Shown: one piece after another, positions 1 through 64,000 of the stretch
How positions within the stretch are numbered: the first letter of the stretch is position 1
Layout of the letters: every line of letters starts with the position of its first letter
Sequence record: PP496439.1
Direction: 5' to 3' (one strand)
Length of the DNA stretch: 64,000 nucleotides
Made by a program: the position numbers and the translations under genes
The notes under the pieces: generated by a model
Databases searched by the model: none
The model's input: only the letters and a program-made list of their open reading frames with translations
What the model was told of the DNA's origin: nothing

Positions 1-1
1 A

Positions 2-847
2 CACGATGATGCCGTCCATCTCGTATATCGACTTCTTGCGGCGGTCCAACAGGTAATCGGTCAGCTCATTGACATCCAGTCGCAGTACCTTCTTGACCGT
101 AGGGATCAGGAAGCCCATTGCCTTGAGTTTGGCGAACTGCTTGTCCACGTCCATGGCAGGCTTGACGATCTGGTACATGACCACTTTGATCTTCTTGCCC
201 TTGAACACCGGCGGAATGATCTTGCTGTTCGCGGCACCGGCCACCAGATTGCGGGGGTTGGCGAACTCGTCCTTGAACTGCTCGAAGGTGGCCACCGGCA
301 TAATCAACTCACCACGGCCTTGCCAGCCATTGGGGATTGGGGGCAAGTCCAGATAGGGGGCCACGTGGCTGATGTCCAAGCCTTGGTTCCCGTCGCCACG
401 GGTGTACAACTCCGGCTTCTTGGGATTGGTTGTTCCCTTGATGCCGATGGAGATGCCGTCCAGCTTGTCCGACAGCACGTAGGGGCCTGGGTTAGCTACC
501 GCCCAGCGCAGGATGGACTTCTCGTCCAGATACTTGTTCATGCTGCCCATGCCGAACGGTAGTGACGTCTTGTTCAGCTCGTTGGACTTCGAACCCACCT
601 GATACAGCTTCTTGTCCACGGTGAGGATGACGGTCTCGAACTTGTCGAACTCTGCGTCGCTGACAACAGGCACACCGGCGTAGTATGCGTCTTTCAGCAG
701 TAGGTAGGCATCGGCCAGCTGCTTCTTGGGCACGGACTTCGCCGCTTCCACCTGCATGGCTTTGTTAGCCATGTGGATGATACCTAACACGAAGTCTTTC
801 AGTTCTTGGCGACCTTTCTTGGTGCCTATGGTGAACTTGGTCGCCAT
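2..847 (-). CDS. ligA: NAD-dependent DNA ligase, N-terminal part (runs off the window edge; missing from the ORF track)
   Basis: Hand translation from ATG 847: MATKFTIG...YYAGVPVVSDAEFD...SDKLDG...YTRGDG...RGELIM...NPRN...YEMDGII. These are the LigA Ia domain, KxDG adenylation motif and downstream motifs. RBS-like AAGGA upstream. Confidence 0.93.
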   Translation of the reverse strand, partial: MATKFTIGTKKGRQELKDFVLGIIHMANKAMQVEAAKSVPKKQLADAYLLLKDAYYAGVPVVSDAEFDKFETVILTVDKKLYQVGSKSNELNKTSLPFGMGSMNKYLDEKSILRWAVANPGPYVLSDKLDGISIGIKGTTNPKKPELYTRGDGNQGLDISHVAPYLDLPPIPNGWQGRGELIMPVATFEQFKDEFANPRNLVAGAANSKIIPPVFKGKKIKVVMYQIVKPAMDVDKQFAKLKAMGFLIPTVKKVLRLDVNELTDYLLDRRKKSIYEMDGIIV

Positions 848-858
848 CTAGATCGTCC

Positions 859-1443
859 TTATATGGGAATGGTGTCTATGTCAGCGAACCGCTGCATGCA
901 CCACTTGACGTAGGGTTTTACCTGCTCTGGCCATCGCTTCGTATACCCACGGGCGTACAACTCTACCATGCCGGGTACAGCCTCATAGTAGTTGCCGAAG
1001 GGATACACATCGAAGTTCTTGAGTTTCAAGCCGAGCAGCTGCATCAGTAATTTACCGTTCTGGATAGTCGTGGCATACGCCGGATTATCGTAGGTAAACC
1101 CCTTACGCCACTCGTTGAACTTCGGGTCTTGCGGGTTCTGGCCGAGCAAGGACAGCAGCAGGTCCCCGCTACGCAGTTGTTGCAGTGTCGTCCCTTCCTT
1201 CTCCAGCAGTGCGTGCGTACACTCATGCAGCAAGGTGGCCCAAGCTTTCGGCTCGGTGAAGAAGGAGTCCCGGAGTAAGCAGGTGCCGCCGGTGAATGAA
1301 GCGGTAGGCTGGCCGTTGCCCGGAATCAACGTGAAGGTGTGAGTCCTTGCATAACCGTAGACGGGCGCCCGCATGTTCTGCGGCATCTTGTCGATGATCT
1401 TCAGTAACGCCGAGTTGTCAACCTCTTTCCCGCTTCGATCCAC
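859..1443 (-). CDS. Putative zinc metallopeptidase (HExxH)
   Basis: ATLLHECTHALL motif; downstream Glu candidates in NYYEAVPGMVE. Confidence 0.5.
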   Translation of the reverse strand: MDRSGKEVDNSALLKIIDKMPQNMRAPVYGYARTHTFTLIPGNGQPTASFTGGTCLLRDSFFTEPKAWATLLHECTHALLEKEGTTLQQLRSGDLLLSLLGQNPQDPKFNEWRKGFTYDNPAYATTIQNGKLLMQLLGLKLKNFDVYPFGNYYEAVPGMVELYARGYTKRWPEQVKPYVKWCMQRFADIDTIPI

Positions 1444-1448
1444 CGTCG

Positions 1449-2015
1449 TTACTTTGGGACCTCGGCAACCTCCATCAGGTGTGCCACTTCCGCAAAGTTC
1501 TCAGCGCTGGACAGAGCCGACATGCGTTCCCGGTACAGCTGAATCTCGATGGGTTCCTCCAGCTCTTTCAGGAACTTTTCCAGCTTGGTCTTGAACCGCT
1601 CAGTGTACGGCTTCTGAATGGTGATGTGTGCCTTGTAGTCGGGAAACGTCGGCGCCGCACCGATGCCCAGTAGCTGGTTGTGCAGGTCAGTCAGTTCCTT
1701 GCAGTTGACCAGCAGGACCAGAGTGTCATCCTTGGGGCCGAACACGTCAACACCTGTCACCTCAGCGGTGTACTTGTGCGACGGATTGAGAACGCCACGG
1801 GCCGCTACGTCGTCGATGGTTGACGAAGAGTACATAACGGTGCAGTGCAGCTCAGACATCGGCATCACGTCCGGCTCACGATCTTGGCCGTACTTGCTCA
1901 GGGTCATCAACATCTTGGCGAGGGTCAGCTTGGAATCCGGGTGGATCTTGACATCCACGTAAGAACCTTCCTTGATCAACGACCGGGCCGTCTCCATTAC
2001 CTTAACTGTTTTCAT
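1449..2015 (-). CDS. acb1: 2H phosphoesterase, T4 gp57B/Acb1 (anti-CBASS nuclease)-like
   Basis: Two HxT motifs (ELHCTVMYS, YKAHITI), plus YVDVK, DTLVLLVN and GAAPTFPDY, matching the gp57B layout as recalled. Confidence 0.7.
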   Translation of the reverse strand: MKTVKVMETARSLIKEGSYVDVKIHPDSKLTLAKMLMTLSKYGQDREPDVMPMSELHCTVMYSSSTIDDVAARGVLNPSHKYTAEVTGVDVFGPKDDTLVLLVNCKELTDLHNQLLGIGAAPTFPDYKAHITIQKPYTERFKTKLEKFLKELEEPIEIQLYRERMSALSSAENFAEVAHLMEVAEVPK

Positions 2016-2556
2016 TGGTGAACCCCTCGAGTGGGAATATCGTAGCCGTGGACTTGTCAGGGTTGACCTGAATACTCGCCGGGTTGACTTTCAGATACTG
2101 CTTCAAGATCTTTTCGATCCGCAGCAAGTCAACGTCCTCTCCTTCCTTTTTCTCTACCCACGGCAGCATCACGTAGGAGTACAGAGCGGGGTTGATCAGG
2201 ACTACGTTGAAGAATGCAGTGATGGCGTGGATCAAGGTGTTGCCATCATGTTTGGTACTGGTCGGGTCTCCTTCCTTACTCCGGAGGATCACCCGAGGCT
2301 GGATAGTGTCGTAGGTGATAATCACCCCGAAACTGTCCGCAAGATTCGCTGGCACATTAACGCCTGCCGGGGCGCCGCGTGTCCAGAACGTAACGCGTGA
2401 CTTGGTTCCGTCTGGGCGGTGGATTGTTGCCTTGGTGCAGTATTCCGAGGAAGTCCACAAGACCGGATAGGTCGGGAGGATATCCACCTGGGGGATAGAC
2501 TTTATCATGGTTGCCTCTAAGCCAACGGGGCCTTTCGACCCCGTGCCATTGTTCAC
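2002..2556 (-). CDS. Hypothetical protein (true start may be the internal MIKSIPQ)
   Basis: ORF tightly packed in the minus-strand operon, overlapping both neighbours. Confidence 0.6.
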   Translation of the reverse strand: MNNGTGSKGPVGLEATMIKSIPQVDILPTYPVLWTSSEYCTKATIHRPDGTKSRVTFWTRGAPAGVNVPANLADSFGVIITYDTIQPRVILRSKEGDPTSTKHDGNTLIHAITAFFNVVLINPALYSYVMLPWVEKKEGEDVDLLRIEKILKQYLKVNPASIQVNPDKSTATIFPLEGFTNENS

Positions 2557-3704
2557 TGGGGAACCAGAGGACTCAGTTTGGTCATGGTTTCCGACAGCTC
2601 TTTCAGGACGAATGCACGCTTGTCCTCCGGCAACTTCTTCATGCTGGATTGAAGCGAGGCGATCACCGCGATTGCCATCCCCAGTTCTTCCTGATACCGG
2701 CCCGTCCGGCCTTGGCGTGCACCGGACGTTTCGGTCTCGCCGTCGTCCACAATCAGACGTTCACCACAACGCTTACACCACCGAGAGTCATCAGCGTTGT
2801 TCGCACCGCAGCGTGGACACTCGATCTCGTCGTCTTTAGGCGGGCCATCCAAGTCATCGCCTTCTTCTTCGAGTTCCTCATCGGTCATCCTTGCCGGGGC
2901 GTCGGGATCCTCTTCGCTTTCCGGTTCCGCCGAGTCTTCATCCTCCGTGGTTTCATCTTCGGCGTCGGGATCAACTTCAGCCTCCGGGTCTTCCTCGGTT
3001 TCGGTGTCCGCTTCCGGATCATCCTCTTCCATTTCGGCGTCCGGATCCTCTTCTTCGGTGGACGCTTCATCCTCGTCCGGTACTTCCGTTTCCTCTTCCT
3101 TCGCCTTTTTGTTCTTGGCTTTGGTCAGATTCTTGGAAGCTTCCTGCTCTTCATCCGTCGGGCGGAACGTAGGATCTTCCGAATCGTCGGTGAGGTCAGG
3201 AACGTCGGTGTCCATTGCGATTGGACGTTCCACGAAGAACGGGGAGTCCTCGGAGTTGCCGTAGGACCGCCCGTACCATGGGCTGGCCTCGTCGAGGATG
3301 TCCGGGATAAGCGACAGCTCGATCTCGCCCGTGCCTTTCAGGTTACCCCGTGCACGACCAATGATACCCACGCCAGACTTGGTTGGGCGGAAGCTCTGAA
3401 CCGAACCCGTGTCATCCAAGACTACAGAGGTCATGTCAGCGGCAACCCGAGTAACCGTGCCGAGGTAGAATTCGGGGTTGGCCCAAGACTTGCCCATGTT
3501 GACCAGCACACGCTCACCTTTGTTATAGCGAACGTAGTAGCCAACCTCCATGTGACGAATGGATGCCGCCAGCGTATGCACCTTGGTCCAGAAGCTCTTT
3601 CTCTCCTTGACCGGCACCTTGACGGCGGCGGTTACTTTGTATTGCGTCGAGACGCGATCCAGCGCTTGGCGGAAGGCCGCGTCCGAGGGATTGGCCATGG
3701 TCAT
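2553..3704 (-). CDS. Hypothetical protein with long D/E-rich tract and C-terminal zinc ribbon
   Basis: ~100-aa acidic tract followed by CPRCGANNADDSRWCKRCG. Confidence 0.75.
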   Translation of the reverse strand: MTMANPSDAAFRQALDRVSTQYKVTAAVKVPVKERKSFWTKVHTLAASIRHMEVGYYVRYNKGERVLVNMGKSWANPEFYLGTVTRVAADMTSVVLDDTGSVQSFRPTKSGVGIIGRARGNLKGTGEIELSLIPDILDEASPWYGRSYGNSEDSPFFVERPIAMDTDVPDLTDDSEDPTFRPTDEEQEASKNLTKAKNKKAKEEETEVPDEDEASTEEEDPDAEMEEDDPEADTETEEDPEAEVDPDAEDETTEDEDSAEPESEEDPDAPARMTDEELEEEGDDLDGPPKDDEIECPRCGANNADDSRWCKRCGERLIVDDGETETSGARQGRTGRYQEELGMAIAVIASLQSSMKKLPEDKRAFVLKELSETMTKLSPLVPQ

Positions 3705-3705
3705 C

Positions 3706-4536
3706 TTAAGCCACCGTCTGTTCGCTCAGCTGGTTATCCAGGTCCATGTAGAACTGGGGGTTGGCCTTGCAGAGTTCGCTGTAGTATTCCACAACGTCGC
3801 CCGATTGATCTTCAACCGGCATCGGGATGTTAGCCAGTGAATCTGCACCAGCCAGTTGCACGACGGAGATCAGCTGACCCCGGTGCACGGACTCGGTCTG
3901 CATGGTGTCAGTCGAGTAGATCGTGTCGGCGGTGACCACGTAGCCGTAGTTAACCGAATCGGTCTCGGTGGAGAAGAACGAAGCGTATACGGCGTTACGT
4001 GGATCAGGCATAACGTCGAGCAGGGGCATAACATCCGCCACGTGCTTGGCGCCTCGGTCTTCTACCGCAGCCATGCTGACCAGATCGGCCAGTTGGTGGT
4101 TGGACGCACGGGACAAGGTGTGAGCACCCGATTCGGCGATGGTCAGGTCCCACAGGGTGTGGTCCACGTTGTCCATCATCACGTTACCCGCCATCTCGCG
4201 ATAACGAGCGGTCTCAGCGTTGGTGCCGATCTCATCCTTGTTGATGCCACGAATCTCGCGGTTCAGGGCGAGGAAGCCGCTGACTTCGATGGCCGAAGAG
4301 TGGGCACCGCGACCGATCACGGTGAAAGACTCGGTGACCGGGCTGATGCGATTGTCGAAAGCCTTGGCGATGGCTACGCGAGCCTCTTCAACGGACTTCG
4401 GTGCCTTGCTGAACTTGCCGACGACGCGAGCCGTGGAATCGTTGATCACCAGAGCACTGGTCACACTGAACACTGGAGCCATACCAGTCTTCATCTTAAC
4501 GTGGTCGGTGACTTTATTCATATCAAGACGTGCCAT
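3706..4536 (-). CDS. Putative virion structural protein
   Basis: Full ORF with RBS in the structural block; no catalytic motif. Confidence 0.55.
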   Translation of the reverse strand: MARLDMNKVTDHVKMKTGMAPVFSVTSALVINDSTARVVGKFSKAPKSVEEARVAIAKAFDNRISPVTESFTVIGRGAHSSAIEVSGFLALNREIRGINKDEIGTNAETARYREMAGNVMMDNVDHTLWDLTIAESGAHTLSRASNHQLADLVSMAAVEDRGAKHVADVMPLLDVMPDPRNAVYASFFSTETDSVNYGYVVTADTIYSTDTMQTESVHRGQLISVVQLAGADSLANIPMPVEDQSGDVVEYYSELCKANPQFYMDLDNQLSEQTVA

Positions 4537-4555
4537 TTGTGTATCTCCTAGGGAG

Positions 4556-5278
4556 TTATCGAGGGAAGTTGTTCAGTCGGGAATCCAGAGCGCCCCAGTA
4601 GGAACTCAAGGGACCAGCAGATACACCGGTTGCGCCGGGCACATGCTTGCGCCGACCTTTACCGTTGCCACCCGCCTCACTACCGTCACCGTTGGTAATC
4701 CCTACCCGGTTCAAATAGGTCTTGATGCTCTCGACGTTCGCTTGAATGTAATCCATCACACTCTGATCCTGCGACTCGAGGTATTGCGTCATGTCCATGG
4801 TCAACTGGACCGCCGCGCCTTGGTAATCGAACTGGGTTCGACCTTCGTCCATGTACATCGTTCTCAGGGCTATGTGCTCCGCGTACTTGATCCACAAAGC
4901 GTAGATAGCGCCTTGAGCATTGATCATCGAGAACCCAGTAGGAATGACCGCACCGTTGAACATGTCCCGGCCTGCTTTGAGGCAGTTCAGGTAATCCTCA
5001 TCGGTGAACGCCAAGTCATCCAGACGAAGCTTGCTATTGATCCGATTGGTGAACTGTCTCAGCTCATCTATCGCCGTCAACATCGACGGATTGATCATAT
5101 ACAGTCTCTGTGTACTGTAATTAGTACTGCCTTGCTGCTTGTACACCACCTGATAGGGCTCGAAGTTGGGCAGCAGGGTATTGGCGGGCAGCACAGCTGA
5201 CACCTTACCGTTTGCCGCGACATCGGCCACCAGTGACGACCTCAGCAAGTTGTCGAAGTAAACCTCGATGCTGATCAT
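4556..5278 (-). CDS. Putative virion structural (head completion/neck-like) protein
   Basis: Position in the virion block; ATGA coupling with the upstream gene. Confidence 0.5.
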   Translation of the reverse strand: MISIEVYFDNLLRSSLVADVAANGKVSAVLPANTLLPNFEPYQVVYKQQGSTNYSTQRLYMINPSMLTAIDELRQFTNRINSKLRLDDLAFTDEDYLNCLKAGRDMFNGAVIPTGFSMINAQGAIYALWIKYAEHIALRTMYMDEGRTQFDYQGAAVQLTMDMTQYLESQDQSVMDYIQANVESIKTYLNRVGITNGDGSEAGGNGKGRRKHVPGATGVSAGPLSSYWGALDSRLNNFPR

Positions 5279-6429
5279 ACGGGAAACTCCGGAAGTGCCG
5301 TGGTCAGTTCTATCACCTTGACCGGAGTGAGTGGTTGCACCTCTTGACCGGATAGTGGCGGACTCTCAATCGTCAGATACGCTTCGGCGAAAGGCCCTAA
5401 CGGATAGGCGGTGAAGTACAGCGGCAGGTTGAACTCCGAGCTGGCCGACCCAATGACCACGGAGAACATCTGATCAGTGAAGTCGATGCCCGCGTGCCCG
5501 GAACCACCTGGAGTGTTACGCAAGTGCACACCAAGGGTGTAGGGTTCGACCAGTCCTTGTCCAGCAGAGTCCAGTACGGTCACCTTGAGCACTTCGTCAC
5601 CCGGCGATAGCTTGCCGAAAGATACGGACAAGTAGCGTGGCACCTCTTCGTCCTCATGGGGCTGTCGAGCAATCAGGCGGGTTCGTTCATCCGGGATACC
5701 CGTACCTACCGGTGCCTTGAATGTGAGCATCGCATGATCTACAATGCCGCTGGTGCCCGGCGAACTTAGGTCAATGTTCTGACTCGGGAGGATCAAGGTG
5801 GTCGTGAGTTTGAACGCCGGAATGGTCACGCTGCCTTGGATCGACTCGATGTACCCCGGATCTACCGATACGTCCCCGGCCACGACGGGCGGCAACTGTC
5901 TGGCGGTGTAGTTCAGGACAAGATCCTTAACGTACACCTGGGACAGCGCCAGCGTCAACTGGAACGGCTGACCTCTAATGACTTCCTGAGAGGCAGGAGC
6001 AATGACCCTAAGGTTGGTAGTGTTGGCGTCTTGATCAGTAGCGAACGCCAGCGTGGTGGACAACTCCACGTCTTGGTTGAACAACGCCACCAGTACGGAA
6101 GACCCACCCTGTTCCAGATCAACAGTCACCTGAATATCGGTGGATCCATCTTCATCGATGCCGACTAGTTCGTCCTTTAGGAAGAAATCAATCGTCAGCG
6201 AGTCATAGCTGGTGTCTGGCACCACGATGTTGGCCGTCACCTTGACCCGGTAGCGGTTACCCGCCGGTAGCTTCTTGACGGACGTTACCAGTGCCGGTTC
6301 TTCCCCGGCCAGCAGTGCACCAACCTCGTCGCTCACCGCATAGTGCACATGTAGGTTGTCGCTGGGTTGCTTGTCGATCAGGAATGTGTAGCTAAGGGGA
6401 ACGGTGTCCCCAACGGTGTAGGTTGTCAT
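5275..6429 (-). CDS. Putative virion structural protein, beta-rich (Ig-like)
   Basis: V/T/P-rich beta-strand pattern; ATGA coupling. Confidence 0.5.
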   Translation of the reverse strand: MTTYTVGDTVPLSYTFLIDKQPSDNLHVHYAVSDEVGALLAGEEPALVTSVKKLPAGNRYRVKVTANIVVPDTSYDSLTIDFFLKDELVGIDEDGSTDIQVTVDLEQGGSSVLVALFNQDVELSTTLAFATDQDANTTNLRVIAPASQEVIRGQPFQLTLALSQVYVKDLVLNYTARQLPPVVAGDVSVDPGYIESIQGSVTIPAFKLTTTLILPSQNIDLSSPGTSGIVDHAMLTFKAPVGTGIPDERTRLIARQPHEDEEVPRYLSVSFGKLSPGDEVLKVTVLDSAGQGLVEPYTLGVHLRNTPGGSGHAGIDFTDQMFSVVIGSASSEFNLPLYFTAYPLGPFAEAYLTIESPPLSGQEVQPLTPVKVIELTTALPEFPV

Positions 6430-6863
6430 TGGCCTGACTCCGGTAGGGCGAAGACGATTGGAACCTCATGTTCCTCGGACAGGTCATTCAACGAGTAACG
6501 CACCAGCTCCTTGAGCCAGCGATAGGTCTTGCCGTTGAAGTACCGGTATCGGCCTTCGATCAGGGTGGGCGTGTACTCGGCGTTCAGATCAGCGATGATG
6601 GTGTCCGTCATGTCGCCGTTATCTTCCCGCACTTGCCGTACTAGAATGCTGTGCAGAACCCACACGTTGTTGCTGTTCTTGTTGTCCCCCAGCAGGACCA
6701 ACTCATCTGTTGGCAGTGCCAGCCCTTGAGCCAGGTAGGAGGACACCGGGGCATGCGTGGGAGATTTGGTGAAGGTCTGGCCGGGTAACCCGAACGACAA
6801 GGTTGTCGTTAAACGCCTCAAGTACTGGGGGCGGGTCAGCGGCTGCGGGGCGATCTTGATCAT
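6426..6863 (-). CDS. Hypothetical protein (start corrected to MIKIAPQ, 145 aa)
   Basis: ATG 6863 overlaps the TGA of the upstream gene (ATGA); the longer track ORF overlaps a real gene. Confidence 0.6.
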   Translation of the reverse strand: MIKIAPQPLTRPQYLRRLTTTLSFGLPGQTFTKSPTHAPVSSYLAQGLALPTDELVLLGDNKNSNNVWVLHSILVRQVREDNGDMTDTIIADLNAEYTPTLIEGRYRYFNGKTYRWLKELVRYSLNDLSEEHEVPIVFALPESGQ

Positions 6864-7615
6864 ACTAAATCGTACCTCGACAGTTGATGAACCACCGACG
6901 CACCGATGCTGTTCAGGTTGATACGATCCCCCGGATGGAATGCGCCTGCGTGAGTGTACACGGGCAACAGGTTGAGCCATGCGTGGCCCATCTCCGGCAC
7001 ATACGTCAACACCAGTACTACCTGATTGAACGTGTGCGTACCGGAAGCCTCTTCGGGGAAGTTGATCTGATAGAACATGGTGAAGCGCGTGTGGTTGCGA
7101 TTGTTCAGCAGGTGATCCACGCTGCCGTCCACACTGATTGAGGTGAAGTGCTGGTTCAGATACCCGAGTACTTCCTCGTTCAATCTGGCCAGCTCCGCGT
7201 TTTCCTCGTTCAGCAGATTGGTGTAGCAATCGGCGATGGTGTCGATGATGTGTTTGCGCGTTGCACGCAATCCCTTCTCGATAGTTTCCACCACCTTCTC
7301 ATTGTCGAGGCCAGTGTACACGGAGTTCTCGGGAAGATGCTTGCGAACGTGGTTACGCAGCTGGGTCAGCAAGGTGAACGCGGATGTCATCGAGGCCAGT
7401 TGAATGAACGCGGCATCGGTGTTGTGCGTTGAACCTTCATCCAGCGTAGAGTCAATCACCTGGGTGTTGTGCCCCGGTTCCTCCACGTACGCCTGCAGCA
7501 GCGGATTGATTACGTCTTTGGTGATCGGATACTTCAACAACCCCTCAACCACGCCCAGTGCTTCGGGCAAGGTACGGATATTGCCGATGCTCTCCATATC
7601 TACATGCTTAGTCAT
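6860..7615 (-). CDS. Putative virion structural protein
   Basis: Packed ORF in the structural operon. Confidence 0.55.
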   Translation of the reverse strand: MTKHVDMESIGNIRTLPEALGVVEGLLKYPITKDVINPLLQAYVEEPGHNTQVIDSTLDEGSTHNTDAAFIQLASMTSAFTLLTQLRNHVRKHLPENSVYTGLDNEKVVETIEKGLRATRKHIIDTIADCYTNLLNEENAELARLNEEVLGYLNQHFTSISVDGSVDHLLNNRNHTRFTMFYQINFPEEASGTHTFNQVVLVLTYVPEMGHAWLNLLPVYTHAGAFHPGDRINLNSIGASVVHQLSRYDLV

Positions 7616-7616
7616 A

Positions 7617-8783
7617 TCACAGGATTCCGTTGAACACTTCCTGAGGTTGGATCAACCGGGCCGTCAGCTCGATGAAGACCACGGTATCCCCTTTGGAGTT
7701 GAGCTGGGGACGAGAGCTGGTTACGTACCACACTCTGTTGTATTTGAAGTCCCGGATCAGCGAGTGCTTGCCGATGTTCGAGACGTAGGAAGGAACGCTA
7801 ACCTCGATGTCCGGGCTGTCGTCACCGGTGAGAGATTTGCTGAACGTCGCCACGTCAACCTGCGGGAAGTCGATACGGACCCGCACGCCTTGGCAGTCGA
7901 AGTTGGCTTCGAAGTGCGTGAACTCTTCGTCGCATGTTACCCGGAGGATATGGGGAAGACCATCTGCCAAGTCGGCCAGTGATGCCACGGGGGTTGTCAC
8001 GTCTGTAACCACGGTTGCCAAGGTGAATCCCTTGATCTCCTCCGTATTGTTCATCAGACGATAGCTGAACAGGTTGCCGCCTTTCGGCACGATCATGTTG
8101 AAGTCCACGTAACCACCGTCAACATCTGTCGAAGCCAGCGCGAAAGAGTAAGGGCTGGCAATGGTGTTGACGCGGAAGTCCGACATTCCTACCTGATCAC
8201 CCACGGTAAGCAGTAGGTGATACCCGCGATAGATCGAATAACCTTTGATGTAGCCCGTGCTCAGGCAAACGCCGCACGTGTTACCACCTGACTCAAGGAA
8301 GTCGTCACCCATGAACTCTTCATCGAACCGAAGTTCATCGTCGTCATCGATGTCAGTCTCGTCTTCATCCGTGAGCGGATCATCTACTACCATGGTCTGA
8401 TCGAAGTCAACATCCCCTGCGCGGAACGACTTGCGCCTTTTCAGGTCGTTAGCGGAGCCCCGGCCAACGGGTTCCACTGCTCTGGACTCAAGTTCCTCTT
8501 CTTCCTTGTCCAGTTCGTCGGCGTTGTTGAAGAAGTTGTTGAGCTGATCGTTGCTCAGGTTGCCCTTCTTGTCCAGCAGTGGGGCACCTGATTGGCACGT
8601 GCACCGGCGACCGGCACGGATGAACGGATAGAGGATAGCGTCGATGCCAGATGCCTCAATGGCAATGTCCGTCTCCTTCCGTTTACGCTCTTCATAGTAG
8701 GCCACGCCTTGTTCCACGGGTGTCCGTAATCGTTGATTTCGGGCAGTGGAGACTTGCCGGGGCGAGGGTGTGTATCTAGGCAT
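7617..8783 (-). CDS. Virion protein with CxC...CxxCxxxG zinc motif (neck/head-tail adaptor-like)
   Basis: GRRCTCQSG ... CGVCLSTGYIKGY, a pattern recalled from myovirus neck proteins; first gene of the operon. Confidence 0.45.
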   Translation of the reverse strand: MPRYTPSPRQVSTARNQRLRTPVEQGVAYYEERKRKETDIAIEASGIDAILYPFIRAGRRCTCQSGAPLLDKKGNLSNDQLNNFFNNADELDKEEEELESRAVEPVGRGSANDLKRRKSFRAGDVDFDQTMVVDDPLTDEDETDIDDDDELRFDEEFMGDDFLESGGNTCGVCLSTGYIKGYSIYRGYHLLLTVGDQVGMSDFRVNTIASPYSFALASTDVDGGYVDFNMIVPKGGNLFSYRLMNNTEEIKGFTLATVVTDVTTPVASLADLADGLPHILRVTCDEEFTHFEANFDCQGVRVRIDFPQVDVATFSKSLTGDDSPDIEVSVPSYVSNIGKHSLIRDFKYNRVWYVTSSRPQLNSKGDTVVFIELTARLIQPQEVFNGIL

Positions 8784-8797
8784 GAAAACCTCACACT

Positions 8798-8807
8798 AAT
8801 TACATAC
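8798..8807 (-). promoter_or_regulatory. Candidate late-promoter element GTATGTAATT
   Basis: Exact 10-mer also at 18917-18926; both precede minus-strand virion operons. Confidence 0.45.
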
Positions 8808-8824
8808 ATACCGGAAAATCAACG

Positions 8825-8842
8825 GTAAATGATGGGTATAAC
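8825..8842 (+). promoter_or_regulatory. Phage promoter motif GTAAAT-N6-TATAAC
   Basis: Intergenic, upstream of the RuvC-like gene; the motif recurs in about ten intergenic gaps. Confidence 0.55.
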
Positions 8843-8908
8843 GTCATATTCCGAATTAGCATCTTTTGTCCGGTTTCCTTACTACTCAAAAATCTAGGAT
8901 CGGTCACT

Positions 8909-9649
8909 ATGCACAGTCAAATAACGGAGGTTTATTCGCTAGGATTTGACCCCGGAAAGAACAACTTTGCTTGGACCTTCACGCTGACTACCAACGTCGG
9001 CGGCAAGCTGGTGCCAGAGATCCTTGAAATGGGATACGTCCTCAGTCCTTTGAAGAACCTGACCGAAGACAACCTGATGGAAGGCACCGAGCATTTCTTC
9101 TTCGACATGCGTATCCTCCTGCTCATGCTACTGCAGAAGTATGGCCGCATCGATATCGTCGTAGCGGAACGGTTTCAGGCTCGCGGCCAGAAGACCGGCA
9201 CTACCAGTGAGGTGGTCAGCATGATGATCGGCTTACTGATCCGCTGCATCCGAGAGTGTCACATCAGTCCAGATGTTCGGTTGGTTATTGCCAGCAGCTG
9301 GAAGAACAGTTACAACCGCTGCCTAGATGACAAGGAAGCTTTGCGTACTGCATACAAGCTGTGCCGTGCTGAGGCGCATGAACTCGACGCTAGCTTTATC
9401 TCCCTGTACGGAGCCAACAAGGTAATACAGCGATCCCTTGAATCATCTGGGTCCAAACGAATCGTAGCGTCTACCGCCCCGAACGTGTTCAAGCATTTCG
9501 TCAGTGAGGTAGCCCGCGACTTGTGGCTGTCCATCGTGGAATGCAAGACCGGGGGCCAATTGGTTAACCGAAAGGCCAAGCGCAAATATCACGCTGAGGC
9601 ACCGAATGAGCAAAGCCGAAAGAAGGCCGCAAGCCATAGTCCAGCTTGA
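8909..9649 (+). CDS. ruvC: RuvC-like Holliday junction resolvase
   Basis: RNase H-fold acidic motifs: LGFDPGKNNFAW, VVAERFQ, ASSWKN, HELDA. Confidence 0.8.
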   Translation: MHSQITEVYSLGFDPGKNNFAWTFTLTTNVGGKLVPEILEMGYVLSPLKNLTEDNLMEGTEHFFFDMRILLLMLLQKYGRIDIVVAERFQARGQKTGTTSEVVSMMIGLLIRCIRECHISPDVRLVIASSWKNSYNRCLDDKEALRTAYKLCRAEAHELDASFISLYGANKVIQRSLESSGSKRIVASTAPNVFKHFVSEVARDLWLSIVECKTGGQLVNRKAKRKYHAEAPNEQSRKKAASHSPA

Positions 9650-10040
9650 TCAGGAACATGCCGTCCGAGATAGCATTCCTGAGAAGCTGGCTGTACAACG
9701 CCGACTGGAAGGTGAGTTCCGCATCACCCACATCCTGATCCTTGACCGGTACCTGGAGTGGTTGAAGGATCGAAACCTTCCAGTGTATTCCGATGAAGAT
9801 CTACGTCCACTGGATAATCTGTTCCACGAATACCCGTTCAATGGGGGTCACTTCCCTCAGAACTATAGCTTATTAATTGCAGCGTTCAGTAGAGAGTACT
9901 GGCGCTTGTTCGTAGCAGAAACCGACATCGAAGCTGACCTGACTTCGGTGCTGGGGATACCGCCGAGATTGTTTCAGCAACTCAGCACGCTCAGGTTACA
10001 GCTAGTCCGCAGATACCACACTCCGACTCACCGCAAATGA
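9606..10040 (+). CDS. Hypothetical protein
   Basis: Co-oriented ORF between the RuvC-like gene and the next gene. Confidence 0.55.
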   Translation: MSKAERRPQAIVQLDQEHAVRDSIPEKLAVQRRLEGEFRITHILILDRYLEWLKDRNLPVYSDEDLRPLDNLFHEYPFNGGHFPQNYSLLIAAFSREYWRLFVAETDIEADLTSVLGIPPRLFQQLSTLRLQLVRRYHTPTHRK

Positions 10041-10723
10041 GGTTGACCATGAAATTTGTACCTAAAGCCATTGAACACCGCGACATCGATCCCACCGCAC
10101 GAGAGTTGTGGGTTCTCAACACCACCAAGAAGCCAGCGTCAGGTGACGTGTTCTTCACCGTGCCTCGTATCCGGGGTAACGGTATGGACGACGTGCAGGT
10201 TATCAAGAGCTGGGCACCACAGAACCTGTGTGAACAAGCGTCCGCCGGTCAGCTCATGGACTCCACCGAGTTCCGTAAGATGATGACCTACGGGAACATC
10301 ATCGTCATCAGCCCGGAAGACGCACAGAAGATCATCAGCAAGCGGCCCGCCGAGTTTCAGGAAGAAGTCAAGCGCATCCTGAACCGTCGTCAGCGTCAGA
10401 TCGACGTACAAGATGCAGGGAGCCGTGTAGCCGAGCCTGCGTACACCAGCGGCCACGATCACATCAACGCGCAAGCTGCCGATGACCTGGACATGAAAGT
10501 CCAGAGCCTGATGCAGCCGATGGAAGAAGGGGAAACCATCAGCTCTGACGAAGAGATGCGACTGATCAACACCCTGCGCACCATGGAAGACGACGATGAG
10601 CTGGGTCCGGTTGAGACCAAGTTCATTCAGCGCATCGCCAAGAAGGCGGGCAAGAAGAAACTCCTGCGCTACATCAACGAAGTCATTCGTCAGAGCGTTG
10701 ACGACGAAGAAGACGATGACTGA
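10037..10723 (+). CDS. Hypothetical protein
   Basis: Biased codon use, acidic C-terminus, followed by a terminator. Confidence 0.7.
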   Translation: MRLTMKFVPKAIEHRDIDPTARELWVLNTTKKPASGDVFFTVPRIRGNGMDDVQVIKSWAPQNLCEQASAGQLMDSTEFRKMMTYGNIIVISPEDAQKIISKRPAEFQEEVKRILNRRQRQIDVQDAGSRVAEPAYTSGHDHINAQAADDLDMKVQSLMQPMEEGETISSDEEMRLINTLRTMEDDDELGPVETKFIQRIAKKAGKKKLLRYINEVIRQSVDDEEDDD

Positions 10724-10738
10724 TACGCAGCAGTAGAC

Positions 10739-10769
10739 AAAAGCCCCGGCTCTTATGCTGGGGCTTTTT
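10739..10769 (+). terminator. Rho-independent terminator (bidirectional-type)
   Basis: AAAAGCCCCGGC-TCTTAT-GCTGGGGCTTTT. Confidence 0.85.
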
Positions 10770-10911
10770 CACCTCGGTACTCCGGGATTTCCGGCTAGGA
10801 CCACGACCACACAGGATCGCGCAGGCGCCACGATGCCCCATGGACCGCCACACTGACCAATGGAACCATAAAAAATCCAGCCTGCAGCGGCTGGCGCGGA
10901 TTCCGCCCACA

Positions 10912-10946
10912 AAAAAGCCCCGTCCAATACCGGCACGGGGCTTTTT
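10912..10946 (-). terminator. Rho-independent terminator ending the tail tube operon
   Basis: AAAAAGCCCCGT...ACGGGGCTTTTT. Confidence 0.85.
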
Positions 10947-10970
10947 CACCTCACTACGTTACCGGATGCC

Positions 10971-11486
10971 TTACAGCGGCGATTCGGTGAACGTGTCGAT
11001 AGAGAGGGTGAGCGAAGGACGAACGATGTCCGAGTTCTCACCATCCAGCTGACCACCTGCAGGATCGTAATCCTCCAAGAAGCAACCTTTGATGATGTAC
11101 ACGTACACCGGGATATCCTGACGGTTCTTACGAACCAACTGGAAGATCGCCTTCACATCAGCGTTGCGCGCTTGAACACCGTTCTGGATGTTGAAGCACT
11201 GTTGACGCCACTGAGCAAGCGCCTGGAGGAAGCGATAATCCGCAGTCTCCGCAGCGATCATGTTCAGGTTGGGAGTAGCCGCCATGATGCCTGGCTGGCG
11301 GATACGAATACCGCGAATCCAGACATCGGTGGTTTGCCCTGCGTCGGTTTTGGGAACGTCGGTAGCCAGCAGCCGAATGTTCAGGTCGGTAGGCATGTCA
11401 ACACCTACCGGGGACTTGAGGCAAGTCAAGTCCCATTTGTGCATGGGGGCGAAGTCCCCCAACGCATTGATCTGTTCATATTGCAT
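10971..11486 (-). CDS. Tail tube protein (T4 gp19-like)
   Basis: 171 aa directly downstream of the sheath; ends YIIKGCFLEDYD...PSLTLSID, typical of tube proteins. Confidence 0.8.
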   Translation of the reverse strand: MQYEQINALGDFAPMHKWDLTCLKSPVGVDMPTDLNIRLLATDVPKTDAGQTTDVWIRGIRIRQPGIMAATPNLNMIAAETADYRFLQALAQWRQQCFNIQNGVQARNADVKAIFQLVRKNRQDIPVYVYIIKGCFLEDYDPAGGQLDGENSDIVRPSLTLSIDTFTESPL

Positions 11487-11498
11487 GGTCAGCCCTCC

Positions 11499-14342
11499 TT
11501 ACACGCGGCCGAAAGCATCGTCGAAAGACATGCCGTAGCGGGTAACGACAGTCTTGAATCGGATGAACTCGGCATCGAGGGTTGGCTTGACGAACAGCCA
11601 CACGTTGATAACCTGATTCTCGATATCGTTGTCGCCGTTGTTGGACGTGTCGCAGACGGTGAAGTAATCGTACACACCTTTCCGCGCTTTGATCCCGTCC
11701 ATGTAATCGTCGATCAGGACCTTGATCTCGTTCCGCACTTCCGGCGTGTTCAGTTCGAACACGTAATCTTCGAGTGCTTCCTTGATGGCAGGTTCGATCA
11801 CGATCAGCAACAGCCGAACGTTCAGACTGCGAGTTGCGGATTGAGTTGGGGACAGCGTCCGTTGACCCCAGACCACGATGCCTTTCCCTTTGGCGAACCA
11901 AATCGGGTTGACCTCGATGTCGTAGAGGAAGTCCATCTCCCCTTCGGTGAAGCGGATCAGCGTGTCGAGTACGTTCAGAACACCACGACGGAAACCGGCT
12001 GGTGGATACCAGAGCTCGGAGTTCGCGCCAGTCTTGCTGATCACCGCGCCGACGAAACCATCCGGCGACACGTAGATGTCGCGGTTGTTGTACTTGTCAG
12101 TAACCTTGACGTGCGGTGCATACAGCGCAGCGTACGAAGTGTTCGCGTTCAGAACCGACTGGCGGTAGTTCGCGATCTGATTCAAGTAGTCCGAAGACGA
12201 TTCCGCAGCGTACGGGCAAGACAGGATAGCTACGCAGTCCATGCGCTGCTCTGCCAGTGCGATCAGTGCCTTGGCATACGATGCCGTAGCGCGGCCACCA
12301 TCCAGAAGGAGGGTGATTGGCAGACCTTGCAGCTTGCCCAACGCCTTGATCATATCGGAGTCGGTCACCGCAGTGCCGTCATCGCCGCCGCCTACGTAGA
12401 TACCGTAAGGAGCGGAGCCGTCGTCTTTGGTGACAAGGGAAGCATCACCTGCGTCCACGGTGAACGTGATGGTCACCTTGGCAGCGGCAGCAGTAACGGT
12501 ATCTACTGTCGCAACGCTGTCGTACGAAGCGGCACCCAGCAGGGCAGCAACCTCGGCAGCGGTATCCGCGCTGTACGGAATGGTAACCTTGACGCCAGCC
12601 AGCTCAACAACCTCGTCGTTGCCGGAAGTGTTACCCGACAGAACGATAAAGGATTGTTGCTCTGCTACTGCGTCCACGCCTGCCACGAAGCGGCGGACAA
12701 TGGAGCAAGACGTGGTGCTGATCGACGAAGGGGCGGTCTTTACCGGCAGGTTAGCGTCGTGGGCAGTGGTCTTGTAGGTGACCAGTACCTTGGCACCATC
12801 AGCGGCTACTGAGGCGAAGTCTGCTACAGTGCTGTAGTTGCTGTTCGCGATGGATGCAGCAACGTCTGCCAAGTTGGTGCTGGCAGCAGTAACCTGAGTG
12901 ACGACACCGTTCAGAGTGAAGTCTTCGACCGCGCCCGAGTTGTTAGCGGCGTTGACGTTGAACGACACGATCTTGGGTTTCTCAGCCTGCGGTGCCACGT
13001 ACGGCTGGGTTACAGCAGGTGCGCCGAAAGTGGTGGTGTTGCCACCTGGGTTGGTCAGGCTGGTAGCCGCGTTCTCCGCAGCCACTTTGTACGTCACCTT
13101 GACCGTGGTGTTGTTGACCACAGACACGGACTGGATCAGCGTGTCAGCAGCATACGACGCCGAGGCAATCGCAGCAGCTACCGCAGCAGCAGTGGTCGCG
13201 GCCAGAGGCACGGTGACCGTGGTGCTACCCAGAGTGAACTGTTCGTCCGCACCCGAGCTGTTGCCCGAGTTGACCAAGAAGGTCCACGTCTTACCAACAC
13301 CTTGAACCGCAGGGGCGTAAGCCTGAACCACAGTGAAGCCGCTGGTACGAACACTCTCTGGCTTGCCAACGGTGAACGTCGCTACCGAGGCCGCGCTCTC
13401 TTTCATGGTCAGGGTGACCACGGCGCCGGAAGCCTCGACACGATCCACTGCCGGAATGTTGTTCCACTCTGGCGACGTAGCAATGACCGAAGCCAATGCA
13501 GACGTGGTAGTGGCATTCGCCGGGACGTCGATGTTGATGGTCTGGCCAGCACCGGTGACCTTCAGCTTGAGCACTTGACCCGTGCTGTTACCAGATTGCA
13601 CGGTGAACGACTGTTGTTGAACAGTCGCAGCCTTGCTGGCAACGAAGTCGCGGGTTTGAGTCAGGTCGCCGAACGACACCGTGGTAACCTTGGTGTTTTT
13701 CGGGAACAGCTTCTCGTCCGCGATTGGGTTGGAGACCCAACGGATGTAAGCCGACGACTGCAGAGCGGTTTCGACGTACATCGATTGGCCCAGGCCGTTG
13801 ACCGCGCCTTGCAAGCGGGACACCTCGAACGACTCGACCAGCGCGCCGTAGAAGTACACACGAATGCGGAACGGGTTGTACGAAGCAGTCTGCTTGGTGA
13901 TACGGTCGATGATCACCGAGATGTTAGAAGACCACACACCTGGGCTCGATGCGTAGATCAAACCAGCATCATCCGCAGTGAACGGATACGACTCGGGGTC
14001 GTCCAGATCTTGGCTCGGAACGCGAACGTCCTGATCCGAAGTGGAGACCGGGATGATCAAGCCGCCAGCCAGCGTCTGAGAACCGGCGCGGATTACCCAC
14101 AGCTTGTTGGAAGCCTGAAGGAATGTCGCGGCGGAATACATGGCCAGGTCGGCACCAATACGGATACTGGAGTTCTCCGTATAACTTTGAATCAGATCCT
14201 GCTCGGAAGTCGTCAACTTCGCTTCTTCCTGCGACCCTCGCGGGGCACCTGGAAGTACGATTGCGCCGTAGACACCCGGCGAACTCGCAACCGAAGTCGC
14301 GAGATTGATTTCCGAGAGGGTTACCTTTGCTGCACCACTCAT
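11499..14342 (-). CDS. Contractile tail sheath protein with an inserted repeat region
   Basis: C-terminal YAPHVKV, SPDGFVG, WYPPAG, VNPI, VWGQRT, LNVRLL, FELN, KPTLDAEFI are sheath hallmarks. Confidence 0.93.
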   Translation of the reverse strand: MSGAAKVTLSEINLATSVASSPGVYGAIVLPGAPRGSQEEAKLTTSEQDLIQSYTENSSIRIGADLAMYSAATFLQASNKLWVIRAGSQTLAGGLIIPVSTSDQDVRVPSQDLDDPESYPFTADDAGLIYASSPGVWSSNISVIIDRITKQTASYNPFRIRVYFYGALVESFEVSRLQGAVNGLGQSMYVETALQSSAYIRWVSNPIADEKLFPKNTKVTTVSFGDLTQTRDFVASKAATVQQQSFTVQSGNSTGQVLKLKVTGAGQTINIDVPANATTTSALASVIATSPEWNNIPAVDRVEASGAVVTLTMKESAASVATFTVGKPESVRTSGFTVVQAYAPAVQGVGKTWTFLVNSGNSSGADEQFTLGSTTVTVPLAATTAAAVAAAIASASYAADTLIQSVSVVNNTTVKVTYKVAAENAATSLTNPGGNTTTFGAPAVTQPYVAPQAEKPKIVSFNVNAANNSGAVEDFTLNGVVTQVTAASTNLADVAASIANSNYSTVADFASVAADGAKVLVTYKTTAHDANLPVKTAPSSISTTSCSIVRRFVAGVDAVAEQQSFIVLSGNTSGNDEVVELAGVKVTIPYSADTAAEVAALLGAASYDSVATVDTVTAAAAKVTITFTVDAGDASLVTKDDGSAPYGIYVGGGDDGTAVTDSDMIKALGKLQGLPITLLLDGGRATASYAKALIALAEQRMDCVAILSCPYAAESSSDYLNQIANYRQSVLNANTSYAALYAPHVKVTDKYNNRDIYVSPDGFVGAVISKTGANSELWYPPAGFRRGVLNVLDTLIRFTEGEMDFLYDIEVNPIWFAKGKGIVVWGQRTLSPTQSATRSLNVRLLLIVIEPAIKEALEDYVFELNTPEVRNEIKVLIDDYMDGIKARKGVYDYFTVCDTSNNGDNDIENQVINVWLFVKPTLDAEFIRFKTVVTRYGMSFDDAFGRV

Positions 14343-14363
14343 AGTGATTCCCTCGATGGAGTG

Positions 14364-14552
14364 TTAAGCCTGGACTTGTTCAGTAACCTTGCCCGGCAAC
14401 GGGTAGGTCAACTGATCACGATCCAGACGTTTCAGGACGCCGAGCGGCGGCAGGGTAACGGAATCTTTTCCCTCTGGACCATAGGCCAGCTGGATGGGGT
14501 GCTTCGCCGTCGAATACAGATTGACGTAAACTTTTTCTTGATCAGACATCAC
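14364..14552 (-). CDS. Small hypothetical virion-associated protein
   Basis: 62-aa ORF with RBS between tail genes. Confidence 0.6.
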   Translation of the reverse strand: MMSDQEKVYVNLYSTAKHPIQLAYGPEGKDSVTLPPLGVLKRLDRDQLTYPLPGKVTEQVQA

Positions 14553-14567
14553 ATCGTCTCCTAACCG

Positions 14568-15254
14568 TTATGGCGTCGGGGTCAGATCTATTTCCTTGCG
14601 GAACAGTACCTCGCCCTTACCGTTTTCACCTTCATCAAGCTGGGCAACGAAGATAATCTTCGAGCTGTTCTTGAGCTTCGTGTCGTACTTGCCCCCATCA
14701 CTGGAGACATAACCGTGGACAGTGATGTCTACGTTGAACACGAACGCCGATACGTCCTGACCCGCCTTCGACTTGGGAGGCAATGTCAGTTCACCACCGA
14801 CTTGAGACTCAATCGTGAACGGGATACCTCGGTACTCCAGCGTGAAATCCAGCAGGCTGAAATGCTGCATGAACTTCGCGTCACTGATGAACTTTAGCGC
14901 CTTCAGGTAATCGTCGGTAGCGAACTCCAGAACCATACCCATTGTAACCGGGATGATACTGATTGCGTACTCTCGATCCCCCTCGTTGATGGCAAAGCGA
15001 TTAACAATCCCTCGCGCTGTCACATTGGGGCGGTGTCGATTGGAATCACCTACGGTGCCGTAAGTCAGATAAGCGAAAGGGAACGTGGGTGCCTTTTCCC
15101 TTTTCTGAACGAACACATCGTAAGCTTCTTCCCGCGTTCGAATCATGACGCTGCCTTTAGCTAGGTCCAGCCCTTCTTCGACACGACGGCATACACCCGC
15201 CAAGACGAACACCTCGATGGGCTTGATCCTTGTACTTGCTGAAGACTTAGCCAT
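14568..15254 (-). CDS. Putative tail completion/terminator protein
   Basis: Located between capsid and sheath; FPFAYLTYG and alternating beta pattern. Confidence 0.5.
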   Translation of the reverse strand: MAKSSASTRIKPIEVFVLAGVCRRVEEGLDLAKGSVMIRTREEAYDVFVQKREKAPTFPFAYLTYGTVGDSNRHRPNVTARGIVNRFAINEGDREYAISIIPVTMGMVLEFATDDYLKALKFISDAKFMQHFSLLDFTLEYRGIPFTIESQVGGELTLPPKSKAGQDVSAFVFNVDITVHGYVSSDGGKYDTKLKNSSKIIFVAQLDEGENGKGEVLFRKEIDLTPTP

Positions 15255-15265
15255 TTTCTACCTCG

Positions 15266-15302
15266 AAAAAAGGGTGGGTGGGCGGTAACACCCACCCACC
15301 CT
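15266..15302 (-). terminator. Terminator downstream of the major capsid gene
   Basis: 12-bp stem AGGGTGGGTGGG/CCCACCCACCCT followed by a T run on the minus strand. Confidence 0.85.
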
Positions 15303-15323
15303 ATATCACCTGACGTGCTGTGG

Positions 15324-16412
15324 TTACTGGCGGATAGCCTTGGTCACAGTGCGAGAGTTGATGATGGACATCGCGGTCAGCTGGCTCATGGTCCAACCAC
15401 GACCTGGGAAGCGCTCGGTGGTCTCGTCGATAGGGCGAGCCTCGATGCCATCACGGTCGGAGTACACACCATGGTTCTCTGGCGAGGAAACCACGTACAT
15501 CTCGCCACGGCCCAGCACCTTGTGCTGCGAATGACGGAACTGGTCAGTGATCACTTCCAGGCCGTACACGTTGCCGATGTTGCCGGTTTGAATCAGCTCT
15601 TCGGCGTACGAGGTGGCGTTGAAAGTGTTGACCCAGCTTTCTTCGCTGATGATGTCGGTCAGGATGTCCGACGAGATCAACCAGAATGCCGCTGGCAGGC
15701 CCCACTGGGTGATGTTACTCACCATGTTGGCCAGAGCGCGGGTGGTCACTTGACCGGCGAGGATGGTCTGCTCGTTGGCTACGCCGACCGACGCATCGGC
15801 CAGACGTTTCCACAGGCGGTCTTCCGCAACCATGAACGCTTCCAGCGTGGAGATGTACGTACGGTCGAGCAGAGTGGCCGGGCCGCGAGCCAGGTCTTTC
15901 TGTTCGATGTACGGACGCGCTTGGAGGTAAAACTCTTGCGGGTAGTACACGTTGTCGCGAACCAGGTGGGTCGCAACTTGGGCAGGACCAGTCGAGAGGA
16001 CAGCGACGGACTGCTTCATGTCCACGGTGACTTTCGGCTCTTGGCCTTGTTCCAGTTCCATGCGTTGCAGCAGACGACGTGCGAAGCCGTCACGGTTGCC
16101 GGTCACTTGCATCTCGGCGGCGAAAACTTCGCCCAGTGCAACCAGCTCTTCCTTGCTGGCGAATGCGGCTTCAACCATCTCACGCTTGCGAGCGGCAGCA
16201 GCCGAAGCAGTTTCAACCTGCTTCTCGGTGGTCAGCTGGTGGCCGCTCTTGGCCGCAGCTGCGAGGGTCTGGAGCATGCCGAACAGCTCTTTGTTCGAAC
16301 TGGCGTTGAACTCGCCGTTCTGGCCAACCAGCTTACCGCCGCCTGCCATGGACAGTTCGGTGATGATGCTCGGACGGCTGACGGACAGCCCTTTAAGTTG
16401 CAATGCTTTCAT
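15324..16412 (-). CDS. Major capsid protein (HK97-fold expected)
   Basis: 362 aa, strongly biased codons, own terminator, downstream of scaffold/decoration genes; TGNIGNVYGLEVITD motif. Confidence 0.8.
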   Translation of the reverse strand: MKALQLKGLSVSRPSIITELSMAGGGKLVGQNGEFNASSNKELFGMLQTLAAAAKSGHQLTTEKQVETASAAAARKREMVEAAFASKEELVALGEVFAAEMQVTGNRDGFARRLLQRMELEQGQEPKVTVDMKQSVAVLSTGPAQVATHLVRDNVYYPQEFYLQARPYIEQKDLARGPATLLDRTYISTLEAFMVAEDRLWKRLADASVGVANEQTILAGQVTTRALANMVSNITQWGLPAAFWLISSDILTDIISEESWVNTFNATSYAEELIQTGNIGNVYGLEVITDQFRHSQHKVLGRGEMYVVSSPENHGVYSDRDGIEARPIDETTERFPGRGWTMSQLTAMSIINSRTVTKAIRQ

Positions 16413-16475
16413 GAGGTTTTAATCCTGTGCAGGAAAATCAGAAGACCTTGTCTGTATTGATAAGGCTAACTAGCC

Positions 16476-17183
16476 TTACAGCAGGACCAGTTTCAGGAAC
16501 GGATAGCCTTCATCCGGGCCTTTCAGAACAGCGACGCCTTGCAGCACGGTGCCGTTGCCACCGCTGGTGAACAGGCCGTTCGCGCCGAGGGTGACCACGG
16601 TCTCAGGGGACCAGTCAACGTTGGTGTCGAATTCGGAAGTCGCCAGTTCGCCTTTGGTGATGGCGGTGGTAATCCCGAGGAAAGCGGCGGCGGTGCGACC
16701 GGCAGACTGTTCGCCTTGCAGCGAAGCAGCTTCTACGACGGTCGGGGTGTAGCGATAGCCAGCCTGAATCGCTTGGTCTTTCTGTGCAGCGTTCAGCGTG
16801 ACGGTCTTGCCGTCCGAAGCGAGGCTGAACTTGCCAGCGGTGGCAGCATCACCAGCGGCCAGAGTGGTCTTGGTGCCGTTGGCAGCAGTAGCTACCAGAC
16901 GCAGCGAACCGGCGTCGGCGACAGCCTTGTCCAGCACCAGAGTAGTGCTGTTACGGTTGGCTTCGAAACCTTGCAGCTTCGGCAGGAAGTCCGGGAACTG
17001 GGTCTGATTGATGTTGATGCCGAAGAAGCGCTCACCGGCAACACCAGTGGAGGGCTTGACTGCCAACTCACCGTCAGCGCCGGTAGTGATAACCAGAGCG
17101 CAACCTTCGTTGGTCAATTCGATCCCTTCCGCCACTTGGACAGGTTGGGATTCGCGCAGATGAACGACGTCGAAACTGAGCAT
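16476..17183 (-). CDS. Head decoration/structural protein
   Basis: A/G/T-rich, strongly biased codons, immediately upstream of the capsid gene. Confidence 0.6.
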   Translation of the reverse strand: MLSFDVVHLRESQPVQVAEGIELTNEGCALVITTGADGELAVKPSTGVAGERFFGININQTQFPDFLPKLQGFEANRNSTTLVLDKAVADAGSLRLVATAANGTKTTLAAGDAATAGKFSLASDGKTVTLNAAQKDQAIQAGYRYTPTVVEAASLQGEQSAGRTAAAFLGITTAITKGELATSEFDTNVDWSPETVVTLGANGLFTSGGNGTVLQGVAVLKGPDEGYPFLKLVLL

Positions 17184-17244
17184 GGTACGTTCCTCAAAGG
17201 AAGGATAGATAAAAACGGATGACTGTCTCGGGTTGAATCAACCC

Positions 17245-18774
17245 TTAACTGATGCGGAACAGTCCGCCTTGAGCGAGTTCACGCACACGCGAGTTACCCT
17301 TCTGAACAGGTTCATTCAGGAAGGAAGCGGTGGTTACCTGGCGCAACGGGGTCTCGAGTTGGTTTTCCAGCTGCGCAGTAGAAGCCTGACGGCCATTGCT
17401 GCGAGTCGAGGAACCTACCGGAGTGGTGGAAGCGATGGTTTCCGCCAGATCATTCAGGCTGCTCGGGTCACGGGCTGCCAGTGTCTGAGCCAGCGCGAGG
17501 ACGTTTTGGTTATGTTCGTCTTCGGTTTCGGCCAAAGCGCTCTCAACCATGGCTTGCGCGTTCTGTACACCGGCGGTGGTCAGATCGGCAATCAGGCGTT
17601 CCTTCACTTTGTGTGGGGTGTTGCGGAAGAACCCACGGGTCATACCAGCTGTCGCCAGCTGAAGGCCATGCAGCAGTCGTTCGGTCTGATCGCCAACGGT
17701 GTCGGCGACTTCGGCGGCAGCGACAGCCTTAGCCTTTTCTTGCACGAATGCCATTGCCATCGCGGCAGGGGCCTTGAAGCTGTTACGCTGGAAGCCGTAG
17801 CTGGCCAGAGTTGCGTCCAAGCCGTCCTTGTTGAACGTCTGCGCGATTGCTTCCATGTACGCTGGCTCGCCGAAGATATCGGCGTTGGCGGTTTCTGCGG
17901 TCTTGTGCAGGACAGCCACGGTCTGATCGTTGACGTTAGCCAAGATCTTGCCGTTCAGCGGGATGAATTCAGCAGTCGCGTCTTCACTCAGGCCAACCGA
18001 GGACAGCGCTTCGAGAACGTCGATGTTCATATCTTCGGGCTCGTCACATTGGTCGGGATTCTGCGTGGACTGGATGACTTCGGCTTCTTCAACCGGTTCG
18101 TCTTCCGACTCCTCTTCTTCCTCGTCATCAGCTTCGGCGGATGCAACCACCGGCTTCTGCTTCGGCATGATGATCATCGGATTGTCCTCGGCGGAAGCTT
18201 CTTCCTCCAAGTCCTCGTCAGACTCATTCGATTCGTCGTCTTCCAGTTCTTCGTCGTCGGCGCTGGTGTCGTCATCGCTGAGATCCGAATCGTCTTCCGA
18301 CTCTTCTTCCTCGGCGCTGGCTTCCTCGGCGGGTTGATCGCCGTCCCATGCCCAATCGGCGTTCGCATCTTCTTCGTCGGTGGCAGTGGTATCATCATCT
18401 GCACCAGCGAGAGTTACGTTGGGGTTCAATACCATTCCCGTACCGCATTCAACACAGCAGATCTCTACGTGGCCTTCTTTGTTCACTGGCATTTGCGCCA
18501 GCTCTTCATCGAACATCACGTTAGCCACGGTGCACTGACGGCACTGCGCGCTGGTGAGACTATCTTCTGCTTCCGTCTGGTTAAAGACGGAAGCAGTGAT
18601 TGCCTCGGCACGCTGTTTCATGGCTGGACTGCCGCAGTGACCGCAGAACGGATCGCACCCCGCCAACGCTACCGTTTCCTCTTTGCAGTGACCGCACTGG
18701 TATGAAGCCAGTACAGCCTGCTTGAGGCTACGCATGGTTGGGGCGTGAGAAGCGATCATGGTGAGCTTCGGCAT
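17245..18774 (-). CDS. Prohead scaffold/core-like protein with N-terminal CxxC motifs and acidic tract (start corrected to MPKL)
   Basis: AGAGGAG RBS before ATG 18774; four CxxC pairs, D/E tract, helical C-terminus. Confidence 0.6.
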   Translation of the reverse strand: MPKLTMIASHAPTMRSLKQAVLASYQCGHCKEETVALAGCDPFCGHCGSPAMKQRAEAITASVFNQTEAEDSLTSAQCRQCTVANVMFDEELAQMPVNKEGHVEICCVECGTGMVLNPNVTLAGADDDTTATDEEDANADWAWDGDQPAEEASAEEEESEDDSDLSDDDTSADDEELEDDESNESDEDLEEEASAEDNPMIIMPKQKPVVASAEADDEEEEESEDEPVEEAEVIQSTQNPDQCDEPEDMNIDVLEALSSVGLSEDATAEFIPLNGKILANVNDQTVAVLHKTAETANADIFGEPAYMEAIAQTFNKDGLDATLASYGFQRNSFKAPAAMAMAFVQEKAKAVAAAEVADTVGDQTERLLHGLQLATAGMTRGFFRNTPHKVKERLIADLTTAGVQNAQAMVESALAETEDEHNQNVLALAQTLAARDPSSLNDLAETIASTTPVGSSTRSNGRQASTAQLENQLETPLRQVTTASFLNEPVQKGNSRVRELAQGGLFRIS

Positions 18775-18916
18775 GCGAAGTGCTCCTCTTGCTGTCAATG
18801 GGCTGCTACACACTATAAGCATGAGCAGATCTTCGAGCAGGCCACCTCGACGGCCCCTGCTACGGTAAACTCGGATTCACCCCTCCACGCGTATATAACG
18901 TTTTGGGAACAATTCA

Positions 18917-18926
18917 AATTACATAC
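18917..18926 (-). promoter_or_regulatory. Candidate late-promoter element GTATGTAATT
   Basis: Identical to 8798-8807; upstream of the head operon. Confidence 0.45.
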
Positions 18927-19101
18927 GACCAGAGTGCCATGGTGTCCATACCTGCGTCAAAACGCCCGTTTGCCATCATGTCGGGATATGCCCAGCCATA
19001 TGAGTGCTAAGTCATTGATTACCTTGACAATTAATTAGGGGGTATGTGGCCCCCTAATTCATGGAAATTAAGGTATTTTGGCTATATCTGCGTCAAAGTG
19101 C

Positions 19102-19130
19102 TTGACAAACGCCGCCAGGCACCGTATACT
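19102..19130 (+). promoter_or_regulatory. Sigma70-type promoter
   Basis: TTGACA-17 bp-TATACT. Confidence 0.85.
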
Positions 19131-19193
19131 GCACGGGCGGGCTACTATTCCAGCCCGCTACGTCCATGCCCACGGGGGCACCAAGGAACCAAC

Positions 19194-19670
19194 ATGAAGA
19201 GTATGATTCGCCGCAAAGATGGGTTTTACACGGAGTTGTTAGCCGGTGCAAAAGACCCTGTTGCCCTGTCCAAGACTGCATTCAACCGTGGACTGACCCG
19301 GATCGTTGCATCTATTACGAGCAGTGTTAAGCTGCGGTACGTAGTAGATTCCGAAACCGGTGATGCGGAATACCGGGTACGAGTGAAGTTCCAGAAAAGC
19401 CAGATGACCCGCAAGGGTACTCCGGCTATCAAGGTGGGAAGGGTACTGGTTCCCGTTGATCTCGACAGCATTGCAGTGCATTGCACGTGTCAGGACTTTC
19501 GATTCACCTGGTACACCTATTTGAAGAACTCGGGGCACGCTGCCGGTTGGTTCAAGCAGGTGGAGTTGAAAGGGTCGGGCCGCACTCGGGAAGCTGACCA
19601 TGCAGGTTGCTGCAAACACGTCGCCGGTGTACTGGCAATGGTTGAGCAGAACGTTATCGTCAAGCTGTGA
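19194..19670 (+). CDS. SWIM zinc-finger protein (start corrected to MKSMIRR)
   Basis: VHCTCQDF ... CCKHV (CxC...CxH); AAGGA RBS. Confidence 0.75.
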   Translation: MKSMIRRKDGFYTELLAGAKDPVALSKTAFNRGLTRIVASITSSVKLRYVVDSETGDAEYRVRVKFQKSQMTRKGTPAIKVGRVLVPVDLDSIAVHCTCQDFRFTWYTYLKNSGHAAGWFKQVELKGSGRTREADHAGCCKHVAGVLAMVEQNVIVKL

Positions 19671-19705
19671 CCCAGATGCAGTGAGTGTTACATGATAGAG
19701 AAAAT

Positions 19706-19740
19706 AAAACCCCACCGGTTCGCGCCGTGTGGGGTTTTTT
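19706..19740. terminator. Bidirectional terminator between convergent genes
   Basis: AAAACCCCAC...GTGGGGTTTTTT. Confidence 0.85.
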
Positions 19741-19757
19741 GTGTCTTCGATTCAATC

Positions 19758-22544
19758 TTAGGCAAAGTCTTTCTGTGCCAGCACCAATGGTACGCCGACA
19801 GTATTCAGTGCTATCTGGGTGAACTCCTTCAATTCTGATCTGGTCAGCTTCCGGCTCAGCATCACCCCATCGTGCTCTTGTGCCACTACGATGTCTTTGT
19901 GTCGCATGTTGAACTCTATCATCACCGCTTGCTCCATACCGCAGGTGATGAAGTGCAGCAGCTTCGACTTCTCCTTTTGTGTCGTCCACCCATTCAGCAT
20001 CTTGTCCGTATAGAAGAAGGCCACTGACCCCAGCGCATTGCGAACGCTCACTGCGCTGGCGGTAGCATTGTCTGGATCAAGTCCAGCATCCTTGATTGAT
20101 CTGGACAGCGACTTGTACAGGAAGTAGTTCTGCTTGGCGATCAGGTCTCGATTGACCGGCAGCTTGACGTGTTCAGTTACCTTGTAGTCAGGGTGCGCAA
20201 GGATCATGCTGGGCAATGCCTGCATCGTCCTAATCACGGGGAAGATCAACCGGTTGGTGGTGTAGATCAAAGCGATTGCCAGTTCCATCATCTTAATCTT
20301 GAGGGCTTGCACGTGGCTCTCATTCAACTCCAGTTCAATCGGCGCAACCAGACCACGGATCAGTTTGTCTATGGTGTCGGGCACCACGGAAGATTTCAGG
20401 ATGGACTCATGCGATGTCTTGAGGCTGGACCCGTACATGACGGACAGGAACATCAGCTTGCAGACTCCATCGATAACCCGGATGAACTCCCTCTCCTTGC
20501 GCCACGTTTGACCCATCGTCTGCCCCGCGCTTTTCCATACCTGATGCAGCGCCAGTCGGTCATTCCATCTTGACTCACTTCCAGACCACTTCGGTGCGCC
20601 GTATACCCCAGCTCTCCATGGGTTCCGTACCATGACCAGCGCCGACTCCAGCAGTCCTTTGAATCCAGAATCCTCCATCTCAGTCAGCACATGATCCGTC
20701 CACGTCTTGGATTCGTACATTCCGAAGATGGTCAACGCACTATCCACGTCCCGGTCCGTGAGAAACACCTTCCCGTATTCGTCTATCGTCTGGACCAGTT
20801 CCTTGCGATACTTCTTGACCAGCCCACCGATCAGCATCGGGTGGCAAGACTTGACATCGTAGTTGACGTACCCACTCTTGGTGAGGATCACCTGCTTGAG
20901 TTGGTTGGGCAGTGAACCAAAGCCCACCGGGGAGTTTATCCGGGGCGAGCGCAAGGTGGTGAAGTGATGTGCACGGTGCATTACTATCTGGTTGTGGCGG
21001 TCGCTGCTTCCTTGCTGACACCCCAAGTTCTCCGGGTTGATCATGCGGGCCAGCGTACGGAAGGCGCCGGAGGATATGGCATCACCTGACGTGTGGTGCA
21101 TCCAGCTCAGCTCCGCAAGCAGGTCGTTGACGGGTAAGCGCACACTCTTGGTGGACAACATGCGTATGTATGCCTTCACATTGACCGGAACAACTGGCCG
21201 GGTGGACAGGTTTATGTTGTCGCTGATCTCCTTGTACGTCGGGTTGTTCACCACACAAGATTGCACCATGGAGACACGGCGTAACATCGTGCACGCCTTG
21301 ATCGGCACGTTCTTATCATGGAACATGTACAGCTTGCCCGGCTGGCCGGTCAGGTTATCGTTCGCCACCAGAGACTCACTGTAGGGCAGCTGAGAACTGA
21401 ATACCATGACAGCCTGCCCTCGTTCCGCGAACGCGTAGATCGCATTGGGCAGTACCCGGTTGCTACCCTTCAGATTGGTTAGCCAGCGGCCCAGCGGTTT
21501 AACGTCACGAGGCCGGCCCATCAAACGCCCATGCAGGTAGGCATCAACCTTATCCATGTACGAGTCAACGAACTGGGTGACCACAGGACCAGGTTCGAAC
21601 GTGAACGTCTTGTGCTTCCAGTAATCTGCTTCCGTGGTTACGGCCATCAGCCCCATGGTCTCCAGCACAGCGCGCACGGTATCCCAGTGATACGTCATCT
21701 GACCTTTCTTCGATCCTTCGATGTTCCGCCAGTTGATCAGATTGTTGAACCGTTTTTCACCTTGATGCGAGCCGAGCCCGTAGCCTTCCTTGACCTGATC
21801 CTTCTTGATCGCGAACTGGGTATCGTGGCTATGATCCAGATCAACGTGAAGGAACCGGGAAACAGACCGAGCGTGGTTCAGTTCCATGGGGAACGCCAGC
21901 TTGTTGGTCAGGTCCTTGGGGTTGAACGCAGGGTTCCATTGAAAGCCGTCCTTCGAGGTTCCCTTGTGTACGGCGGACACTAGATGCCGGGCCATTGAGT
22001 CGCGGGAGTCGAAGTGGCCTTTGTCGTTCACCTTATCCAGCAGCATGGGATATGCCACGACAAGGCGGGCGATCAGGAAGGCGAAGCAGTAGGCAGCAGA
22101 CGGACCGGGCGCACAGTTGCGCTCCGCCATCTTCTGGAGGAAGGTTTCGTATTGATCAAGGATGAAGTAGCCCAGACCGGGGGTGACCGCTACCGGCAGG
22201 CCGACGACGCGGCTGTCCAGCCAGCTTTTGCCGCTAGGGTACAGGTTATGCTTGGGGTTCAGCGAAGGTTCAACCACCATCATCCGCACATAGGGGACGT
22301 AGGACTGCACCCATTCAACGTTGGATTGATCTTTAGCTTCGGGGAAGTCACGGGTTACCTTTCCCACTTTGGCAATGAGATCAGTATTGAAGCGCCCTAC
22401 ATCCTTTACCTCAGGGGCCAGTGCGGGGTTTAGTCGAGCCGTAGCCTTGATGATGGGTATTTGGTCATACACGGGATACAAGTCTAGGGGCTTGGACAGT
22501 ATGCCTGCATATTCCTTTTCCGAGAGTGGGGTATAGTCAGCCAT
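19758..22544 (-). CDS. Divergent family-A/T7-RNAP-superfamily polymerase-like protein
   Basis: C-terminal motif A YDVKSCHP, motif B KLMFLSVMYG (K-x7-YG), motif C QEHDGVML; no recognisable exonuclease motifs. Confidence 0.65.
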   Translation of the reverse strand: MADYTPLSEKEYAGILSKPLDLYPVYDQIPIIKATARLNPALAPEVKDVGRFNTDLIAKVGKVTRDFPEAKDQSNVEWVQSYVPYVRMMVVEPSLNPKHNLYPSGKSWLDSRVVGLPVAVTPGLGYFILDQYETFLQKMAERNCAPGPSAAYCFAFLIARLVVAYPMLLDKVNDKGHFDSRDSMARHLVSAVHKGTSKDGFQWNPAFNPKDLTNKLAFPMELNHARSVSRFLHVDLDHSHDTQFAIKKDQVKEGYGLGSHQGEKRFNNLINWRNIEGSKKGQMTYHWDTVRAVLETMGLMAVTTEADYWKHKTFTFEPGPVVTQFVDSYMDKVDAYLHGRLMGRPRDVKPLGRWLTNLKGSNRVLPNAIYAFAERGQAVMVFSSQLPYSESLVANDNLTGQPGKLYMFHDKNVPIKACTMLRRVSMVQSCVVNNPTYKEISDNINLSTRPVVPVNVKAYIRMLSTKSVRLPVNDLLAELSWMHHTSGDAISSGAFRTLARMINPENLGCQQGSSDRHNQIVMHRAHHFTTLRSPRINSPVGFGSLPNQLKQVILTKSGYVNYDVKSCHPMLIGGLVKKYRKELVQTIDEYGKVFLTDRDVDSALTIFGMYESKTWTDHVLTEMEDSGFKGLLESALVMVRNPWRAGVYGAPKWSGSESRWNDRLALHQVWKSAGQTMGQTWRKEREFIRVIDGVCKLMFLSVMYGSSLKTSHESILKSSVVPDTIDKLIRGLVAPIELELNESHVQALKIKMMELAIALIYTTNRLIFPVIRTMQALPSMILAHPDYKVTEHVKLPVNRDLIAKQNYFLYKSLSRSIKDAGLDPDNATASAVSVRNALGSVAFFYTDKMLNGWTTQKEKSKLLHFITCGMEQAVMIEFNMRHKDIVVAQEHDGVMLSRKLTRSELKEFTQIALNTVGVPLVLAQKDFA

Positions 22545-23317
22545 TGGATAGCTCGCGTATTACCGGAGTGAATGGAATTGGACGTTATCAGCCCATTTAC
22601 CAGACTATATACAGAGTATCTTATGGGGGTTAAAAAGGACCATCTTGCAATTATTTGGGTCATTAATTCCCTTCCAGGCCATAAACCTCTATCTGTGGAT
22701 ACGGGGGTAGTTAGCCCTAGATACATCCCTATTACCTGTGTATATTGCCCATGTAGACTCTATTCCCCTATCGGGAAGTATAACCTCGAAAAAGGTTCCT
22801 AGCTTGCATGGGCTGGCCCACCCACCCCGTGGCCCACCCGACCGCCCGGTTAAGGCCATACCTAGGGATTCCTTTCTCCCAGAGGGACCCCCAGCTGCCC
22901 ATCCTTCCCCTGCTCCTTCCTTTCCTTCATCATCTACACCCACCCAGCTATTGACTTACCATCTAGTGATCCTCCTTCCTCCAGCTTCTACATAGGCAGT
23001 TAGCTTCCCCATGCCTCTAAGCTCCTCCGCTTCATCATGCACTTATGCTCTGTAGTACTGATTCCCCACATGCCCGTGACTTATGCTCTGGTGTCAGTAT
23101 TCCCAGCCTCCCAGGTGAAAAGGGTGTCCATGCGCTGGGGAGTTGTCCGGGGAATAGCGCCCGTGAATAGGGCTTCCAGGCGTGCGATATGGGGAGTTTT
23201 TCGGGGATGGATGAGTCAGTATGGCGGGGAATGGGGAATGAAGCGCCTGCGAGCTTGTAGGAGCCCATGGTTATTGACTGGATATGCGGGACTGGGGCGG
23301 GGTTTCCTGCGGAGGTG
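22545..23317. other. Long non-coding region with C-to-G skew switch and repeats; candidate replication origin
   Basis: No credible ORF; C/T-rich then G-rich halves; repeats ACTTATGCTCTG x2 and TGGGGAGTT(G/T)T(C/T)CGGGGA x2. Confidence 0.4.
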
Positions 23318-23351
23318 AAAAAGCCCGCACGGCTTGGGACCGATACGGGCT
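23318..23351 (-). terminator. Terminator
   Basis: AAAAAGCCCG...CGGGCT. Confidence 0.6.
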
Positions 23352-23357
23352 CTGGTA

Positions 23358-23882
23358 TTACTTGACGTACTCGGGATTCGGACGTTGCCTATCCACACCT
23401 GCCGTACAGAACCTGCGGGTGTCCGACTGATCCTCTGGTACGTCCGGCGTACCTTTCATCCTCATGCGATACATGCGGATCATCTCATGCAGTTCGCCAC
23501 CGGGCTTCAATGCGTCTGGGTCATCCGCGTGAATGAAGCCCAGCATGTCGATAGCGTCTATCTCAAAGCCCAGTTCCTCAGACGGTATCAGCTGGAACTC
23601 CTGATACACGCCGGGGATCGGAGCTTGCGGTCGGTACAGCGCCACCACTCTGCCTTTGCCCGGCTCGACGCCGAGTGCGCTTTCGTCCCGGCCCACCCAC
23701 ATCTCACGGGAGCCCGGCACACTAGCTGGCACGTATTCGATAGAACCTTCAGGGTAATGCGCGGAGAACGTGGCAACGAACCACCGCGAACTGCCCTTGT
23801 AGCAGCGGAACGGTTTGGTCTCTCTGGCGTGGCGGGTCAGTGGGTTGTTCAACGGTGTAGATTGTTCGACGATCAGTGACAT
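23358..23882 (-). CDS. Hypothetical protein
   Basis: AAGAGGA RBS; packed minus-strand run. Confidence 0.65.
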   Translation of the reverse strand: MSLIVEQSTPLNNPLTRHARETKPFRCYKGSSRWFVATFSAHYPEGSIEYVPASVPGSREMWVGRDESALGVEPGKGRVVALYRPQAPIPGVYQEFQLIPSEELGFEIDAIDMLGFIHADDPDALKPGGELHEMIRMYRMRMKGTPDVPEDQSDTRRFCTAGVDRQRPNPEYVK

Positions 23883-23916
23883 GATGTGTTCCTCTTCGGG
23901 GTAGTGGGTGCTGCGG

Positions 23917-24243
23917 TTAGTCGTTGAATTCTTTGGGATCGAAGCCGTGCCGTTCGCACCAATCTCGGCGCTCCACGCTCAAGTCGCGGCCCTGATCTTT
24001 TTGCAATGCGCCCCGGCGGACCCACTCGACCAGGTCCCCCATACGCTCCCAGCGCTGGAAGCCTTGGTAGAAGTCCTCCAGATCCGCAGTGTTGTCCTTG
24101 ATCAGTTGCGCGATGTGGACGGAAGGAGATGTCAGCGTCATCAGCTCGGCGTGGTCTTTCGCGAACTGGGCCAGCTTGTCGCCCACCCACTTGTCAGCTT
24201 TGATCTGCAATTCGGTTGGGCCAAGTTCTGCTTCGTCGATCAT
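23917..24243 (-). CDS. Hypothetical protein
   Basis: AAGAGGA RBS. Confidence 0.7.
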   Translation of the reverse strand: MIDEAELGPTELQIKADKWVGDKLAQFAKDHAELMTLTSPSVHIAQLIKDNTADLEDFYQGFQRWERMGDLVEWVRRGALQKDQGRDLSVERRDWCERHGFDPKEFND

Positions 24244-24255
24244 GGTGTGTTCCTC

Positions 24256-24792
24256 TTAGTATTTCTTGCTGGCTTGCCGCACGAACGTGAGCGGCTCGAA
24301 GGGTGGTCTCTCAAACCACGATACCGGATTTCCGCGCTGCAATCCCTGCGACCACCCGGCGTAGAAGTCTTCCTTCACCGAAGACTGGCGGCGGTTGGTG
24401 ATCTCAATGCGTCCGGTTGTCATCAAAGTCTTGATGTCCACGAAACCCGCACGCTCAACCTCGATGTCAACTTTGCTCCAGTGCTCTTTCGTCTTGGCGA
24501 AGTCGGACACGGCTTTCGGCTTGAACAGTTTCTTGTCGGTGAAGTACACAGCGGGGTTGTTGATCTTTCCCAGCTTCCTGTCGGCTTTGCGGGTTTGGTA
24601 CACGGCCTCTCTAACTACACTGCCGATATCTGCTGCACCAATACGTGCACCCAGACATTGCCATACGGTCGGGGAGAAACACACGCGCAGCGTCTCGGCG
24701 CATTCATCGTGATTCCTCCCGGATGGCACCTTGGCTTTCAGGGTGACGTGCTTGCCAATGTCTTTTTCAGACACGTGATAAAAGCGTGGCAT
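24256..24792 (-). CDS. Phage protein, possibly ADP-ribosyltransferase-like fold
   Basis: FYHVS ... KVP ... RVCFSPTVWQCL ... DFAKTKEHW pattern. Confidence 0.4.
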   Translation of the reverse strand: MPRFYHVSEKDIGKHVTLKAKVPSGRNHDECAETLRVCFSPTVWQCLGARIGAADIGSVVREAVYQTRKADRKLGKINNPAVYFTDKKLFKPKAVSDFAKTKEHWSKVDIEVERAGFVDIKTLMTTGRIEITNRRQSSVKEDFYAGWSQGLQRGNPVSWFERPPFEPLTFVRQASKKY

Positions 24793-24801
24793 GGGGACTC
24801 C

Positions 24802-25026
24802 TTACTCTTGGCGCAGTTTAGCGTTGAGTGTGGCGGTCCCTCTGCTGAGAATTTTCACTCGATCAACGTGGTCTAGACCTTGCTCCACCCGACTGAGTGA
24901 CTTGGGGTCTATGTCGATCAGGGTCGCTAACTGGCCGGAGCTTACGCCAGCCTTGATACGCAGCGCACGCAGTGCAGCACCATGGGCAATCTGACGCATG
25001 CGGGCTGGGGTTTGGATAGATGGCAT
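24802..25026 (-). CDS. XRE/Cro-C1 family helix-turn-helix protein
   Basis: LRALRIKAGVSSGQLATLIDIDPKSLSRVEQG. Confidence 0.85.
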   Translation of the reverse strand: MPSIQTPARMRQIAHGAALRALRIKAGVSSGQLATLIDIDPKSLSRVEQGLDHVDRVKILSRGTATLNAKLRQE

Positions 25027-25075
25027 ATTGCATTCCTCTCGGGATAGGGGTGCGCCGTCCGTGGCGCGTTGTCGC

Positions 25076-25237
25076 TTAGTTGATGGCCGGGAATTCGATC
25101 AGCAAATCCTTCACCTCTTGCACCGACAGCGGCAAGCCGGTGATGGGGTGAACTCTCTCGTCCCGGATTATGTCGCGCAGCCGCTGGCGCTGCTCACGGG
25201 GCGATTGGGCCTTACTGGGGGTTTTGCGTGACGGCAT
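25076..25237 (-). CDS. Small hypothetical protein, 53 aa (below track cutoff)
   Basis: Hand translation MPSRKTPSKAQSPREQRQRLRDII...FPAIN; lies downstream of the promoter at 25285-25314. Confidence 0.55.
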   Translation of the reverse strand: MPSRKTPSKAQSPREQRQRLRDIIRDERVHPITGLPLSVQEVKDLLIEFPAIN

Positions 25238-25284
25238 GGTGTGGCTTCCTATTGGACAGTGGGGCGGCAGTGTGCCGCACGTGC

Positions 25285-25314
25285 ATGATATCAGACGGGA
25301 ACTATGGGTGTCAA
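25285..25314 (-). promoter_or_regulatory. Sigma70-type promoter
   Basis: TTGACA-18 bp-TATCAT on the minus strand, just after a terminator. Confidence 0.6.
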
Positions 25315-25333
25315 CACCCGACCGCCGCAGGTG

Positions 25334-25368
25334 AAAAAGCCCACGCAGCGGTTAGGCAGGTGGGCTTT
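25334..25368 (-). terminator. Terminator
   Basis: AAAAAGCCCAC...GTGGGCTTT. Confidence 0.75.
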
Positions 25369-25370
25369 GG

Positions 25371-25661
25371 TCAAACTAATCTCAATACCGGCTTGGGTTT
25401 TTCACCTAAATCAACGGACGCGTGCAGTTCCAGATCAAGTGCGAGCCGTATCACGTCTGAGTAGGGTTCACGCGAATGCGCCCAAACGTCTGGCAGTGTC
25501 GTACGATAGATGTGGACAATCGTGTGAAGCTCTTCCTTGGCATAGACACCTGCCCGCATCAACTGAGTAACCCGTGCACGCACCTTGGGTGTGATCCACG
25601 TGATAAGATCCTCATACGTTCCGGTCCAGATCATCACCTGATGATTAACGCGCTTCGCCAC
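25371..25661 (-). CDS. Hypothetical protein
   Basis: GGAGG RBS; ends at the terminator. Confidence 0.6.
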   Translation of the reverse strand: MAKRVNHQVMIWTGTYEDLITWITPKVRARVTQLMRAGVYAKEELHTIVHIYRTTLPDVWAHSREPYSDVIRLALDLELHASVDLGEKPKPVLRLV

Positions 25662-25986
25662 TTGGCACCTCCTTGTCGGTCAGTACCCAGCCGATGCTCA
25701 GGACCAGACGTGGCCCATGGCAAAGAACTCGGTGTCGGTTGATGTCCGGTCGGAACAGGTTGAAGCGCCCCTTGATCTTGGCTTCGGGACATTGGAATGC
25801 GGACGTTGATCCCTTGAGCACGATGTTCAGACGCCAGTGCAGTTTACCTTCCACTGGATCAACGTGCCACGCGATGCCTTGCTTGTCCATGTACCGGATA
25901 AGATAGCAGTCACCTGAACGCCATTGGAACAGCAGCATCTTGCGGTATTGCCCGGCACGACCTTGAACCCACTTGGGCCAGTTCAT
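25645..25986 (-). CDS. Hypothetical protein
   Basis: ATGA-coupled to the upstream gene. Confidence 0.55.
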   Translation of the reverse strand: MNWPKWVQGRAGQYRKMLLFQWRSGDCYLIRYMDKQGIAWHVDPVEGKLHWRLNIVLKGSTSAFQCPEAKIKGRFNLFRPDINRHRVLCHGPRLVLSIGWVLTDKEVPSGEAR

Positions 25987-26339
25987 TCCGAAGACTCAGT
26001 ACATGACTGGGCGATTGCCTCTTCGCTTCGCGCATACTCATCTTCACCGCGTTCGAACGACTTGGCCGGACGAGGCTTGGGTAGGGACGTCCTCTTACCT
26101 TTGGACACACGATTCATGAAGGTGGAGTAACGAACAGTACCCCGTGGGTCCCAACCTGCGTCCTTGGCCTTTTTAGTTTCGGCACGGAACGCCTCCATTT
26201 CCTTTTCCGTGACCTCGACGAAGCCGTCGCGTTTGGCGTCGCGAATGTTCTTAAGATGATCCTCACCGTTCTCAGGGCCGGACAACATCTGAACTATGCG
26301 GGTCTTGGAGTTGACGAAATAAAGAATCTTGGCTGGCAT
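25983..26339 (-). CDS. Hypothetical protein (start corrected to MPAKILYF)
   Basis: TAATG coupling at 26337-26341. Confidence 0.6.
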   Translation of the reverse strand: MPAKILYFVNSKTRIVQMLSGPENGEDHLKNIRDAKRDGFVEVTEKEMEAFRAETKKAKDAGWDPRGTVRYSTFMNRVSKGKRTSLPKPRPAKSFERGEDEYARSEEAIAQSCTESSE

Positions 26340-26662
26340 TACTTGATGCCTCCGGATACTGATTCGATGGCAATTATCTCGGCACCGATGAGCAGGCTCT
26401 TCAGCCATTCCTCACCACGCTCGTCTCCGTCTTCTACCCGAGTGTCTCCCATCATAATGAATGGGCAGTCGTTGTGCACCTCGAGCCGGTCGTAGACTAT
26501 ACCCACGGCAGAATCGATGACATCCCAGCCAGTACAATTGCCGCCGATCTTCACTTCCATGACAGCGCGGAGCAACCCACATGCGAAGGTAAGCTGTACG
26601 GTCTGGAGGCAATTGCCCATAGTGTAGAACTTACCCATCTGTTCGTGATCATAGTTCAACAT
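26339..26662 (-). CDS. Hypothetical protein (start corrected to MLNYDHEQ)
   Basis: TAATG coupling at 26660-26664. Confidence 0.6.
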   Translation of the reverse strand: MLNYDHEQMGKFYTMGNCLQTVQLTFACGLLRAVMEVKIGGNCTGWDVIDSAVGIVYDRLEVHNDCPFIMMGDTRVEDGDERGEEWLKSLLIGAEIIAIESVSGGIK

Positions 26663-27486
26663 TAGTCTGTCCTCTTGATGTTGCCGGGTAGGGTGTAGGA
26701 CCACGGCTTGACATAATCTGCCGGGCGGGTGTAACCGATCAGGTCGGTACCTTCGTACGGGCCGTGCTTCCACGGGTCGGTAATCTCTGCGCGTTCGAAC
26801 CCGATGGACTCGTACAGCTTGATCGCACCTTCGTTGTCCGGATCCACGTTGAGATGGTGTGGCAGTCCTTGGGTCAGTTCCCAAGACAGCAGGAAGTCCA
26901 GCATGCCGGTGGCGACACCGCGACGGCGGTAGTCTGGATCAACACTGATCTCCTTGACGAAGCACGCGTCCACCTTCTCGCTGTCTTCGTCTTCCTTGAA
27001 CATCACAACGTCCATCAGCCCAACTACCTTGTTGTGCGCGGTAACTGACACCCTTATCTCTTCCTGATCCGGTATATCCCCGCTCCAGCCATTCCATCGA
27101 GCCATGGTCACCGTGTACAGATGGTGTTGCCCGTCGTGCTTGGGACTGTGCACCTGATGCAGTGCCCGTGCATTCTTCAACTCCATCTTGGCGCCGGGCT
27201 TGATGACCGGGAATTCCAGATGCTTAATTTCCTTTTCAAGCATGATACCAATCTCGGAGTCTTTCGCTTTCTTGTCTTTGATGGTGGCTCGGTACACTGT
27301 GTCTGTGTCCGTGTTGTAAACACCCACCTTATCCGTCATCACCGTAATAGACGGCACAGCGGACCAGATGTACTCTTTGCAATGAGCTTTATCTGGGAAT
27401 GCGAAGCCAACGGACTTTCCGTCTACAATGACCAGCCACGGGCAATGGCCGGGATGCGGAAACCGAAGGATCTTTTGTGTGGGCAT
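26662..27486 (-). CDS. GNAT acetyltransferase with an unknown N-terminal domain
   Basis: EISVDPDYRRRGVATGML (motif A) and LNVDPDNEGAIKLYESIGF (motif B). Confidence 0.85.
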   Translation of the reverse strand: MPTQKILRFPHPGHCPWLVIVDGKSVGFAFPDKAHCKEYIWSAVPSITVMTDKVGVYNTDTDTVYRATIKDKKAKDSEIGIMLEKEIKHLEFPVIKPGAKMELKNARALHQVHSPKHDGQHHLYTVTMARWNGWSGDIPDQEEIRVSVTAHNKVVGLMDVVMFKEDEDSEKVDACFVKEISVDPDYRRRGVATGMLDFLLSWELTQGLPHHLNVDPDNEGAIKLYESIGFERAEITDPWKHGPYEGTDLIGYTRPADYVKPWSYTLPGNIKRTD

Positions 27487-27491
27487 GACAC

Positions 27492-27824
27492 TTACCTCGA
27501 AGGGGCAGGGGATTTGATTGGTGTCACCAGCTTAAGACCGGGCGAACTGGCATTCAGACGTGGGACCGGGTTGATGGTCATCTTGGTCAACGGTGTCAAT
27601 CCCAGCACACGGACTACTTCTTCCGGCAGCTCGGCACGCGTCCACACAACTACGTCTGGAGACACAGTGGACATCACGTAGATGGGCAAGTCATTGATCG
27701 CCCGTGCTTCCACTCGGTGCACGGTCTTCAGCCGGTCCAGTGCTTCCTTGGTCAGAAAGGTGGTGAGTGACTCGACGCTACCCATCCAGGTCATGATGGG
27801 GATGTTGCGGCTAGCAGAATTCAT
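27492..27824 (-). CDS. Hypothetical protein
   Basis: ATGA coupling; packed run. Confidence 0.55.
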   Translation of the reverse strand: MNSASRNIPIMTWMGSVESLTTFLTKEALDRLKTVHRVEARAINDLPIYVMSTVSPDVVVWTRAELPEEVVRVLGLTPLTKMTINPVPRLNASSPGLKLVTPIKSPAPSR

Positions 27825-28030
27825 TGTTCAATCCCTTGATCGAGTGGAGTTTCAAGTCTGGCGATAACCGAGTTCAACCAGATGATGCGGTTGTTATAGC
27901 GCTGTTTCAGACGGCCTACCGGTGGATTATTCCCTTGCAGCACCCCGCACATTCTTTGCAGCTCAAGGCGAAGGGAAGCAATAGCCTGCTCGACGTGATT
28001 GCGGTCAGGATTAGAGTTCTCAGTGCTCAT
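27821..28030 (-). CDS. Hypothetical protein
   Basis: AAAGGA RBS. Confidence 0.55.
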   Translation of the reverse strand: MSTENSNPDRNHVEQAIASLRLELQRMCGVLQGNNPPVGRLKQRYNNRIIWLNSVIARLETPLDQGIEQ

Positions 28031-28044
28031 GTATCTTTCCTTTA

Positions 28045-28386
28045 TTACGGTTGGGTCAATGCAGATTCAAGTTTCTTGTAGCATGCTGCGACGATGCCTC
28101 TGGACATGCGGTCAGCCGCCCAAGAGTTTTGTAGCAGCAAGTGACTGTAGTGGAACAGATCACCTTGGAGCAACAAGTCGGACAGTTCCATCCGGTTAGC
28201 CAGATGAATAGAATAGTCCTCGTCTGCCAGATCTGCCACCTTCGGACCCCATGTGGCAATCACAGCATCGAGATTGGTTGGAACGACGGCCAGTGTCAGC
28301 ACCGTCTCTCCCTTCACAACACGCAGCCCCGCCAGCGTCTTGCTCACATACCGTTCAATGGTGATGCTCATATCAGATGTCCGCAA
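28045..28386 (-). CDS. Hypothetical protein
   Basis: Packed run. Confidence 0.55.
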   Translation of the reverse strand: MRTSDMSITIERYVSKTLAGLRVVKGETVLTLAVVPTNLDAVIATWGPKVADLADEDYSIHLANRMELSDLLLQGDLFHYSHLLLQNSWAADRMSRGIVAACYKKLESALTQP

Positions 28387-29011
28387 TGATCTTCAGGATG
28401 AACGAACGTGCTGCTTCGTTCAGTGTCTCGATACCCTCCAGTGCTTTCTTCTTGGCTGGCTTATACGGTGACAGACGTTGCTCGTCTACGTGTTCTATTG
28501 CACCGTCATAGTCGAAGTCGATGAACTCTGCTGACAGCAACCAATAGGCACACGCACGAGACGCAGCGAAGTGGAACTCCAAGAGTCCAGCGGGGTATTC
28601 TCTCATAACACCCTGACCCTCATCATCGTGAAGACAGTACAGGGTGTTGTAATCTTTGGGACCGCCAGTGGTGAACTGGTAAGTGCGTTCGCCGATGTCC
28701 ATCTTCTCGAACTCAGCAAAGTCTGCTTCGTTGAACGGCCAGTCAACAGCCTCGATGGATTGAACGACGCCACCAATCGTCCAGGTGTAGGTGATTATTG
28801 GAGAGTCACCCATCTTATTTATGCTGCCCTTGGAAACGGTAAGGACAGATACGTCTGGGTGCTGCATGGTCAGGAACAGGTTGCCGGTTTGCACATGAGA
28901 CGGAACAAGTCCGATCTGCATGGCACGCTGATATTCGTGGCGGCAGTCCAACCTGATGTGCAGTTTCGGTTTGGGTTTGCTTACGGTTGACCTGGATAAC
29001 TTTGTGGGCAT
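28373..29011 (-). CDS. Hypothetical protein
   Basis: GAGGA RBS; first gene after the promoter at 29064-29092. Confidence 0.65.
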   Translation of the reverse strand: MPTKLSRSTVSKPKPKLHIRLDCRHEYQRAMQIGLVPSHVQTGNLFLTMQHPDVSVLTVSKGSINKMGDSPIITYTWTIGGVVQSIEAVDWPFNEADFAEFEKMDIGERTYQFTTGGPKDYNTLYCLHDDEGQGVMREYPAGLLEFHFAASRACAYWLLSAEFIDFDYDGAIEHVDEQRLSPYKPAKKKALEGIETLNEAARSFILKIIADI

Positions 29012-29063
29012 GGTGTCTTCCTCGTTGGGTCAGTGGGCGGCTGCTTAGTGGCGCCGTGCTACC

Positions 29064-29092
29064 AGTATGGACTCATTTACCCAGTCTGTCAA
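29064..29092 (-). promoter_or_regulatory. Sigma70-type promoter with GTAAAT embedded in the spacer
   Basis: TTGACA-GACTGGGTAAATGAGTC (17 bp)-CATACT. Confidence 0.75.
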
Positions 29093-29101
29093 GCGCCCAC
29101 G

Positions 29102-29134
29102 AAAAAGCCCACCGCCGGTTAGGGTCAGTGGGCT
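29102..29134 (-). terminator. Terminator after RNase H
   Basis: AAAAAGCCCAC...GTGGGCT. Confidence 0.7.
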
Positions 29135-29138
29135 CAGG

Positions 29139-29801
29139 TCAAAACAAACTATTCTTCGGTACACGTTGGGTCAATGCCTGTAACTCGTCAAACGTGAACT
29201 GGAACCACTCATGGTCTCCGGACACCAGACTATCCGTAGGCTTGGCCTTCTTAGCCTGCTTCAAGATCAGCTTTCGCTGCTCCCCGGCCAGCACGTCTGC
29301 CCGTTCATTCCCCACGTTGCCTTTGTGACCTCTTACCCATGACACCTTGGCGTTGGTTTTCTCTTTCAACGCTTTGGCGCATAACCACAGATCAAAATTG
29401 GCGACTGCTTCCCCGTTAGCCTTGAGTCCACCTCGACGCATCCAGCCATCCAGATGCTCGGTGAATCCCTTCTGCACGTATTGGCTGTCGGTGATCACCT
29501 GAACGGGTCGTGGCACTTGCCCGAAGATCTGTCGGTGCAACATGTTGTAGCGGAAGGCGTCAGCCATGGCTGCGATAACACCTGACAGTTCCATGCGTGA
29601 GATCGTGGTGTCGTTGTACCCGGCGGCACGGTGACTGACCTCCAGTACATTGATCAGGTCATTGAACTGTGCACGCAGTGGAGAGAACACGGAGGCATTC
29701 AGATCCACCATGCGGACAGCAGCCCAACCGCCGATACGATCTTTCGATCCACAAGACCCATCGGTGTAGTACGTCAACGGTATGTTCTTCTTGCCACGCA
29801 T
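29139..29801 (-). CDS. rnhA: Ribonuclease HI
   Basis: YTDGSC, RMELSG, ITDSQYV, NFDLW, WVRGHKGNVGNERADVLA. Confidence 0.95.
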   Translation of the reverse strand: MRGKKNIPLTYYTDGSCGSKDRIGGWAAVRMVDLNASVFSPLRAQFNDLINVLEVSHRAAGYNDTTISRMELSGVIAAMADAFRYNMLHRQIFGQVPRPVQVITDSQYVQKGFTEHLDGWMRRGGLKANGEAVANFDLWLCAKALKEKTNAKVSWVRGHKGNVGNERADVLAGEQRKLILKQAKKAKPTDSLVSGDHEWFQFTFDELQALTQRVPKNSLF

Positions 29802-29810
29802 GGTAGGACC

Positions 29811-30545
29811 TTACTTGGTGATTATCTTGTAGGTGAACAACGCGTCGGACAAGATGCGGTGAACCCCGTCGGCTTTGGTTACGAACAGGTCGGCAATAGC
29901 TTCCGCGTTGAGTGCGGGGTCGATCTGCCGAACGGCGCCGTCACCCATTACGTAGCCTTGATCCTGATCGCGAGTGCGTTCCTTGTCTTTCAGGATCGAC
30001 AGGTGTATTGTGCTGCCGTACCGAAACATGATCTGTGCACGTCCGTGTGTGGTGCTCTGGATACGATCAACGCTGTCCACTACCACCTGGCCGTACGTTT
30101 GTGCAGCTTCCATGACGTGGGCGATCATCGGAGACGCATAACCGGGAGTGCACGCATAGCTAGAACATTTCTGCCCCAAGGTATGTTTCAGTGGATTGAA
30201 CAACTGGAGGACTGGCACGGTCTTGCTCATCGAGTGTAGACCGTTGTGGACATCAGTCTTGTCCGCCATCACATGCCAGTTGCGCAGGAAAATCTGGCTA
30301 CTGGAATGGACAAGATACGGTAGTCGCATCAAGTCTTCCATCTGATCCACGAACAGGTGAATATCTATGAGGAACTTGTTCTCAATCTTAGTCCACCGAC
30401 CGGGGTTGGTACGCTCGATCTCGAGGAACCCAGTTAGGGTCAGGGCCTCTAGGATTACACCCTTGGCAAGCAGTGCGTCCCGGTCGGTCAGGTTGAACAA
30501 AGATTCGGAATGATCCCTGTCGGTGATTAAGGTAATGTAATTCAT
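29811..30545 (-). CDS. Hypothetical protein
   Basis: 244-aa ORF in a packed run. Confidence 0.6.
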   Translation of the reverse strand: MNYITLITDRDHSESLFNLTDRDALLAKGVILEALTLTGFLEIERTNPGRWTKIENKFLIDIHLFVDQMEDLMRLPYLVHSSSQIFLRNWHVMADKTDVHNGLHSMSKTVPVLQLFNPLKHTLGQKCSSYACTPGYASPMIAHVMEAAQTYGQVVVDSVDRIQSTTHGRAQIMFRYGSTIHLSILKDKERTRDQDQGYVMGDGAVRQIDPALNAEAIADLFVTKADGVHRILSDALFTYKIITK

Positions 30546-30563
30546 GGTAGGGTACCTGGGTGT

Positions 30564-30872
30564 TTACAACTTCTGAGGGCTGACGGTGACGACGCGGATG
30601 TCGGCCACGCCCGCACTGATCTGCAGCTCGACTTTGATGAACAGGCTCTTGTCCTCGTTGGTGTAGTAGAACACCCCGTTGGTGCGCTTGAGGAAGAACT
30701 TGCCTTTGTTCTCACTGCGATACACAGTGAAGTCTTCCATGTTGTCTTTCTTGAACCGGGTGTAGATCATTTCACTGGTGATCTTGGCGACGGCTTTGGT
30801 GCCGAGGTCATCCAAGTCCCACTTGATGCCTACACCGGCGGACTGTTGCACGAAACTGGCGAGGGTAGTCAT
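30564..30872 (-). CDS. Hypothetical protein (start corrected to MTTLASF)
   Basis: GGAG RBS before ATG 30872. Confidence 0.6.
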   Translation of the reverse strand: MTTLASFVQQSAGVGIKWDLDDLGTKAVAKITSEMIYTRFKKDNMEDFTVYRSENKGKFFLKRTNGVFYYTNEDKSLFIKVELQISAGVADIRVVTVSPQKL

Positions 30873-30904
30873 TTGGTCTCCAATGGATCTTAGTTGGGAA
30901 GTGG

Positions 30905-31057
30905 TTAGCGAACCAACATCCACAGGCAGGTTGAAAAGCTGAAGGTATCCCGGCATTCAGCCCACGTGAAGTACTCCCAGGTGAAGGCGGTGATGATGAT
31001 CACCGCGATTGCGAGTAACCCGAGATTAGTAGTTAGCGCGGTATCTTTCTTACTCAT
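30905..31057 (-). CDS. Small membrane protein, 50 aa (below track cutoff)
   Basis: Hand translation MSKKDTALTTNLGLLAIAVIIITAFTWEYFTWAECRDTFSFSTCLWMLVR; ATGA-coupled. Confidence 0.5.
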   Translation of the reverse strand: MSKKDTALTTNLGLLAIAVIIITAFTWEYFTWAECRDTFSFSTCLWMLVR

Positions 31058-31260
31058 GTTCGTCTCTCCACGCATTGGCTGAATGTTTCCTTACCTGTGT
31101 ATTGAATGGCGGACCGTCCCTTGTTCTTAACAATGCGCTGCATTGCCTTGTCGATGGCTCGGTTGAAGAGTGCATAGGTTATACGCTGCCTCATCTCGTC
31201 CCGCAACTTGGGAGTGGCCCGCGCGGGTAGTGTCAACGTGTATCTGTCTGCCAGTTTCAT
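31054..31260 (-). CDS. Hypothetical protein
   Basis: ATGA coupling. Confidence 0.55.
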   Translation of the reverse strand: MKLADRYTLTLPARATPKLRDEMRQRITYALFNRAIDKAMQRIVKNKGRSAIQYTGKETFSQCVERRT

Positions 31261-31475
31261 AGTCTATCTCCAGTCATGGGTGTGACCCCAAGATAACGAC
31301 CGAGTGCCGGGATGAACAATGGGCAAGCGCTGACACAGACCCAAGCAACGGACATGGGAAGTGATACCTCGTTTAGCATCTGCCAACCACATGCGAACAG
31401 GATGATCAGGCTGAGTATTGCGTAGTACGCGGACCAGATGATCAACCACCAAGCCTTACGGGACACGTTCTTCAT
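31257..31475 (-). CDS. Small two-TM membrane protein (start corrected to MKNVSRK)
   Basis: Two hydrophobic segments; overlaps the helicase stop. Confidence 0.55.
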   Translation of the reverse strand: MKNVSRKAWWLIIWSAYYAILSLIILFACGWQMLNEVSLPMSVAWVCVSACPLFIPALGRYLGVTPMTGDRL

Positions 31476-33079
31476 TTGTTCCACTCCTTGCGAGCCTTCA
31501 ACTGGGCTTCGGTAGGGGCCACCCGAAACCGTGTGTTCTGGGGTGACAAGTTCTTGAGCAGTGTGGTGGTCACGCATTCGTGCGGCGTGATATGCAGCAG
31601 CAGGTCACTGGCTCGGGTGTACGAGACGTATTGCACGTGGGGCAACTGACCGTCTTCACAGTCGAACCAGTCATCGATCACCGCGACCCGTTCGCTCTCC
31701 ATACCCTTCGCACCCCATGAGGTGTTCAGCTCCACACCTTTGCCATGGTCGTTGGCAATGATCTTGGTGATGAACGTCTTCACTTCGGCGGCGCTACCCA
31801 GGTCCCAGTTGGTGACGATGTACAGCGCAGCGTCTGCGGCATCCTTGATCAGTGGTTCCTTTGCCTCCTTACGCAAATCATCCAACGCTTTAACGAAGTC
31901 AAGAGTGGACTTGCGACCACAACGCATGGCGACACCGATCACTTGTTCCAGCACCTTGGCTTTCTTGAAGGTAACCTCCAGCCCCCGATCCATGTACTCC
32001 AGTGCGATACGGATCAGATGCTTGTTGCGAGCGCTGACCACACGTTGCACGTCGAACTTTATCATGCTCTTGATGCGGTACGGATCTTTCTTGGTGTGCG
32101 CCGTCAGCATCTTGACTTGCCCACCCTCGGCGAAGGCTTCCAGCGGCACATTGGGGAAGCGACCTTTGACGAATTCAACTATCTTCGACTTGGACCGGTA
32201 TGTGGTGGTCGATGGCAGGCGCTTGGCGTTGAACTCTTTGAACATGTCAGCCATGCCCGCGCTCAACCCACCTCGGAACGCATAGATGGCCTGCCATGGA
32301 TCACCAACGAAGACGAACAACATGCCCGGCTTCAATCGGCGGAATAGGCGAAGCGTGTCGTGCTGCACAAGGTTGAAGTCTTGGAACTCATCGACGAACA
32401 ACACGTCCGGCAGGATCTTCGCCAGCTTGGCGTACTGCGTGCGGATAAAGCTGTTGGCCAGAACCATGCGGCTCATATCGTTGAAGTCTACCGACGACGT
32501 GGTCTCGTCACTGGCTTCCAGCGCCTCACAGATTTCAGGAAGCAGCGGCACCACCTTCTCATGTGGGATCAGGAAACGATACTTGCCGGTGATCAGTTCC
32601 CTGATCTGCTTCGCGTCGCTGTAGGGAATGCCCAATTCACGGATACGCTCTCCGTGCCAACGGATGTCCTTGTTCTTCCGGGGTCCATCTTGGGGGAACA
32701 GTGCATCCACCACCTGGAACCACTTGTCGAACATGATCGGTACGGCCTTGGAACCCGTCAAGGTCTTGAACAACTCCAGGCCGTAGCTGTGCATGGTGGA
32801 ACTGGAGACTGCCCGATCCTTAATACGCTGATCGAACACCTTGGCGTTGTCCGTGTTGAACACGATGGCGCGCATGGTCAGCTTCGGGCACTCCTTACGA
32901 ATGCGGCGGATAGTCTCGATGATCAGGGTGGTCTTACCCGATCCCGCACCGGCATCGATGCCCACTGCGTCTTGTGGCTTGCCAGTGTACAAGTCTTTAG
33001 GCATCGACTTGGCTTTCTTCAAGATCTCGTTGAAGATGTCATTCTGTTGCTTGGACCAAACTCTTTCAGTAGTGGACAT
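31472..33079 (-). CDS. SF1 UvrD/Rep-like helicase
   Basis: AGAGSGKTT, FVDEFQD, VGDPWQAIYAFRGG, AKGMESERV, YVSYTRA. Confidence 0.9.
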   Translation of the reverse strand: MSTTERVWSKQQNDIFNEILKKAKSMPKDLYTGKPQDAVGIDAGAGSGKTTLIIETIRRIRKECPKLTMRAIVFNTDNAKVFDQRIKDRAVSSSTMHSYGLELFKTLTGSKAVPIMFDKWFQVVDALFPQDGPRKNKDIRWHGERIRELGIPYSDAKQIRELITGKYRFLIPHEKVVPLLPEICEALEASDETTSSVDFNDMSRMVLANSFIRTQYAKLAKILPDVLFVDEFQDFNLVQHDTLRLFRRLKPGMLFVFVGDPWQAIYAFRGGLSAGMADMFKEFNAKRLPSTTTYRSKSKIVEFVKGRFPNVPLEAFAEGGQVKMLTAHTKKDPYRIKSMIKFDVQRVVSARNKHLIRIALEYMDRGLEVTFKKAKVLEQVIGVAMRCGRKSTLDFVKALDDLRKEAKEPLIKDAADAALYIVTNWDLGSAAEVKTFITKIIANDHGKGVELNTSWGAKGMESERVAVIDDWFDCEDGQLPHVQYVSYTRASDLLLHITPHECVTTTLLKNLSPQNTRFRVAPTEAQLKARKEWNK

Positions 33080-33111
33080 TGGTTTACCTTAACGCTTCAC
33101 GGTTTCCATCC

Positions 33112-33143
33112 ATTTACACGAGGCCTATGCGCGTGGGGTAAAT
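33112..33143. promoter_or_regulatory. Back-to-back divergent GTAAAT motifs
   Basis: ATTTAC at 33112-33117 and GTAAAT at 33138-33143 between divergent genes. Confidence 0.6.
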
Positions 33144-33206
33144 GAGCGTATAGCAATCGAATGCGTGGAATTAGCCCTTAACGGCGTCCCCACTAGTGGA
33201 GAACAC

Positions 33207-34685
33207 ATGAAATCTGTAGCCGTTGACTACCAAAAGATAGCCAAGGAATGCCAGTGCACCGAGCTGCCTTCCAAGGTAAGAGTTACTCGTGCACGGGTCT
33301 ATCCAAACTTGAGGACGTGCCTACTCTTCCTCAAGTACGATGCCAAAGGTGAACTGGTACAAGCCGAGATCACTGCGCCGTACGACACGTCCACCGAGCC
33401 AAAGGTGAGGGTGCTCAAACATCCTGACAAGAAGTCCGACTTCCTTTCATTATATAGGGCGCTGATCCGCCACCAGATCATACCCGAGTCTATTCCGAAG
33501 AAAGGTAACGGGATTGCACCAACGCTGGAGGTCATCGGCACACTGGTGAGCCTGCTGCCGGAACGGGATGTCGAAACCTTCCGTACGCTGACCCCGGCCA
33601 TCCAGACTGGCAGCGTCATGTACGTCCCGCTGGTCACGTCCCGGCCAATGCCCATGGTGCAACACTGGATACCTGTTGACCAGCATTCAGAGCTGGGCAT
33701 GATCGAGCTGGTCGATACGGATAGCAAGCCTTTCCTTAATCAGTGGGTCAACAGGTTGAGCAACACCGCCACTGGTTATGTGATCTACACCCCCGAAGGC
33801 TCACACGGTCAGGAACTAGCCTGCTTCCGGGTGCCCAATGTGCAAGGGGAGGAACTGTGTGTGGTCAAGAAGGTTGACTTCACCCTGACTGTTGCTCGCA
33901 CGCTCAAGCCGGTACTGACTGTATCCACCAAGAGTACTCGGGCAGTGTCCCGCATTCCCCTACCCCACTATCTGATGCTGCGCAATCACCACATAAAGGT
34001 GGGCACGGTTATTTCCCTGCGTCGTAACGACCGAGGTGGGTTGGTGTACCATGAGACGGTGGCCGAGGAAGGCATGACGCCCCTGCCACTGTGCCCACAC
34101 TGCCACAGTGGCTCTGTGCTGAGAGGTAGTAGCAATGACGTGTACTGCAATAACGATTCATGCCGAGGCCTAGCCATCGTGCGACTTCGCTACATCTTGA
34201 ACAACAAGCTGGACGTCAAGTACCTGAGCGACAATAAGGTAACAGCGCTGATCAATGACAAGCAGGACCTGTTCAGCTTGCTTAAGACACCGACTCACCT
34301 ATTGCGGCACAGAGCGGGCTTCGGTGCACGTACGGTGGATGCGCTGGAAGAGAAGCTGAACACTATCGCCGGTCTTCCACTGCACACGCTGGCCGAGATG
34401 TCCTGCGCTTTCTACAACGTGGGTGTGCCCCCGCTGGATGAGATGGTGTTCAAGAAGATCTTTTCCGTTATGTCGATTGACTACCTGAAAGCACTGCCCT
34501 CCACCGGTAAGATGTACAGCCAGTTGCTCGACATCGAAGGTATCCGCAACAACCGCGCAGTGGCTTTCCTTGCTGGCTGGCCTGCATTTCAACAGTGGAT
34601 GATAGACCTGAACGCTGCCCTACAGTCTCGCAGCGCAATCTCCTCCACGGTAAATAACCCGAAACAAATTCGAGGTGTGAAATGA
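33207..34685 (+). CDS. Degenerate NAD-ligase (LigA)-like protein lacking KxDG; OB, C4 zinc finger and HhH retained
   Basis: LFLKYDAKGELVQAEIT, TVARTLKPV, IKVGTVI, CPHC...YCNNDSC, AGFGARTVDAL; no KxDG or TRGDG. Confidence 0.7.
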   Translation: MKSVAVDYQKIAKECQCTELPSKVRVTRARVYPNLRTCLLFLKYDAKGELVQAEITAPYDTSTEPKVRVLKHPDKKSDFLSLYRALIRHQIIPESIPKKGNGIAPTLEVIGTLVSLLPERDVETFRTLTPAIQTGSVMYVPLVTSRPMPMVQHWIPVDQHSELGMIELVDTDSKPFLNQWVNRLSNTATGYVIYTPEGSHGQELACFRVPNVQGEELCVVKKVDFTLTVARTLKPVLTVSTKSTRAVSRIPLPHYLMLRNHHIKVGTVISLRRNDRGGLVYHETVAEEGMTPLPLCPHCHSGSVLRGSSNDVYCNNDSCRGLAIVRLRYILNNKLDVKYLSDNKVTALINDKQDLFSLLKTPTHLLRHRAGFGARTVDALEEKLNTIAGLPLHTLAEMSCAFYNVGVPPLDEMVFKKIFSVMSIDYLKALPSTGKMYSQLLDIEGIRNNRAVAFLAGWPAFQQWMIDLNAALQSRSAISSTVNNPKQIRGVK

Positions 34686-35446
34686 ACAATCAAAACAGAA
34701 CTCGTATCGCTGTGCTTGTCGGCGGCGGTCTGGACTCACATGCGTACATGGTATTGAAAGCCGACCAGCCTCAGACAGACTTCATTCATGTGGACTACGG
34801 CCAGCGGGTTGCAGTAGCCGAGAGAAACGCCGTGTTGCAAATGGCTGAGAAGCTGGGCATTGCCCGCAGCCGGGTGTACACGCTGATCTGCAACAAGAAG
34901 AATCACATGCGCAAGGTCAATGACGGTGTGGGTGTGTTGTTTGGCACCGGCCCGGTCGAGATGGACAATGCGTTTGTTAAGGGACGTAACCTGTTCCTGA
35001 TTCAGAAGGCCATCGAGCTGGGCTACGGTCACGTGCACTTGACGCTGACCCAAGAGCGTGGCCGGATGTTCCCCGATGCCGATCTGGCATTCGTCCAGCT
35101 GGTTGACAACCTGATGCACCGCAGTTATGACGTGAGGGTATCCGCCCCCTACATCATGGAAGACAAGCATCGGGTGATGTTCAAGGCGTATCGGCATTGC
35201 CCCGAGTTCCTCGATATGTCTTTCACGTGCTGGGTAGGTCCTTATGTGGAATGTGGCACGTGCCCGCACTGCGTCAAGAAGGAAAAGATTCGAGCCGAGA
35301 TGATCGTTGAGAAGATTGAATACGATCTCAGCAAGGATGAACGTGAGGCGCAGTGGGAGCAAGTCAAGGCAGGCTACGGCGACGCGTTGAAGCCCGCTGA
35401 GACCATCAACATGAACATTCAGGTTGTTGACGGAGGACTGAAATGA
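34682..35446 (+). CDS. queC: QueC-like PP-loop ATPase (copy 1)
   Basis: VLVGGGLDS, VDYGQR, FVKGRN, FPDA, TCW...CGTCPHC. Confidence 0.8.
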   Translation: MNNQNRTRIAVLVGGGLDSHAYMVLKADQPQTDFIHVDYGQRVAVAERNAVLQMAEKLGIARSRVYTLICNKKNHMRKVNDGVGVLFGTGPVEMDNAFVKGRNLFLIQKAIELGYGHVHLTLTQERGRMFPDADLAFVQLVDNLMHRSYDVRVSAPYIMEDKHRVMFKAYRHCPEFLDMSFTCWVGPYVECGTCPHCVKKEKIRAEMIVEKIEYDLSKDEREAQWEQVKAGYGDALKPAETINMNIQVVDGGLK

Positions 35447-36153
35447 ACAAGTTCTTAGGTTGGTTCAAGCGTCTGCTGGATAAGAAGCACAAGTCGATCA
35501 CGATGACGTTGACCGACGCCGAAGGTAAGTTGGTCACCATCCACATACCGCAAGGTGCGGGTGTCGAATACACGCTCTCGAAGTCGGGCACCCACTTGAA
35601 CGTCTCAGTTAAAGACGACGTCTTCATGTTGCGCACGAATGGCGCTGGAGTCGGTGGCAGTGGAAGTTCCAAGCCCGGTCTCAACGGTGGCCCCGGCCAT
35701 ACACCTATCCCCCGGTCCCCAAGCTTCACGGGCGCTGGTACGCCGAACTACGGTCACGCAGGCGACCCGCCTGTTGGTGCTCAAGCTTCGTTCCCTATCG
35801 GCGCCCGAGCAACTGTTTCTGGTGGTGGGCGCGTTGGTGGCCTGTCAGGTGGAAGCGCAAACGGCACAATGGCTGGTGGTGGAGATGGCTTCGTTCCCTC
35901 TCCAATCCGTAGCTCTGATCGAGCTTACCTGATTAGAGGTTTGTATTACGTCATCACGACGAAGAAGATAACGGGAGAGCAATACCCGATCCATGAGCTT
36001 CTGCATTGGGGTAAGAAGTCAATCGAACTCATGGGCAAGTTCTCCACCGTCCGAGACGCTATCGACGAACTCAAATTGAAGACGGGTATCCCATTCGAAG
36101 ACCTGACGGACTATCAGGTTGATTCCCTTCCCAAACGACTGTGCAAGCCTTGA
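35443..36153 (+). CDS. Hypothetical protein with Gly/Pro-rich central region
   Basis: ATGA coupling; ~85-aa G/P/S-rich tract. Confidence 0.55.
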   Translation: MNKFLGWFKRLLDKKHKSITMTLTDAEGKLVTIHIPQGAGVEYTLSKSGTHLNVSVKDDVFMLRTNGAGVGGSGSSKPGLNGGPGHTPIPRSPSFTGAGTPNYGHAGDPPVGAQASFPIGARATVSGGGRVGGLSGGSANGTMAGGGDGFVPSPIRSSDRAYLIRGLYYVITTKKITGEQYPIHELLHWGKKSIELMGKFSTVRDAIDELKLKTGIPFEDLTDYQVDSLPKRLCKP

Positions 36154-36191
36154 TCGGGTAAATGGTCCGTAACTAATCCGGAGACACCAGC

Positions 36192-37010
36192 ATGACCACT
36201 GCGCCCCCAAAGATTATCGTTGCATTCAGCGCCGGTACAGATTCAACTACAGCGGCCTACTACTATCGCAAGCTCGGCTATCAGGTAACGCTGGCCGTGT
36301 TCGATGACGGCGCATGCAACGATCCACTTGGCCCTCTGTACGATCCGAACAAGCCGAAGGACTTGACCAACTTCTCGGATGAGTTCTACGATTACGTACG
36401 GATTCACCAAGAGCACACGGAAGGCCATCTTCAGTTCGACTTCGTGGAGATTCGTTATCCGCAACTCGCATTGCTGGAAGCCAACAAGACAGCCAAGCCC
36501 GGTCGGGACAATGCAGCAGCAGCAGAGGCTGACGGCTTGGGCTTCTGGGTCGGCTTCAAGGGCCTGATGGCAATGTTGCTGATGAGCCACGGCGCCGCCA
36601 ATGGTTACGAGGCAGTAGTCTTCGGCCACATGCCGTACAACAACCATTACGAAGATGAGCTGCCCCAGAACTTCGAGCTGCTGCGTCAGTACATGGTTAC
36701 GGCCTATGGCAGCCGAGTGGAAATTCCTCAGATCTACCACCCATTCTATCGACCGAATTTCGATACCAAGGAAAAGGTTATTGAGCTGGCTCAGGCAATC
36801 GGCGTGCCCTTGCGAGATACCTATTCGTGCCGCCGAGGTGAAGTAGAAACCCGAGGTATCCTCCTGCCACTTCTGCGTGGCGGTAACTCCAACTACGTGA
36901 GCCCCACCTACCGTTGGAAGCATTGTGGTACGTGTGAGAACTGTGTCGAACGCAAGCGAGCCTTCGCGGCGCTGGGCATGAAAGATCCTGCCCCTTATAT
37001 GGAACATTGA
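36192..37010 (+). CDS. queC: QueC-like PP-loop ATPase (copy 2, divergent)
   Basis: VAFSAGTDST, TYSC...HCGTCENCVERKRAF. Confidence 0.75.
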   Translation: MTTAPPKIIVAFSAGTDSTTAAYYYRKLGYQVTLAVFDDGACNDPLGPLYDPNKPKDLTNFSDEFYDYVRIHQEHTEGHLQFDFVEIRYPQLALLEANKTAKPGRDNAAAAEADGLGFWVGFKGLMAMLLMSHGAANGYEAVVFGHMPYNNHYEDELPQNFELLRQYMVTAYGSRVEIPQIYHPFYRPNFDTKEKVIELAQAIGVPLRDTYSCRRGEVETRGILLPLLRGGNSNYVSPTYRWKHCGTCENCVERKRAFAALGMKDPAPYMEH

Positions 37011-37011
37011 T

Positions 37012-38028
37012 ATGGCCCTTTCAATCTGGCCGCTGACCGAAGGTGAACTCGGTCAGGGCCTCGTCAACGAACTGAATCGTACCAGCAAGGCGCTGGTGAA
37101 CCGGAGTATGTGGTCTTTGCCATTGCTCCGGCGTTTGTTTTATCGGCGCACCGAGATTGGTGTCCCGGAGCTACTCCACGTCTGTACCAGCATTCATCGG
37201 GGCAAGACTTACTTCTGCCTGTTGGTGAACTTCCGAGATGTGGTGATGGGCAACCCCGAGCAATACGGATGGGACCTAGCTGGCCGGTGGTTGTTCTACG
37301 ATGTGGATCTGCTGGATACCCCGGAGTTTAAACAGGTAAACGCGGCTATTCGTAAGGTGGCTACGGTCAACACGGTTACCTACGGTCAAGCATTCGTTCC
37401 GGATGAAGGTGGTATGGGGGAGGAGCACTGGATCAAGAAACTGAAAGGTAACTACCGCCCCCACATCTTCGGCGAAAAGTCAAAACAGGTTATCGTCAGT
37501 CAGACCTGCGGACACGCGGCTACTCACGTTCTGACCGAGGCAGTGATGTCATTCGGTATCCAGCGCGCTGAGAGATTTCTCGCGGAAGGTCAGTCGGATG
37601 TCATGCCGGAGTTGTATGACCTACCCATGCAGCTAGCCGGTCTAGGCTCGATCCCTGGAACCCGGATTGGCACCGTGTCGCTCACCTGCCGGGATACCCG
37701 TGCGCTGATCGGTACCCTGTCGTTCTACGTTGTGGCAGGCTTGGGTCACAGTGATATCTTGTATATGCACGAGATGCTGATTGATCCGGATCCGAAGTGG
37801 AAGCCTCTATCGGTGGCCGTCAACTTGCACATTCAGGCAATCATGTATGTGCGCTATCTAAACAGCCGATCTGATCGGGCTTCGGACTTGGTTATCAACC
37901 TCGGATTCAACTTGGACGAGAAGTACAACACATACAAAGAGGTGTTCCGTCCGAACAAGTCCGAAATGGAAATCTATACCGGCATGCACACCGAGCCCGG
38001 CGTCCCACTGTCCTGTTTCAAGGGGTAA
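37012..38028 (+). CDS. Putative GNAT/FemABX-like transferase
   Basis: C-terminal INLGFNLDEKYNTYKEVF resembles the C-terminus of its paralogs. Confidence 0.45.
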   Translation: MALSIWPLTEGELGQGLVNELNRTSKALVNRSMWSLPLLRRLFYRRTEIGVPELLHVCTSIHRGKTYFCLLVNFRDVVMGNPEQYGWDLAGRWLFYDVDLLDTPEFKQVNAAIRKVATVNTVTYGQAFVPDEGGMGEEHWIKKLKGNYRPHIFGEKSKQVIVSQTCGHAATHVLTEAVMSFGIQRAERFLAEGQSDVMPELYDLPMQLAGLGSIPGTRIGTVSLTCRDTRALIGTLSFYVVAGLGHSDILYMHEMLIDPDPKWKPLSVAVNLHIQAIMYVRYLNSRSDRASDLVINLGFNLDEKYNTYKEVFRPNKSEMEIYTGMHTEPGVPLSCFKG

Positions 38029-38031
38029 GAC

Positions 38032-39033
38032 ATGTACACTCCGTATTCCCAAAACAGTCTGATGCAATCGATCCCGTTGGATGACCAAGGTACATTCGCC
38101 CATCCGCCGTATACGATGGAAGGAGAGTTAACCGACGTGTGGACGAACCCCAACCTATATGGGTTCGTCAGCCTGTTGAACGGCCAGAGCAATAGCCGGG
38201 CCTATCGAGACTGGATGACCACCCACAATCTTCCAGCACTGTTCCTCGGTCCGCATCATGAAGACAACTTCTGGTTTGAATTCAGCACTGGTCTCTATTC
38301 CAACTGCACGCTGGATTACAACGAGATCAACGTCCAAGGCAACCTGCAGGACTTCCTTGGGAGATTGACGTCATCTCGCCGTCGCTCCGTGCTCAAGGCA
38401 AAGGAAACGGATACAATGATCCACAAGGCAGGCTCGGTAGCCAACTTCAACCTGTATCATCCGGTGGAGGGTAGGCTGTATAGTCTTACCGCGATTCACG
38501 AACGCCGGGTGATGAAAGATATTTCAGAGTTTATCGAATCGAAACTTTGGAGTATGAAGCAGACGCCTACTGACCTCACGTACGGGGCATTCACCACTCT
38601 GATGGACTACATCCGGTTGAAGCAGCGAGAGGATACGCCACTCGGCCACCTACTGCGCGCCGTTCATCTATTGGTCATTCGAGACGAACGTTCAGGGTTT
38701 ATCGTGTCGGTACACCTGGTGGCGATCAACACGTTGAAAGATGATCGCCATAATCCTATCAAGACCTACTTGCACTCCTTTGCGCGCATCACTGTTCTCC
38801 CTGCACGTATCGCCCTACTCGCGTTGATCAAGGTGGTTCAAGAGTTAAACGTCACTAGTCAGTACGCGTCCCGTACACTGGCGAAGATTGACTATCTTGA
38901 CGTGAGCAACGTGGTGCTGTCCGAGCGAGAGCAGTACAAGTCGGACTTCTTCACCGGCAAATGCCAAGTGCGTGCGTGGGCATCCCCGGCGCTGCTGGAA
39001 CGACAGTTACCTTTCGTTACGCCGATCCCGTAA
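38032..39033 (+). CDS. Putative GNAT/FemABX-like transferase
   Basis: QDFLGRLTSSRRRSVLKA helix; C-terminal YLDVS...EQYKSDF. Confidence 0.5.
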   Translation: MYTPYSQNSLMQSIPLDDQGTFAHPPYTMEGELTDVWTNPNLYGFVSLLNGQSNSRAYRDWMTTHNLPALFLGPHHEDNFWFEFSTGLYSNCTLDYNEINVQGNLQDFLGRLTSSRRRSVLKAKETDTMIHKAGSVANFNLYHPVEGRLYSLTAIHERRVMKDISEFIESKLWSMKQTPTDLTYGAFTTLMDYIRLKQREDTPLGHLLRAVHLLVIRDERSGFIVSVHLVAINTLKDDRHNPIKTYLHSFARITVLPARIALLALIKVVQELNVTSQYASRTLAKIDYLDVSNVVLSEREQYKSDFFTGKCQVRAWASPALLERQLPFVTPIP

Positions 39034-39087
39034 CTCTGTAAATGATGGGAACAGCCCCACCATCACTTCATCTCTAGGGTAGTTCCC

Positions 39088-40140
39088 ATGCAAGACTTCG
39101 ATAAGATAATGATCGATAGTAGTTTGACATCCAATCTGGTGTACGCAGGGTTGGGTAACTTGATCACGCCCCGCGCACTTGACCTGCTGATCGAACATCA
39201 GGCTGCACTGGAAAACGTATACGCCAATCTGGAAACAGCGTATCAGATTACCCCACCCTTCCCCTGTGAAGCTGCATTCAATTACCCTGACAAAGATCCT
39301 GTGCTGGTCGCCGACTATCTGAATGCTACTCCCGCCATCCGTTGCGGAGAGCTGGCTGGATTCGAGGCAAAGCCCGGCAGTTACTACCATGCGCCCGCCG
39401 CTGGTATCTCCCCGGAACATCGCATCGACGTACGTGGTATGTCTTTGCGTGAGTTCGACCACTATCTGGTTGAGCGTAAGGAAGTATCCCGTATCACTAC
39501 CAATCTGGTGGCCGACAAGTTCCGCTGTGAGACGCATGTGTACAAAGTGGATGAAGATCATATCCTGATCCATGACGCCGAACGAGTTGGGATCAGCCAG
39601 ACGGACTTCCGCCGCATGTGGGCGCAGACCCGCCGCCGGGAAATCGCTGAAAACTATCTGCAGTACATGCCCATCGAAGACTCCGCCAAGGATGATCAGG
39701 TGGTGCGACTGATCAACGAAGACGTAGCACGGGTGTTAGCCCAGAACGTCGACTACGACCGCATGATTCCGCCCGAGCTGATCTTCGATGGTCAGGGCAA
39801 GCCGGTGCTGACCGTGCTGAAAGATTGCAACGCCAAGGTGTTGGGCATTGGTGTGTACGTCATCTACAAGTCAGCTGACCCAGAGCATGACAGCGAACTG
39901 CACTGGCGTGGCGCTTTCTACGATCACGAAGATCCTCGCGTAGCATCCATGGGCATTGAACACGCTCTGGTTGCCAGCGCACTGCACACAGCGTACGCCT
40001 GCAACGCGGTCCTCTATCTGACCAAGGCACCTAAGTCCGTGTGTGACGCATGGAAGACGGAAGTGCACCAAGGTTACGGGCTGGTCCGTAATGCGATGCC
40101 GGAACTGTCTGACACCCCTTACATTCTGGCTATCCAGTAA
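39088..40140 (+). CDS. Putative aminoacyl-transferase-like GNAT (FemABX/Arg-tRNA transferase-like)
   Basis: DFRRMWAQTRRREIAEN; AFYDHEDPRVASMG...VLYL resembles the FYD...SLG...YL pattern. Confidence 0.45.
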   Translation: MQDFDKIMIDSSLTSNLVYAGLGNLITPRALDLLIEHQAALENVYANLETAYQITPPFPCEAAFNYPDKDPVLVADYLNATPAIRCGELAGFEAKPGSYYHAPAAGISPEHRIDVRGMSLREFDHYLVERKEVSRITTNLVADKFRCETHVYKVDEDHILIHDAERVGISQTDFRRMWAQTRRREIAENYLQYMPIEDSAKDDQVVRLINEDVARVLAQNVDYDRMIPPELIFDGQGKPVLTVLKDCNAKVLGIGVYVIYKSADPEHDSELHWRGAFYDHEDPRVASMGIEHALVASALHTAYACNAVLYLTKAPKSVCDAWKTEVHQGYGLVRNAMPELSDTPYILAIQ

Positions 40141-40173
40141 ATAGCCGGTAACTCCATCCATTGAGGTACTTCC

Positions 40174-42258
40174 ATGAAATCCGTGAACCCCATCTTCAAA
40201 CACGTTCCCCAGTTCGACTGGCCTGTCATTCCCCGTGCGCAGTGGGAAGAGATCGTCAAGGGAAAAGAGCATGTGATGTTCGACTCCTTCTCGCAGCTCG
40301 CTCAAGTGTTGGCTATCCCGGTGAGCAGTTACCAGTTCTACTTCGAAGATGGGTCCACGTTGTTCGCCGGTCCCGAAGCAACCTTCACCGCCGCGCCGTA
40401 CCCGCTGTATCAGGACCTTGAATTCGTCCTGACCCCTGACGAGACGTTGGTGCCGGGTCTTGCACTGGATACCAAACCGTGGGGCCTGTACACCGACGAA
40501 TGGGTGGACAACTACGAAGGTGCGGACAAGGAAGACATCGGCAACAAGACCGGGTTCGAATTCATTCCGCTGTCGGACGCCTTGAAACTGGTGGTCCTCA
40601 ACACGGAGACCATGCAGCTCCAGTACACTGCAATCGAGAGCTTCACGTACGACGGCGTGACTTACGTATACCTGCTGGCCGATGGCGTGTGCTGGGTACT
40701 GGCGGGCAAGTCCGGTGGTCTGGTTGCCAGCGAGCATGACAAAGGTGCTGCGTTCATCATGGTGTCCCATCCCGAGTTCGCCGGGTGCAGCGTAGACAAC
40801 ATGTACCCAAGTGAGTTCGGTGAAGCGGAAGCGACGTTCTACGTTCAAGACGAGGAACACAATTACCTGGACGCGGCTAACCGCATCTTCGAGGAAGCCA
40901 AGGACGTAGGCGCTGGCACTTTCCTGACCATTGAGACCGGGGATGGACTGCCGACGGCACTGGCCTACAACCTGCGTTACAGTGACGTGGCCCACGTTAA
41001 CCTGCCGATGCACAACATCCACCAGTTCACGTCTCTTCACGTACGACTGGGCGAGACGCCTAACTTCTCCGAGGCCCCGGAAGCGTGCCGCATGAAAGAG
41101 GTGATGGAGTACCTGGCGGACCCCGAGTCCCCGGTAGACCATTACTGGTCTGCCATCATGGTACTGGAGAAGAACTTCCCCGGTTTCGCCGACGCCCTGA
41201 AAGACTCCAGTGTCCCAACCCGTGACATCGTGCACTCCAAACAGGCGTTCAGCTTGGAGATCGATCGCCAGTTCGGCAAGGAAGTGGCAAGCAAGATCGG
41301 CCTGAACACTGGCGTATTCGCCCAAGTGAAAGACCGTGATGAGTGGCTGACCCGTCAAGACGATTTTCCTACCGACAAGGTGGCCGTCAAGTACAACACC
41401 AAACACTTCATCGGCATCTTCGACAAGGACGAGGTATCGAATTCCATCAACATGTGGCTGGCCGGTCAACCCGGAGAGTCGCTGATGATCGAAGAGTACT
41501 TCGGTGAGGGCAATCAGGAATTCAACCTGTGCTATGTGATCAACGAAGAGTTCGTGCAGCCGACGCTGTTCCTGTGCGAAGTCAACAAGATCCTCGGTAA
41601 TGACACCGGCGGCAAAGGTGGCAACACGCTGGCCTGCCATGATGCTCGTATTAACAAGTACCCTGAGTTCTTTGAGCCGGTCAATGCTGCGCTTGCTAAC
41701 CTGCATGAGCACGTGGAAGGTGTGAAGGGCTGGGTTGACCTGAGCTTCATGGTCCGCGACGGCATCCCTTACTTCACAGAGTGGTGCATTCGAATTGGCT
41801 GCTCCAACAACGCCACCATCGTGCGCCAGATGGAGACCCCGCTCGACGTTCTGCTGACCAACGTGGTTAACAAGGTGCATACCGAGCTGTCTTGGAAGCA
41901 CTCCATGTCTGTCAGCGTGGACATCTACAGCATGCCGCTGTCCGCAGGCAATGATGCCAACATGCAGTTCACCGAGTCGCTGACCACGCCGGTCGAGATG
42001 GTGTCCCCGCTCAATCTGGAACTGGCGGCGGAGAGTTTCTTCGACCCGATTGATTCGGCCTGGAACGCGGTGTACGACGGCTACATTGTCGAGGCGTACA
42101 ACCGATATGGCACCGTCTCGGGGTATTCCACCAACTGGAACTTCGCCTGCAATGCGGCGTACAATCACTTGAAAGATCAGTCGGTGTTGTACGGGGCATA
42201 CCGCGAAGCGCCTGCCCACCACGACCCACTGACTCTGTTCCCTTTCCTCAAGGCGTAA
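40174..42258 (+). CDS. ATP-grasp ligase, PurD-like C-terminal half, with a large unknown N-terminus
   Basis: VAVKYN, LMIEEYFGEGNQEF, GNDTGGKGG, MVRDGIPYFTEWCIRIG. Confidence 0.7.
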   Translation: MKSVNPIFKHVPQFDWPVIPRAQWEEIVKGKEHVMFDSFSQLAQVLAIPVSSYQFYFEDGSTLFAGPEATFTAAPYPLYQDLEFVLTPDETLVPGLALDTKPWGLYTDEWVDNYEGADKEDIGNKTGFEFIPLSDALKLVVLNTETMQLQYTAIESFTYDGVTYVYLLADGVCWVLAGKSGGLVASEHDKGAAFIMVSHPEFAGCSVDNMYPSEFGEAEATFYVQDEEHNYLDAANRIFEEAKDVGAGTFLTIETGDGLPTALAYNLRYSDVAHVNLPMHNIHQFTSLHVRLGETPNFSEAPEACRMKEVMEYLADPESPVDHYWSAIMVLEKNFPGFADALKDSSVPTRDIVHSKQAFSLEIDRQFGKEVASKIGLNTGVFAQVKDRDEWLTRQDDFPTDKVAVKYNTKHFIGIFDKDEVSNSINMWLAGQPGESLMIEEYFGEGNQEFNLCYVINEEFVQPTLFLCEVNKILGNDTGGKGGNTLACHDARINKYPEFFEPVNAALANLHEHVEGVKGWVDLSFMVRDGIPYFTEWCIRIGCSNNATIVRQMETPLDVLLTNVVNKVHTELSWKHSMSVSVDIYSMPLSAGNDANMQFTESLTTPVEMVSPLNLELAAESFFDPIDSAWNAVYDGYIVEAYNRYGTVSGYSTNWNFACNAAYNHLKDQSVLYGAYREAPAHHDPLTLFPFLKA

Positions 42259-42261
42259 TCC

Positions 42262-43425
42262 ATGAGCACTCCATTCCAAGAGTTCACCCTAGAAGGGTGG
42301 ATTCGCTACATGAGAGATGAAAGCATCATCTGGCGCGCGTACGCTGATGGTCATCCGGATAAGGTCGAGTTCAGCCCGGAGTGGCGTGACGAGATGTATC
42401 GGTTGATGGTGCAGTTCAAAGATCTGCTGCCGATGTCGTTTTCCAATCCGGTGTACGGCTTCACTGAAGGTTGGCTGGAAGGGCTCGGACTCCAGCCCTT
42501 TTATGGCGATGATCCGTTCAATCCGATGGTGCAACCGCTTAGCCACCCTCTGGTGCATGTGGGGCTTCCGTTTACTCTGAGCGAGCTGACGGCGGGCGTA
42601 TGGGACTGTCAGTCCCTGAGCGCTCACCTGGAGCGTCCGCTGCTGGTCGATACATTCGAACCGATCCCAGTGCCATCTATTAGCCTGGACGCTTACAAAG
42701 CCGTCCTGACCGTACGGGACCGGGAAGAGATCGTGATGAGTGCGGGAACCCCGGTGAACTACTTCCTCTGGTTGAATAGTCCGATCACCGAACTCAAAGA
42801 CGACTTCGACGTTTATCTGGCCAGCCTGACCAAGAAGCGCCGCTACAAAGTGAAGCAGGCACTGGCGACAGTGGGCACCGAAGAGAACCCGGCTATCAGC
42901 GTCAGTACTGGATCTCGTTTCGGCGAAGGGTTGTTGTCCGATCAGGTGAACAGCATCCTCGCGACTTTCGAAGATCCGGTGGACATCGAGTGCATGCTTC
43001 TTCAGCTGCTGTTCGGGGTGGCAACCTGCAATACCCATCCGCATCTTGTCGATCTGGTTTGTGCAGACCAGCAGTTGGGGATCTTCATCAAGCGCAACGG
43101 CCACACGATGAATTTCCTCTACAACCGTGACCCGGACAACCGCGCTGACTCAGGCATCAACCTGCTGACCCAGTACGTGCGCCATCTGCACATGAACCGC
43201 CCGGAAGGTGTGATGTACGTGGACCCGACATGTCGATATCGGCCTGACGAGGACAGTATGAACACCTACAAGCGGGTGATCACCAACGAGAACCGGTATC
43301 ACCCAATGCCGTTCGTCTCGGCTGACCCTGCGCATATTGAAGGTGTGATTACCCCGGCGTTCATTGCAGGTCATTGGCAGATGTCGGCGTCCAATGGCCC
43401 GGCCAATCCTGAGATGATGGAGTAA
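42262..43425 (+). CDS. Putative GNAT/FemABX-like transferase (Acetyltransf_6-like)
   Basis: DDFDVYLASLTKKRRYKVKQAL; C-terminal YVDPT...NTYKRVI. Confidence 0.6.
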   Translation: MSTPFQEFTLEGWIRYMRDESIIWRAYADGHPDKVEFSPEWRDEMYRLMVQFKDLLPMSFSNPVYGFTEGWLEGLGLQPFYGDDPFNPMVQPLSHPLVHVGLPFTLSELTAGVWDCQSLSAHLERPLLVDTFEPIPVPSISLDAYKAVLTVRDREEIVMSAGTPVNYFLWLNSPITELKDDFDVYLASLTKKRRYKVKQALATVGTEENPAISVSTGSRFGEGLLSDQVNSILATFEDPVDIECMLLQLLFGVATCNTHPHLVDLVCADQQLGIFIKRNGHTMNFLYNRDPDNRADSGINLLTQYVRHLHMNRPEGVMYVDPTCRYRPDEDSMNTYKRVITNENRYHPMPFVSADPAHIEGVITPAFIAGHWQMSASNGPANPEMME

Positions 43426-43427
43426 CC

Positions 43428-44375
43428 ATGGCAAAGCACAAGGTCAAAAGGTTGGAAATCAACCACATCTACGACTTCTACCCGTTGTATCAGGTGATGT
43501 ACGGGCGTGGCATGGAGACCAAAGCGTTCGAGGTCTCCAAGTTCGCCAAGATGGTGCTGGACTTCGAAGCATCAACCAGTACTCGCCGGAAGTGGGACGT
43601 GCTGGAACCTTTCAGCGGTATCAGCGAGCATGAACACTTCTTCGCTGCGACCGGCCTGAACATCGAGCATTACACCGGCATGGACATCGTGGTTCCAGAT
43701 GGAGCCAAAAACGTCATTCAAGGCGACATCATCACCGACACCCTTCCGTTTCACGTCAACGCGGTGTTCGCCTTCTACTACAGCTTGCAGAATGTACGGG
43801 ACGCCAAGACTGGCATGCACACGCGGGAAAAGCTGGTGGAGTTCTTCGACAACATCCTCGGCCATCTGCAAGTCAATGCGAACAAGAGCCGTATGCCCGC
43901 AGTGTTCGCTTTCCACCTTGACCAGCCTGAAGACCCTAATTACTATCTGACGTCCCGTGCCGACGTTGGAGGTGAACAGTCATGGACCGCACCCGCGTGT
44001 GGTCTGCTGGGGCAGTGGGTCAAGTGCAAACCGACTGACACTCTGGAAGTGAAGTGCAATCTGGACACCTGGTACAACCGTGTGCAGTGCACCGCGTACG
44101 ATCAGGCGGAGGATATCCAGATTCTGGTAAATGGGCGAGTAGTGGCGACCGTTGAGATCGAACAGCCGTTCACTCATCGGGTCTGGACCGAGCATGAGGT
44201 GATCGACATCCTGCGGGGTCTGGACTACAATCTGCACTTCCACATGTACAACGGCACCATCTCCAATTACGACTTCTTGATGACCCGTTTGGAAGACAAG
44301 CCCGTTCCCGGCTATGAAGAGGCTAATACTAATCAGATGACAACTGATATGCTGGTTGTCGTTAATCCGAGGTAA
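43428..44375 (+). CDS. Class I SAM-dependent methyltransferase-like protein
   Basis: VLEPFSG, YTGMDI, IQGDIIT. Confidence 0.65.
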   Translation: MAKHKVKRLEINHIYDFYPLYQVMYGRGMETKAFEVSKFAKMVLDFEASTSTRRKWDVLEPFSGISEHEHFFAATGLNIEHYTGMDIVVPDGAKNVIQGDIITDTLPFHVNAVFAFYYSLQNVRDAKTGMHTREKLVEFFDNILGHLQVNANKSRMPAVFAFHLDQPEDPNYYLTSRADVGGEQSWTAPACGLLGQWVKCKPTDTLEVKCNLDTWYNRVQCTAYDQAEDIQILVNGRVVATVEIEQPFTHRVWTEHEVIDILRGLDYNLHFHMYNGTISNYDFLMTRLEDKPVPGYEEANTNQMTTDMLVVVNPR

Positions 44376-44377
44376 TA

Positions 44378-45295
44378 ATGGCTAAGCCCAAGATCCCTAC
44401 ACGAACCATCCCCACGTTGTACCAAGACTGGGGGTTGTACAGCGCCATCTGCGAACTGCCGCAGGAGACGATGCTGATGATGTCGCGCTTCGTGGCAGAC
44501 CGGACCATCGAACATGCCGAGCGCCATGACCTGGAAAGTGTGGCGATCATGGAGCCCTTTAGCGGGCCGATCCCGTATTACGAGCCAGACATCCGAAGCT
44601 TCCTGACTCGCGCCCGTGTTGACCTGGATACGTACGATCATGTCGAGTACCTTGATCATGGTGGATTGTCGGAAGACAACAATATCATCATCGGTGACAT
44701 CACCACCATCGACCTGAAACAGAAATACGACGTCATCTACGGCAGTTACGGCAGCTTGGCCTGCCTGCTGCTGGATCACACGCACAACAAAGCTTACGAG
44801 AAGTCGCACGCGGCGCTGGTCAACATTCGCGAGCACCTGAAACCCAACGGCATCTTCGTCCTGAACGCCAACGGATCCAGCGAAAGCCTGCTGAATAACC
44901 TGTTGAACTCCGATGAGCCGGATCAAGAGATTCGCGTCCGTCCGGGATCGCAGTTGGGCAAGGCGTTCCGAATCAAACCAGACAGTAACGCGCTGCTTCG
45001 TTTCTCCTACAACGTGGAGTACGACCGACGCACCACCTGCACCATGTGCCACTACAGCGATATGGTGCTGTCTGTAAATGGAGTTGACATCCAGCGCTGG
45101 GAGGTGGAATCCCCGACGTATCTTGCGCCGCTGGATGAACCCGAACTAATTCGAATGGCAGGTATGGCTGGTTTCAATCTGGAAAACACTGAGTTCTACG
45201 GATTGGACACCACCGGTTATCCTGCCTTCTTCAAAATGGATACGGTCTGCGACGGGTCATGGTCACCCGCCGAGTTCGTAGTCTTTCGCACCTAA
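44378..45295 (+). CDS. Class I SAM-dependent methyltransferase
   Basis: IMEPFSG, IIGDITTIDLKQKYDVI, IREHLKPNGIFV. Confidence 0.8.
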   Translation: MAKPKIPTRTIPTLYQDWGLYSAICELPQETMLMMSRFVADRTIEHAERHDLESVAIMEPFSGPIPYYEPDIRSFLTRARVDLDTYDHVEYLDHGGLSEDNNIIIGDITTIDLKQKYDVIYGSYGSLACLLLDHTHNKAYEKSHAALVNIREHLKPNGIFVLNANGSSESLLNNLLNSDEPDQEIRVRPGSQLGKAFRIKPDSNALLRFSYNVEYDRRTTCTMCHYSDMVLSVNGVDIQRWEVESPTYLAPLDEPELIRMAGMAGFNLENTEFYGLDTTGYPAFFKMDTVCDGSWSPAEFVVFRT

Positions 45296-45305
45296 CGAGG
45301 TTCCT

Positions 45306-46541
45306 ATGAGCGTTATCATCCCCACCGTAGCGATGGAGAGTGGTCAGCCAGACATGATCATTCAAGGCTGTTCCACGGGTCGCCTCTCTATGGCCGAGCC
45401 TAACGAGAGCGCCAAACCTAAGTCTTCCAAGAAGCTGTACGAACGTGAAGACCTGATGGCGTACGACAGCGAGTCGGAGCACTGGCAGAAGCAGTTGGCC
45501 CGCCGCTACGCTCACCACGGTGAGATGGTCGGTGTGTTGAACAACGTCGAGGTGGTGCCGGAAGCCACCTATCAGAACTTCGACATGAAGATCACCCCGT
45601 ACACCGCGCAGTTGATGGACCAGAACGACCCCAACTGCCCGATCCGTTTGCAGTACATGCCGACCAATAAAGAGCTGGAGTCGATTCAGCGCGAAGAGAC
45701 CATGCACAACGAGCTGGGCGAGGAAGAGGACACCATCCCCGGTACCTCGGTCGTGCATCGCTACCCGCGTCGTGTCTTGTTCCTGACCACTACCCAATGC
45801 GCCAGCTTCTGCCGTTACTGCACCCGTGCACGCATAGTCTCCCACGGCGGCGAAGCGGCGATCACCAAGAAGCACCTTGACGCCAGCATCGACTACATCG
45901 CCGGGAACAAGGACATCGAAGACGTGCTGCTGTCCGGCGGTGACCCGTTCATCCTCCCAGACAACAAGCTCGACGAGATCCTCGGTCGTATCCGTGCTGA
46001 AGCACCTCACGTTCGCTTCCTGCGTATTGGTAGCCGACTGCCGGTCCAGATGCCGACTCGTATCACTCCAGAGCTGTGCGAGATTCTGGAACGCCACAAT
46101 GTCAACATGGTCAACATCCATGTGAACCATCCGAAAGAAGTAACCCCTCTGCTGGCCTCCCGGATGAAGATGTTGCGCAAAGCTGGCGTGATGATCGGCA
46201 ATCAGGCCGTCATGCTGAAAGGCGTGAACGACTCCATCCAGGTGATGACCGAGCTGTGCTTGCGTATGGTCGAGATGGGCGTCCGTCCGTACTACGTCTA
46301 CTCCAACGATCCGGTGGCCCAGGCCGCACACTTCACCGTGTCGCTGAAAGAGATGCTGAATATCAACGAGGGTATGCGTGGCTTCCTGTCTGGCCCGGCT
46401 ATGCCAACCTTCGTGGTAGACGGCGTGGGTGGCTTGGGCAAGATGCCGGTGCAGAAAGAGTACGTCGGCTTCGATAAGAACGGCGGTATCTTCGCCCAGA
46501 ACTTCGAAGGGAAAACGGCCCGCATGCCCCATCTGGAATAA
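45306..46541 (+). CDS. kamA: Lysine 2,3-aminomutase family (radical SAM, PLP)
   Basis: ITPY...CPIRLQ, HRYPRRVL, CASFCRYCTR, LLSGGDP, HVNHPKE, NQAVMLKGVND, YYVYSND, FVVDGVGGLGKMP. Confidence 0.93.
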   Translation: MSVIIPTVAMESGQPDMIIQGCSTGRLSMAEPNESAKPKSSKKLYEREDLMAYDSESEHWQKQLARRYAHHGEMVGVLNNVEVVPEATYQNFDMKITPYTAQLMDQNDPNCPIRLQYMPTNKELESIQREETMHNELGEEEDTIPGTSVVHRYPRRVLFLTTTQCASFCRYCTRARIVSHGGEAAITKKHLDASIDYIAGNKDIEDVLLSGGDPFILPDNKLDEILGRIRAEAPHVRFLRIGSRLPVQMPTRITPELCEILERHNVNMVNIHVNHPKEVTPLLASRMKMLRKAGVMIGNQAVMLKGVNDSIQVMTELCLRMVEMGVRPYYVYSNDPVAQAAHFTVSLKEMLNINEGMRGFLSGPAMPTFVVDGVGGLGKMPVQKEYVGFDKNGGIFAQNFEGKTARMPHLE

Positions 46542-46692
46542 GCGTTCCCAGACACTCCCTAGTTCCATTGTACAAGCTTCAAATGCCCCATTTGCGCTAG
46601 GTCCTGTAAATGGGGTTGCTTATCAGCGTTGCAATGTGTTACGCTGGATTGGACCCATATTATTCCGATAACCGAACCACCGAGGTATCACC

Positions 46693-47124
46693 ATGAGCTT
46701 CTCCGTAACCGTAGCTGCACAGACCATCGCTGCCCCCGAGTCGCTGGGTAGCCCGAAAGGCATCAGCGTCCTCGAAGCCAACGAAGGCTTTGCTGTCATC
46801 GAATTCCAACGTCCTCGCGCCTCGAAGCGTGACCAGATTGCCGTCCCTCGCGTCCAGATCCTTTCCCTGAGCCACGGCAGCGCCGACGGCGACAGCGGTT
46901 ACCTGATCGCTCAAGGCATGGCCGGTGTGGCCGACGAATTCGAAGCCGCAAGCTTCACCATCGAAGGCAACGTTGCCACGTTCGTGACCGCTGAAGGCGC
47001 CACTATCGAAACCGACGCACGTCTGACCCGTATCCTCGCTTACGGCGTGGAAGAGGGCGAAAACAGCCTGCTGGGTAAGCCGGAAAAGAAAGTAAAACCG
47101 AAAGCAAGCACCAAGAAGAAGTAA
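46693..47124 (+). CDS. Hypothetical protein, likely highly expressed, with Lys-rich tail
   Basis: Own GTAAAT motif (46606), GAGG RBS, own terminator, biased codons. Confidence 0.75.
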   Translation: MSFSVTVAAQTIAAPESLGSPKGISVLEANEGFAVIEFQRPRASKRDQIAVPRVQILSLSHGSADGDSGYLIAQGMAGVADEFEAASFTIEGNVATFVTAEGATIETDARLTRILAYGVEEGENSLLGKPEKKVKPKASTKKK

Positions 47125-47153
47125 TCAACACGGCCCGCGCCGGTTGAACTAAG

Positions 47154-47185
47154 AAAAAGCCCCTTCCGTTTGGTTGGGGCTTTTT
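47154..47185 (+). terminator. Rho-independent terminator
   Basis: AAAAAGCCCC...GGGGCTTTTT. Confidence 0.85.
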
Positions 47186-47204
47186 CGTTATACCGAGGTG
47201 TCCC

Positions 47205-47525
47205 ATGGCTAAAGACAGATTCCTGATCTACTCCAAAAACTGCTTAGGGTGTAAACACCTCGTTGATGGAGCCAAGAAGACCTACACTGCGTGTCACTAC
47301 AGTGAAGGCAACGAACGCTGCCCCGCGCAGTACGTCCAGATTATTACGGGTGTGGATATCCATGCCTTGGCTACTGAGTTGGCAGACGCCATCAGGGCTA
47401 ACAATTCCAAGAAGTACGATCGGGTGAATGCCAAGATCGGTAAATTGGACACTGTGATTGCCAGCAGCGTGAAGCTGGCCGCAGACAACCTAATAGCAGG
47501 GGCCGGTGATGGCGAAGGTAAATAG
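47205..47525 (+). CDS. Small Cys/His (zinc-binding?) protein
   Basis: CLGC...CH...C; GAGG RBS; overlaps the topoisomerase B start. Confidence 0.65.
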   Translation: MAKDRFLIYSKNCLGCKHLVDGAKKTYTACHYSEGNERCPAQYVQIITGVDIHALATELADAIRANNSKKYDRVNAKIGKLDTVIASSVKLAADNLIAGAGDGEGK

Positions 47526-49479
47526 TAAGCAGGAAGGTTACAGCGCGGATAGCGTTCGGGCGCTGACCGGTCTGGAAGTAATCCGCAACAACATCTCGAT
47601 GTACATCGGGTCCACTGACTCTGACGCACTGTTCACTCTGGCTCGCGAACCGTTGGATAACGCGGTGGACGAGGCGCTGGCTGGTCGTAACGATGAAGTG
47701 TTCTTCCGTGCACACGGCACATGGAAAGGTTCAGCGTTCACGCCGACCGTCATGCTGATCGCAGACAATGGCACCGGTATCCCGATTGAGAAGCCGAAGG
47801 GTGAGACGCGTTCCGCACTGGAGATCGTGACCAGTCACGTGCACGGCGGCGGCAAGTTCAAAGACGCAGGCGCATACGCTGCATCGATTGGTACGCACGG
47901 CGTTGGTATCAAGGCAACCAACGCCCTGTCCTCCTCGTTCTCGGCGTACACGTTCCGCAACAAGAAGTGGCACGTGATTCACTACAAAGATTCCAAGTTG
48001 GTCAAGCCGCCAGCGGAAGCCAGCGCACTAGAACTGAAGTCGCTGTGGGGTGAGCTGGGTGAGACCCGGAAGCGCGGCACCGTCATTCGCTTCTCTCCAG
48101 ACTACAGCTTCTTCGACAAGGGCTCGTTCCTGTCCATTGCAGACCTGACCCACTGGTTCGAGCTGCGCGCCTACTTCAACTCAGGCATCAAGTTCCGCAT
48201 GGAGTATTCCCAGTCCAAGAAGGAAGACTTCAAGGTACTGGAGTTCTACCACGATGATGGTCTGAACGACTACATGAAGATGCGCTTGAAGGAACTCAAG
48301 TGTGAGCTGATGACCGACAACCACTTCTCGGTCCACACGCCGCATCTTGACGTGATCCTCGCATTCAGTGACGCCGATGGCTGCAAGGTGGACAGCTACA
48401 CCAACACCATGTACAACTCTGTAGGCGGCAACCACCAGCGCTCCACGTTCAACATGATCTCCGACGCGCTGGCGCCGTACGCAGGCAAGCACGACTTCCA
48501 CAAGGACGACATTCGGGAAGGTGTGGTCGGCCTGATCAACTTCAAGATCGACACGCCGAAGTTCGCCAGTCAGACCAAGGAACGTTTGGCTGACCCCCGC
48601 TTTGAGATCCTGTGCACCGAGGAACTGGAGCAAGCACTCGCCAAGTTCTTCAAGAAGAACAAGGAGCTGGCACAGCAACTCTGTGAGCGTGCGGCTCGAC
48701 TGCGTAGTCTCAAGGAGCAGTTCAGCCTGACCAAGAAGGCAGCTGGCGCCCTCAAGAAGATGCGCACTGGTTCCAACCTCCTGCCGGGTAAGCTGACCGA
48801 GGTGAAGGAATGCCCGGTAGCTGAACGTGAACTGTTCACAGTGGAAGGTGACTCCGCTGCAGGTACTGCCAAGTCCGCCCGGATGAAGAGCCCGTATCGC
48901 TATCAGGAGACGTTGGCCCTCAAGGGTAAGATCCTGAACGTGATCAAGGAAGTCCAGAAGGGTAAGGGTGACGCTATCTGGGATTCCGTGGAGGTGCAGT
49001 GCATCTTGGTGTCCATGGGCTACAAGCCGGAATCCAAAGATCCTCTCAAGGACTTGCGCATCGGCAAGTTCATCATCATGGCAGACGCCGACGATGACGG
49101 TGCCCACATCGCCATGCTGCAGATCGCCCTGATCGCCAAGTTCTTGCCCGCCATGTTCGACATGGGCATGGTGTACATCGCTGACCTGCCGAAGCGCATG
49201 GTGACAATCAAGGAGAAGGGTCGGGACAAGATGTACTTCGGCAACACGGTCGATGAAATCCAAAAGCAGATCCCTCATATCAAGAACCCACCTATCGTGT
49301 ACCTGAAAGGGCTGGGTGAGATGAGTGAAAACGCTTTGCGTGAGACGGCGTTCGACCCGGCCACCCGCAAGCTGATCAAGATCATGCCCGCGTCTGCCAG
49401 TGAACTGCTGGACATCGACCGACTCATGGGCGTAGATACGAGCGAGCGTAAGCGCTTGCTGGGCATCGAGTCGGAATAA
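47506..49479 (+). CDS. gyrB: Type IIA DNA topoisomerase subunit B (GHKL ATPase + TOPRIM)
   Basis: EPLDNAVDE, DNGTGIP, HGGGKF, GTHGVG, VEGDSA, LKGKILN, MADADDDG, YLKGLGEM. Confidence 0.95.
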   Translation: MMAKVNSKQEGYSADSVRALTGLEVIRNNISMYIGSTDSDALFTLAREPLDNAVDEALAGRNDEVFFRAHGTWKGSAFTPTVMLIADNGTGIPIEKPKGETRSALEIVTSHVHGGGKFKDAGAYAASIGTHGVGIKATNALSSSFSAYTFRNKKWHVIHYKDSKLVKPPAEASALELKSLWGELGETRKRGTVIRFSPDYSFFDKGSFLSIADLTHWFELRAYFNSGIKFRMEYSQSKKEDFKVLEFYHDDGLNDYMKMRLKELKCELMTDNHFSVHTPHLDVILAFSDADGCKVDSYTNTMYNSVGGNHQRSTFNMISDALAPYAGKHDFHKDDIREGVVGLINFKIDTPKFASQTKERLADPRFEILCTEELEQALAKFFKKNKELAQQLCERAARLRSLKEQFSLTKKAAGALKKMRTGSNLLPGKLTEVKECPVAERELFTVEGDSAAGTAKSARMKSPYRYQETLALKGKILNVIKEVQKGKGDAIWDSVEVQCILVSMGYKPESKDPLKDLRIGKFIIMADADDDGAHIAMLQIALIAKFLPAMFDMGMVYIADLPKRMVTIKEKGRDKMYFGNTVDEIQKQIPHIKNPPIVYLKGLGEMSENALRETAFDPATRKLIKIMPASASELLDIDRLMGVDTSERKRLLGIESE

Positions 49480-49564
49480 TCCGCCCCATTGCATACCCCG
49501 ATCCGTTGCGCCCCGCCTGGAGCGTTATACGCGGTCGGGTAAATGCTGGGTAGTGAGGTGAGTC

Positions 49565-49780
49565 TTGCGCAATACAACGATGAAGTCGGTCAAGTGCACG
49601 ACGTGCAAAGGTGAGGGATTCACGGTGGACACGTCTCGGTCCAAAGGATCGATGGATGAACAGATCAACAAGTGCTACACGTGCAAAGGCGAGAAAGTAG
49701 TAATCGTCAAGATTGTTGATCCGTCCCCGGAAGATCAAGTCAATCCGTACGCTGCCCTATACGAACAGGATAAGAAGTAA
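49565..49780 (+). CDS. Small DnaJ-type zinc-finger protein
   Basis: CTTCKGEG and CYTCKGEK. Confidence 0.65.
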   Translation: MRNTTMKSVKCTTCKGEGFTVDTSRSKGSMDEQINKCYTCKGEKVVIVKIVDPSPEDQVNPYAALYEQDKK

Positions 49781-51288
49781 TGGCGAAGGTAATCAGCAAG
49801 ACGAAACTGGCCAAGGCTAAAAGTGGTATCGCGGCAGACCTGAACATCCGGGAAGTACCGCTTCTGGAATGGTCCATTGATGCCTACATCGGCACGTACG
49901 CCACCATGACGTTGGCAGACCGAGCCATCCCGGATATGTACGATGGTCTGATGCCATCCGAGCGTCGAGCCATCTGGGCTGCTCACGTAGTAGGGGCCAC
50001 CCCGGATAAGAAGTTCATGAAGTCTGCCCGTGTGGTAGGTGACATGATCGGTAAGTTCCACCCGCATGGTGATACCTCAGCGTACGGCACCGTGGTCAAG
50101 AGCGTGAAGCATGTGAGCAATCCGTACTTCCTCGGCCAAGGTAACTGGGGCACGTTCGAAGATCCGAAGGGTTTCGCCGCAATGCGATACACCGAGACTA
50201 AGTTGTCCAAGTACGCCATGCAGGTGTTGCTGGACAGTGACTATCTCGCGGTCACCGAGATGATCCCCAACTATGACGGATCGCTGGAAGAGCCATTCAT
50301 CCTGCCCGCACTGCTCCCCAACCTGCTGCTCAATGGTTCCTATGGCGTGGCTACCGGGGCCACCACCTACTGTCCGTCGTTCGAAGCGGAAGGCGTAATC
50401 ACGCTGATCCAGAAGCTGCTCAAAGGTCGTAAGCTCAAAGCCCGCGACTGCATGGCTAGCCTGGTGTTCGATAATCCGTACGGCGGCTACGCGGTCATTG
50501 ACGAAGATGACGAAGAGAGTACGGAGGAACTGGTCGCCCTGTTCGAAGGTGGGCAAGGACGGGTCTACTACTCTTGCGATTACGAGTTGCTGGAGGATGA
50601 GCATGCCGCGTACATCCGAGGCTTCGTCCCCTACCAGTCGATCCTCAAGGGTGTTGAGAAGATCGCGGAGGACGAACGGGTAGCCAGCATCATCGATGAT
50701 TCAGATATCGATGACAACGGGAAAGGGTTCATCGCCTACAAGATCATTTTCAAGCGCAGCGTCAGCAAGATGATGTTGCAGGAAGTGGCGGATGATGTTC
50801 TGAGTGTCTTCGACAAGATGCAGAACTTCAAGATGAACGTCAACGAACGGGCCTGGAACGAGTACGAAGGAAAGGCCGACTGTAAATTCGGGATGATGGG
50901 CGTCGTCGGTATCCTCGAGAAGTGGGTCGCATGGCGACTGGCGTTGGAACAACGCTATCTGGAGTACAAGACCACAAGGCTGGAACAACGTAACTGGTCG
51001 CTTGACCTGTTGATCCTCGCGGGCAACTCCATTGACATCATCGCTGCTGGCCTGAAGCGTGACGACACCGAAGACTACATCAAGTCCAAGTTGAAGATCG
51101 ATGACGATCAGGTGGCCTACATCCTTGAACGTAAGGTGGCCCAACTCAAGAAGCTTAATCAGGACAAGTTGAAGGCAGAGCACAAAGCCAACTTGGCCCA
51201 GATGAAGCTGAACAAGGAGTGGATCAAGACTCCAGAGGTTCCTGTGGCGGCACAACTAAAAGACTTCGCCAAGACACTGGCTGAGTAA
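49780..51288 (+). CDS. gyrA: Type IIA DNA topoisomerase subunit A, lacking the C-terminal pinwheel
   Basis: DGLMPSERR, KSARVVG, GKFHPHGD, AAMRYTE, LLLNGSYGVATG; only 502 aa. Confidence 0.93.
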   Translation: MAKVISKTKLAKAKSGIAADLNIREVPLLEWSIDAYIGTYATMTLADRAIPDMYDGLMPSERRAIWAAHVVGATPDKKFMKSARVVGDMIGKFHPHGDTSAYGTVVKSVKHVSNPYFLGQGNWGTFEDPKGFAAMRYTETKLSKYAMQVLLDSDYLAVTEMIPNYDGSLEEPFILPALLPNLLLNGSYGVATGATTYCPSFEAEGVITLIQKLLKGRKLKARDCMASLVFDNPYGGYAVIDEDDEESTEELVALFEGGQGRVYYSCDYELLEDEHAAYIRGFVPYQSILKGVEKIAEDERVASIIDDSDIDDNGKGFIAYKIIFKRSVSKMMLQEVADDVLSVFDKMQNFKMNVNERAWNEYEGKADCKFGMMGVVGILEKWVAWRLALEQRYLEYKTTRLEQRNWSLDLLILAGNSIDIIAAGLKRDDTEDYIKSKLKIDDDQVAYILERKVAQLKKLNQDKLKAEHKANLAQMKLNKEWIKTPEVPVAAQLKDFAKTLAE

Positions 51289-51315
51289 CCCAATCCGAAA
51301 CATGAGGCACATCCC

Positions 51316-52008
51316 ATGGCGAGCACGCTGGGCATTAAAGAAGCACAAGACATACTGGGGCTGGAACCGGGCGCTGACCTTGCCGATGTCAAAAAGGCCG
51401 TACGCAAGCTGTGTCAGAAGTTCCACCCGGACAAGGAAGGCGGCGACCCTGAGATGTTCCGGCGTGTGCGGGAAGCCGGGGAAGTGCTGGAGGAAATTCT
51501 GGCGGATCACGACATCATCCCAAATGAAGAATACCTGGACGCGCTCAGCTACGTCATCACCATGCTTGGCCAGAAGTACGTGGCGGCTGAGATGAACGGG
51601 ATGAATGCCCGGCGTCGTGTCGCGATCAAGATGACCAACGACGTGTTCAGCTTCCACAACCTGCAGCAAGCGGCTTTCGCAGCGGCAGCACCACCCAGTG
51701 CAGAGTCCTACGTGTTGAACGAACTCGAACAAGAGATCAAAGTCAACATCGATGAGTTCGACGCCTCAATCGAACGGCACTCCGTTCAGGGTAAAGGGCT
51801 ACGAATGCTGATGCAGAACATGCGGGCGCCTAAGATGGCGTACTCCGTGTGGCAAGACGCTCGGGACTCCTTGGCGCAGGCCATTCGCCAGCAACGCAAC
51901 AACATCCGCATGGCTAAGCTCAGGTTGCAAGCACTGCAAGAGTTCGAAGCCATCCAGCACAAGCGTAAGCAGGAAGCCATTCGTCTGGCTCACGGGGTGC
52001 GTTCATGA
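51316..52008 (+). CDS. J-domain (DnaJ-like) protein
   Basis: ILGL...VKKAVRKLCQKFHPDKEGGDPEMF. Confidence 0.85.
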   Translation: MASTLGIKEAQDILGLEPGADLADVKKAVRKLCQKFHPDKEGGDPEMFRRVREAGEVLEEILADHDIIPNEEYLDALSYVITMLGQKYVAAEMNGMNARRRVAIKMTNDVFSFHNLQQAAFAAAAPPSAESYVLNELEQEIKVNIDEFDASIERHSVQGKGLRMLMQNMRAPKMAYSVWQDARDSLAQAIRQQRNNIRMAKLRLQALQEFEAIQHKRKQEAIRLAHGVRS

Positions 52009-52616
52009 TCTCGGAACAGATGCTGCATTGGTTGAAGACCTCAGCCCCATGGAGACCTGTGCTGATCGTGGATATCGACGGTGTGATCTTGAACAACGAA
52101 CATCGTCTGCATCATATCGTGCACACGGTGGACGGCGTTCAGGTTAACCGTACGGATGCGGACTGGGAAGCCTTCCACGCCAAAGGTTCCATGGATACGC
52201 CGGGTGCGGCAGCAGCATTCATCGAGGCATGTTCCACTACATTCACTCCGATCTTCGTTACCGCCCGTGTGGCCTTTGGTGAGCAGCGCAAGCACGTGCA
52301 CGATATGCTGGTTAAGACGTTGCCCAAGATCAAGGACAACAACTGGCGTACGGGTTGCCCGTCCAAGGATGAGATCTTCCCGTTGTTCATGCGGGCGCCC
52401 AACGAGAACTGGGACACGCAGAAGGTGGGCGGTGGGGACGCCATCGTGCACCACTCTGATTACAAGCGAGTGGCAATCCAGTGGCTTCGGACTCAAGGTA
52501 TTAACCCCATGGCGGGTCTGGATGACTCCCTTACCATTTGCAAGATGTTCGCGGAGGAAGGCCTCCTGAGCTTGCGAGTTCACAACCACGTAGCAGACGC
52601 GGCGCTGATGCGCTGA
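52005..52616 (+). CDS. HAD-superfamily phosphatase (PNKP phosphatase-like)
   Basis: IVDIDGVI, FVTAR, LFMR, YK, GLDDS. Confidence 0.8.
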   Translation: MISEQMLHWLKTSAPWRPVLIVDIDGVILNNEHRLHHIVHTVDGVQVNRTDADWEAFHAKGSMDTPGAAAAFIEACSTTFTPIFVTARVAFGEQRKHVHDMLVKTLPKIKDNNWRTGCPSKDEIFPLFMRAPNENWDTQKVGGGDAIVHHSDYKRVAIQWLRTQGINPMAGLDDSLTICKMFAEEGLLSLRVHNHVADAALMR

Positions 52617-52626
52617 GGATAAGAAC

Positions 52627-52908
52627 ATGAAGACTGAACAAGAAATGCAGCGCACCAAGGTTTCCCAATCAATGGCCGCTCTTCTGAACGATGCCGTCGG
52701 TGGATCGATAGGACCTTCGTTGCGTGACCTGGGCAATGCGGTCATGGGTAAACCGAAACACAAGCGCAAGGTGATGAACCGAGCGATCAAGCGGGTCAAT
52801 GCCATCGTCTCCAAACACGGCGTGTGCCCAAAGGTTCTGGCGCCGGTCCGCTTCGTGTCGTCCAAGAAGGACGTGTTCAAACTGGCTAAGATCAAATCGA
52901 TCTGCTAA
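52627..52908 (+). CDS. Hypothetical basic protein
   Basis: GAGGA RBS. Confidence 0.6.
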   Translation: MKTEQEMQRTKVSQSMAALLNDAVGGSIGPSLRDLGNAVMGKPKHKRKVMNRAIKRVNAIVSKHGVCPKVLAPVRFVSSKKDVFKLAKIKSIC

Positions 52909-52922
52909 TCGAGGGCAAGACC

Positions 52923-53063
52923 ATGAATGACTATCCCGTGTATCCGTACCACTCTGCACAGGCAAAAGATTTTCGTAAGAACTTCGCAGAGGCACGTGCC
53001 GCTGGACTCCCTGAGTTCACGTGGGAAGGTCGACGTTACACCACCAAACGAGCAGACGATTAA
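52923..53063 (+). CDS. Small protein, 46 aa (below track cutoff)
   Basis: Hand translation MNDYPVYPYHSAQAKDFRKNFAEARAAGLPEFTWEGRRYTTKRADD; GAGG RBS. Confidence 0.6.
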   Translation: MNDYPVYPYHSAQAKDFRKNFAEARAAGLPEFTWEGRRYTTKRADD

Positions 53064-53100
53064 ACCAATGCCCGGCCTAACCGTCGGGCATTGTCGCCTG

Positions 53101-53130
53101 TTGACATCCCGCTTCGACGTGTGGCATACT
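53101..53130 (+). promoter_or_regulatory. Sigma70-type promoter
   Basis: TTGACA-18 bp-CATACT with TG extension. Confidence 0.6.
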
Positions 53131-53199
53131 GGCACCATGGGGCTACCATGGCCCCGGAAATGCTGGACCGACCAGCCACTGTCCTAAGAGGAATGCACC

Positions 53200-53622
53200 A
53201 TGCCCAAGCCCGTACCGACCCTGTTCATGAAGGCCCCGTTCGAACTCGTCTGGGGTAAACCGGAGGATGGCAACGAACTGCCGGGATCTCCGTTTGACGG
53301 CATCAACGTCAAAGGCAATGACTACGCTGCCAGCGCACAAGATCTGATGCTGCTGCACACGATGGTCGATGACTGGGCCTTCGTTCGCTTCACCGTGTTC
53401 GGCTTCGAGTTGACTCTGGATCAGATGCTGATGCTTTGCTGGTGGGAAGACAAGTGCCCGGCACACTGGTCAATGGCAGAGCATGTGGACAATCCCCAGG
53501 TTAATACTGCCAGTCATAATGAGGCAACTCTCGCCCAGCGCTGTGCCCAGATTCTTTCAGTGGCATTGGGTAGCGCGGGAAATTGCATTCTTGATATCGA
53601 GTCAAATCCCAGCAAGGTCTAA
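53200..53622 (+). CDS. Hypothetical protein
   Basis: AAGAGGA RBS. Confidence 0.65.
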   Translation: MPKPVPTLFMKAPFELVWGKPEDGNELPGSPFDGINVKGNDYAASAQDLMLLHTMVDDWAFVRFTVFGFELTLDQMLMLCWWEDKCPAHWSMAEHVDNPQVNTASHNEATLAQRCAQILSVALGSAGNCILDIESNPSKV

Positions 53623-53630
53623 TTCACACA

Positions 53631-53648
53631 CGGACCTTTCGGGGTCCG
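53631..53648 (+). terminator. Hairpin (possible terminator or processing site)
   Basis: CGGACCT-TTCG-GGGTCCG with a weak T tail. Confidence 0.45.
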
Positions 53649-53678
53649 TTCACTTTCTGTCCCAAAGAGGAATGCAAC

Positions 53679-54035
53679 ATGAGCAGAGCACCCGTCCGCA
53701 ATAAGGTCTACACGTATGGCGAAATCATCGACGATCTGTTCCTGCGTGACACCCCGTGTCTTATGGTGTACGTCGGTGATGGGGGTAGCCCGATCAAGAG
53801 CTACTATCCCGTCAACTCTGATCTCACTTACGAGGAACTGCGTAAGCTGCCGGGCTGGGAAGACAGCCGCTGGACGTTCGTTCGTGAGACCAGTGAATGG
53901 ATTCCAGTCTTCCACTGGGACAATGATCAAGGTAGCCCGACGCAACTGGTGCAGGTGAACCGTAGTGAGTACTACGATCTGGAGCACACGTCCATGGATC
54001 GTCTTATCGTAACACCGAAAGAGGCAGCTCGATGA
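53679..54035 (+). CDS. Hypothetical protein
   Basis: AAGAGGA RBS. Confidence 0.65.
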   Translation: MSRAPVRNKVYTYGEIIDDLFLRDTPCLMVYVGDGGSPIKSYYPVNSDLTYEELRKLPGWEDSRWTFVRETSEWIPVFHWDNDQGSPTQLVQVNRSEYYDLEHTSMDRLIVTPKEAAR

Positions 54036-54526
54036 AGATCCAACGGATTGAAAAGACTACAGTAACTGATCTGATGCTCCGTGCGTTGGATCAAGGGTTC
54101 TTAGTCAGCTCGTATCACGACAAGAAGAAACGTCCTGTGGTCATGGTGGTGCGTATCCATGAGGACAAGATGAAACTGGTCAGTCATACGACGGGCAAGA
54201 GCTACGTCCACATGCTGGTTCAGTCGCTCGCTGATTCGCACGCCCTGTTCCCCGGCGTTCGGGACGTAGATGCACCCGTGGCTAAGAAAGACCTTACCCC
54301 ACTGCTGGTGCAGGCAATGGAACGCGGATTCCGTGTTCACGGCGGCGGTCCATGGGAGAAAGGTGACACCACCTATTCAGTGATGATCTCACGGGATACT
54401 GACACCGAGGTCCTTATCCTCGCAGCTGCGACGGAACCAGATCACTGCGACGCGCTGGAGACGGCGTTGACACGGGCGCTGGAGCGCTTCGGCCAGGTAG
54501 TCCCGATCACCAAAAATAAAGTTTGA
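54032..54526 (+). CDS. Hypothetical protein
   Basis: ATGA coupling; two internal LMLRALDQGF/LVQAMERGF-like halves. Confidence 0.6.
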   Translation: MKIQRIEKTTVTDLMLRALDQGFLVSSYHDKKKRPVVMVVRIHEDKMKLVSHTTGKSYVHMLVQSLADSHALFPGVRDVDAPVAKKDLTPLLVQAMERGFRVHGGGPWEKGDTTYSVMISRDTDTEVLILAAATEPDHCDALETALTRALERFGQVVPITKNKV

Positions 54527-54551
54527 CAGCCAAAACTGTCTCTGGTACAAT
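54523..54551 (+). promoter_or_regulatory. Sigma70-type promoter
   Basis: TTGACA-17 bp-TACAAT. Confidence 0.85.
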
Positions 54552-54601
54552 GTATGTGCCGCGCCGTAAAGCGGCACACTACCCGAAGTGAAGGAACCGA
54601 G

Positions 54602-55504
54602 ATGACCAAAACATTAGCGCTGGCTCCTATGGAGAAAGCAAACCTGATACAGGACGCTGAGTTCGCCGCGACCGCCATCAAAGAGTTGCTCACCCTGCTG
54701 ATCGAGACCACTACCGAGTTGAAGAAAGAGCACGAAGACCCAATGTCTGCGGCCAAAGCTCGGTGTGATGAGTTGAATAAGACGGTGACCAAGATTGTGT
54801 CGTCGCACAACGCCAAGAACCCTGAATTCATGTTGGCTATCGAGTCTGTGACCCGAGTGATCAACCATACCGTCTCAATCATGGACTTGACCAAACGTCG
54901 AGGATTGAGAGTCGGTAAACCCTATCTCCTAAGCTACAAGAAAGAGCTGGCTGGCAAGCTAGTTCAACTCGTAGACTTTCATCAGTTCTCTAAAGGACTG
55001 CCCGTAAAAGGGACGAAAGACGCCTTGTCTGATACCGTGGTAGCACTCGCCGCCGATGCCGACAGCATCGATGCAAAGGTGAAGGCTAGCTCGGACAACT
55101 CCAAGAACCCTGTGTTCATGATGGAGATGAATATCGTCCCGCCGTTCAACTACTTCTACGTACAACCCCGCAAGTTCCTGCTCCACAAGCTCGCCTTCGA
55201 CCGCATCGGCAAAGGTGACAACAGCGACTTCATCGTGCTGAAGAAGCAAAAGGTTCTGGTGGTGGACAACGTTGCCGCCGAGAACTACAAGATGGAACCG
55301 CTGGAGCTGGCCGCTACGCTGATCGAAGCCATCAATCTGAAACGCCCCGCTGGCACATCAGAGCTGGCGATGGTGATGGAAGAACATGCGTCACTCAAAG
55401 GCAGTTCAGGCTACACGTTCTACTGGGTGGTTCCTCTGCCCACGCTTCACGTGCTGCAACCCATCATCGGCCAAGGTACCCTCGCTTGGGGCTTGGCAGT
55501 CTAA
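54602..55504 (+). CDS. Hypothetical protein (start corrected to MTKTLA)
   Basis: AAGGA RBS; helical N-terminus. Confidence 0.7.
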   Translation: MTKTLALAPMEKANLIQDAEFAATAIKELLTLLIETTTELKKEHEDPMSAAKARCDELNKTVTKIVSSHNAKNPEFMLAIESVTRVINHTVSIMDLTKRRGLRVGKPYLLSYKKELAGKLVQLVDFHQFSKGLPVKGTKDALSDTVVALAADADSIDAKVKASSDNSKNPVFMMEMNIVPPFNYFYVQPRKFLLHKLAFDRIGKGDNSDFIVLKKQKVLVVDNVAAENYKMEPLELAATLIEAINLKRPAGTSELAMVMEEHASLKGSSGYTFYWVVPLPTLHVLQPIIGQGTLAWGLAV

Positions 55505-55534
55505 TCCGTTCACCCACCATAAAGAGTAATTGAA

Positions 55535-56041
55535 ATGGCAAAAGGTAAAACCCCGCTGTATCTGAGCTACATTGACACCATCAATGGTCTGCTCAACTCC
55601 ATCAAGTTCTCCGCAGAACTGCCGGTGCACAAGAAGTCCATCGACCGCTCGGGCCGTAACGTCGAGTGGTTGCGCAAGGGTATCAAACGTGGTAAGCTGA
55701 CTATCCCCGGCGTCGATATCGGCAACGAGTTCTGGAAGCTGGCCCAACTGCTCGAGGTGGAAGCTCCGGTCTACGGCACAGACGTTGTTCCTGTGATGAC
55801 TGCTGTAGACCTTGGTAAGAAAGAGAGCGGTGGGTTGAAGCCTGGTGAGTTCGCCACCGTCTCGGCAACCACGGACCCGTCCAAGTCTGAAGTAGCTCTG
55901 AGCAGTATCGAGCAACGTGAAGGTCGTATCCCTGCGCATAAGCGTTCGATCAGCAAGAGCCGTCACTTCGCCGAGAACTACGGCACCAATGCAGACGTGA
56001 CGGCTAGCACCAAGACCCTCGACAAGTATGAAACCCGCTAA
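55535..56041 (+). CDS. Hypothetical protein
   Basis: Packed plus-strand run. Confidence 0.65.
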   Translation: MAKGKTPLYLSYIDTINGLLNSIKFSAELPVHKKSIDRSGRNVEWLRKGIKRGKLTIPGVDIGNEFWKLAQLLEVEAPVYGTDVVPVMTAVDLGKKESGGLKPGEFATVSATTDPSKSEVALSSIEQREGRIPAHKRSISKSRHFAENYGTNADVTASTKTLDKYETR

Positions 56042-56519
56042 TCTCAAAGCTCTCGGGATTGACACCCGACCCGGAGCGATGAACATTCCAGATGGAACGT
56101 GCTGGGTGTGCCCGGCGGTAGCGGGGCTGGAAGACCATCACATCATTCCGCGACACTGTGGGGGTGAAGGTGGGCCACAAGTCAGATTGTGCGGCGTGTG
56201 CCATACGTCGATCCACAATCTGGCCAACAACAAGAAAGTGCTGGCGCAAGAGATTGAACCGCTGGAGATCCATGAGTACAACAAGGCTTGGTCCGACGCG
56301 CTGATGTTGCGTAAAGGTCATGCACTGGCGTATGTCATTGCGAAGTCCAACAAGGTGACGAAGGGGGACGCCAACAGGAAGGTTAAGTTCGCCACCACGT
56401 TCGACGGACTCACCAGCAGGCAGTTGAAGCAACTCAAGAAGAGCATGGGCTGCACAAGCCTTGACCAAACAATAGTGACGTTGATAAAACAGGCCCACGG
56501 GCGACTGTTTAGGGGATAG
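56028..56519 (+). CDS. HNH endonuclease
   Basis: CWVC...EDHHIIPRHCGG...LCGVCHTSIH. Confidence 0.85.
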   Translation: MKPANLKALGIDTRPGAMNIPDGTCWVCPAVAGLEDHHIIPRHCGGEGGPQVRLCGVCHTSIHNLANNKKVLAQEIEPLEIHEYNKAWSDALMLRKGHALAYVIAKSNKVTKGDANRKVKFATTFDGLTSRQLKQLKKSMGCTSLDQTIVTLIKQAHGRLFRG

Positions 56520-56521
56520 AG

Positions 56522-57445
56522 ATGACCAAAAGTACTTCAGCTAACCAGAAGCAATTGAAAGACGTAGTTAGCTCACCGAAGCCATTCAATACAAAGCTAG
56601 AGCTGTATGTAGAAGATCATTTGTATTTCGATACGAAGAAGCCGTCGATCAAGGCGTCTTTCTCCGAGCTGGGGTTACAGCCGTTCGCCAAGGCACCGTC
56701 CAAAGGGTTCATCCCTAATCTGTCCAAGCTGGCCCGCTCCACCAACGGACCCGAACTGTTCCAGCATCTGGGCTCCCTCACCCAGAACCTAGATGCCAGC
56801 CAACTACGGCTGCTGTCCGTGGTGTTCAACAACATGGCGAAGATGGAAGCCCATGGCTTGAATTTCGGCCAGAAGGTTTACGTCAACGTCTCAAGCCCGC
56901 GCATCGAGTTCGTCGAGTGCTACGTCGAGGCCATCGTGATCGGCGTCGAGTCGGAACATCCAGAGTCTCCGGTGTTCCTGAGCGTAGCCTTCGAGAAGAT
57001 GGCGGCAGATGCTCCGATGTGTTGGTCAATGCCCACCAGTTCTTTCCTGACCGAACGCCAGTTCCGGCTGCTACGTAAGAGGCTGCGTGCGGAAGGCAAG
57101 ACCAGTGTACCGGACAAGATTCGCAAGGAACACTTGTGCTGGGAACGCGAGAACTTCGGTAAGCCGTCGAACCGGTTGTCCGTTGACGAGACTGTTCAAA
57201 CCATCGACACCGTCTCGGAGGACTGGCTCAACAGCAACGTCCTCTCCCTGCTTGATCCGTATGTGGATCCGACAGCACTGGAAGAGACCGAAGTGGCCGA
57301 TGTCGAAGTGGTTGAAGAGAAGAAGACGCGAACCCGTGGTCCACGGAATCGTCGTGCAGAAGATAAGCAGACGCTTAGCCAAACTAAGGTCAAGTCGTCT
57401 GGTTCAGTGAAGATGAGCAACAACAGCATCTCCATCGTTCACTGA
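56522..57445 (+). CDS. Hypothetical protein
   Basis: 307-aa ORF in the operon. Confidence 0.65.
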   Translation: MTKSTSANQKQLKDVVSSPKPFNTKLELYVEDHLYFDTKKPSIKASFSELGLQPFAKAPSKGFIPNLSKLARSTNGPELFQHLGSLTQNLDASQLRLLSVVFNNMAKMEAHGLNFGQKVYVNVSSPRIEFVECYVEAIVIGVESEHPESPVFLSVAFEKMAADAPMCWSMPTSSFLTERQFRLLRKRLRAEGKTSVPDKIRKEHLCWERENFGKPSNRLSVDETVQTIDTVSEDWLNSNVLSLLDPYVDPTALEETEVADVEVVEEKKTRTRGPRNRRAEDKQTLSQTKVKSSGSVKMSNNSISIVH

Positions 57446-57509
57446 TACCGATCCGCTGTATACCTTAAGTTGCTTATACCTTCAATACAACGAACCGAGA
57501 TTCTGATAC

Positions 57510-58589
57510 ATGAAGATTACAAATGTGCATTCCACCCTACTCAATCTTGGAGTTAACCGATCACTGCTGGAGCAAGCAGTTCAGGTTACATTGAGTGCGT
57601 TGATGCGACTGATCTCAGTTGACGCATACTGTAAGAAGATGAAGAAAGACTTCGGCATCGTGATGAACACTCAAGTGTTCAACGACACCTTCGACAACGG
57701 CTACTATCTGAAACATGTCAAGCTTTATCTGGCGTGGTGTGTCGGCAAGAAGCTGACGGACAGCATCGACATCCGCCGGGCAGGTCGCCAGTTCGAACTG
57801 GACGCCAAAGATCGTCAGCTGGTCAACCTGATGAAACCCGCCGACCACAAGATGGTACTGAGCAAGATCAATCCGGAAGTCGAACTGTACGCGTCACCCA
57901 AGGTGATGGACATCAAGATTGGTGCGGCCATCGACTCGCTGACAGATCACATCGGCAAGTTCACCAACAAGAAGTTGACCTTCACCACGAAGGGTACTGG
58001 CCGGGATAAGGATGACGTGCACAGTGATCTTCGTATCGCCGCGTTGCGTGCCGCCTACAAGACCTACCCGTTCCAGCTGTGTGACTTGCATCTCATCAAC
58101 TCGATGAAGTCTGCCATCCACAACGTCGGCATCAACCTGATCCAGTCCGCCACGACCAAGAGTCGTCAAGTGATGGTCAAGGAAGATGATGAGTTCATCA
58201 TGCTGCGCGAGAACTTCGACTTCTACGGCAGCCATAACGACGTGGCGTCGGTCGTGAGCAGTTGCGGGCTGGACGGGGGCGCCGCTATGGGCTCAGGCGG
58301 GTGTTCCACCACTGACAGCATTACGTATCAGCAGTTGGTGTCCCAAGTCAAAGGCCGGGCAGCACAGTTCCTCGTAATGCTGGCCGGTCACTACTCGGAA
58401 AGGTTCTCCGCGTACTTGCGACAGATCGGCATCAACAAAGACAATGATGAATGGTCCCAAGCAGTTCTCACCGGTCGGCGCACGTCCATCCAGCGCTACT
58501 GTGAGATCATCGCAGACTATTGCAAAGTCCCCCACGAGATTGCCAACAAACTGCTAGCAGGTTATCGCCAGCAGATGGCCGTAATGTAA
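57510..58589 (+). CDS. Candidate divergent sigma-factor-like protein
   Basis: RDKDDVHSDLRIAALRAAYKTYP...INSMKSAIHNVGINLIQSATTKSR resembles sigma region 2. Confidence 0.4.
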   Translation: MKITNVHSTLLNLGVNRSLLEQAVQVTLSALMRLISVDAYCKKMKKDFGIVMNTQVFNDTFDNGYYLKHVKLYLAWCVGKKLTDSIDIRRAGRQFELDAKDRQLVNLMKPADHKMVLSKINPEVELYASPKVMDIKIGAAIDSLTDHIGKFTNKKLTFTTKGTGRDKDDVHSDLRIAALRAAYKTYPFQLCDLHLINSMKSAIHNVGINLIQSATTKSRQVMVKEDDEFIMLRENFDFYGSHNDVASVVSSCGLDGGAAMGSGGCSTTDSITYQQLVSQVKGRAAQFLVMLAGHYSERFSAYLRQIGINKDNDEWSQAVLTGRRTSIQRYCEIIADYCKVPHEIANKLLAGYRQQMAVM

Positions 58590-58600
58590 GGAGAGCTGTC

Positions 58601-58816
58601 ATGCCCCGTATCGTAGTCCATCCCTCTGAGAGTCACTGGTTCAGGGGGTTAAAGTTCGCCGAGAAGTTGTATCTAAAAGATGGACTCACTTTAGAAGAAG
58701 TTGAGACGTGTCTGAATATCAACCGACGCGCCCTTCTCCGAGATGAAGAATACCTACGGGGCGTTGATGACTATCTGGGGTATGCCCGTGAGAAGCTCCG
58801 GGCTGTCCATCACTAA
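58601..58816 (+). CDS. Hypothetical protein (start corrected to MPRIVVH)
   Basis: AAGGAG RBS. Confidence 0.6.
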   Translation: MPRIVVHPSESHWFRGLKFAEKLYLKDGLTLEEVETCLNINRRALLRDEEYLRGVDDYLGYAREKLRAVHH

Positions 58817-58833
58817 TAAAAGAGGAAACGACC

Positions 58834-58971
58834 ATGCGTCGAGCCCAACGTACATCGCAAGGTTTCAAGAATGGTTCCCACAATCGTAAGATGAAGGACC
58901 ACCGTAAACAACTCAACCAACCTCAGACCGAAGTACCGAAGGTTTGGGAAGCACTGGCGGAACTGGCATGA
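58834..58971 (+). CDS. Small basic protein, 45 aa (below track cutoff)
   Basis: AAGAGGA RBS; MRRAQRTSQGFKNGSHNRK...; ATGA-coupled to the kinase. Confidence 0.5.
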   Translation: MRRAQRTSQGFKNGSHNRKMKDHRKQLNQPQTEVPKVWEALAELA

Positions 58972-59657
58972 AAGACTACACACTGATCGTAATCTCCGGC
59001 ACGCATCGCACCGGTAAGACCACCATGATGCAGGAGTTCGTCAAACAGAACCCTGAGTTCCAGATACTGCCGTTCACTGTGACCAACATCTGGCACAATG
59101 TGTTCGGCGACCGTCCGTACACCATGGATCTGGAACCCTATGATCGTCTGCTGCTCCAGTTCGGTCTGCTTAATGCGTGGATTATGTGTGTTACAGATCA
59201 CGTTGCCAAAGGTGGAAAGTGGATCGTTGATCGAGGTCCACTTGACTTCGCCACATACATGCGTCTCGGATTGATCGACTGCATGAACCACGATGTCAAT
59301 CTGCAAGCCGAACAGTTCGTGCTCAACTGCATCCAGGCCACGGCGGGGCTTGTCAGTTACGAAATCTTGGTCAGTCCTGTTCTGCACCGGATCAACGGTG
59401 ATATGGTAGAGGATGATGTCACGAAGCTCACCGGCAAGGTGGGGCTGATGAATCAGACGGTGTTCCATTCCATCCTGCGTGACGTGGCCCAAGACACCCT
59501 CCGGTCCAGCATCTGCAGCGGGTACTCGGTTGGGCAACTGATCAATCTGCAGGAGCTACCTACCGAGATCATTCATCTTGATGCTCGTGTCAATTGGCTT
59601 CGGGAGGTGATAGATGCCAAACAGAAAGGAAAGGCCCGCCTACAGCCAACCCGCTAA
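58968..59657 (+). CDS. P-loop nucleotide kinase-like protein (dNMP kinase/AAA_28-like)
   Basis: ISGTHRTGKTT Walker A; WIVDRGPLD. Confidence 0.75.
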   Translation: MKDYTLIVISGTHRTGKTTMMQEFVKQNPEFQILPFTVTNIWHNVFGDRPYTMDLEPYDRLLLQFGLLNAWIMCVTDHVAKGGKWIVDRGPLDFATYMRLGLIDCMNHDVNLQAEQFVLNCIQATAGLVSYEILVSPVLHRINGDMVEDDVTKLTGKVGLMNQTVFHSILRDVAQDTLRSSICSGYSVGQLINLQELPTEIIHLDARVNWLREVIDAKQKGKARLQPTR

Positions 59658-61146
59658 GGCGTTCTCCGTCGGCGTACGGTTACTGGGGCGCCTGTGGTGG
59701 GAGCCTGCCAGCGGCAAGCATCGGCGGTTCGCCACGGTCAATCTGCCCCACGCCGCGCTCACGCTGTACATGGCAGATAGTGCGGGTGGTACGCAACTGA
59801 GTGTGACCACCCGTCTGAGCCGCCGCACATCCAAGAAAGAGAAGAAGCCCAAGTCCGCGTATATAGACCTTGGACACTATCTCGACTACCAACATGCCAG
59901 CAAGGCAGCGCTTGGGAAGCTCAAAGAGTTTCTCGACAATAATCCGGAGCACTGTGTCATGCCTGAAGTCAACACCGCAACAAAGCTGGACATCACGCTG
60001 GATCAGATGAAGTCGTTACTCGACGCTGCCGGGGTGAAAGAACATACTGCTGACACCCTGTGCCGCGTGTTCATGCCGGTCCCAATCAAAGGTGATCCTA
60101 CCGATGGTCAGTCCAAACTCTCCATTGCGCTGGCAAAGCTGACCGACGACATCGACGCGATCTCCGGGATGTTCGACGCGGCAGAAGGTTTTACCGCCAT
60201 GGACTTCTGTCAGGCGGACGTGGCCTTCCAGAAGTTAATGCGACTGATCAACATCAAACCCCATGACCTGGACTCGGGTGGCGAAGAGATCAGCAAGTCG
60301 ATCAATCGTTTGGTCACCAGCATGTGGCGGTTCAAGATTGATCCGGCGCCCTATCTGCTGGAACTGGGTTTGGACCCAGATCAGTCCACTGTGCTTGCCA
60401 TGGAGAAGAAGCTGGTGGAAGTGTACGATGTTGAACCTGAGTTCACGCAGATGATGGAGTCCCAGTTGTCTAAGGCAGACATAGTTCGGGCTAACCAGCT
60501 TCGGTGGGGTTCAACAGACCTGAAACGTTACTTGCGAGACAACGGGTTACATATCCGTATGATCTTTAGCGACCCCGACAAAACCCCCTACGTAAAACGG
60601 TCCGTGTTCGTGTGCGATCTTGATGTCGTCAGCGTGGACGCGTTGGTAGATTCAGGTATTCTTTCGGCCAGTACCACTGAGCCTGATCTCATGTACCGAG
60701 CTTTCAACAGTCAGACGTGGAACCGTAAGCAAGCTCGTTACCTAGTCATCCAGAAAGAGACGTGGGATTTCCTTGATGCCAAAGGGTTAGAGTCCTTGGA
60801 AATTGAGGTAGCAGGATTACAACCGCATGTACTGGAAGGGTATGTTACACCGGAAAATGGAGAGTGGCCGGAAGATGTTGCCAACTATTTGGTAGACCTG
60901 GGATTCCGGAAACACGGGCATGCAGGTAGTGAATGTTACGTCATGCGACAACCATCTGGGATTAGCAAGAACGATTTCATTCGTAATCTGATCGACGCCC
61001 GTGTACTTCGGGTCGACGGTACAGGGCACTATGCCAAAGTACGAGCCTTCACCGACGGTTTCAAGTCGAAGATTTACAAGTCCGACATCGATGAGTATCT
61101 GATCCTCCACGTTGACAACTGGCAGACGTCGTCCACGGCGCGCTGA
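59614..61146 (+). CDS. Hypothetical protein
   Basis: 510-aa ORF ending at a terminator. Confidence 0.7.
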   Translation: MPNRKERPAYSQPAKAFSVGVRLLGRLWWEPASGKHRRFATVNLPHAALTLYMADSAGGTQLSVTTRLSRRTSKKEKKPKSAYIDLGHYLDYQHASKAALGKLKEFLDNNPEHCVMPEVNTATKLDITLDQMKSLLDAAGVKEHTADTLCRVFMPVPIKGDPTDGQSKLSIALAKLTDDIDAISGMFDAAEGFTAMDFCQADVAFQKLMRLINIKPHDLDSGGEEISKSINRLVTSMWRFKIDPAPYLLELGLDPDQSTVLAMEKKLVEVYDVEPEFTQMMESQLSKADIVRANQLRWGSTDLKRYLRDNGLHIRMIFSDPDKTPYVKRSVFVCDLDVVSVDALVDSGILSASTTEPDLMYRAFNSQTWNRKQARYLVIQKETWDFLDAKGLESLEIEVAGLQPHVLEGYVTPENGEWPEDVANYLVDLGFRKHGHAGSECYVMRQPSGISKNDFIRNLIDARVLRVDGTGHYAKVRAFTDGFKSKIYKSDIDEYLILHVDNWQTSSTAR

Positions 61147-61159
61147 CCGAGTGACCAAG

Positions 61160-61190
61160 AGCCCTGTGCCAGTACGGACGGGGCTTTTTT
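61160..61190 (+). terminator. Rho-independent terminator
   Basis: AGCCCTGT...ACGGGGCTTTTTT. Confidence 0.75.
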
Positions 61191-61207
61191 GCATCTGAAA
61201 ATAAATG

Positions 61208-61237
61208 TTGCACGCCGTAATGCCCATGTGCTATACT
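61208..61237 (+). promoter_or_regulatory. Sigma70-type promoter
   Basis: TTGCAC-18 bp-TATACT with TG extension. Confidence 0.6.
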
Positions 61238-61282
61238 GGAATCACGGGAACTCCCCGCCACTATCCCACTGAGGAAAACGCC

Positions 61283-61546
61283 ATGACTACTACCCAGATG
61301 AAAGCCCCAGCCCGCCCGGTCCAGTATCAGGTCGCTGTCGCCATTTTCATTACGTGCACCGCAATCTCCGTCGTGATCGGTTTGCACCACTTGTTCTGGA
61401 TGATGGTGTTCGGCTTCACCCCGGCAGGTGTGGTTGACTTTTCTTCACCGATCATCTTCGGCCATGCCAACGTCACCGCCCCACTCCTGATCGTCACGGC
61501 TCTGGTTGCCGTGTTCACTTGGCAGCTCGTTGACGTGGAGGCTTGA
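61283..61546 (+). CDS. Two-TM membrane protein (start corrected to MTTTQ)
   Basis: GAGGA RBS; two hydrophobic segments. Confidence 0.6.
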   Translation: MTTTQMKAPARPVQYQVAVAIFITCTAISVVIGLHHLFWMMVFGFTPAGVVDFSSPIIFGHANVTAPLLIVTALVAVFTWQLVDVEA

Positions 61547-61890
61547 TCATGGGCCATCGCAGCAAGTTCCCATCGCTGGACAAGCAGGCCCGTGAACTGG
61601 AAGCCATGCGCAAGTATCTGGGCTTGGGTACATCGGTCGTCACCCCGCTAGTCGAACAGAATCTGGTTCCAGTCACCACTGTCAAGCGGGCAGGTTGGAA
61701 CGTGAGCATGTGGATCATGCCGAAAGATGGATACGTCCCCGAGTTTCTGGAAGTGTTCATTACCCTCATGGACAGACAGCTCGCTTGGGACTCGGCGATT
61801 CAGTCGATCCCTAAGACCCACAAGCTGCACTTCATCGTTGACTGCATCTACGTTTACGAAGTCAAAGAATGGCACCCGGAGAACAACTGA
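61543..61890 (+). CDS. Hypothetical protein
   Basis: GGAGG RBS. Confidence 0.6.
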   Translation: MIMGHRSKFPSLDKQARELEAMRKYLGLGTSVVTPLVEQNLVPVTTVKRAGWNVSMWIMPKDGYVPEFLEVFITLMDRQLAWDSAIQSIPKTHKLHFIVDCIYVYEVKEWHPENN

Positions 61891-62147
61891 TGAATGCCCA
61901 AGAAAGAGCTGCACCCAAGTTCGTGATCAAGAAAGACGGAAAGTATCACGCCGGTTCTTCTTACGCCACGGGGTACGGCTACCGCAACAGCTGGAGCAAG
62001 ACGATCGAGGGTGCACGAATCTTCGTCCCGGCAAACTCCCGTGTTAATAGTGACGCCGGTGCGCTTGAGAATATCACCGCCCGGTTGAAAGGCAAGATCA
62101 TTCAAGTTACCCTCAATGCAGCTAACCGATACGTAGAGGTACTCTGA
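61890..62147 (+). CDS. Hypothetical protein (start corrected to MNAQER)
   Basis: TGATG coupling. Confidence 0.55.
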   Translation: MNAQERAAPKFVIKKDGKYHAGSSYATGYGYRNSWSKTIEGARIFVPANSRVNSDAGALENITARLKGKIIQVTLNAANRYVEVL

Positions 62148-62148
62148 C

Positions 62149-62577
62149 ATGCAACTGACCAATCAGCAACTGACCGCCCGTGAAAAAGAGTACTGTGTGA
62201 ACCGCTTGAAAGGTTACCGCAATGAGATCAAGACGCTGCGCAACTGGGAGCATCGGGACAAGGTCAAGCGGCCGCATCGCGTCCCTAGTCTTCGTGCACA
62301 GCGCATCAATGACATCCGCCGGGCGGTGTTCTACCGAGGCATCCTGCGCGGCACCGTTGAACTGCCGCTTGCCAATCTGGGCCACAACCGATTCATCACG
62401 CCCGCCGTGCCACTCGGATACACCATCACCCAGAACCGAGACGGCGTGTGGGGATGGGAGTCCGCCACTGCCCCCGAGTCGCATCGCAAGTCTGGCTTCG
62501 ATATGTATCTAGTGGCGCTAATGGATTGCGTCCGGGCACAAGGTCCGACCTACGCCGCTGCCGCCGTATCGTACTAA
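62149..62577 (+). CDS. Hypothetical protein
   Basis: GAGG RBS; ends at a terminator. Confidence 0.6.
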   Translation: MQLTNQQLTAREKEYCVNRLKGYRNEIKTLRNWEHRDKVKRPHRVPSLRAQRINDIRRAVFYRGILRGTVELPLANLGHNRFITPAVPLGYTITQNRDGVWGWESATAPESHRKSGFDMYLVALMDCVRAQGPTYAAAAVSY

Positions 62578-62582
62578 CAGAC

Positions 62583-62613
62583 AGCCCATGTGGTTTCGGC
62601 CCATGGGCTTTTT
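62583..62613 (+). terminator. Rho-independent terminator
   Basis: AGCCCATG...CATGGGCTTTTT. Confidence 0.8.
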
Positions 62614-62655
62614 CCTCTTTGTAAATAGTCCGCATAACCCAACGAGGTACCTGCT

Positions 62656-63147
62656 ATGAAATTTCCAACGACTAACGATGTGGTAGAGATGTTGACCAAC
62701 TCTGAATGGTATGTGATGACCATCGGATGGATACTTGTCTTCGTGATCGCCATGCAGTTCTCATGGATCCTCTGGAACGTGGTGCTCCGCTTCCTCAAGT
62801 GTTATGCTAGAGGGTTCAGCTTTGGGCTGATGACTACCTACGTGGCTATCCGTTCTGGCGCGCCGATCCAGTACGTCCTGTTCTATCTCTTGGTTGAGAC
62901 GATATTACTTGCACCTTTCCATTTTATACGAGAGGAGATGTTCTCTGGTGTTCATTACTCCAGTATGACTCTGGCCAACGGCGGTACATGGTCCGGGACC
63001 TTCCAGTGGTACATCCGTAAGGAGATAACCCGCAAAAGCTGGAACCAATGGGAAGCAGAGACGCTGGAGGAAAAAGCCAAGCGGGCAGAGATCGCTAAGC
63101 GTAACCGTGAAGACTATCTGCGTGACCCTGACAACTTCGACGTGTGA
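62656..63147 (+). CDS. Membrane protein
   Basis: Two to three hydrophobic segments; GTAAAT motif at 62621. Confidence 0.6.
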   Translation: MKFPTTNDVVEMLTNSEWYVMTIGWILVFVIAMQFSWILWNVVLRFLKCYARGFSFGLMTTYVAIRSGAPIQYVLFYLLVETILLAPFHFIREEMFSGVHYSSMTLANGGTWSGTFQWYIRKEITRKSWNQWEAETLEEKAKRAEIAKRNREDYLRDPDNFDV

Positions 63148-63156
63148 GATCCCCGA

Positions 63157-63834
63157 GTGAATATATTCTTCGTCCACGCTGATCCTGTTATTGCCGCAAG
63201 CATGCTCTGCGACCAGCATGTGACTAAGATGATAACCGAGTCAATCCAGATGCTGTGTACGGCGCACCGATGGTTCGGTAACGAAGATATGCCGTATGCC
63301 TCGATGAACCCGAACCATCGGTGCAACATCTGGGTCCGGGAGTCCACTGAGAACTATCGGTGGTTATGGCGGCACGCCCATGCGCTGGCGCTGGTGGCAG
63401 CGTCCCGATACGGGGCTGTACGCTCGCAGGCGGTGACTTTGTTGTCCCGACTGATCGATGCCCCGGCTGGCGTCGAACGCGGCGCCTTGACGATCCCAGC
63501 GGCTGCTATAAGTGAGCCGCCCGGTTCCCCAATCCCACCGGAGTACTTGCAAGCATGGCGGGAGAGTGTGGTGTGCTTCGAGTCTGCCGTCGTTGCTTAT
63601 CGCCAATTCTATGTTCAACAGAAGTCGGTGTTTGCTCGTTGGTCTGGTTCGGCACCCGCATGGTATATCCAAGGTTTGCGGCAGTACAGACTCATGCACC
63701 GACTTCGTGAACGAGACCCTAAACGACCGTGGCCGCGAGGCATGACCAAACCTGATACCTCAGTGCAATTTCGGTCGCACCCTACCCTAAGTGATTGGAA
63801 GCACTTCCCTAATGAACAAGAGGACCTTGTATGA
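63157..63834 (+). CDS. denV: Pyrimidine-dimer DNA glycosylase family (endonuclease V/DenV-like)
   Basis: MNIFFV...AASMLCDQHVTKMITESIQML...HRCNIWVRES..NYRWL. Confidence 0.75.
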   Translation: MNIFFVHADPVIAASMLCDQHVTKMITESIQMLCTAHRWFGNEDMPYASMNPNHRCNIWVRESTENYRWLWRHAHALALVAASRYGAVRSQAVTLLSRLIDAPAGVERGALTIPAAAISEPPGSPIPPEYLQAWRESVVCFESAVVAYRQFYVQQKSVFARWSGSAPAWYIQGLRQYRLMHRLRERDPKRPWPRGMTKPDTSVQFRSHPTLSDWKHFPNEQEDLV

Positions 63835-64000
63835 CGACCCCATTGACTGACGCCGAACTTCAGATGCTGGTTACGGCTGCACGTGATCAGATGGCTGACG
63901 TGATCACCCGACACTTGCGCACCGTACTGCTACCCCAGCATACCGGAACAGAGGCGGAACAAGCTCGTATCGTGGCAGAGGACTCCGGGATCGATCTGAT
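63831..64000 (+). CDS. Hypothetical protein, 5' part (runs off the window edge)
   Basis: ATGA-coupled; open frame MTTPLTDAELQML... to the end of the window. Confidence 0.55.
   Translation, partial: MTTPLTDAELQMLVTAARDQMADVITRHLRTVLLPQHTGTEAEQARIVAEDSGIDL

Follow-up and report, generated by a model that had tools for sequence, protein, structure and literature searches.

Locus and gene product

The window analysed here comprises 64,000 nucleotides of record PP496439.1, the 202-kb genome of the Pseudomonas putida jumbo phage vB_PpuM-Amme-1. On its minus strand, at positions 19758..22544, lies an open reading frame that the original prediction had singled out and that matches the annotated gene Amme1_00168 (WYW01560.1). 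The gene starts with ATG and encodes 928 amino acids, labelled 'hypothetical protein' in the record, which we describe here as a divergent, exonuclease-less, family-A-polymerase-like protein. About 550 amino acids of unassigned sequence do stand ahead of its polymerase-like motifs, as had been proposed. The N-terminal ~500 amino acids (21045..22544, minus strand) carry no exonuclease signature and are mostly lineage-specific, since homologs have only 258-317 amino acids ahead of the conserved Arg described below. At the opposite end the protein terminates in K925-D-F927-A928 (19761..19772, minus strand), of which the K-x-F pattern is invariant in the family.

The long non-coding region that had been noted beside the gene is present as an 813-nt spacer upstream of it (22545..23357, minus strand). 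A long spacer of 0.34-1.1 kb precedes the gene at the 14 homolog loci examined, with 136 nt between annotated CDS in pEa_SNUABM_32. The spacer in Amme-1 contains the intrinsic terminator of the upstream gene cluster (GAGCCCG...CGGGCTTTTT; 23318..23353, minus strand). Toward the gene, a C-rich block (~23118-23357) gives way to a G-rich block (~22818-23117), the two together occupying 22818..23357 on the minus strand. Nowhere else in the 202-kb genome does the local GC skew switch as strongly, and the G-rich sequence lies on the non-template strand. An 18-nt direct repeat (23136-23153 and 23190-23207) and a cluster of G runs (~22817-22847) are also found in the spacer. About 60 nt upstream of the start codon, TTAACC and TATAGT separated by 18 nt (22604..22633, minus strand) form a sigma-70-like promoter match, a match to the consensus only. 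The spacers of Erwinia phages read as a terminator, a promoter-like block and a long leader. Rfam gave no match to the Amme-1 spacer, no stable RNA fold was found in it (its folds were no better than those of shuffles, z +2.2), and its purine tracts are not exceptional. A genome-wide search for a repeated phage promoter returned no non-coding 12-14-mer above 4-5 copies in 202 kb, a test that misses a polymerase with only one or few sites; the top repeated k-mers were coding repeats and terminators.

The genome was also checked for a separate replicative polymerase. One was found in Amme1_00229, a standard Pol A with an exonuclease domain (PF00476, E 2.6e-38) of the type described as the Lupandier-group Pol I (PMC7412058), in keeping with the proposal that Amme1_00168 is not the replicase. 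A clamp loader, a Toprim primase, a DnaB-type helicase and a sigma factor are encoded as well. RNase H and helicase genes lie near Amme1_00168.

Homologs in jumbo phages

Searches with single sequences and curated models did not reveal a polymerase. Amme1_00168, its homolog from phage Peetri and two halves gave no match in Pfam, PHROGs or a phmmer search of the PDB, and family members gave none in NCBIfam or PADLOC. The polymerase model PF00476 found nothing in the 7 members scanned, even at E up to 10, and PF00940 and the exonuclease model PF01612 likewise gave no match. An exhaustive phmmer (HMMER) search of 1.84 billion representatives recovered only the protein's own cluster and the Peetri homolog, which is 32-38% identical to Amme1_00168 and in which the motifs are kept. 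A word-based search of 5.8 billion proteins returned the same two clusters only, and pattern scans of viral and metagenome contigs returned no relatives. A tblastn match to Klebsiella phage N1M2 (E 2) was dismissed, as it lies within an unrelated 170-aa protein.

Shorter homologs of 525-618 amino acids were located by synteny in jumbo phages of Vibrio, Erwinia, Dickeya and Yersinia. The Pseudomonas versions, at 928-1010 amino acids, have ~400 extra residues; they carry an extra N-terminal domain of ~250 residues and insertions in the fingers. Profile comparison with hhalign connects the two size classes: GR11A gp66 matches the Amme-1/Peetri pair at E 0.0058, and the core of the Pseudomonas pair matches the other 13 members with a score of 37.0 (E 3.8e-4). 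The branch is found in one large jumbo-phage group, the Lupandier-type phages of Pseudomonas, Vibrio, Erwinia, Dickeya and Yersinia, and carries the label 'hypothetical' in about 65 phage genomes.

Conserved motifs in the C-terminal region

Alignment of the family shows that the C-terminal ~400 amino acids carry the predicted palm and fingers motifs, with D563, D892, K696, Y704 and a putative primer-terminus R535. Motifs A (YDVKSCHP, Y562-P569, 20838-20861), B (K696-LMFLSVM-Y704-G705, 20430-20459) and C (E890-H-D-G893, 19866-19877) all lie at the coordinates previously given for them, and the Asp reported in place of an Arg four residues before the motif B Lys is D692, ahead of K696. All features below are on the minus strand. 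The most N-terminal is an Arg block, R535-SPRINSPVGFGSLPNQL-K550 (20895..20942), the counterpart of TGRLSS..PNLQNIP in Pol I, in which R535 corresponds to R668 and P546 to P680; R535 and K550 are invariant in the 15 family members, and the block reads GGRLFE-GGGFQNLP in Erwinia and Dickeya members. R449 had been considered as the equivalent of T7 RNAP R425 on account of a similar spacing to motif A, and was dropped because its region is an insertion missing from the shorter homologs, R535 being the residue that aligns to Pol I R668.

Motif A, N561-Y-D563-V-K-S-C-H568-P569 (20838..20864), aligns D563 with the catalytic Asp D705 of Pol I and H568 with the steric-gate residue E710. Amme-1 and Peetri have His at this gate position, and the remaining 13 members have Gln. 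In the family the Arg stands 28 residues ahead of motif A, compared with 37 in Pol I and 112 in T7 RNAP. In motif B, the O-helix K696-LMFLSVM-Y704-G705-S706 (20427..20459), K696 corresponds to K758, L700 to F762, Y704 to Y766 and G705 to G767. The F762 position (K+4) is aromatic (Y/F) in 10/15 members and aliphatic in Amme-1 and Peetri, K+8 is Tyr or Phe (Phe in many members), and K+9 is G, S, T or K. The Arg equivalent to Pol I R754, which is replaced by D692 in Amme1_00168, is variable across the family. A helix ahead of motif C, H864-FITCGM-E871 (19932..19955), pairs H864 with Pol I N845, C868 with Q849 (T7 RNAP H784) and G869 with G850. In motif C, E890-H891-D892-G893 (19866..19877), H891-D892 corresponds to Pol I H881-D882; the equivalent of H891 is Phe in 2/15 members, and that of Pol I E883 is Gly in all 15.

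D563, K696, E890, D892 and G893 are invariant among 15 homologs that are only 14-25% identical to Amme1_00168. Since this invariance is combined with a collinear and significant profile alignment to the family-A core, the conserved motif pattern in these alignments is more than chance.

Profile comparison with polymerase families

The relation to family A was detected only by profile-profile comparison and by searching the PDB with the family profile, and both bear out the proposed membership in the Pol A/T7-RNAP superfamily. The 15-member core aligned to the core of family-A DNA polymerases with an hhalign score of 39.5 (E 2.3e-4). Null scores were 12.2 +/- 1.9 for column shuffles and 14.5 +/- 2.5 (max 21.0) for block shuffles, 0/40 shuffles of either kind reached 39.5, and the match thus stood at z 10-14. 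The known DNAP-RNAP pair scored just 17.7 under the same conditions. Against the core of T7-type RNA polymerases, the family scored 32.3 (E 2.5e-3), again reached by 0/40 shuffles. All six landmark blocks were collinear and in register only with the DNA polymerases; with the T7-type RNA polymerases not all of them were. As a search of T7 RNAP homologs gave only relatives at least 74% identical, diverse RNA and DNA polymerases were taken from phage records. The best single-sequence match of the family core was the phage's own Pol A, Amme1_00229 (34.5, E 7e-4), followed by Klenow (30.7). An hmmsearch of all PDB sequences with the family profile placed DNA polymerase gamma on top (E 0.015), and 13/19 matches were Pol gamma, all at motif B.

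Significance depended on the depth of the family. With only 2-12 family sequences, profile-profile E-values ranged from 0.01 to 0.6, and they improved as members were added. The Amme-1/Peetri pair alone stayed below significance against either polymerase family (19.2, E 0.16), so that the assignment of Amme1_00168 is transitive, via the shorter homologs. An early hhalign test with the pair only was not significant, and it was without power, since its DNAP-versus-RNAP positive control failed too.

AlphaFold2 models built with 2-3 sequences had pLDDT 38.7 (full length) and 40.7 (residues 409-928) and were unusable; Foldseek searches with both returned meaningless helical-bundle noise. The claim that the protein lacks an exonuclease held at the level of detection: no 3'-5' exonuclease (DEDD) was found when the N-terminal part was compared with the Pol I exonuclease/thumb profile (13.4, against a null of 9.7 +/- 1.6, max 14.9), and the N-terminal part of the family has no conserved acidic columns.

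Divergence within conserved synteny

Between Amme-1 and Peetri the gene product is 32% identical, compared with 76-98% for its neighbours, which makes it the most diverged in an otherwise conserved synteny. Among Erwinia phages the corresponding values are 43-51% versus 75-90% for most neighbours. In the Vibrio relatives the equivalent slot is without the gene, which is located elsewhere. Such rapid change, which core polymerases do not usually show, suggests that the protein works at an interface where there is conflict or where constraint is relaxed.

Discussion

Amme1_00168 shares with the family-A DNA polymerases (E. coli Pol I Klenow fragment, T7 gp5, mitochondrial Pol gamma; PF00476) the same blocks in the same order and register, from a TGR..PNLQNIP-like block through the H-D of motif C, together with motif B as K-x7-[YF]-G, an N..QG helix and a DNAP-like Arg-to-motif-A spacing. 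It differs from them in falling below every curated threshold, in having no 3'-5' exonuclease and an unrelated N-terminal domain, in evolving fast and in coexisting with a standard Pol A replicase; compared with Pol I, R754 is replaced by Asp, E883 by Gly and the steric-gate Glu by Gln or His. Amme1_00229, in the same genome, has an exonuclease domain and is easily picked up by Pfam, whereas Amme1_00168 has neither property. No other single sequence matches the family core as well as Amme1_00229 does, but the similarity is too weak for Amme1_00168 to be called a recent paralog. Pol theta, Pol nu and Taq polymerase are naturally proofreading-deficient members of family A, with no active 3'-5' exonuclease, whose cores serve in repair or specialised synthesis; unlike Amme1_00168, they are still recognisable as family A by sequence and keep an exonuclease-like domain, though an inactive one. 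T7-type RNA polymerases (PF00940; mitochondrial, N4) belong to the same superfamily and are in register at motif B (K, Y, G, S) and motif C (H-D), and the Pseudomonas versions are close to T7 RNAP in overall size. In ending with KDFA-COOH, the protein resembles T7 RNAP, whose C-terminal Phe-Ala is conserved. Against these RNA polymerases motif A is off register, D563 falling on L562 rather than D537 or remaining unaligned, the family has no conserved T/DxxGR block ~110 residues upstream, the match is weaker than to DNA polymerases, and the Amme-1 genome has no conserved promoter family.

Amme1_00168 is a real gene, and we consider it probable, at roughly 55%, that its product represents a branch of the family-A polymerase superfamily that is very divergent, lacks an exonuclease and had gone unrecognised; we infer that this product would be a catalytically active accessory polymerase. 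It would most likely carry out DNA synthesis without proofreading on a specialised substrate, with repair, gap filling, and starting or extending chains at an origin intermediate or a recombination intermediate as candidate tasks, and would leave the copying of the genome to another enzyme. The equivalents of R754 and E883 are not kept, so the activity could be altered or lost, and the Pseudomonas versions, ~400 residues larger, may have changed function.

If the family-A resemblance were a chance pattern of short motifs on an unrelated fold, then single-sequence and curated-model searches should find no polymerase, E-values with only 2-12 family sequences should be as modest as they were, and structure models might well be unusable, all of which was observed. 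Significance nevertheless grew with family depth to E 2.3e-4 and z 10-14, six blocks are collinear and in register, the invariant residues are the catalytic landmarks, and an independent HMMER search of the PDB ranks a family-A polymerase first, so we regard chance as quite unlikely. A polymerase-like fold serving in a conflict and not in genome replication, through template-independent or unusual-substrate synthesis or by binding or blocking a host factor or defence system, is improbable. Such a role would fit the strong divergence of the gene amid conserved synteny in Amme-1/Peetri and in Erwinia phages, its placement elsewhere in Vibrio relatives, the loss of R754 and E883, and the strong restriction of Amme-1-type phages by P. 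putida prophages (10.1101/2024.03.26.586772). There was no PADLOC match, and neither the two catalytic Asps nor the O-helix Lys nor the primer-terminus Arg varies despite a very large divergence, which argues for retained catalysis.

The original prediction had favoured a single-subunit RNA polymerase or origin primase. An enzyme of this kind, descended from a Pol-A-like ancestor and acting at a specific site, with the C-rich/G-rich spacer as a possible R-loop origin, would account for the score of 32.3 (E 2.5e-3) that beats the nulls against the T7-type core, for the alignment of K696, Y704, G705 and S706 with T7 RNAP K631, Y639, G640 and S641 and of H891-D892 with H811-D812, and for the aliphatic K+4 (compare T7 RNAP M635), the YGS motif and the large N-terminal extension of Amme-1 and Peetri. 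The association of spacer and gene is conserved, the spacer holds the strongest GC-skew switch with a G-rich non-template strand, and RNase H and helicase genes lie close by. T7-type RNA polymerases have a small steric-gate residue (T7 G542) and a Tyr at K+8 that reads the 2'-OH, whereas here the gate is a bulky Gln or His and the K+8 Tyr is Phe in many members. The DNA polymerase match is the stronger one (39.5 versus 32.3), and only there do motif A and the TGR/PNLQNIP block fall in register; the Arg stands 28 and not ~112 residues ahead of motif A, no repeated promoter occurs in 202 kb, a Toprim primase and a sigma factor are encoded by the phage, shuffled sequences fold at least as well as the spacer RNA, and the Erwinia spacers look like terminator, promoter and leader. 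The sequence thus leans to a DNA polymerase, and the RNA polymerase or primase reading is unlikely. There is a slim chance that the enlarged Pseudomonas versions specifically are single-subunit RNA polymerases or primases that evolved independently from a phage Pol-A-like ancestor, perhaps starting replication via an R-loop at the adjacent spacer; if so, the step from DNA to RNA polymerase would have been taken twice, separately, within family A.

Few enzymes have been studied or used as much as the family-A polymerases and the T7-type RNAPs that branched off from them, yet no curated model recognises the branch described here. With the accessory polymerase as the preferred reading, a whole jumbo-phage group carries a second, proofreading-less polymerase-like enzyme beside its standard replicase. 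The family may offer a compact polymerase scaffold (~525 aa) with a Gln/His steric gate, Gly where motif C would have Glu and an O-helix whose Arg is not conserved, and finding out what it acts on and what it does could uncover a conflict function or a new accessory step in phage DNA metabolism.

A near-orphan protein with three polymerase motifs

vB_PpuM-Amme-1 is a P. putida jumbo myovirus from Estonia (record PP496439.1, 202,198 bp); the window covers bases 124001-188000 of this record. The paper describing the collection presents the phage as one representative of the new genus cluster G3 (10.1101/2024.03.26.586772). Its gene Amme1_00168 (19758-22544, minus strand) encodes a 928-aa protein annotated as hypothetical. 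In the translation, motif A (YDVKSCHP) occupies residues 562-569 (20838-20861, minus strand), motif B (KLMFLSVMYG) residues 696-705 (20430-20459, minus strand) and motif C (EHDG) residues 890-893 (19866-19877, minus strand). All three lie where the original prediction had placed them, and the Asp that it reported in place of Arg four residues before the motif B Lys is D692, ahead of K696. The 3' end of the gene is convergent with Amme1_00167 (19194-19670, plus strand, 158 aa), the sole plus-strand gene inside a long minus-strand block, which is 95% identical in phage Peetri and has no family match.

Searches of Pfam, PHROGs and PDB sequences with the target alone gave no match, and a word-indexed search of 5.8 billion proteins returned its own cluster only. 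An exhaustive phmmer search of 1.84 billion representatives reached two clusters, the target's own and that of a homolog in Peetri, and no further relatives emerged when contigs from viruses and metagenomes were scanned for sequence patterns. The Peetri homolog is 32% identical by tblastn (38% in the alignment) and keeps the motif A, B and C sites. By sequence searches the target is almost an orphan. Models predicted from these two effective sequences had pLDDT values of 38.7 (full length) and 40.7 (residues 409-928), and Foldseek with both low-pLDDT models returned noise only. Phage records supplied ten diverse T7-type RNA polymerases and eight DNA polymerases of family A, from which the reference profiles were built. 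A profile of the Amme-1/Peetri pair matched neither significantly, a test that could not decide because its positive control, the DNA polymerase against the RNA polymerase profile, itself reached just E 0.23. In the best local alignment with the DNA polymerase profile, which was not significant, AQEHDG fell on VHDE of T7 DNA polymerase.

Synteny recovers shorter homologs in Lupandier-type phages

Relatives of the ATPase encoded next to the target occur in Vibrio phages GR11A and GR7B, at 40% identity. The equivalent slot in GR11A holds no gene; a 617-aa hypothetical protein encoded immediately upstream of RNase H in that phage matches the target's motif C block (E 0.0058) and bears the same three motifs. 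With tblastn, using the GR11A protein and then the homolog of Dickeya phage AD1, the gene turned up in no fewer than 58 additional records (Erwinia 48, Dickeya 8, Yersinia 1, Vibrio 1), annotated as hypothetical throughout save for one 'putative helicase' (pEa_SNUABM_5). The carriers are Lupandier-type jumbo phages, the group described around phage PaBG, whose published gene listing contains Pol I with UDG and exonuclease domains, Pol III beta and gamma subunits and sigma factors, and no second polymerase (PMC7412058).

These short homologs (525-618 aa) show clearer Pol I signatures than the target, as in the AD1 blocks GGRLFEVGGGFQNLP, NWDMKSSQ, RRAAKVCLYGTIFS and LEHDG. The deposited CDS of AD1_214 (3155-4771 of the AD1 locus, L021) starts at 3719 and gives 350 aa; the annotated start is too late, because the 536-aa ORF from ~3161 aligns full-length with the homologs.

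The family profile matches family-A DNA polymerases

Across the Pseudomonas pair and 13 shorter members, R535, K550, D563, K696, G869, E871, E890, D892, G893, K925 and F927 (Amme-1 numbering) are invariant in 15 of 15. Compared with a family-A DNA polymerase core profile that included the Pol A of Amme-1 itself as well as the Klenow fragment from E. coli, the 15-member core scored 39.5 (E 2.3e-4, probability 44%). Column-shuffled profiles scored 12.2 +/- 1.9 and six-column block shuffles 14.5 +/- 2.5 (maximum 21.0), with 0 of 40 reaching 39.5 in either case, and the known-homologous DNA and RNA polymerase reference families reached just 17.7 when compared with one another. The family profile alignment to E. 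coli Pol I is collinear, pairing R535 with R668, P546 with P680, D563 with D705, K696 with K758, L700 with F762, Y704-G705 with Y766-G767, H864 with N845, C868 with Q849, G869 with G850 and H891-D892 with H881-D882. When the family profile was run against all PDB sequences by hmmsearch, DNA polymerase gamma ranked first (E 0.015) and supplied 13 of the 19 matches, every one at motif B and in register, an independent test that agrees with the profile match.

The Pseudomonas pair joins the other 13 members at E 3.8e-4, and by itself reaches significance against neither polymerase family in profile-profile comparison; the family-A assignment is therefore transitive. The proposed PolA/T7-RNAP superfamily holds on the 15-member match, the collinear landmarks and the first rank of Pol gamma. 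Judged from sequence, the target would belong, by this transitive assignment, to an undescribed, exonuclease-less, fast-evolving family-A branch widespread in one jumbo-phage group. The predicted lack of an exonuclease is borne out: the region before R535 scored 13.4 against the family-A exonuclease/thumb profile, within the null range (9.7 +/- 1.6, maximum 14.9), and contains no conserved acidic columns.

A check for a separate replicase found Amme1_00229 (1085 aa; PF00476 at E 2.6e-38, plus PF01612), encoded apart from the target. The genome also encodes a clamp loader, Toprim primase, DnaB-type helicase, UvsX, SSB, topoisomerase II and sigma factor, and with this Pol A and replication gene set the view that the target is not the replicase stands. 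An annotated DNA helicase of 1915 aa (record 112911-118661, outside the window) has an SNF2-related domain (PF00176) mid-protein and ~900 N-terminal residues without domain assignment. A 7-deazaguanine (queuosine-like) gene set suggests that Amme-1 DNA is modified; two QueC-like genes lie within a long run of hypothetical genes (33165-46541, plus strand), those for QueE-like proteins and GTP cyclohydrolase are located elsewhere, and the set extends to record 193988-197668, beyond the window.

DNA polymerase or RNA polymerase

Against the T7-type RNA polymerase core, too, the family core scored higher than the nulls (32.3, E 2.5e-3); motifs B and C aligned in register, motif A did not. Several features nevertheless make the family lean towards DNA polymerases. 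The DNA polymerase score is the higher (39.5 vs 32.3), and among single sequences the Amme-1 Pol A gives the best match, followed by the Klenow fragment. A TGR/PNLQNIP-like block is present, as in family-A DNA polymerases, and the spacing from Arg to the motif A Asp is 28 residues, compared with 37 in Pol I and 112 in T7 RNA polymerase. The steric-gate position holds a bulky Gln (His in Amme-1 and Peetri), K+4 is aromatic in 10 of 15 members, and k-mer counts across the full genome revealed no repeated promoter. The Pseudomonas versions differ from the other members in having Leu/Ile at K+4, a YGS motif and ~400 extra residues, and carry Asp or Gln at the O-helix Arg position. On these comparisons the target leans towards a DNA polymerase; the RNA polymerase or origin primase of the original prediction would be a less likely alternative.

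A fast-evolving gene and its upstream spacer

A non-coding stretch lies ahead of the gene in 14 of 14 homolog loci examined, measuring 813 nt in Amme-1 (22545-23357), 655 nt in Peetri, 1.1 kb in GR11A and ~340-500 nt in Erwinia/Dickeya phages; pEa_SNUABM_32 is an exception, its annotated genes being just 136 nt apart. The Amme-1 spacer opens with the terminator of the upstream cluster, followed by a C-rich and then a G-rich block. This change towards the gene (22818-23357) is the strongest local GC-skew switch of the 202-kb genome (1.50; runner-up 1.10), and the homologs of Peetri and GR11A have the same switch ahead of them, with a weaker one in Alexandra. The proposed role as a candidate origin gained no support; the spacer had no Rfam match and its RNA folded no better than shuffled sequences. 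An 18-nt direct repeat, TCCCCG-N5-ACTCCCCA, lies in the spacer at 23136-23153 and 23190-23207 (54 nt spacing), as does a cluster of G-runs that could form a quadruplex (~22817-22847). Erwinia spacers have in common a terminator, a -35-like block and conserved leader blocks. The small-gene cluster upstream of the Amme-1 spacer includes a 73-aa Xre-type helix-turn-helix protein (24802-25023, minus strand; PF13560, E 1e-7).

Peetri matches the distal 377 nt of the spacer at 92% identity; the proximal half has no DNA match there and has diverged together with the target gene. Against Peetri, gene and proximal half (~430 nt) form a hypervariable island at 19758-22980. In the Erwinia/Dickeya phages, two or three small genes directly downstream of the polymerase-like gene (5356-6620 in locus L020, with equivalents in L019, L021 and L022) are fast-evolving or swapped, being 25-61% identical or absent, with the next genes at 85-91%.

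Between Amme-1 and Peetri the target is 32% identical, compared with 76-98% for 18 matched neighbouring genes; among the Erwinia/Dickeya phages the homolog is 43-51% identical, and most neighbours 75-90%. Such divergence is unexpected for a core replication enzyme and points to relaxed constraint or conflict.

Follow-up and report, generated by a model that had tools for sequence, protein, structure and literature searches.

A compact gene cluster occupies positions 34682-46541 of the window, the 64,000-nucleotide stretch that was analysed (positions 124001-188000 of record PP496439.1). The sequence belongs to Pseudomonas phage vB_PpuM-Amme-1 (Amme-1), a jumbo phage with the host Pseudomonas putida. 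The genes are all located on the + strand with intergenic distances of -4 to 54 nt, so the co-orientation and tight packing reported in the preliminary description are borne out; the number of genes is 11 rather than ten. The cluster and its upstream neighbour comprise the following features:

33207-34685, + strand: LigA-like protein (OB fold, Zn finger, helix-hairpin-helix), by synteny with 'ligA' of Vibrio phage GR7B
34682-35446, + strand: QueC-like PP-loop ATPase A (Pfam QueC 6.9e-19, full length)
35443-36153, + strand: protein of 236 aa with a Gly/Pro-rich central region (dN/dS 0.19)
36158-36163, + strand: GTAAAT promoter-like element (further copies at 33138, 34650, 39038, 40137 and 46606)
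36192-37010, + strand: QueC-like PP-loop ATPase B (Pfam QueC 2.8e-12)
37012-38028, + strand: 338-aa protein (dN/dS 0.10)
38032-39033, + strand: 333-aa protein (hhalign, hmmsearch and motif)
39088-40140, + strand: 350-aa protein (position; orthologue in L011)
40174-42258, + strand: PurD-like ATP-grasp amide ligase with an N-terminal part, 694 aa (NCBIfam purD and BLAST clustering)
42262-43425, + strand: FemABX-type tandem-GNAT protein (Pfam matches of relatives, AF2 model and Foldseek)
43428-44375, + strand: methyltransferase-like protein 1 (paralogue of 44378-45295)
44378-45295, + strand: methyltransferase-like protein 2 (sub-cutoff profile matches)
45306-46541, + strand: KamA-family radical SAM/PLP lysine 2,3-aminomutase (TIGR00238, 2A5H)

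Comparison with phage Peetri revealed purifying selection on all 11 cluster genes (dN/dS 0.09-0.25). Eight related loci were compared: Amme-1, GR7B/GR11A, L010/L011, L014/L017, PhiXhv-12, L020, L021 and L022. The Gly-rich ORF has no match in Pfam, PHROGs or the other loci, and its dN/dS indicates that it is a real gene. The LigA-like protein (dN/dS 0.07) shares 28% identity with GR7B 'ligA', which is found at the matching position. The GR7B copy gives sub-cutoff matches to DNA_ligase_OB and HHH_2; the Amme-1 copy has no match in Pfam or PHROG and no recognisable adenylation domain. This gene forms the syntenic head of the cluster, and its membership of the module is uncertain.

The GTAAAT element was found at all four positions previously reported (34650, 36158, 39038 and 40137). 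No enrichment was observed across the whole window (19 copies observed vs 13.4 +/- 3.5 expected). Its placement is far from random: the element lies 20-90 nt upstream of 7 of 15 gene starts (P about 7e-12), and the + strand between 33000 and 51000 carries 12 copies vs 1.9 expected. The element is retained in Peetri. It is common to the cluster and the replication genes, which suggests co-expression.

Both predicted QueC-like ATPases were confirmed by their Pfam matches. When aligned with the canonical QueC substrate signature (as defined in PMC13082051), QueC-like A retains most of the key elements (YGQ, VKGRN, FPD and the Zn cysteines). This protein shares 31% identity with QueC 1 of L020. 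QueC-like B, an orthologue of QueC 2 of L020 (8e-12), contains the PP-loop SAGTDS and the Zn cysteines. In the alignment, YxQ and RN are absent and a 30-residue insert is located within the Zn motif; the predicted pocket is remodelled.

Four FemABX/GNAT-like proteins had been proposed, and this assignment stands for 42262-43425. Searching 1.84 billion representatives yielded 92 relatives of this protein; among the 85 scanned, 7 match Acetyltransf_6 and 2 match FemAB_like. Its AF2 model (pLDDT 89.3, pTM 0.89) matches Sbb17/Sba18, MprF, FemX, FemA and Ate1 in the PDB (Foldseek, best E 2.7e-7). The tandem-GNAT fold is shared with Sbb17/Sba18 and FemX/MprF (E 2.7e-7 to 1e-4, probability 1.00), whereas the identity is 8-14% and the TM-scores are only 0.36-0.49. 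The protein is probably an aminoacyl-tRNA-dependent aminoacyl transferase. The best structural matches are the aminoacyl-tRNA-dependent Sbb17/Sba18 bound to streptothrisamine, and the analogy with streptothricin drawn earlier is apt. Both contexts involve beta-lysine or glycine amide formation; in contrast to the streptothricin pathway, the cluster contains no streptolidine or gulosamine genes.

The remaining three candidates are less clear. The 333-aa protein is marginal: it contains an 'L..L(T/S)..RR..V.KA' motif in common with the FemABX-like family and matches the 85-sequence FemABX-like profile over 29 residues (hhalign E 2.8e-4, probability 41%), and hmmsearch gave E values of 0.005-0.4 for it and its orthologues. 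An orthologue is present in L011. By these comparisons it is a probable distant paralogue of the family. The 338-aa and 350-aa proteins have no match in Pfam, PHROGs, NCBIfam and the other libraries searched. The former aligns co-linearly with the 42262 family in hhalign, though not significantly (E 0.11), and may be a distant tandem-GNAT paralogue. The latter corresponds by position to a second conserved family (GR7B 9639 type), to which it is weakly linked (E 0.08 for the Peetri orthologue).

The proposed ATP-grasp enzyme is supported, though the match of the protein itself is sub-cutoff (NCBIfam purD 3.7e-7, residues 354-586). It groups by BLAST with ~460-aa proteins of L020/L021/L022, which match Pfam GARS_A, and its best PDB match is PurD 2xcl (E 0.13). 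BLAST-alignable relatives begin at about residue 227, and the N-terminal 230-350 residues lie outside the ATP-grasp match. The two proposed methyltransferases are a paralogous pair with a weak methyltransferase signal. Protein 2 gives sub-cutoff matches to Pfam Methyltransf_31 (0.042) and Methyltransf_12 (0.092) and to the NCBIfam daptide methyltransferase (0.016). Protein 1, which has orthologues in L010, L019, L020 and L022, gives no significant match of its own in the libraries searched, including Pfam, and is methyltransferase-like, probably of class I and SAM-dependent. The lysine 2,3-aminomutase is confirmed by TIGR00238 (275 bits, cutoff 199) and 2A5H (7.5e-79). In the 2A5H comparison C125/C129/C132, R134, D293, D330 and K337 are all conserved, and the lysine-binding residues are intact. 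KamA shares 51% identity with the Vibrio phage copy. Of the nine enzyme assignments that had been claimed, three are unverified and two, the methyltransferase calls, are weak. The broader claim of a small-molecule enzyme cluster in a phage holds: the cluster is conserved, and its gene content supports beta-amino-acid, amide-forming and PP-loop chemistry.

Genes of the 7-deazaguanine pathway are encoded elsewhere in the Amme-1 genome. FolE (Pfam 3.8e-39) and a QueE-like enzyme (phrog_2076 2.3e-41) lie outside the window, and a scan of 46 unannotated ORFs detected one TGT match (4.6e-8) and one PTPS/QueD-like match (9.7e-8). The reported absence of FolE, QueE and DpdA is true within the window; for QueD it is uncertain because of the PTPS match. 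The claim that a plain 7-deazaguanine pathway cannot explain the cluster is not supported, since FolE and QueE-like, PTPS/QueD-like and TGT-family proteins are encoded in the same genome. Amme1_00106, located ~75 kb away from the cluster, is a TGT-family (DpdA-like) transglycosylase with DSGG and CNCPVC motifs, both of which are spanned by the match to ArcTGT 1iq8. Its assignment as DpdA3 was rejected, as a 120-sequence HMM finds nothing. This TGT type was found in 20 of 50,697 phage records, 16 of which belong to the three module-bearing phage groups.

A FemABX-like family member lies beside QueC or Gat-QueC in Amme-1 and the seven other loci. A PurD-like ATP-grasp gene also lies beside it in all loci except the Xanthomonas one (6/7 besides Amme-1). 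In eight loci of very different sequence, which are usually placed among replication genes, FemABX-like and QueC genes are interleaved, with gaps of 1-3 nt or overlaps. The ArcS-core domain PF17884 is matched above cutoff in the Vibrio and Xanthomonas versions; searches of Amme-1 detected no ArcS domain. The same-genome deazaguanine genes and the FemABX-like/QueC context suggest that 7-deazaguanine is most likely the base that carries the adduct, rather than a compound that the adduct replaces.

We therefore predict, with about an even chance of being right, that the cluster is a tailoring module for an aminoacylated, methylated 7-deazaguanine installed in the phage's own DNA, the best fit of the three destinations previously considered. 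Beta-lysine and other amino acids are most likely attached to the 7-deazaguanine base. In the proposed pathway, GTP would be converted to 7-carboxy-7-deazaguanine (CDG). QueC-like A, in which the CDG-pocket residues are kept, would adenylate the carboxylate to form an amide or nitrile, or an amide with an amine. Beta-lysine would be supplied by KamA, the side chain would be lengthened via amide bonds by the ATP-grasp enzyme and the aminoacyl-tRNA-dependent transferase(s), and its amines would be capped by the methyltransferases. The DpdA-like enzyme would install the deazaguanine base in phage DNA in place of guanine, before or after tailoring.

Known phage 7-deazaguanine DNA modification employs DpdA with FolE/QueD/QueE/QueC, plus ArcS2, Gat-QueC, QueF and DpdL/M/N (Hutinet 2019, Cui 2023). 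Amme-1 resembles these systems in its FolE, QueE-like, PTPS-like, QueC-family and TGT-family proteins, its replication-gene setting and its relatives with ArcS-core or Gat-QueC. Conversely, it has no canonical QueC, and its TGT is not DpdA3. ATP-grasp, FemABX-type transferase, KamA and methyltransferase-like genes occur in no deazaguanine pathway described in the literature searched. Lysine chemistry is tied to 7-deazaguanine in the archaeal ArcS/RaSEA archaeosine pathway, in which lysine is transferred by ArcS onto preQ0 (PMC11298593) and then cleaved, and ArcS-core recurs in the Vibrio/Xanthomonas versions. However, the radical SAM enzyme of the cluster is an aminomutase, no RaSEA-type enzyme was recognised, and the likely substrate is DNA rather than tRNA. 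Phage thymidine hypermodification (SP10, PhiW-14, ViI and M6), which places amino acids or polyamines on 5-hmdU, similarly decorates a DNA base with side chains derived from amino acids and involves radical SAM and PLP enzymes, whereas the base and the enzymes differ. No M6-like phage was present among the 19 records matched by KamA in tblastn. The QueC-family enzymes Cap9 and QatC join 7-deazaguanine, in its carboxyl/amido form, to the amine of an N-terminal glycine. This amide between CDG and a non-ammonia amine is a chemical precedent for the proposed step, although these enzymes belong to bacterial defence with protein acceptors and other partners, which were not seen in the Amme-1 cluster with the libraries searched.

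Among the alternatives, all unlikely, the strongest is that the deazaguanine genes produce a known modification (dPreQ0, dADG or dG+) and that the KamA, ATP-grasp, GNAT and methyltransferase genes are unrelated, serving for example N-acetyl-beta-lysine-type solutes or envelope aminoacylation. The small GNAT after KamA in Vibrio phages recalls the AblA/AblB pair, envelope targets are known for the FemABX and MprF relatives, and KamA appears accessory because it is absent from L020 and L022. The interleaving of the FemABX-like gene, and in all but one locus the ATP-grasp gene, with QueC would be unexpected for unrelated genes.

Ranking next, and doubtful, is a freely diffusible conjugate of a peptide with a nucleobase or nucleoside (either a peptidyl-7-deazapurine or a peptide of beta-lysine without deazaguanine) targeting the host or competitors. 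The substrate of Sbb17/Sba18 is an antibiotic intermediate and thus a small molecule, PurD and KamA likewise work on small molecules, and the core enzymes have no DNA-binding domain in Pfam. Co-occurrence with the rare TGT-family transglycosylase and the usual location among replication genes argue against such a product, as does the lack of an exporter or self-resistance gene in the cluster (Pfam and PHROGs; NCBIfam for 10 of 11 genes).

Improbable is the deazaguanylation of a protein (the Gly-rich 236-aa product, a virion or a host protein), perhaps as counter-defence. N-terminal deazaguanylation is known for the QueC family, the remodelled pocket and Zn-motif insert of QueC-like B recall QatC, and a small ORF lies between both QueC-like genes. 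However, the NCBIfam QatC match is just 0.035, no QatA/B/D, CD-NTase or Cap10 partner was found in the libraries searched, no homologue of the Gly-rich ORF was detected in the other loci compared, and such a reaction would not account for the TGT and ArcS-like genes. Insertion of a queuosine- or archaeosine-like base into host or phage tRNA, reprogramming translation, is very improbable: TGT, ArcS and QueC originate as tRNA-modification families, but the phage TGT-type enzymes tested so far all insert into DNA (PMC10516641), at most one tRNA is predicted in the genome, inside a CDS, and the module lies among replication genes.

Tailoring of phage DNA is favoured by the FolE, QueE-like, PTPS and TGT genes; by the rarity of the TGT type and its near confinement to module-bearing groups; by the FemABX-like gene beside QueC/Gat-QueC, ATP-grasp and replication genes; by ArcS-core in relatives and the lysine transfer known for ArcS; by the Cap9/QatC precedent; by the intact lysine-binding residues of KamA; and by the GTAAAT element shared with replication genes. 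Several points were counted against it: the distance of the TGT gene, the lack of a canonical QueC and a detected ArcS domain in Amme-1, the weak methyltransferase calls, and the lack of a function call for the three ~340-aa ORFs, the Gly-rich ORF and the N-terminal 230-350 residues of the ATP-grasp protein. Moreover, KamA, an oxygen-sensitive enzyme, would have to work in an aerobic host. To our knowledge, no FemABX-type enzyme acts on a nucleic-acid base; the known substrates are small molecules, proteins, lipids and precursors of the cell wall. A peptidyl base is bulky and would strain the transglycosylase pocket, so the order of the steps is tentative. The predicted modification would likely serve to shield phage DNA against restriction and further defences that sense DNA. 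If true, it would represent a DNA hypermodification so far undescribed.

The window matches the genome of Pseudomonas phage vB_PpuM-Amme-1 (PP496439.1, 202,198 bp) with 100% identity, and window base 1 corresponds to record base 124001. P. putida KT2440/PaW85 is the laboratory host of Amme-1, a lytic jumbo myovirus of P. putida in genus cluster G3 of the CEPEST collection; the paper on these phages does not discuss the cluster at 34682-46541 (PMC7616413). In the deposited record, two cluster genes are named 'QueC-like' and all of the others are hypothetical. The preliminary description listed ten co-oriented, tightly packed genes; the orientation and the packing hold, and the number is corrected to 11 genes on the + strand, which are separated by gaps of -4 to 54 nt. 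A LigA-like gene (33207-34685) lies directly upstream and overlaps the first cluster gene by 4 nt. The cluster genes are as follows.

34682-35446 (+), QueC-like protein A
35443 (start, +), Gly-rich protein
36192-37010 (+), QueC-like protein B
37012-38028 (+), ~340-aa protein
38032-39033 (+), ~340-aa protein
39088-40140 (+), ~340-aa protein
40174-42258 (+), ATP-grasp protein, 694 aa
42262-43425 (+), FemABX-like protein
43428-44375 (+), methyltransferase-like protein
44378-45295 (+), methyltransferase-like protein
45306-46541 (+), KamA protein

The cluster genes and the LigA-like gene are kept in all eight other G3 phages with 88-98% DNA identity. Relative to Peetri, the most distant G3 phage, dS is 0.3-1.0 and dN/dS is 0.07-0.25 for each gene, and this low ratio throughout indicates that all of the genes are functional. 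Two antisense ORFs that face the ATP-grasp and KamA genes, at 39871-42279 (-) (802 aa) and 45231-46568 (-) (445 aa), were rejected as by-products of coding sequence with 55% GC.

QueC family membership is confirmed for both A and B (Pfam 6.9e-19 and 2.8e-12). The two proteins were aligned with a true QueC, that of Vibrio phage GR7B (Pfam 2e-60), and read against the canonical QueC signature (Libby et al., PMC13082051). A retains the PP-loop, YGQ, xRN, aromatic-P-D and the zinc cysteines; B retains the PP-loop and the cysteines alone and carries a 30-residue insert. With the signature partial in A and B remodelled, no canonical QueC is found in Amme-1, and the host could supply this enzyme. These phage paralogues lie outside the scope of the QueC-family survey.

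The protein at the end of the cluster belongs to the KamA family (TIGR00238, above cutoff). It aligns with Clostridium lysine 2,3-aminomutase 2A5H at 7.5e-79 and keeps residues C125/C129/C132, R134, D293, D330 and K337 of that enzyme. We take D293 and D330 of 2A5H to bind the lysine epsilon-ammonium, K337 to be the PLP lysine and the three cysteines to belong to the radical SAM cluster. Against the Lys, Glu and Arg aminomutase equivalog models the phage protein scores below cutoff each time, and the substrate call is therefore based on the conserved active-site residues. In combination with prior structural knowledge of 2A5H, these residues point to lysine as the substrate and beta-lysine as the predicted product. 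M6-type thymidine hypermodification was rejected after a KamA tblastn search, in which no such phage was present among the 19 matched records.

The 42262-43425 protein itself has no match in Pfam, PHROGs, NCBIfam or PDB sequences. A word-indexed homologue search returned a handful of relatives, and an exhaustive search with a profile built from six relatives gave a wider family of 92 members among 1.84 billion representatives. Of the 85 members scanned, Acetyltransf_6 is matched by seven (best 3.8e-8) and FemAB_like by two. The AlphaFold2 model from the 85-sequence alignment has a pLDDT of 89.3 and a pTM of 0.89; an earlier model from a 6-sequence alignment had a pLDDT of 55 and non-significant GNAT matches. 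The best Foldseek match of the model in the PDB is Sbb17/Sba18 with streptothrisamine (E 2.7e-7), followed by MprF, the alanyl- and lysyl-phosphatidylglycerol synthases and FemX, and then by FemA and Ate1, with a probability of 1.00 throughout. Aminoacyl-tRNA-dependent transferases account for 20 chains among the top 22 matches. The TM-scores are modest (0.36-0.49) and the identity is 8-14%, so this is an assignment of fold and class, not of orthology. As modelled, the protein is a tandem-GNAT fold common to FemX, MprF and Sba18, and this result covers one of the four ORFs that had been described as FemABX/GNAT-like. Among the other three, 38032-39033 is marginal, with one basic motif in common with the family (hhalign 2.8e-4), 37012-38028 reaches an E of 0.11 and 39088-40140 gives no signal. 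Paralogy among the ~340-aa ORFs is not established by hhalign. PDB sequence and profile searches were uninformative for the FemABX-like and methyltransferase-like families, the ATP-grasp protein and the ORFs at 38032, 39088 and 37012.

The donor for Sbb17/Sba18 is Gly-tRNA. ARAGORN predicts a single tRNA-Gly(GCC) in Amme-1 at record 8184-8261 (+), inside the CDS Amme1_00006, which may be a false positive; the prediction is of interest given that the closest structural matches of the FemABX-like protein act on a streptothricin-type scaffold. Locus tag 00007 is absent from the record.

Half of the 694-aa protein (40174-42258) is a PurD-like ATP-grasp, with a purD match at 3.7e-7 that scores 29 bits where the cutoff is 288, and a weak match to Pfam GARS_A (0.046). 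By BLAST it groups with shorter relatives in the comparison loci L020, L021 and L022 that match GARS_A; no relatives were found in scans of IMG/VR and JGI metagenomes. The two methyltransferase-like proteins (~310 aa) are paralogues of each other. The methyltransferase match is weak (Pfam 0.04-0.09) and limited to one paralogue, a PDB profile search with the family gave no match, and the candidate SAM motif 'EPFSG' is a by-eye reading.

A LigA-like protein with an OB fold, a Zn finger and HhH heads the cluster in Pseudomonas and Vibrio phages alike. No adenylation domain is recognisable in it, and it may be a DNA-binding, ligase-like protein that is split or non-catalytic. A hidden transglycosylase was rejected, with OB and HhH domains alone being detectable. 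Amme-1 further encodes a complete NAD-dependent ligase, and a 160-aa fragment named 'DNA ligase' adjoins DHFR (record 41008-41490 and 122868-124847 for these ligase-related genes). A 365-aa thymidylate-synthase homologue with ~100 residues of insertions is encoded at record 26809-27906 (Pfam 1e-55).

Vibrio phages GR7B and GR11A carry a shorter syntenic cluster, which is flanked by the same helicase and topoisomerase genes. The gene content of the comparison loci is as follows.

GR7B/GR11A, genes 1-4: LigA-like protein, ArcS-core protein, true QueC, QueC-like protein
GR7B/GR11A, genes 5-9: 340-aa protein, FemABX-like protein, ATP-grasp, KamA, small GNAT
L010 and L011, two short contigs: gene order as in Amme-1
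L014/L017, 238-kb metagenomic scaffold: Gat-QueC, FolE, GNAT, ATP-grasp
Xanthomonas phage PhiXhv-12 (L019:9424-18681): ArcS-like protein, FemABX-like protein (3.7e-65), Gat-QueC; further genes for a leucyl/phenylalanyl-tRNA-protein transferase (by annotation), PIG-L-type deacetylase, glycosyltransferase
L020, 167-kb NCBI contig: orthologues of QueC-like A and B, FemABX-like protein, GARS_A ATP-grasp, methyltransferase-like orthologue; QueE-like enzyme nearby
L021, 182-kb scaffold: Gat-QueC
L022, metagenomic contig: three QueC genes

The FemABX-like gene adjoins QueC-type genes in eight of eight loci, Amme-1 included. A PurD-like ATP-grasp is listed in seven of them, the exception being the Xanthomonas locus. 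The ArcS core of GR7B/GR11A (PF17884/DUF5591) scores 28-31 bits (cutoff 26) and carries the PC-x3-KPY motif as PCAPDKPY; PF17884 has no match among the Amme-1 cluster proteins. The composition of the PhiXhv-12 cluster hints at a version of this theme with glycosylation. Variation between lineages, of the kind expected for tailoring genes, is seen in the small GNAT, KamA, the glycosyltransferase, the methyltransferase-like proteins and the ArcS-like domain.

The hexamer GTAAAT, first noticed upstream of four cluster genes (34650, 36158, 39038 and 40137), is found at each of these positions. The window as a whole holds 19 copies against 13.4 +/- 3.5 expected, which is no enrichment; the + strand of 33000-51000 holds 12 against 1.9 expected (P 7e-7). 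GTAAAT lies 20-90 nt upstream of 7 of 15 gene starts (P about 7e-12), a strongly non-random placement, and copies are retained in Peetri despite saturated synonymous change. Further copies at 46606, 47440, 47518, 49539 and 50882 (+) precede post-cluster genes that include topoisomerase II. Amme-1 encodes its own sigma factor, and we infer that GTAAAT looks like a promoter element of replication-class genes.

FolE, QueE and DpdA had been reported absent, which is correct for the window; FolE, a QueE-like protein and a TGT (the transglycosylase family that includes DpdA) are present outside it. The QueE-like gene and FolE adjoin the DNA polymerase gene. A Pfam scan of 46 unannotated genome ORFs gave one TGT match (4.6e-8) and one PTPS/QueD match (9.7e-8); the ORF behind the latter was not localised by motif, jackhmmer or PDB search. 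The TGT candidate is the following gene.

Record 81781-83151, Amme1_00106, 456 aa, TGT with DSGG and CNCPVC motifs

Its alignment with the archaeosine tRNA-guanine transglycosylase 1iq8 (E 0.0015) spans the catalytic Asp motif and the zinc site, and Amme-1 is thus predicted to encode a TGT-family guanine transglycosylase. Among 50,697 phage records, 20 contain a homologue. These are from nine G3 phages; from Vibrio phages GR7B and GR11A (52% identical, with a TGT-domain annotation); from five PhiXhv-12-like Xanthomonas/Erwinia phages; and from NCTB, BCSR5 and Motura, the last with two records that carry a tRNA guanine transglycosylase annotation. Other candidates were rejected. Searches for DpdA3 by tblastn and with a 120-sequence HMM of phiST CGPG_00065 found nothing in the genome, the gene between QueE and FolE, considered as DpdA or QueD, is a sliding clamp, and the 359-aa ORF at 57510-58589 is not TGT-like. 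The corresponding clamp gene of GR7B seems to be split (L008:7926-8336 and 8334-9128), its N-terminal part being unannotated in another frame, the cause being a frameshift or a gap in the annotation. GR7B also has an annotated acyl carrier protein gene (record 152570-152905), placed two genes upstream of the gene with the TGT domain; two ~330-aa genes separate them.

CDG (7-carboxy-7-deazaguanine) is made by FolE, QueD and QueE, and its carboxylate is adenylated by QueC. PurD joins an amino-acid carboxylate and an amine, and aminoacyl groups carried by tRNA are passed to amines or hydroxyls by FemX, MprF and Sba18. QueC-family Cap9 and QatC link the amine of a glycine to a 7-deazaguanine, ArcS transfers lysine to preQ0 (PMC11298593), and DpdA-type TGTs insert deazaguanines into phage DNA post-replication (PMC10516641). 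In the proposed pathway, the module would attach beta-lysine to the C7 substituent of a deazaguanine, through an amide made by QueC-like A or B in Amme-1 and through an amidine made by the ArcS-like protein in the Vibrio phages. The chain would be lengthened by the ATP-grasp and tRNA-dependent steps and then methylated, and the TGT would insert the deazaguanine base into DNA. Judged by gene content, the chances that the module serves amino-acid tailoring of 7-deazaguanine for phage DNA are about evenly balanced. The fuller proposal is distinctly more tentative: several jumbo phage lineages may carry, on DNA 7-deazaguanine, a peptide-like side chain of beta-lysine and further residues, N-methylated and built by aminoacyl-tRNA-dependent FemABX-type transferases and a PurD-like ligase.

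To our knowledge, eight 7-deazaguanine derivatives occur in phage DNA, all with small side chains. That Amme-1 makes one such known small modification and that the rest of the cluster is unrelated to it is unlikely, since the genes are tightly interleaved across divergent loci. A free peptidyl-nucleobase metabolite, the next alternative, is likewise improbable in view of the TGT co-occurrence and the replication-gene setting. Defence-like protein deazaguanylation is quite improbable: the cluster holds none of the QatC/Cap9 partner families in Pfam and NCBIfam, and the QatC/Cap9 model does not fit, the NCBIfam QatC match being 0.035 with 13 bits against a cutoff of 280. Modification of tRNA has the slimmest chance of all.

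Amino-acid tailoring of DNA 7-deazaguanine remains the preferred reading. The jumbo-phage survey of Iyer et al. covers plain deazaguanine systems only, and no amino-acid tailoring module on deazaguanine was found described in the full-text literature searched. We file the Amme-1 system as a candidate for phage 7-deazaguanine DNA modification of a known kind with a putative tailoring module that is unprecedented in that literature. At least six phage groups of divergent sequence carry the module, as do 92 clusters in a library of 1.84 billion proteins. If the reading is correct, this would be the first DNA base modification with charged tRNA as the building-block donor, a new chemical class of deazaguanine hypermodification and a new non-translation use of aminoacyl-tRNA, and the addition of amino acids to a base would enlarge natural DNA chemistry. 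Two observations on the G3 jumbo phages, the very low DNA yield with a standard phage DNA kit and the >1000-fold protection by P. putida prophages (PMC7616413), would be worth revisiting if their DNA is hypermodified. Such a modification might explain how these jumbo phages meet restriction, CRISPR or glycosylase defences.

What the first reader, a model, noticed from the sequence alone, without database searches (positions are those of the whole stretch)
45306..46541. Phage lysine 2,3-aminomutase with substrate residues pointing to a basic amino acid
Seen: CxxxCxxC followed by TR, YYVYSND, and FVVDGVGGLGK with the PLP lysine. Established: in clostridial KamA, Arg134, Asp293 and Asp330 bind lysine, and glutamate 2,3-aminomutases replace the two Asp residues. 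By eye both Asp equivalents are kept here, which favours beta-lysine or beta-arginine. No EpmA/EF-P partner is in the window, so the product probably feeds the adjacent ligases. Alternative: N-acetyl-beta-lysine osmolyte synthesis (AblA/AblB type).
Basis: partly seen in the sequence, partly recalled or inferred. Interest (0 to 1): 0.72.

Follow-up and report, generated by a model that had tools for sequence, protein, structure and literature searches.

The report
Phage lysine aminomutase feeding ligase module
A Pseudomonas putida jumbo phage encodes an apparently intact lysine 2,3-aminomutase (a beta-lysine-making enzyme) inside a gene module of ligases and QueC-like enzymes that recurs in several phage lineages and probably builds a still-unknown amino-acid decoration, most likely on 7-deazaguanine in the phage DNA.

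Summary
ORF 45306-46541 (+), 411 aa, is a KamA-family radical SAM/PLP enzyme. It has CxxxCxxC (C165/C169/C172), and the equivalents of clostridial KamA Arg134, Asp293, Asp330 and Lys337 are all kept.

The window is Pseudomonas phage vB_PpuM-Amme-1, where the gene is annotated "hypothetical". The enzyme fails every substrate-specific NCBIfam cut-off. So does its 58-61% identical bacterial sister clade, which in 11 of 11 genomes heads the curated lysine-fermentation operon (kdd, kamB/D/E, kal, kce). L-lysine to beta-lysine is therefore well supported.

Neither phage genome checked has EpmA, EF-P or lysine-catabolic partners. Instead, KamA sits in a module found in at least six phage or phage-like lineages: a PurD-type ATP-grasp ligase, a GNAT/FemAB-like protein and an unidentified A198-type protein. 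In most lineages there are also two intact QueC-like enzymes, and in the Vibrio phages an ArcS2 (ArcS is a lysine-to-preQ0 transferase).

Amme-1 also carries FolE, QueD-like, QueE-like and a TGT/DpdA-like gene. The best reading is that beta-lysine is a building block for a hypermodified 7-deazaguanine in DNA. That step is inferred, not shown. The module is not described in the literature searched.

The parts
45306..46541 (+). KamA-family radical SAM/PLP L-lysine 2,3-aminomutase (Amme1_00200, annotated 'hypothetical protein'), 411 aa
   Evidence: motifs, KamA-family HMM above cut-off, E = 7.5e-79 to 2A5H, all cluster, substrate and PLP residues kept; 58-66% identical to bacterial enzymes, of which the operon clade is lysine-fermentation KamA.
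40174..42258 (+). 694-aa protein (A196). The C-terminal half (~354-590) is a PurD-type ATP-grasp amidoligase. The N-terminal ~350 aa are unassigned.
   Evidence: NCBIfam purD 3.7e-7. Profile against PDB GAR synthetases 1.5e-6. Same phage distribution as the close KamA homologues. Long or short homologues sit next to KamA or A197-like genes in L012, L013, L036, L038, L039 and L041. The AlphaFold model failed.
42262..43425 (+). 387-aa GNAT-superfamily (Acetyltransf_6/FemAB-like) acyl- or aminoacyl-transferase candidate (A197)
   Evidence: Atlas lead to PF13480/FemAB clusters. Among 48 family members the only Pfam hits are GNAT families. Present in every module locus, directly abutting KamA in L037, L039 and L042. 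No direct Pfam or PDB hit for the Amme-1 protein itself.
43428..44375 (+). 315-aa protein (A198), member of a recurrent module family of unknown function
   Evidence: Family found in Amme-1 (x2), L012, L036, L037, L038, L039 and L041. The motif layout resembles class I methyltransferases, but this was not confirmed.
44378..45295 (+). 305-aa paralogue of A198 (A199)
   Evidence: Clusters with A198. Weak Methyltransf_31/12 hits, E 0.04-0.09.
34682..35446 (+). QueC-like PP-loop ATPase, 'GGGLDS' type (A190)
   Evidence: Pfam QueC 6.9e-19 full length. NCBIfam QueC 61.8 bits, below the 150.3 cut-off. PP-loop and four Zn cysteines kept.
36192..37010 (+). Second, more divergent QueC-like PP-loop ATPase, 'SAGTDS' type (A192)
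   Evidence: Pfam QueC 2.8e-12. PP-loop and four Zn cysteines kept. This paralogue type recurs in GR7B, GR11A, L036 and L038.
35443..36153 (+). 236-aa orphan between the two QueC-like genes (A191)
   Evidence: No hit in Pfam, PHROGs, NCBIfam or the Atlas. Included by position only.
37012..40140 (+). Three orphan genes A193 (37012-38028), A194 (38032-39033) and A195 (39088-40140)
   Evidence: A194 and A195 have orthologues in the same order upstream of the ATP-grasp gene in metagenomic contig L013. No family assignment. A194 shares only a short motif with A197 (hhalign E = 0.009).
33207..34685 (+). 492-aa LigA-type OB/HhH protein heading the gene string (A189)
   Evidence: Atlas lead to NAD-ligase OB/HhH clusters. 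Its Vibrio orthologue hits DNA_ligase_OB and HHH_2. Membership in the module is uncertain.
46693..47525 (+). Two small conserved genes after KamA (A201 46693-47124, A202 47205-47525)
   Evidence: Orthologues lie in the same position in GR7B and GR11A. No family assignment. Membership uncertain.

Best explanation
The gene encodes a working KamA-type enzyme. A [4Fe-4S] cluster on C165/C169/C172 cleaves SAM to a 5'-deoxyadenosyl radical. L-lysine, held as an aldimine on the PLP bound at K379, with its carboxylate on R174 and its epsilon-ammonium on D335/D372, has its amino group moved from C2 to C3, giving beta-lysine. This step is well supported by sequence and by the function of the nearest bacterial clade.

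The phage does not degrade the beta-lysine or put it on EF-P. It hands it to the co-inherited enzymes encoded beside it: a PurD-type ATP-grasp amidoligase (an amino-acid carboxylate plus an amine gives an amide), a GNAT/FemAB-like transferase and an A198-type protein. This step is inferred from recurring gene neighbourhood.

The most likely acceptor is a 7-deazaguanine. The module usually contains two intact QueC-family ATP-pyrophosphatases, and in the Vibrio phages an ArcS2, whose archaeal homologue adds lysine to preQ0. Amme-1 and GR7B both also carry FolE, QueD-like, QueE-like and a TGT/DpdA-like transglycosylase. The end product would be a beta-lysine-bearing, possibly further tailored, 7-deazaguanine in phage DNA that protects it from host nucleases. 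This step is inferred and no chemistry is shown.
For: Enzyme: (motifs, family HMM above cut-off, 2A5H alignment, residue table).

Substrate:
- 11 of 11 betaproteobacterial genomes with 58-61% identical homologues have AsnC-kamA-kdd-kamB-kamD-kamE-kal-kce as far as each contig extends.
- those partners pass the NCBIfam equivalog cut-offs. The operon's own KamA scores AblA 315 / Glu 297 / Arg 280, the same sub-threshold pattern as the phage enzyme (311 / 300 / 291).
- phage KamAs are interleaved with this clade in quick trees.

Not catabolic and not EF-P.

Module:
- identical phage distribution of the close KamA homologues, the ATP-grasp and A197.
- synteny between Amme-1 and the Vibrio phages.
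- the same families sit around KamA in L012, L013, L037, L039, L041 and L042 with shuffled order, and without KamA in L036.

Ligase identity: PurD-type ATP-grasp; GNAT.

Deazaguanine link:
- two QueC-like genes with intact PP-loop and Zn site.
- DUF5591/ArcS 9.4e-12 and a true QueC in GR7B; TGT and PTPS in Amme-1.
- FolE, QueE-like and the counterparts in both phages.
- PMC11298593: ArcS transfers L-lysine to preQ0. PMC10516641: phage ArcS2 acts on dPreQ0 in DNA.
Against: - No enzymology and no analysis of the phage DNA exist.
- The acceptor is inferred only from neighbourhood. The QueC-like genes could simply be the phage's preQ0 synthases parked next to an unrelated pathway.
- L041 shows KamA, ATP-grasp, A197-like and A198-like genes with no QueC-like gene in the 7.4 kb assembled upstream. 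In L039 no FolE, QueE or TGT lies within 10 kb.
- Amme-1 has no recognisable ArcS2 or QueF.
- Most module proteins are orphans. The one structure model failed.
- KamA enzymes are oxygen-labile, and P. putida is an aerobe (own knowledge).
- The characterised arginine and glutamate 2,3-aminomutase sequences could not be fetched, so exclusion of arginine rests on HMM scores and on the sister clade's context.
Confidence: 0.5

Rival explanations
1. Beta-lysine is attached to a protein or peptide rather than to DNA. The ATP-grasp and FemAB/GNAT-like enzymes would act as peptide or protein amidoligases that modify a host or phage protein, or build a small beta-lysine-containing peptide. The QueC-like genes would merely be neighbours.
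For: ATP-grasp and GNAT/Fem-type enzymes are classic peptide-bond formers (own knowledge; Iyer et al. 2009, cited in PMC7824862). L041 has the KamA/ATP-grasp/A197/A198 set without a visible QueC-like gene. Known beta-lysine users include EF-P lysylation (EpmA/EpmB).
Against: No EpmA or EF-P in the phages. From my own knowledge, Pseudomonas EF-P is modified by rhamnosylation and not by beta-lysylation. The module sits among replication genes (helicase, LigA-like, topoisomerase II). It is adjacent to QueC-like genes in five of the loci whose assembled sequence extends far enough upstream to show them (Amme-1, GR7B, GR11A, L036, L038) and near one in L039.
Confidence: 0.17
2. AblA/AblB-like route. 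Beta-lysine is N-acetylated to a free small molecule (N-epsilon-acetyl-beta-lysine or similar) that changes host physiology during infection.
For: A 155-159-aa GNAT directly follows KamA in both Vibrio phages, and a 193-aa GNAT lies three genes downstream in L039. AblA is the best-scoring NCBIfam equivalog.
Against: The AblA score is far below cut-off (311 against 525), as it is for catabolic KamAs. No GNAT in the clusters matched any NCBIfam beta-lysine acetyltransferase model. Amme-1, L037, L041 and L042 have no small GNAT next to KamA. A two-enzyme osmolyte route does not explain the conserved ATP-grasp, A197 and A198 partners.
Confidence: 0.08
3. The enzyme does not act on free L-lysine but on a related basic substrate. 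Candidates are arginine or ornithine, or the free alpha-amino-acid end of a lysine already attached through its epsilon-nitrogen to preQ0 (a preQ0-Lys adduct made by ArcS2), converting it in place.
For: R174 and K379 bind only the alpha end. A positively charged amidinium could still face D335/D372 (inference). ArcS2 co-occurs in the Vibrio phages. The equivalog HMM scores for Lys, Glu and Arg enzymes are close together.
Against: 58-66% identity to enzymes that act on free lysine. KamA occurs without ArcS2 in Amme-1, L037, L039 and L041. From my own knowledge of 2A5H, the KamA active site is buried, which argues against a DNA-tethered substrate.
Confidence: 0.1
4. The module makes a diffusible 7-deazapurine/beta-lysine secondary metabolite (antibiotic-like nucleoside) rather than modifying the phage's own DNA.
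For: From my own knowledge, beta-amino acids made by KamA-family enzymes occur in streptothricin, viomycin and blasticidin S, and deazapurine antibiotics derive from preQ0. ATP-grasp, GNAT and tailoring enzymes resemble a small biosynthetic cluster.
Against: Both phages carry a TGT/DpdA-like DNA transglycosylase, and the cluster lies inside the replication gene block. No exporter or self-resistance gene was seen.
Confidence: 0.07

Closest known systems
Clostridium subterminale lysine 2,3-aminomutase KamA (PDB 2A5H)
   Same: Radical SAM CxxxCxxC, PLP lysine, Arg134, Asp293, Asp330, SGGD and the Tyr-rich YYxY motif are all conserved. E = 7.5e-79 over ~310 residues.
   Different: The zinc-site Cys268 is Ser310 here, and the C-terminal domain beyond about residue 365 of KamA is missing. 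The phage protein has a ~45-aa N-terminal extension. The gene context is not lysine fermentation.
Betaproteobacterial kamA of the lysine-fermentation operon (Dechloromonas, Paucibacter, Rubrivivax; named only 'KamA family radical SAM protein')
   Same: 58-61% identity, the same residue set, the same shortened C-terminus and the same sub-threshold NCBIfam score pattern. Phage enzymes are interleaved with it in quick trees.
   Different: The bacterial genes are followed by kdd, kamB/D/E, kal and kce. None of these is in the phage genomes.
EpmB (YjeK) of E. coli, EF-P beta-lysylation
   Same: Same family and reaction type. 31% identity.
   Different: The EpmB model scores 223 against a cut-off of 369. 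EpmB has Glu at the Asp330 position. There is no EpmA or EF-P partner.
AblA/AblB N-epsilon-acetyl-beta-lysine pathway
   Same: AblA is the top-scoring equivalog. A GNAT follows KamA in the Vibrio phages.
   Different: Score 311 against 525. No match to any NCBIfam beta-lysine acetyltransferase model. Extra conserved ligase partners are present.
Archaeosine pathway ArcS/RaSEA, and phage ArcS2 with DpdA
   Same: It links lysine to preQ0 (PMC11298593). The Vibrio phages' cluster starts with a DUF5591/ArcS2 protein next to QueC. Both phages have a TGT-like gene.
   Different: Amme-1 lacks ArcS2. The radical SAM enzyme here is a PLP aminomutase, not a RaSEA-type enzyme. ATP-grasp and GNAT-like partners are not part of the archaeosine pathway.
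Phage thymidine hypermodification pathways, in which amino acids are installed on 5-hmdU and then reshaped by radical SAM isomerases and PLP enzymes (Lee et al. 2021 NAR; own knowledge, not retrieved here)
   Same: The same logic of amino-acid-derived DNA base decoration in large phages, involving radical SAM and PLP chemistry.
   Different: Pyrimidine rather than deazapurine. No 5-hmdU kinase or amino-acid:DNA transferase homologues were identified here. In this module the radical SAM enzyme most likely acts on the free amino acid before attachment.

Membership tests
KamA family radical SAM proteins (TIGR00238) | Family HMM above the curated cut-off | tested here: met
   275.5 bits against 199.2
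KamA family radical SAM proteins (TIGR00238) | CxxxCxxC [4Fe-4S]/SAM motif | tested here: met
   C165, C169 and C172 align with C125, C129 and C132 of 2A5H
KamA family radical SAM proteins (TIGR00238) | PLP-binding lysine (Lys337 of KamA) | tested here: met
   K379 in GGLGK
Lysine 2,3-aminomutase (substrate class) | Arg134 (carboxylate) and Asp293/Asp330 (epsilon-ammonium) equivalents | tested here: met
   R174, D335 and D372, also kept in all phage and lysine-operon homologues. The roles of these residues come from established knowledge (Lepore et al. 2005).
Lysine 2,3-aminomutase (substrate class) | Catalytic conversion of L-lysine to beta-lysine | not testable with these tools
   Needs an anaerobic in vitro assay
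Clostridial/Bacillus-type KamA and AblA equivalog (TIGR03820) | Equivalog HMM cut-off | tested here: not met
   311.4 against 525.4. The lysine-operon KamA of Dechloromonas also fails (314.7), so the model does not cover this clade.
Clostridial/Bacillus-type KamA and AblA equivalog (TIGR03820) | Zinc site (Cys268 plus C-terminal Cys cluster) and C-terminal domain | tested here: not met
   Ser310 at the Cys268 position. The protein ends ~32 residues after the PLP lysine.
AblA/AblB pathway | Adjacent AblB-type beta-lysine N-acetyltransferase | tested here: not met
   No NCBIfam beta-lysine acetyltransferase hit for any cluster protein or for the Vibrio GNAT. Only a generic GNAT follows KamA in GR7B and GR11A.
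EpmB (TIGR03821) | Equivalog cut-off and an EpmA/EF-P partner | tested here: not met
   223 against 369.3. No EpmA or EF-P by tblastn in either phage genome.
Glutamate 2,3-aminomutase (TIGR04368) | Equivalog cut-off; replacement of both Asp residues | tested here: not met
   300 against 650. Both Asp are retained. The replacement rule comes from established knowledge (Ruzicka & Frey 2007) and was not re-checked on a sequence.
Arginine 2,3-aminomutase (TIGR04468, BlsG type) | Equivalog cut-off | tested here: not met
   290.6 against 600. No reference sequence was available for a residue comparison.
Phage 7-deazaguanine DNA modification system (FolE, QueD, QueE, QueC, DpdA) | All five gene families present in the genome | tested here: met
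   FolE Pfam 3.8e-39. QueE-like PHROG 2.3e-41. PTPS 9.7e-8 and TGT 4.6e-8, both above the gathering score. Two QueC-like genes. The QueC-like, QueD-like and TGT-like proteins all score below the NCBIfam equivalog cut-offs.
Phage 7-deazaguanine DNA modification system (FolE, QueD, QueE, QueC, DpdA) | Modified deazaguanine actually present in virion DNA | not testable with these tools
   Needs LC-MS/MS of digested phage DNA

The most novel reading that the evidence does not exclude
Beta-lysine made by the phage KamA is covalently joined to a 7-deazaguanine that ends up in the phage genome, by the PurD-type ATP-grasp ligase, the second QueC paralogue or (in the Vibrio phages) ArcS2. It may then be further acylated or methylated. 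This would be a new class of amino-acid-hypermodified purine in DNA. It would also be the first use of a beta-amino acid, and of a KamA-type aminomutase, in nucleic-acid modification.
Probability: 0.35. Interest if true: 0.85.

Novelty: new variant of a known kind. Interest (0 to 1): 0.66.

Why it matters
The enzyme itself is an ordinary-looking lysine 2,3-aminomutase, so its chemistry is predictable. What is new is where it sits. It is embedded in a recurrent, undescribed phage module of ligases and QueC-like enzymes, in genomes that also carry a deazaguanine-into-DNA toolkit.

All known phage 7-deazaguanines carry small groups (cyano, amido, amidino, aminomethyl, methyl, formyl, carboxy or none). 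An amino-acid adduct would extend that chemistry, and it would parallel the amino-acid-derived thymidine hypermodifications.

The hypothesis is directly testable. Amme-1 and eight relatives are cultured lytic phages of P. putida KT2440, a standard laboratory strain. If the hypothesis is wrong, the module still defines a new beta-lysine-consuming pathway in viruses. It also shows that a large bacterial clade of genuine lysine 2,3-aminomutases is currently named only 'KamA family radical SAM protein'.

Tried and rejected
- **Structure prediction:** the AlphaFold model of the 694-aa ATP-grasp protein from a 4-sequence alignment gave mean pLDDT 33 and was discarded. No fold searches were therefore possible.
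- **Profile searches against PDB:** A197, A198/A199 and A194 gave nothing usable.
- **Orphan proteins:** the Atlas search on A191 gave no lead. hhalign among A194, A195 and A197 was not significant.
- **A198/A199 as methyltransferases:** not confirmed.
- **ArcS2 in Amme-1:** no ArcS2/DUF5591 found by motif, phmmer or a small HMM.
- **Huge-phage homologues:** the KamA homologues in uncultured huge phages LR756500 and LR756501 have no detectable module-family homologue within 20 kb by tblastn and were set aside.
- **Viral-contig scans:** scans with the single KamA protein and with the A197 alignment A11 found nothing. Alignment A8 was too diverse to scan.
- **Closest bacterial homologues:** the Lysobacter and P0002 homologues are solo genes in uninformative contexts.
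- **Rejected functions:** lysine catabolism and EF-P modification by the phage were rejected.
- **Literature:** searches for the phage name, for aminomutase plus hypermodification, for Asp293/Asp330 and for deazaguanine plus ATP-grasp found nothing relevant. The CEPEST collection paper does not discuss the cluster.
- **Tree coverage:** a tree with characterised clostridial KamA, AblA, Eam and BlsG sequences could not be built because those sequences were not retrievable as references. NCBIfam equivalog models were used instead.
Full report
**1. What is at the coordinates**

The window is Pseudomonas phage vB_PpuM-Amme-1 (PP496439.1, 202 kb, a lytic myovirus of P. putida KT2440). Window position 45306 corresponds to record position 169306. 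ORF 45306-46541 (+) is Amme1_00200, deposited as 'hypothetical protein'.

- It translates to 411 aa and has a GAGG ribosome-binding site 5 nt upstream of the ATG.
- Pfam finds Radical_SAM, Fer4_12 and the LAM_C domain.
- NCBIfam places it in the KamA family above the curated cut-off (275.5 against 199.2 bits).
- The only solved relative is C. subterminale lysine 2,3-aminomutase, 2A5H, at E = 7.5e-79.
- A 445-aa antisense ORF over the same DNA is a mechanical shadow ORF.

**2. The residue argument**

In the HMMER alignment the 2A5H chain numbering reproduces the literature numbering of the cluster cysteines (125/129/132). This gives a direct mapping:

| 2A5H residue | Amme-1 residue |
|---|---|
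| Arg134 | R174 |
| Asp293 | D335 |
| Asp330 | D372 |
| Lys337 | K379 |

The roles of these residues (carboxylate, epsilon-ammonium, PLP) are established knowledge (Lepore et al. 2005). So is the statement that glutamate 2,3-aminomutases replace the two Asp (Ruzicka & Frey 2007). I could not retrieve either paper.

A MAFFT alignment shows the same residue set in the Vibrio phage homologues, in the bacterial relatives and in two huge-phage homologues. E. coli EpmB has Glu at the Asp330 position.

There are two differences from the clostridial enzyme. The zinc-site Cys268 is Ser here, and the C-terminal domain is absent. Both differences are shared by the whole clade described next.

**3. Which substrate**

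The protein is below every substrate-specific NCBIfam cut-off:

| Model | Score | Cut-off |
|---|---|---|
| AblA / lysine | 311 | 525 |
| Glutamate | 300 | 650 |
| Arginine | 291 | 600 |
| EpmB | 223 | 369 |

This looked like a sign of a new specificity, but it is not. The big-database search found that the phage enzyme is 59-66% identical to a large bacterial clade that NCBI names only 'KamA family radical SAM protein'.

- In Dechloromonas the gene heads an operon.
- In all 11 GTDB genomes recovered with 58-61% identical homologues, the order is AsnC regulator, kamA, kdd, kamB, kamD, kamE, kal, kce as far as each contig extends.
- The partners pass the curated equivalog cut-offs for L-erythro-3,5-diaminohexanoate dehydrogenase, lysine 5,6-aminomutase alpha, beta and reactivase, 3-aminobutyryl-CoA ammonia lyase and 3-keto-5-aminohexanoate cleavage enzyme.
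- That pathway starts from beta-lysine, so these kamA genes are genuine lysine 2,3-aminomutases.
- The operon's own KamA gives the same sub-threshold score pattern as the phage enzyme (315 / 297 / 280).

The failure to reach the cut-offs is therefore a gap in model coverage.

In quick trees (SH-aLRT only, long branches, EpmB as outgroup, no clostridial, AblA, Eam or BlsG references), the phage enzymes are interleaved with this clade. Amme-1 groups with the Vibrio phage enzymes and two metagenomic proteins (support 90). Two other module-embedded KamAs (L037, L039) are sister to the operon clade (98 and 100).

I conclude with fairly high confidence (about 0.85) that the enzyme converts L-lysine to beta-lysine. 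This is probably the 3S isomer used by the catabolic pathway, but that is an inference.

**4. What it is not for**

tblastn of E. coli EpmA and EF-P, and of the six Dechloromonas catabolic partners, against the complete Amme-1 genome and the fetched GR7B loci (nearly the whole genome) found nothing but noise. From my own knowledge, Pseudomonas EF-P is rhamnosylated on arginine by EarP rather than beta-lysylated, so a host EF-P target is also unlikely.

**5. The neighbourhood**

From 33.2 to 47.5 kb the window holds fourteen tightly packed + strand genes between a helicase and topoisomerase II. There are no promoter or terminator signals above chance.

Assignable genes:
- Two QueC-like PP-loop ATPases.
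- A 694-aa protein whose C-terminal half is a PurD-type ATP-grasp (NCBIfam 3.7e-7; PDB profile 1.5e-6 to GAR synthetases).
- A 387-aa protein (A197). The Atlas gives a lead to Acetyltransf_6/FemAB clusters. Its 48 relatives from an exhaustive profile search hit only GNAT families.
- A LigA-type OB/HhH protein at the head of the string.

The rest are orphans.

Vibrio phages GR7B and GR11A have a syntenic cluster: LigA-like, DUF5591, QueC, QueC-like, V116, A197-like, ATP-grasp, KamA (49-51% identity), GNAT, then the same two small genes and topoisomerase II. Among 50,697 phage records, the close KamA homologues, the ATP-grasp protein and A197 have exactly the same distribution: nine P. putida phages and two Vibrio phages.

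**6. The module recurs elsewhere**

Metagenomic and IMG/VR contigs extend this result. BLAST clustering defines the families.

| Locus | Gene order |
|---|---|
| L012, L013 | Repeat the Amme-1 order A194-A195-A196-A197-A198-A199 |
| L037 | A198-like, A197-like, KamA (4-bp overlap) |
| L039 (154-kb IMG/VR contig) | QueC-like, two unknowns, A197-like, KamA, ATP-grasp, A198-like, unknown, GNAT |
| L041 (18-kb phage-like contig with DnaB and helicases) | A197-like, two small ORFs, ATP-grasp, A197-like, A198-like, KamA |
| L042 | KamA then A197-like |
| L036 (167 kb) | QueC, QueC, X, A197-like, ATP-grasp, A198-like; no KamA within 10 kb |
| L038 (23 kb) | QueC, QueC, X, ATP-grasp, A197-like, A198-like; no KamA seen, but the contig ends soon after |

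The constant core is therefore the ATP-grasp ligase, the A197-type GNAT-like protein and the A198-type protein. KamA and the QueC-like pair are frequent, separable additions. Shuffled gene order with conserved membership across lineages is good evidence of a functional unit.

**7. The deazaguanine link**

All eleven QueC-like proteins keep the PP-loop and the four zinc cysteines of E. coli QueC. They fall into two conserved types. In the Vibrio phages, type 1 is a bona fide QueC (185 bits against a cut-off of 150).

The first gene of the Vibrio cluster matches archaeosine synthase ArcS (9.4e-12) through its DUF5591 core. It carries a slightly degenerate PC-x3-KPY motif. ArcS transfers L-lysine onto preQ0, even on the free nucleoside (PMC11298593). 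Phage ArcS2 acts on dPreQ0 in DNA (PMC10516641).

Outside the window, Amme-1 encodes:
- FolE (Pfam 3.8e-39) and a QueE-like radical SAM protein (PHROG 2.3e-41) next to the DNA polymerase.
- A PTPS/QueD-like protein.
- A TGT-domain protein that is 52% identical to GR7B's.

Both phages therefore have the toolkit to make a 7-deazaguanine and to put it into DNA.

No published phage deazaguanine carries an amino acid (PMC10516641, PMC6884629). No paper in the library links KamA or an ATP-grasp to this pathway.

**8. Model and limits**

- **Shown:** an intact KamA-family gene with lysine-type residues; its membership in a recurrent module; the presence of deazaguanine genes.
- **Inferred:** beta-lysine is ligated by the PurD-type ATP-grasp (which by analogy joins an amino-acid carboxylate to an amine), or by the second QueC paralogue or ArcS2, to a 7-deazaguanine. 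It is then tailored by the GNAT-like and A198-type proteins. The product resides in phage DNA.
- **Against:** L041 lacks a visible QueC-like gene. Amme-1 lacks ArcS2 and a recognisable QueF. Most partners are orphans, no structure models were obtained, and nothing is known about the phage's DNA.
- **Rivals:** protein or peptide modification, an acetyl-beta-lysine-type small molecule, an alternative substrate including preQ0-Lys, and a diffusible deazapurine metabolite. These are scored separately.

**9. Verdict**

The enzyme is a new member of a known family. Its recruitment into an undescribed phage ligase and QueC-like module is a new variant of known systems, with a realistic chance of marking a new kind of DNA hypermodification. 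It is directly testable in a cultured phage of a laboratory strain.

Noticed in passing
window 45231-46568 (-) and 39871-42279 (-): Very long antisense ORFs (445 and 802 aa) lie exactly over the KamA and ATP-grasp genes. They have no homology support and look like shadow ORFs of a GC-rich, codon-biased genome.
   Followed up: partly
L004:31781-33382 (-) (Amme-1 record 81781-83382, outside the window): The TGT/DpdA-like gene Amme1_00106 is deposited as 456 aa. The ORF runs to 533 aa from a GTG, and the Vibrio homologue aligns from its residue 11, so the annotated start is probably too far downstream.
   Followed up: partly
L003:18255-19457 (+) and L026:27226-28200 (-): The QueD-like (PTPS) proteins of both phages are unusually long (400 and 324 aa against ~120 aa for QueD). 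The PTPS domain covers only part of each protein, and the extra parts are unassigned.
   Followed up: no
window 33207-34685 (+): A LigA-type OB/HhH protein with no detectable adenylation domain heads the gene string in Amme-1 and in both Vibrio phages. The phage also has a full NAD-dependent ligase elsewhere. It could be a DNA-binding partner of the module or an unrelated replication protein.
   Followed up: partly
window 26662-27486 (-): A 274-aa GNAT acetyltransferase (Amme1_00177) whose GNAT domain occupies only the C-terminal half. It gave no match to any NCBIfam beta-lysine acetyltransferase model.
   Followed up: partly
L022 (Dechloromonas sp. ARDL1 chromosome), about 8373-10004: The kamA match starts only at query residue 106. 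The AsnC regulator lies ~1.6 kb upstream instead of ~0.2 kb as in the other ten genomes, which suggests an insertion or disruption of kamA in this strain.
   Followed up: no
L028:42571-46588 (Vibrio phage GR7B) and Amme-1 record 84136-85233: GR7B has an acyl carrier protein gene and two hypothetical genes directly upstream of its TGT-domain gene. One of them (GR7B_00172) has a homologue (Amme1_00108, annotated 'peptidase') near the Amme-1 TGT-like gene, so the transglycosylase may have conserved partners of its own.
   Followed up: no
L030 and L031 (uncultured huge phages LR756500 and LR756501): KamA-family genes with the full lysine-type residue set (33-35% identity to the Amme-1 enzyme) occur in 462-kb and 735-kb phage genomes. 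tblastn found no module-family homologue within 20 kb, and their role is unknown.
   Followed up: partly
L007 and L009 (Lysobacter niastensis and a metagenomic contig): The closest bacterial homologues of the phage enzyme (62-66% identity) are solo genes without the lysine-fermentation operon, next to metallo-beta-lactamase-fold and TetR genes. Their function is unclear.
   Followed up: no
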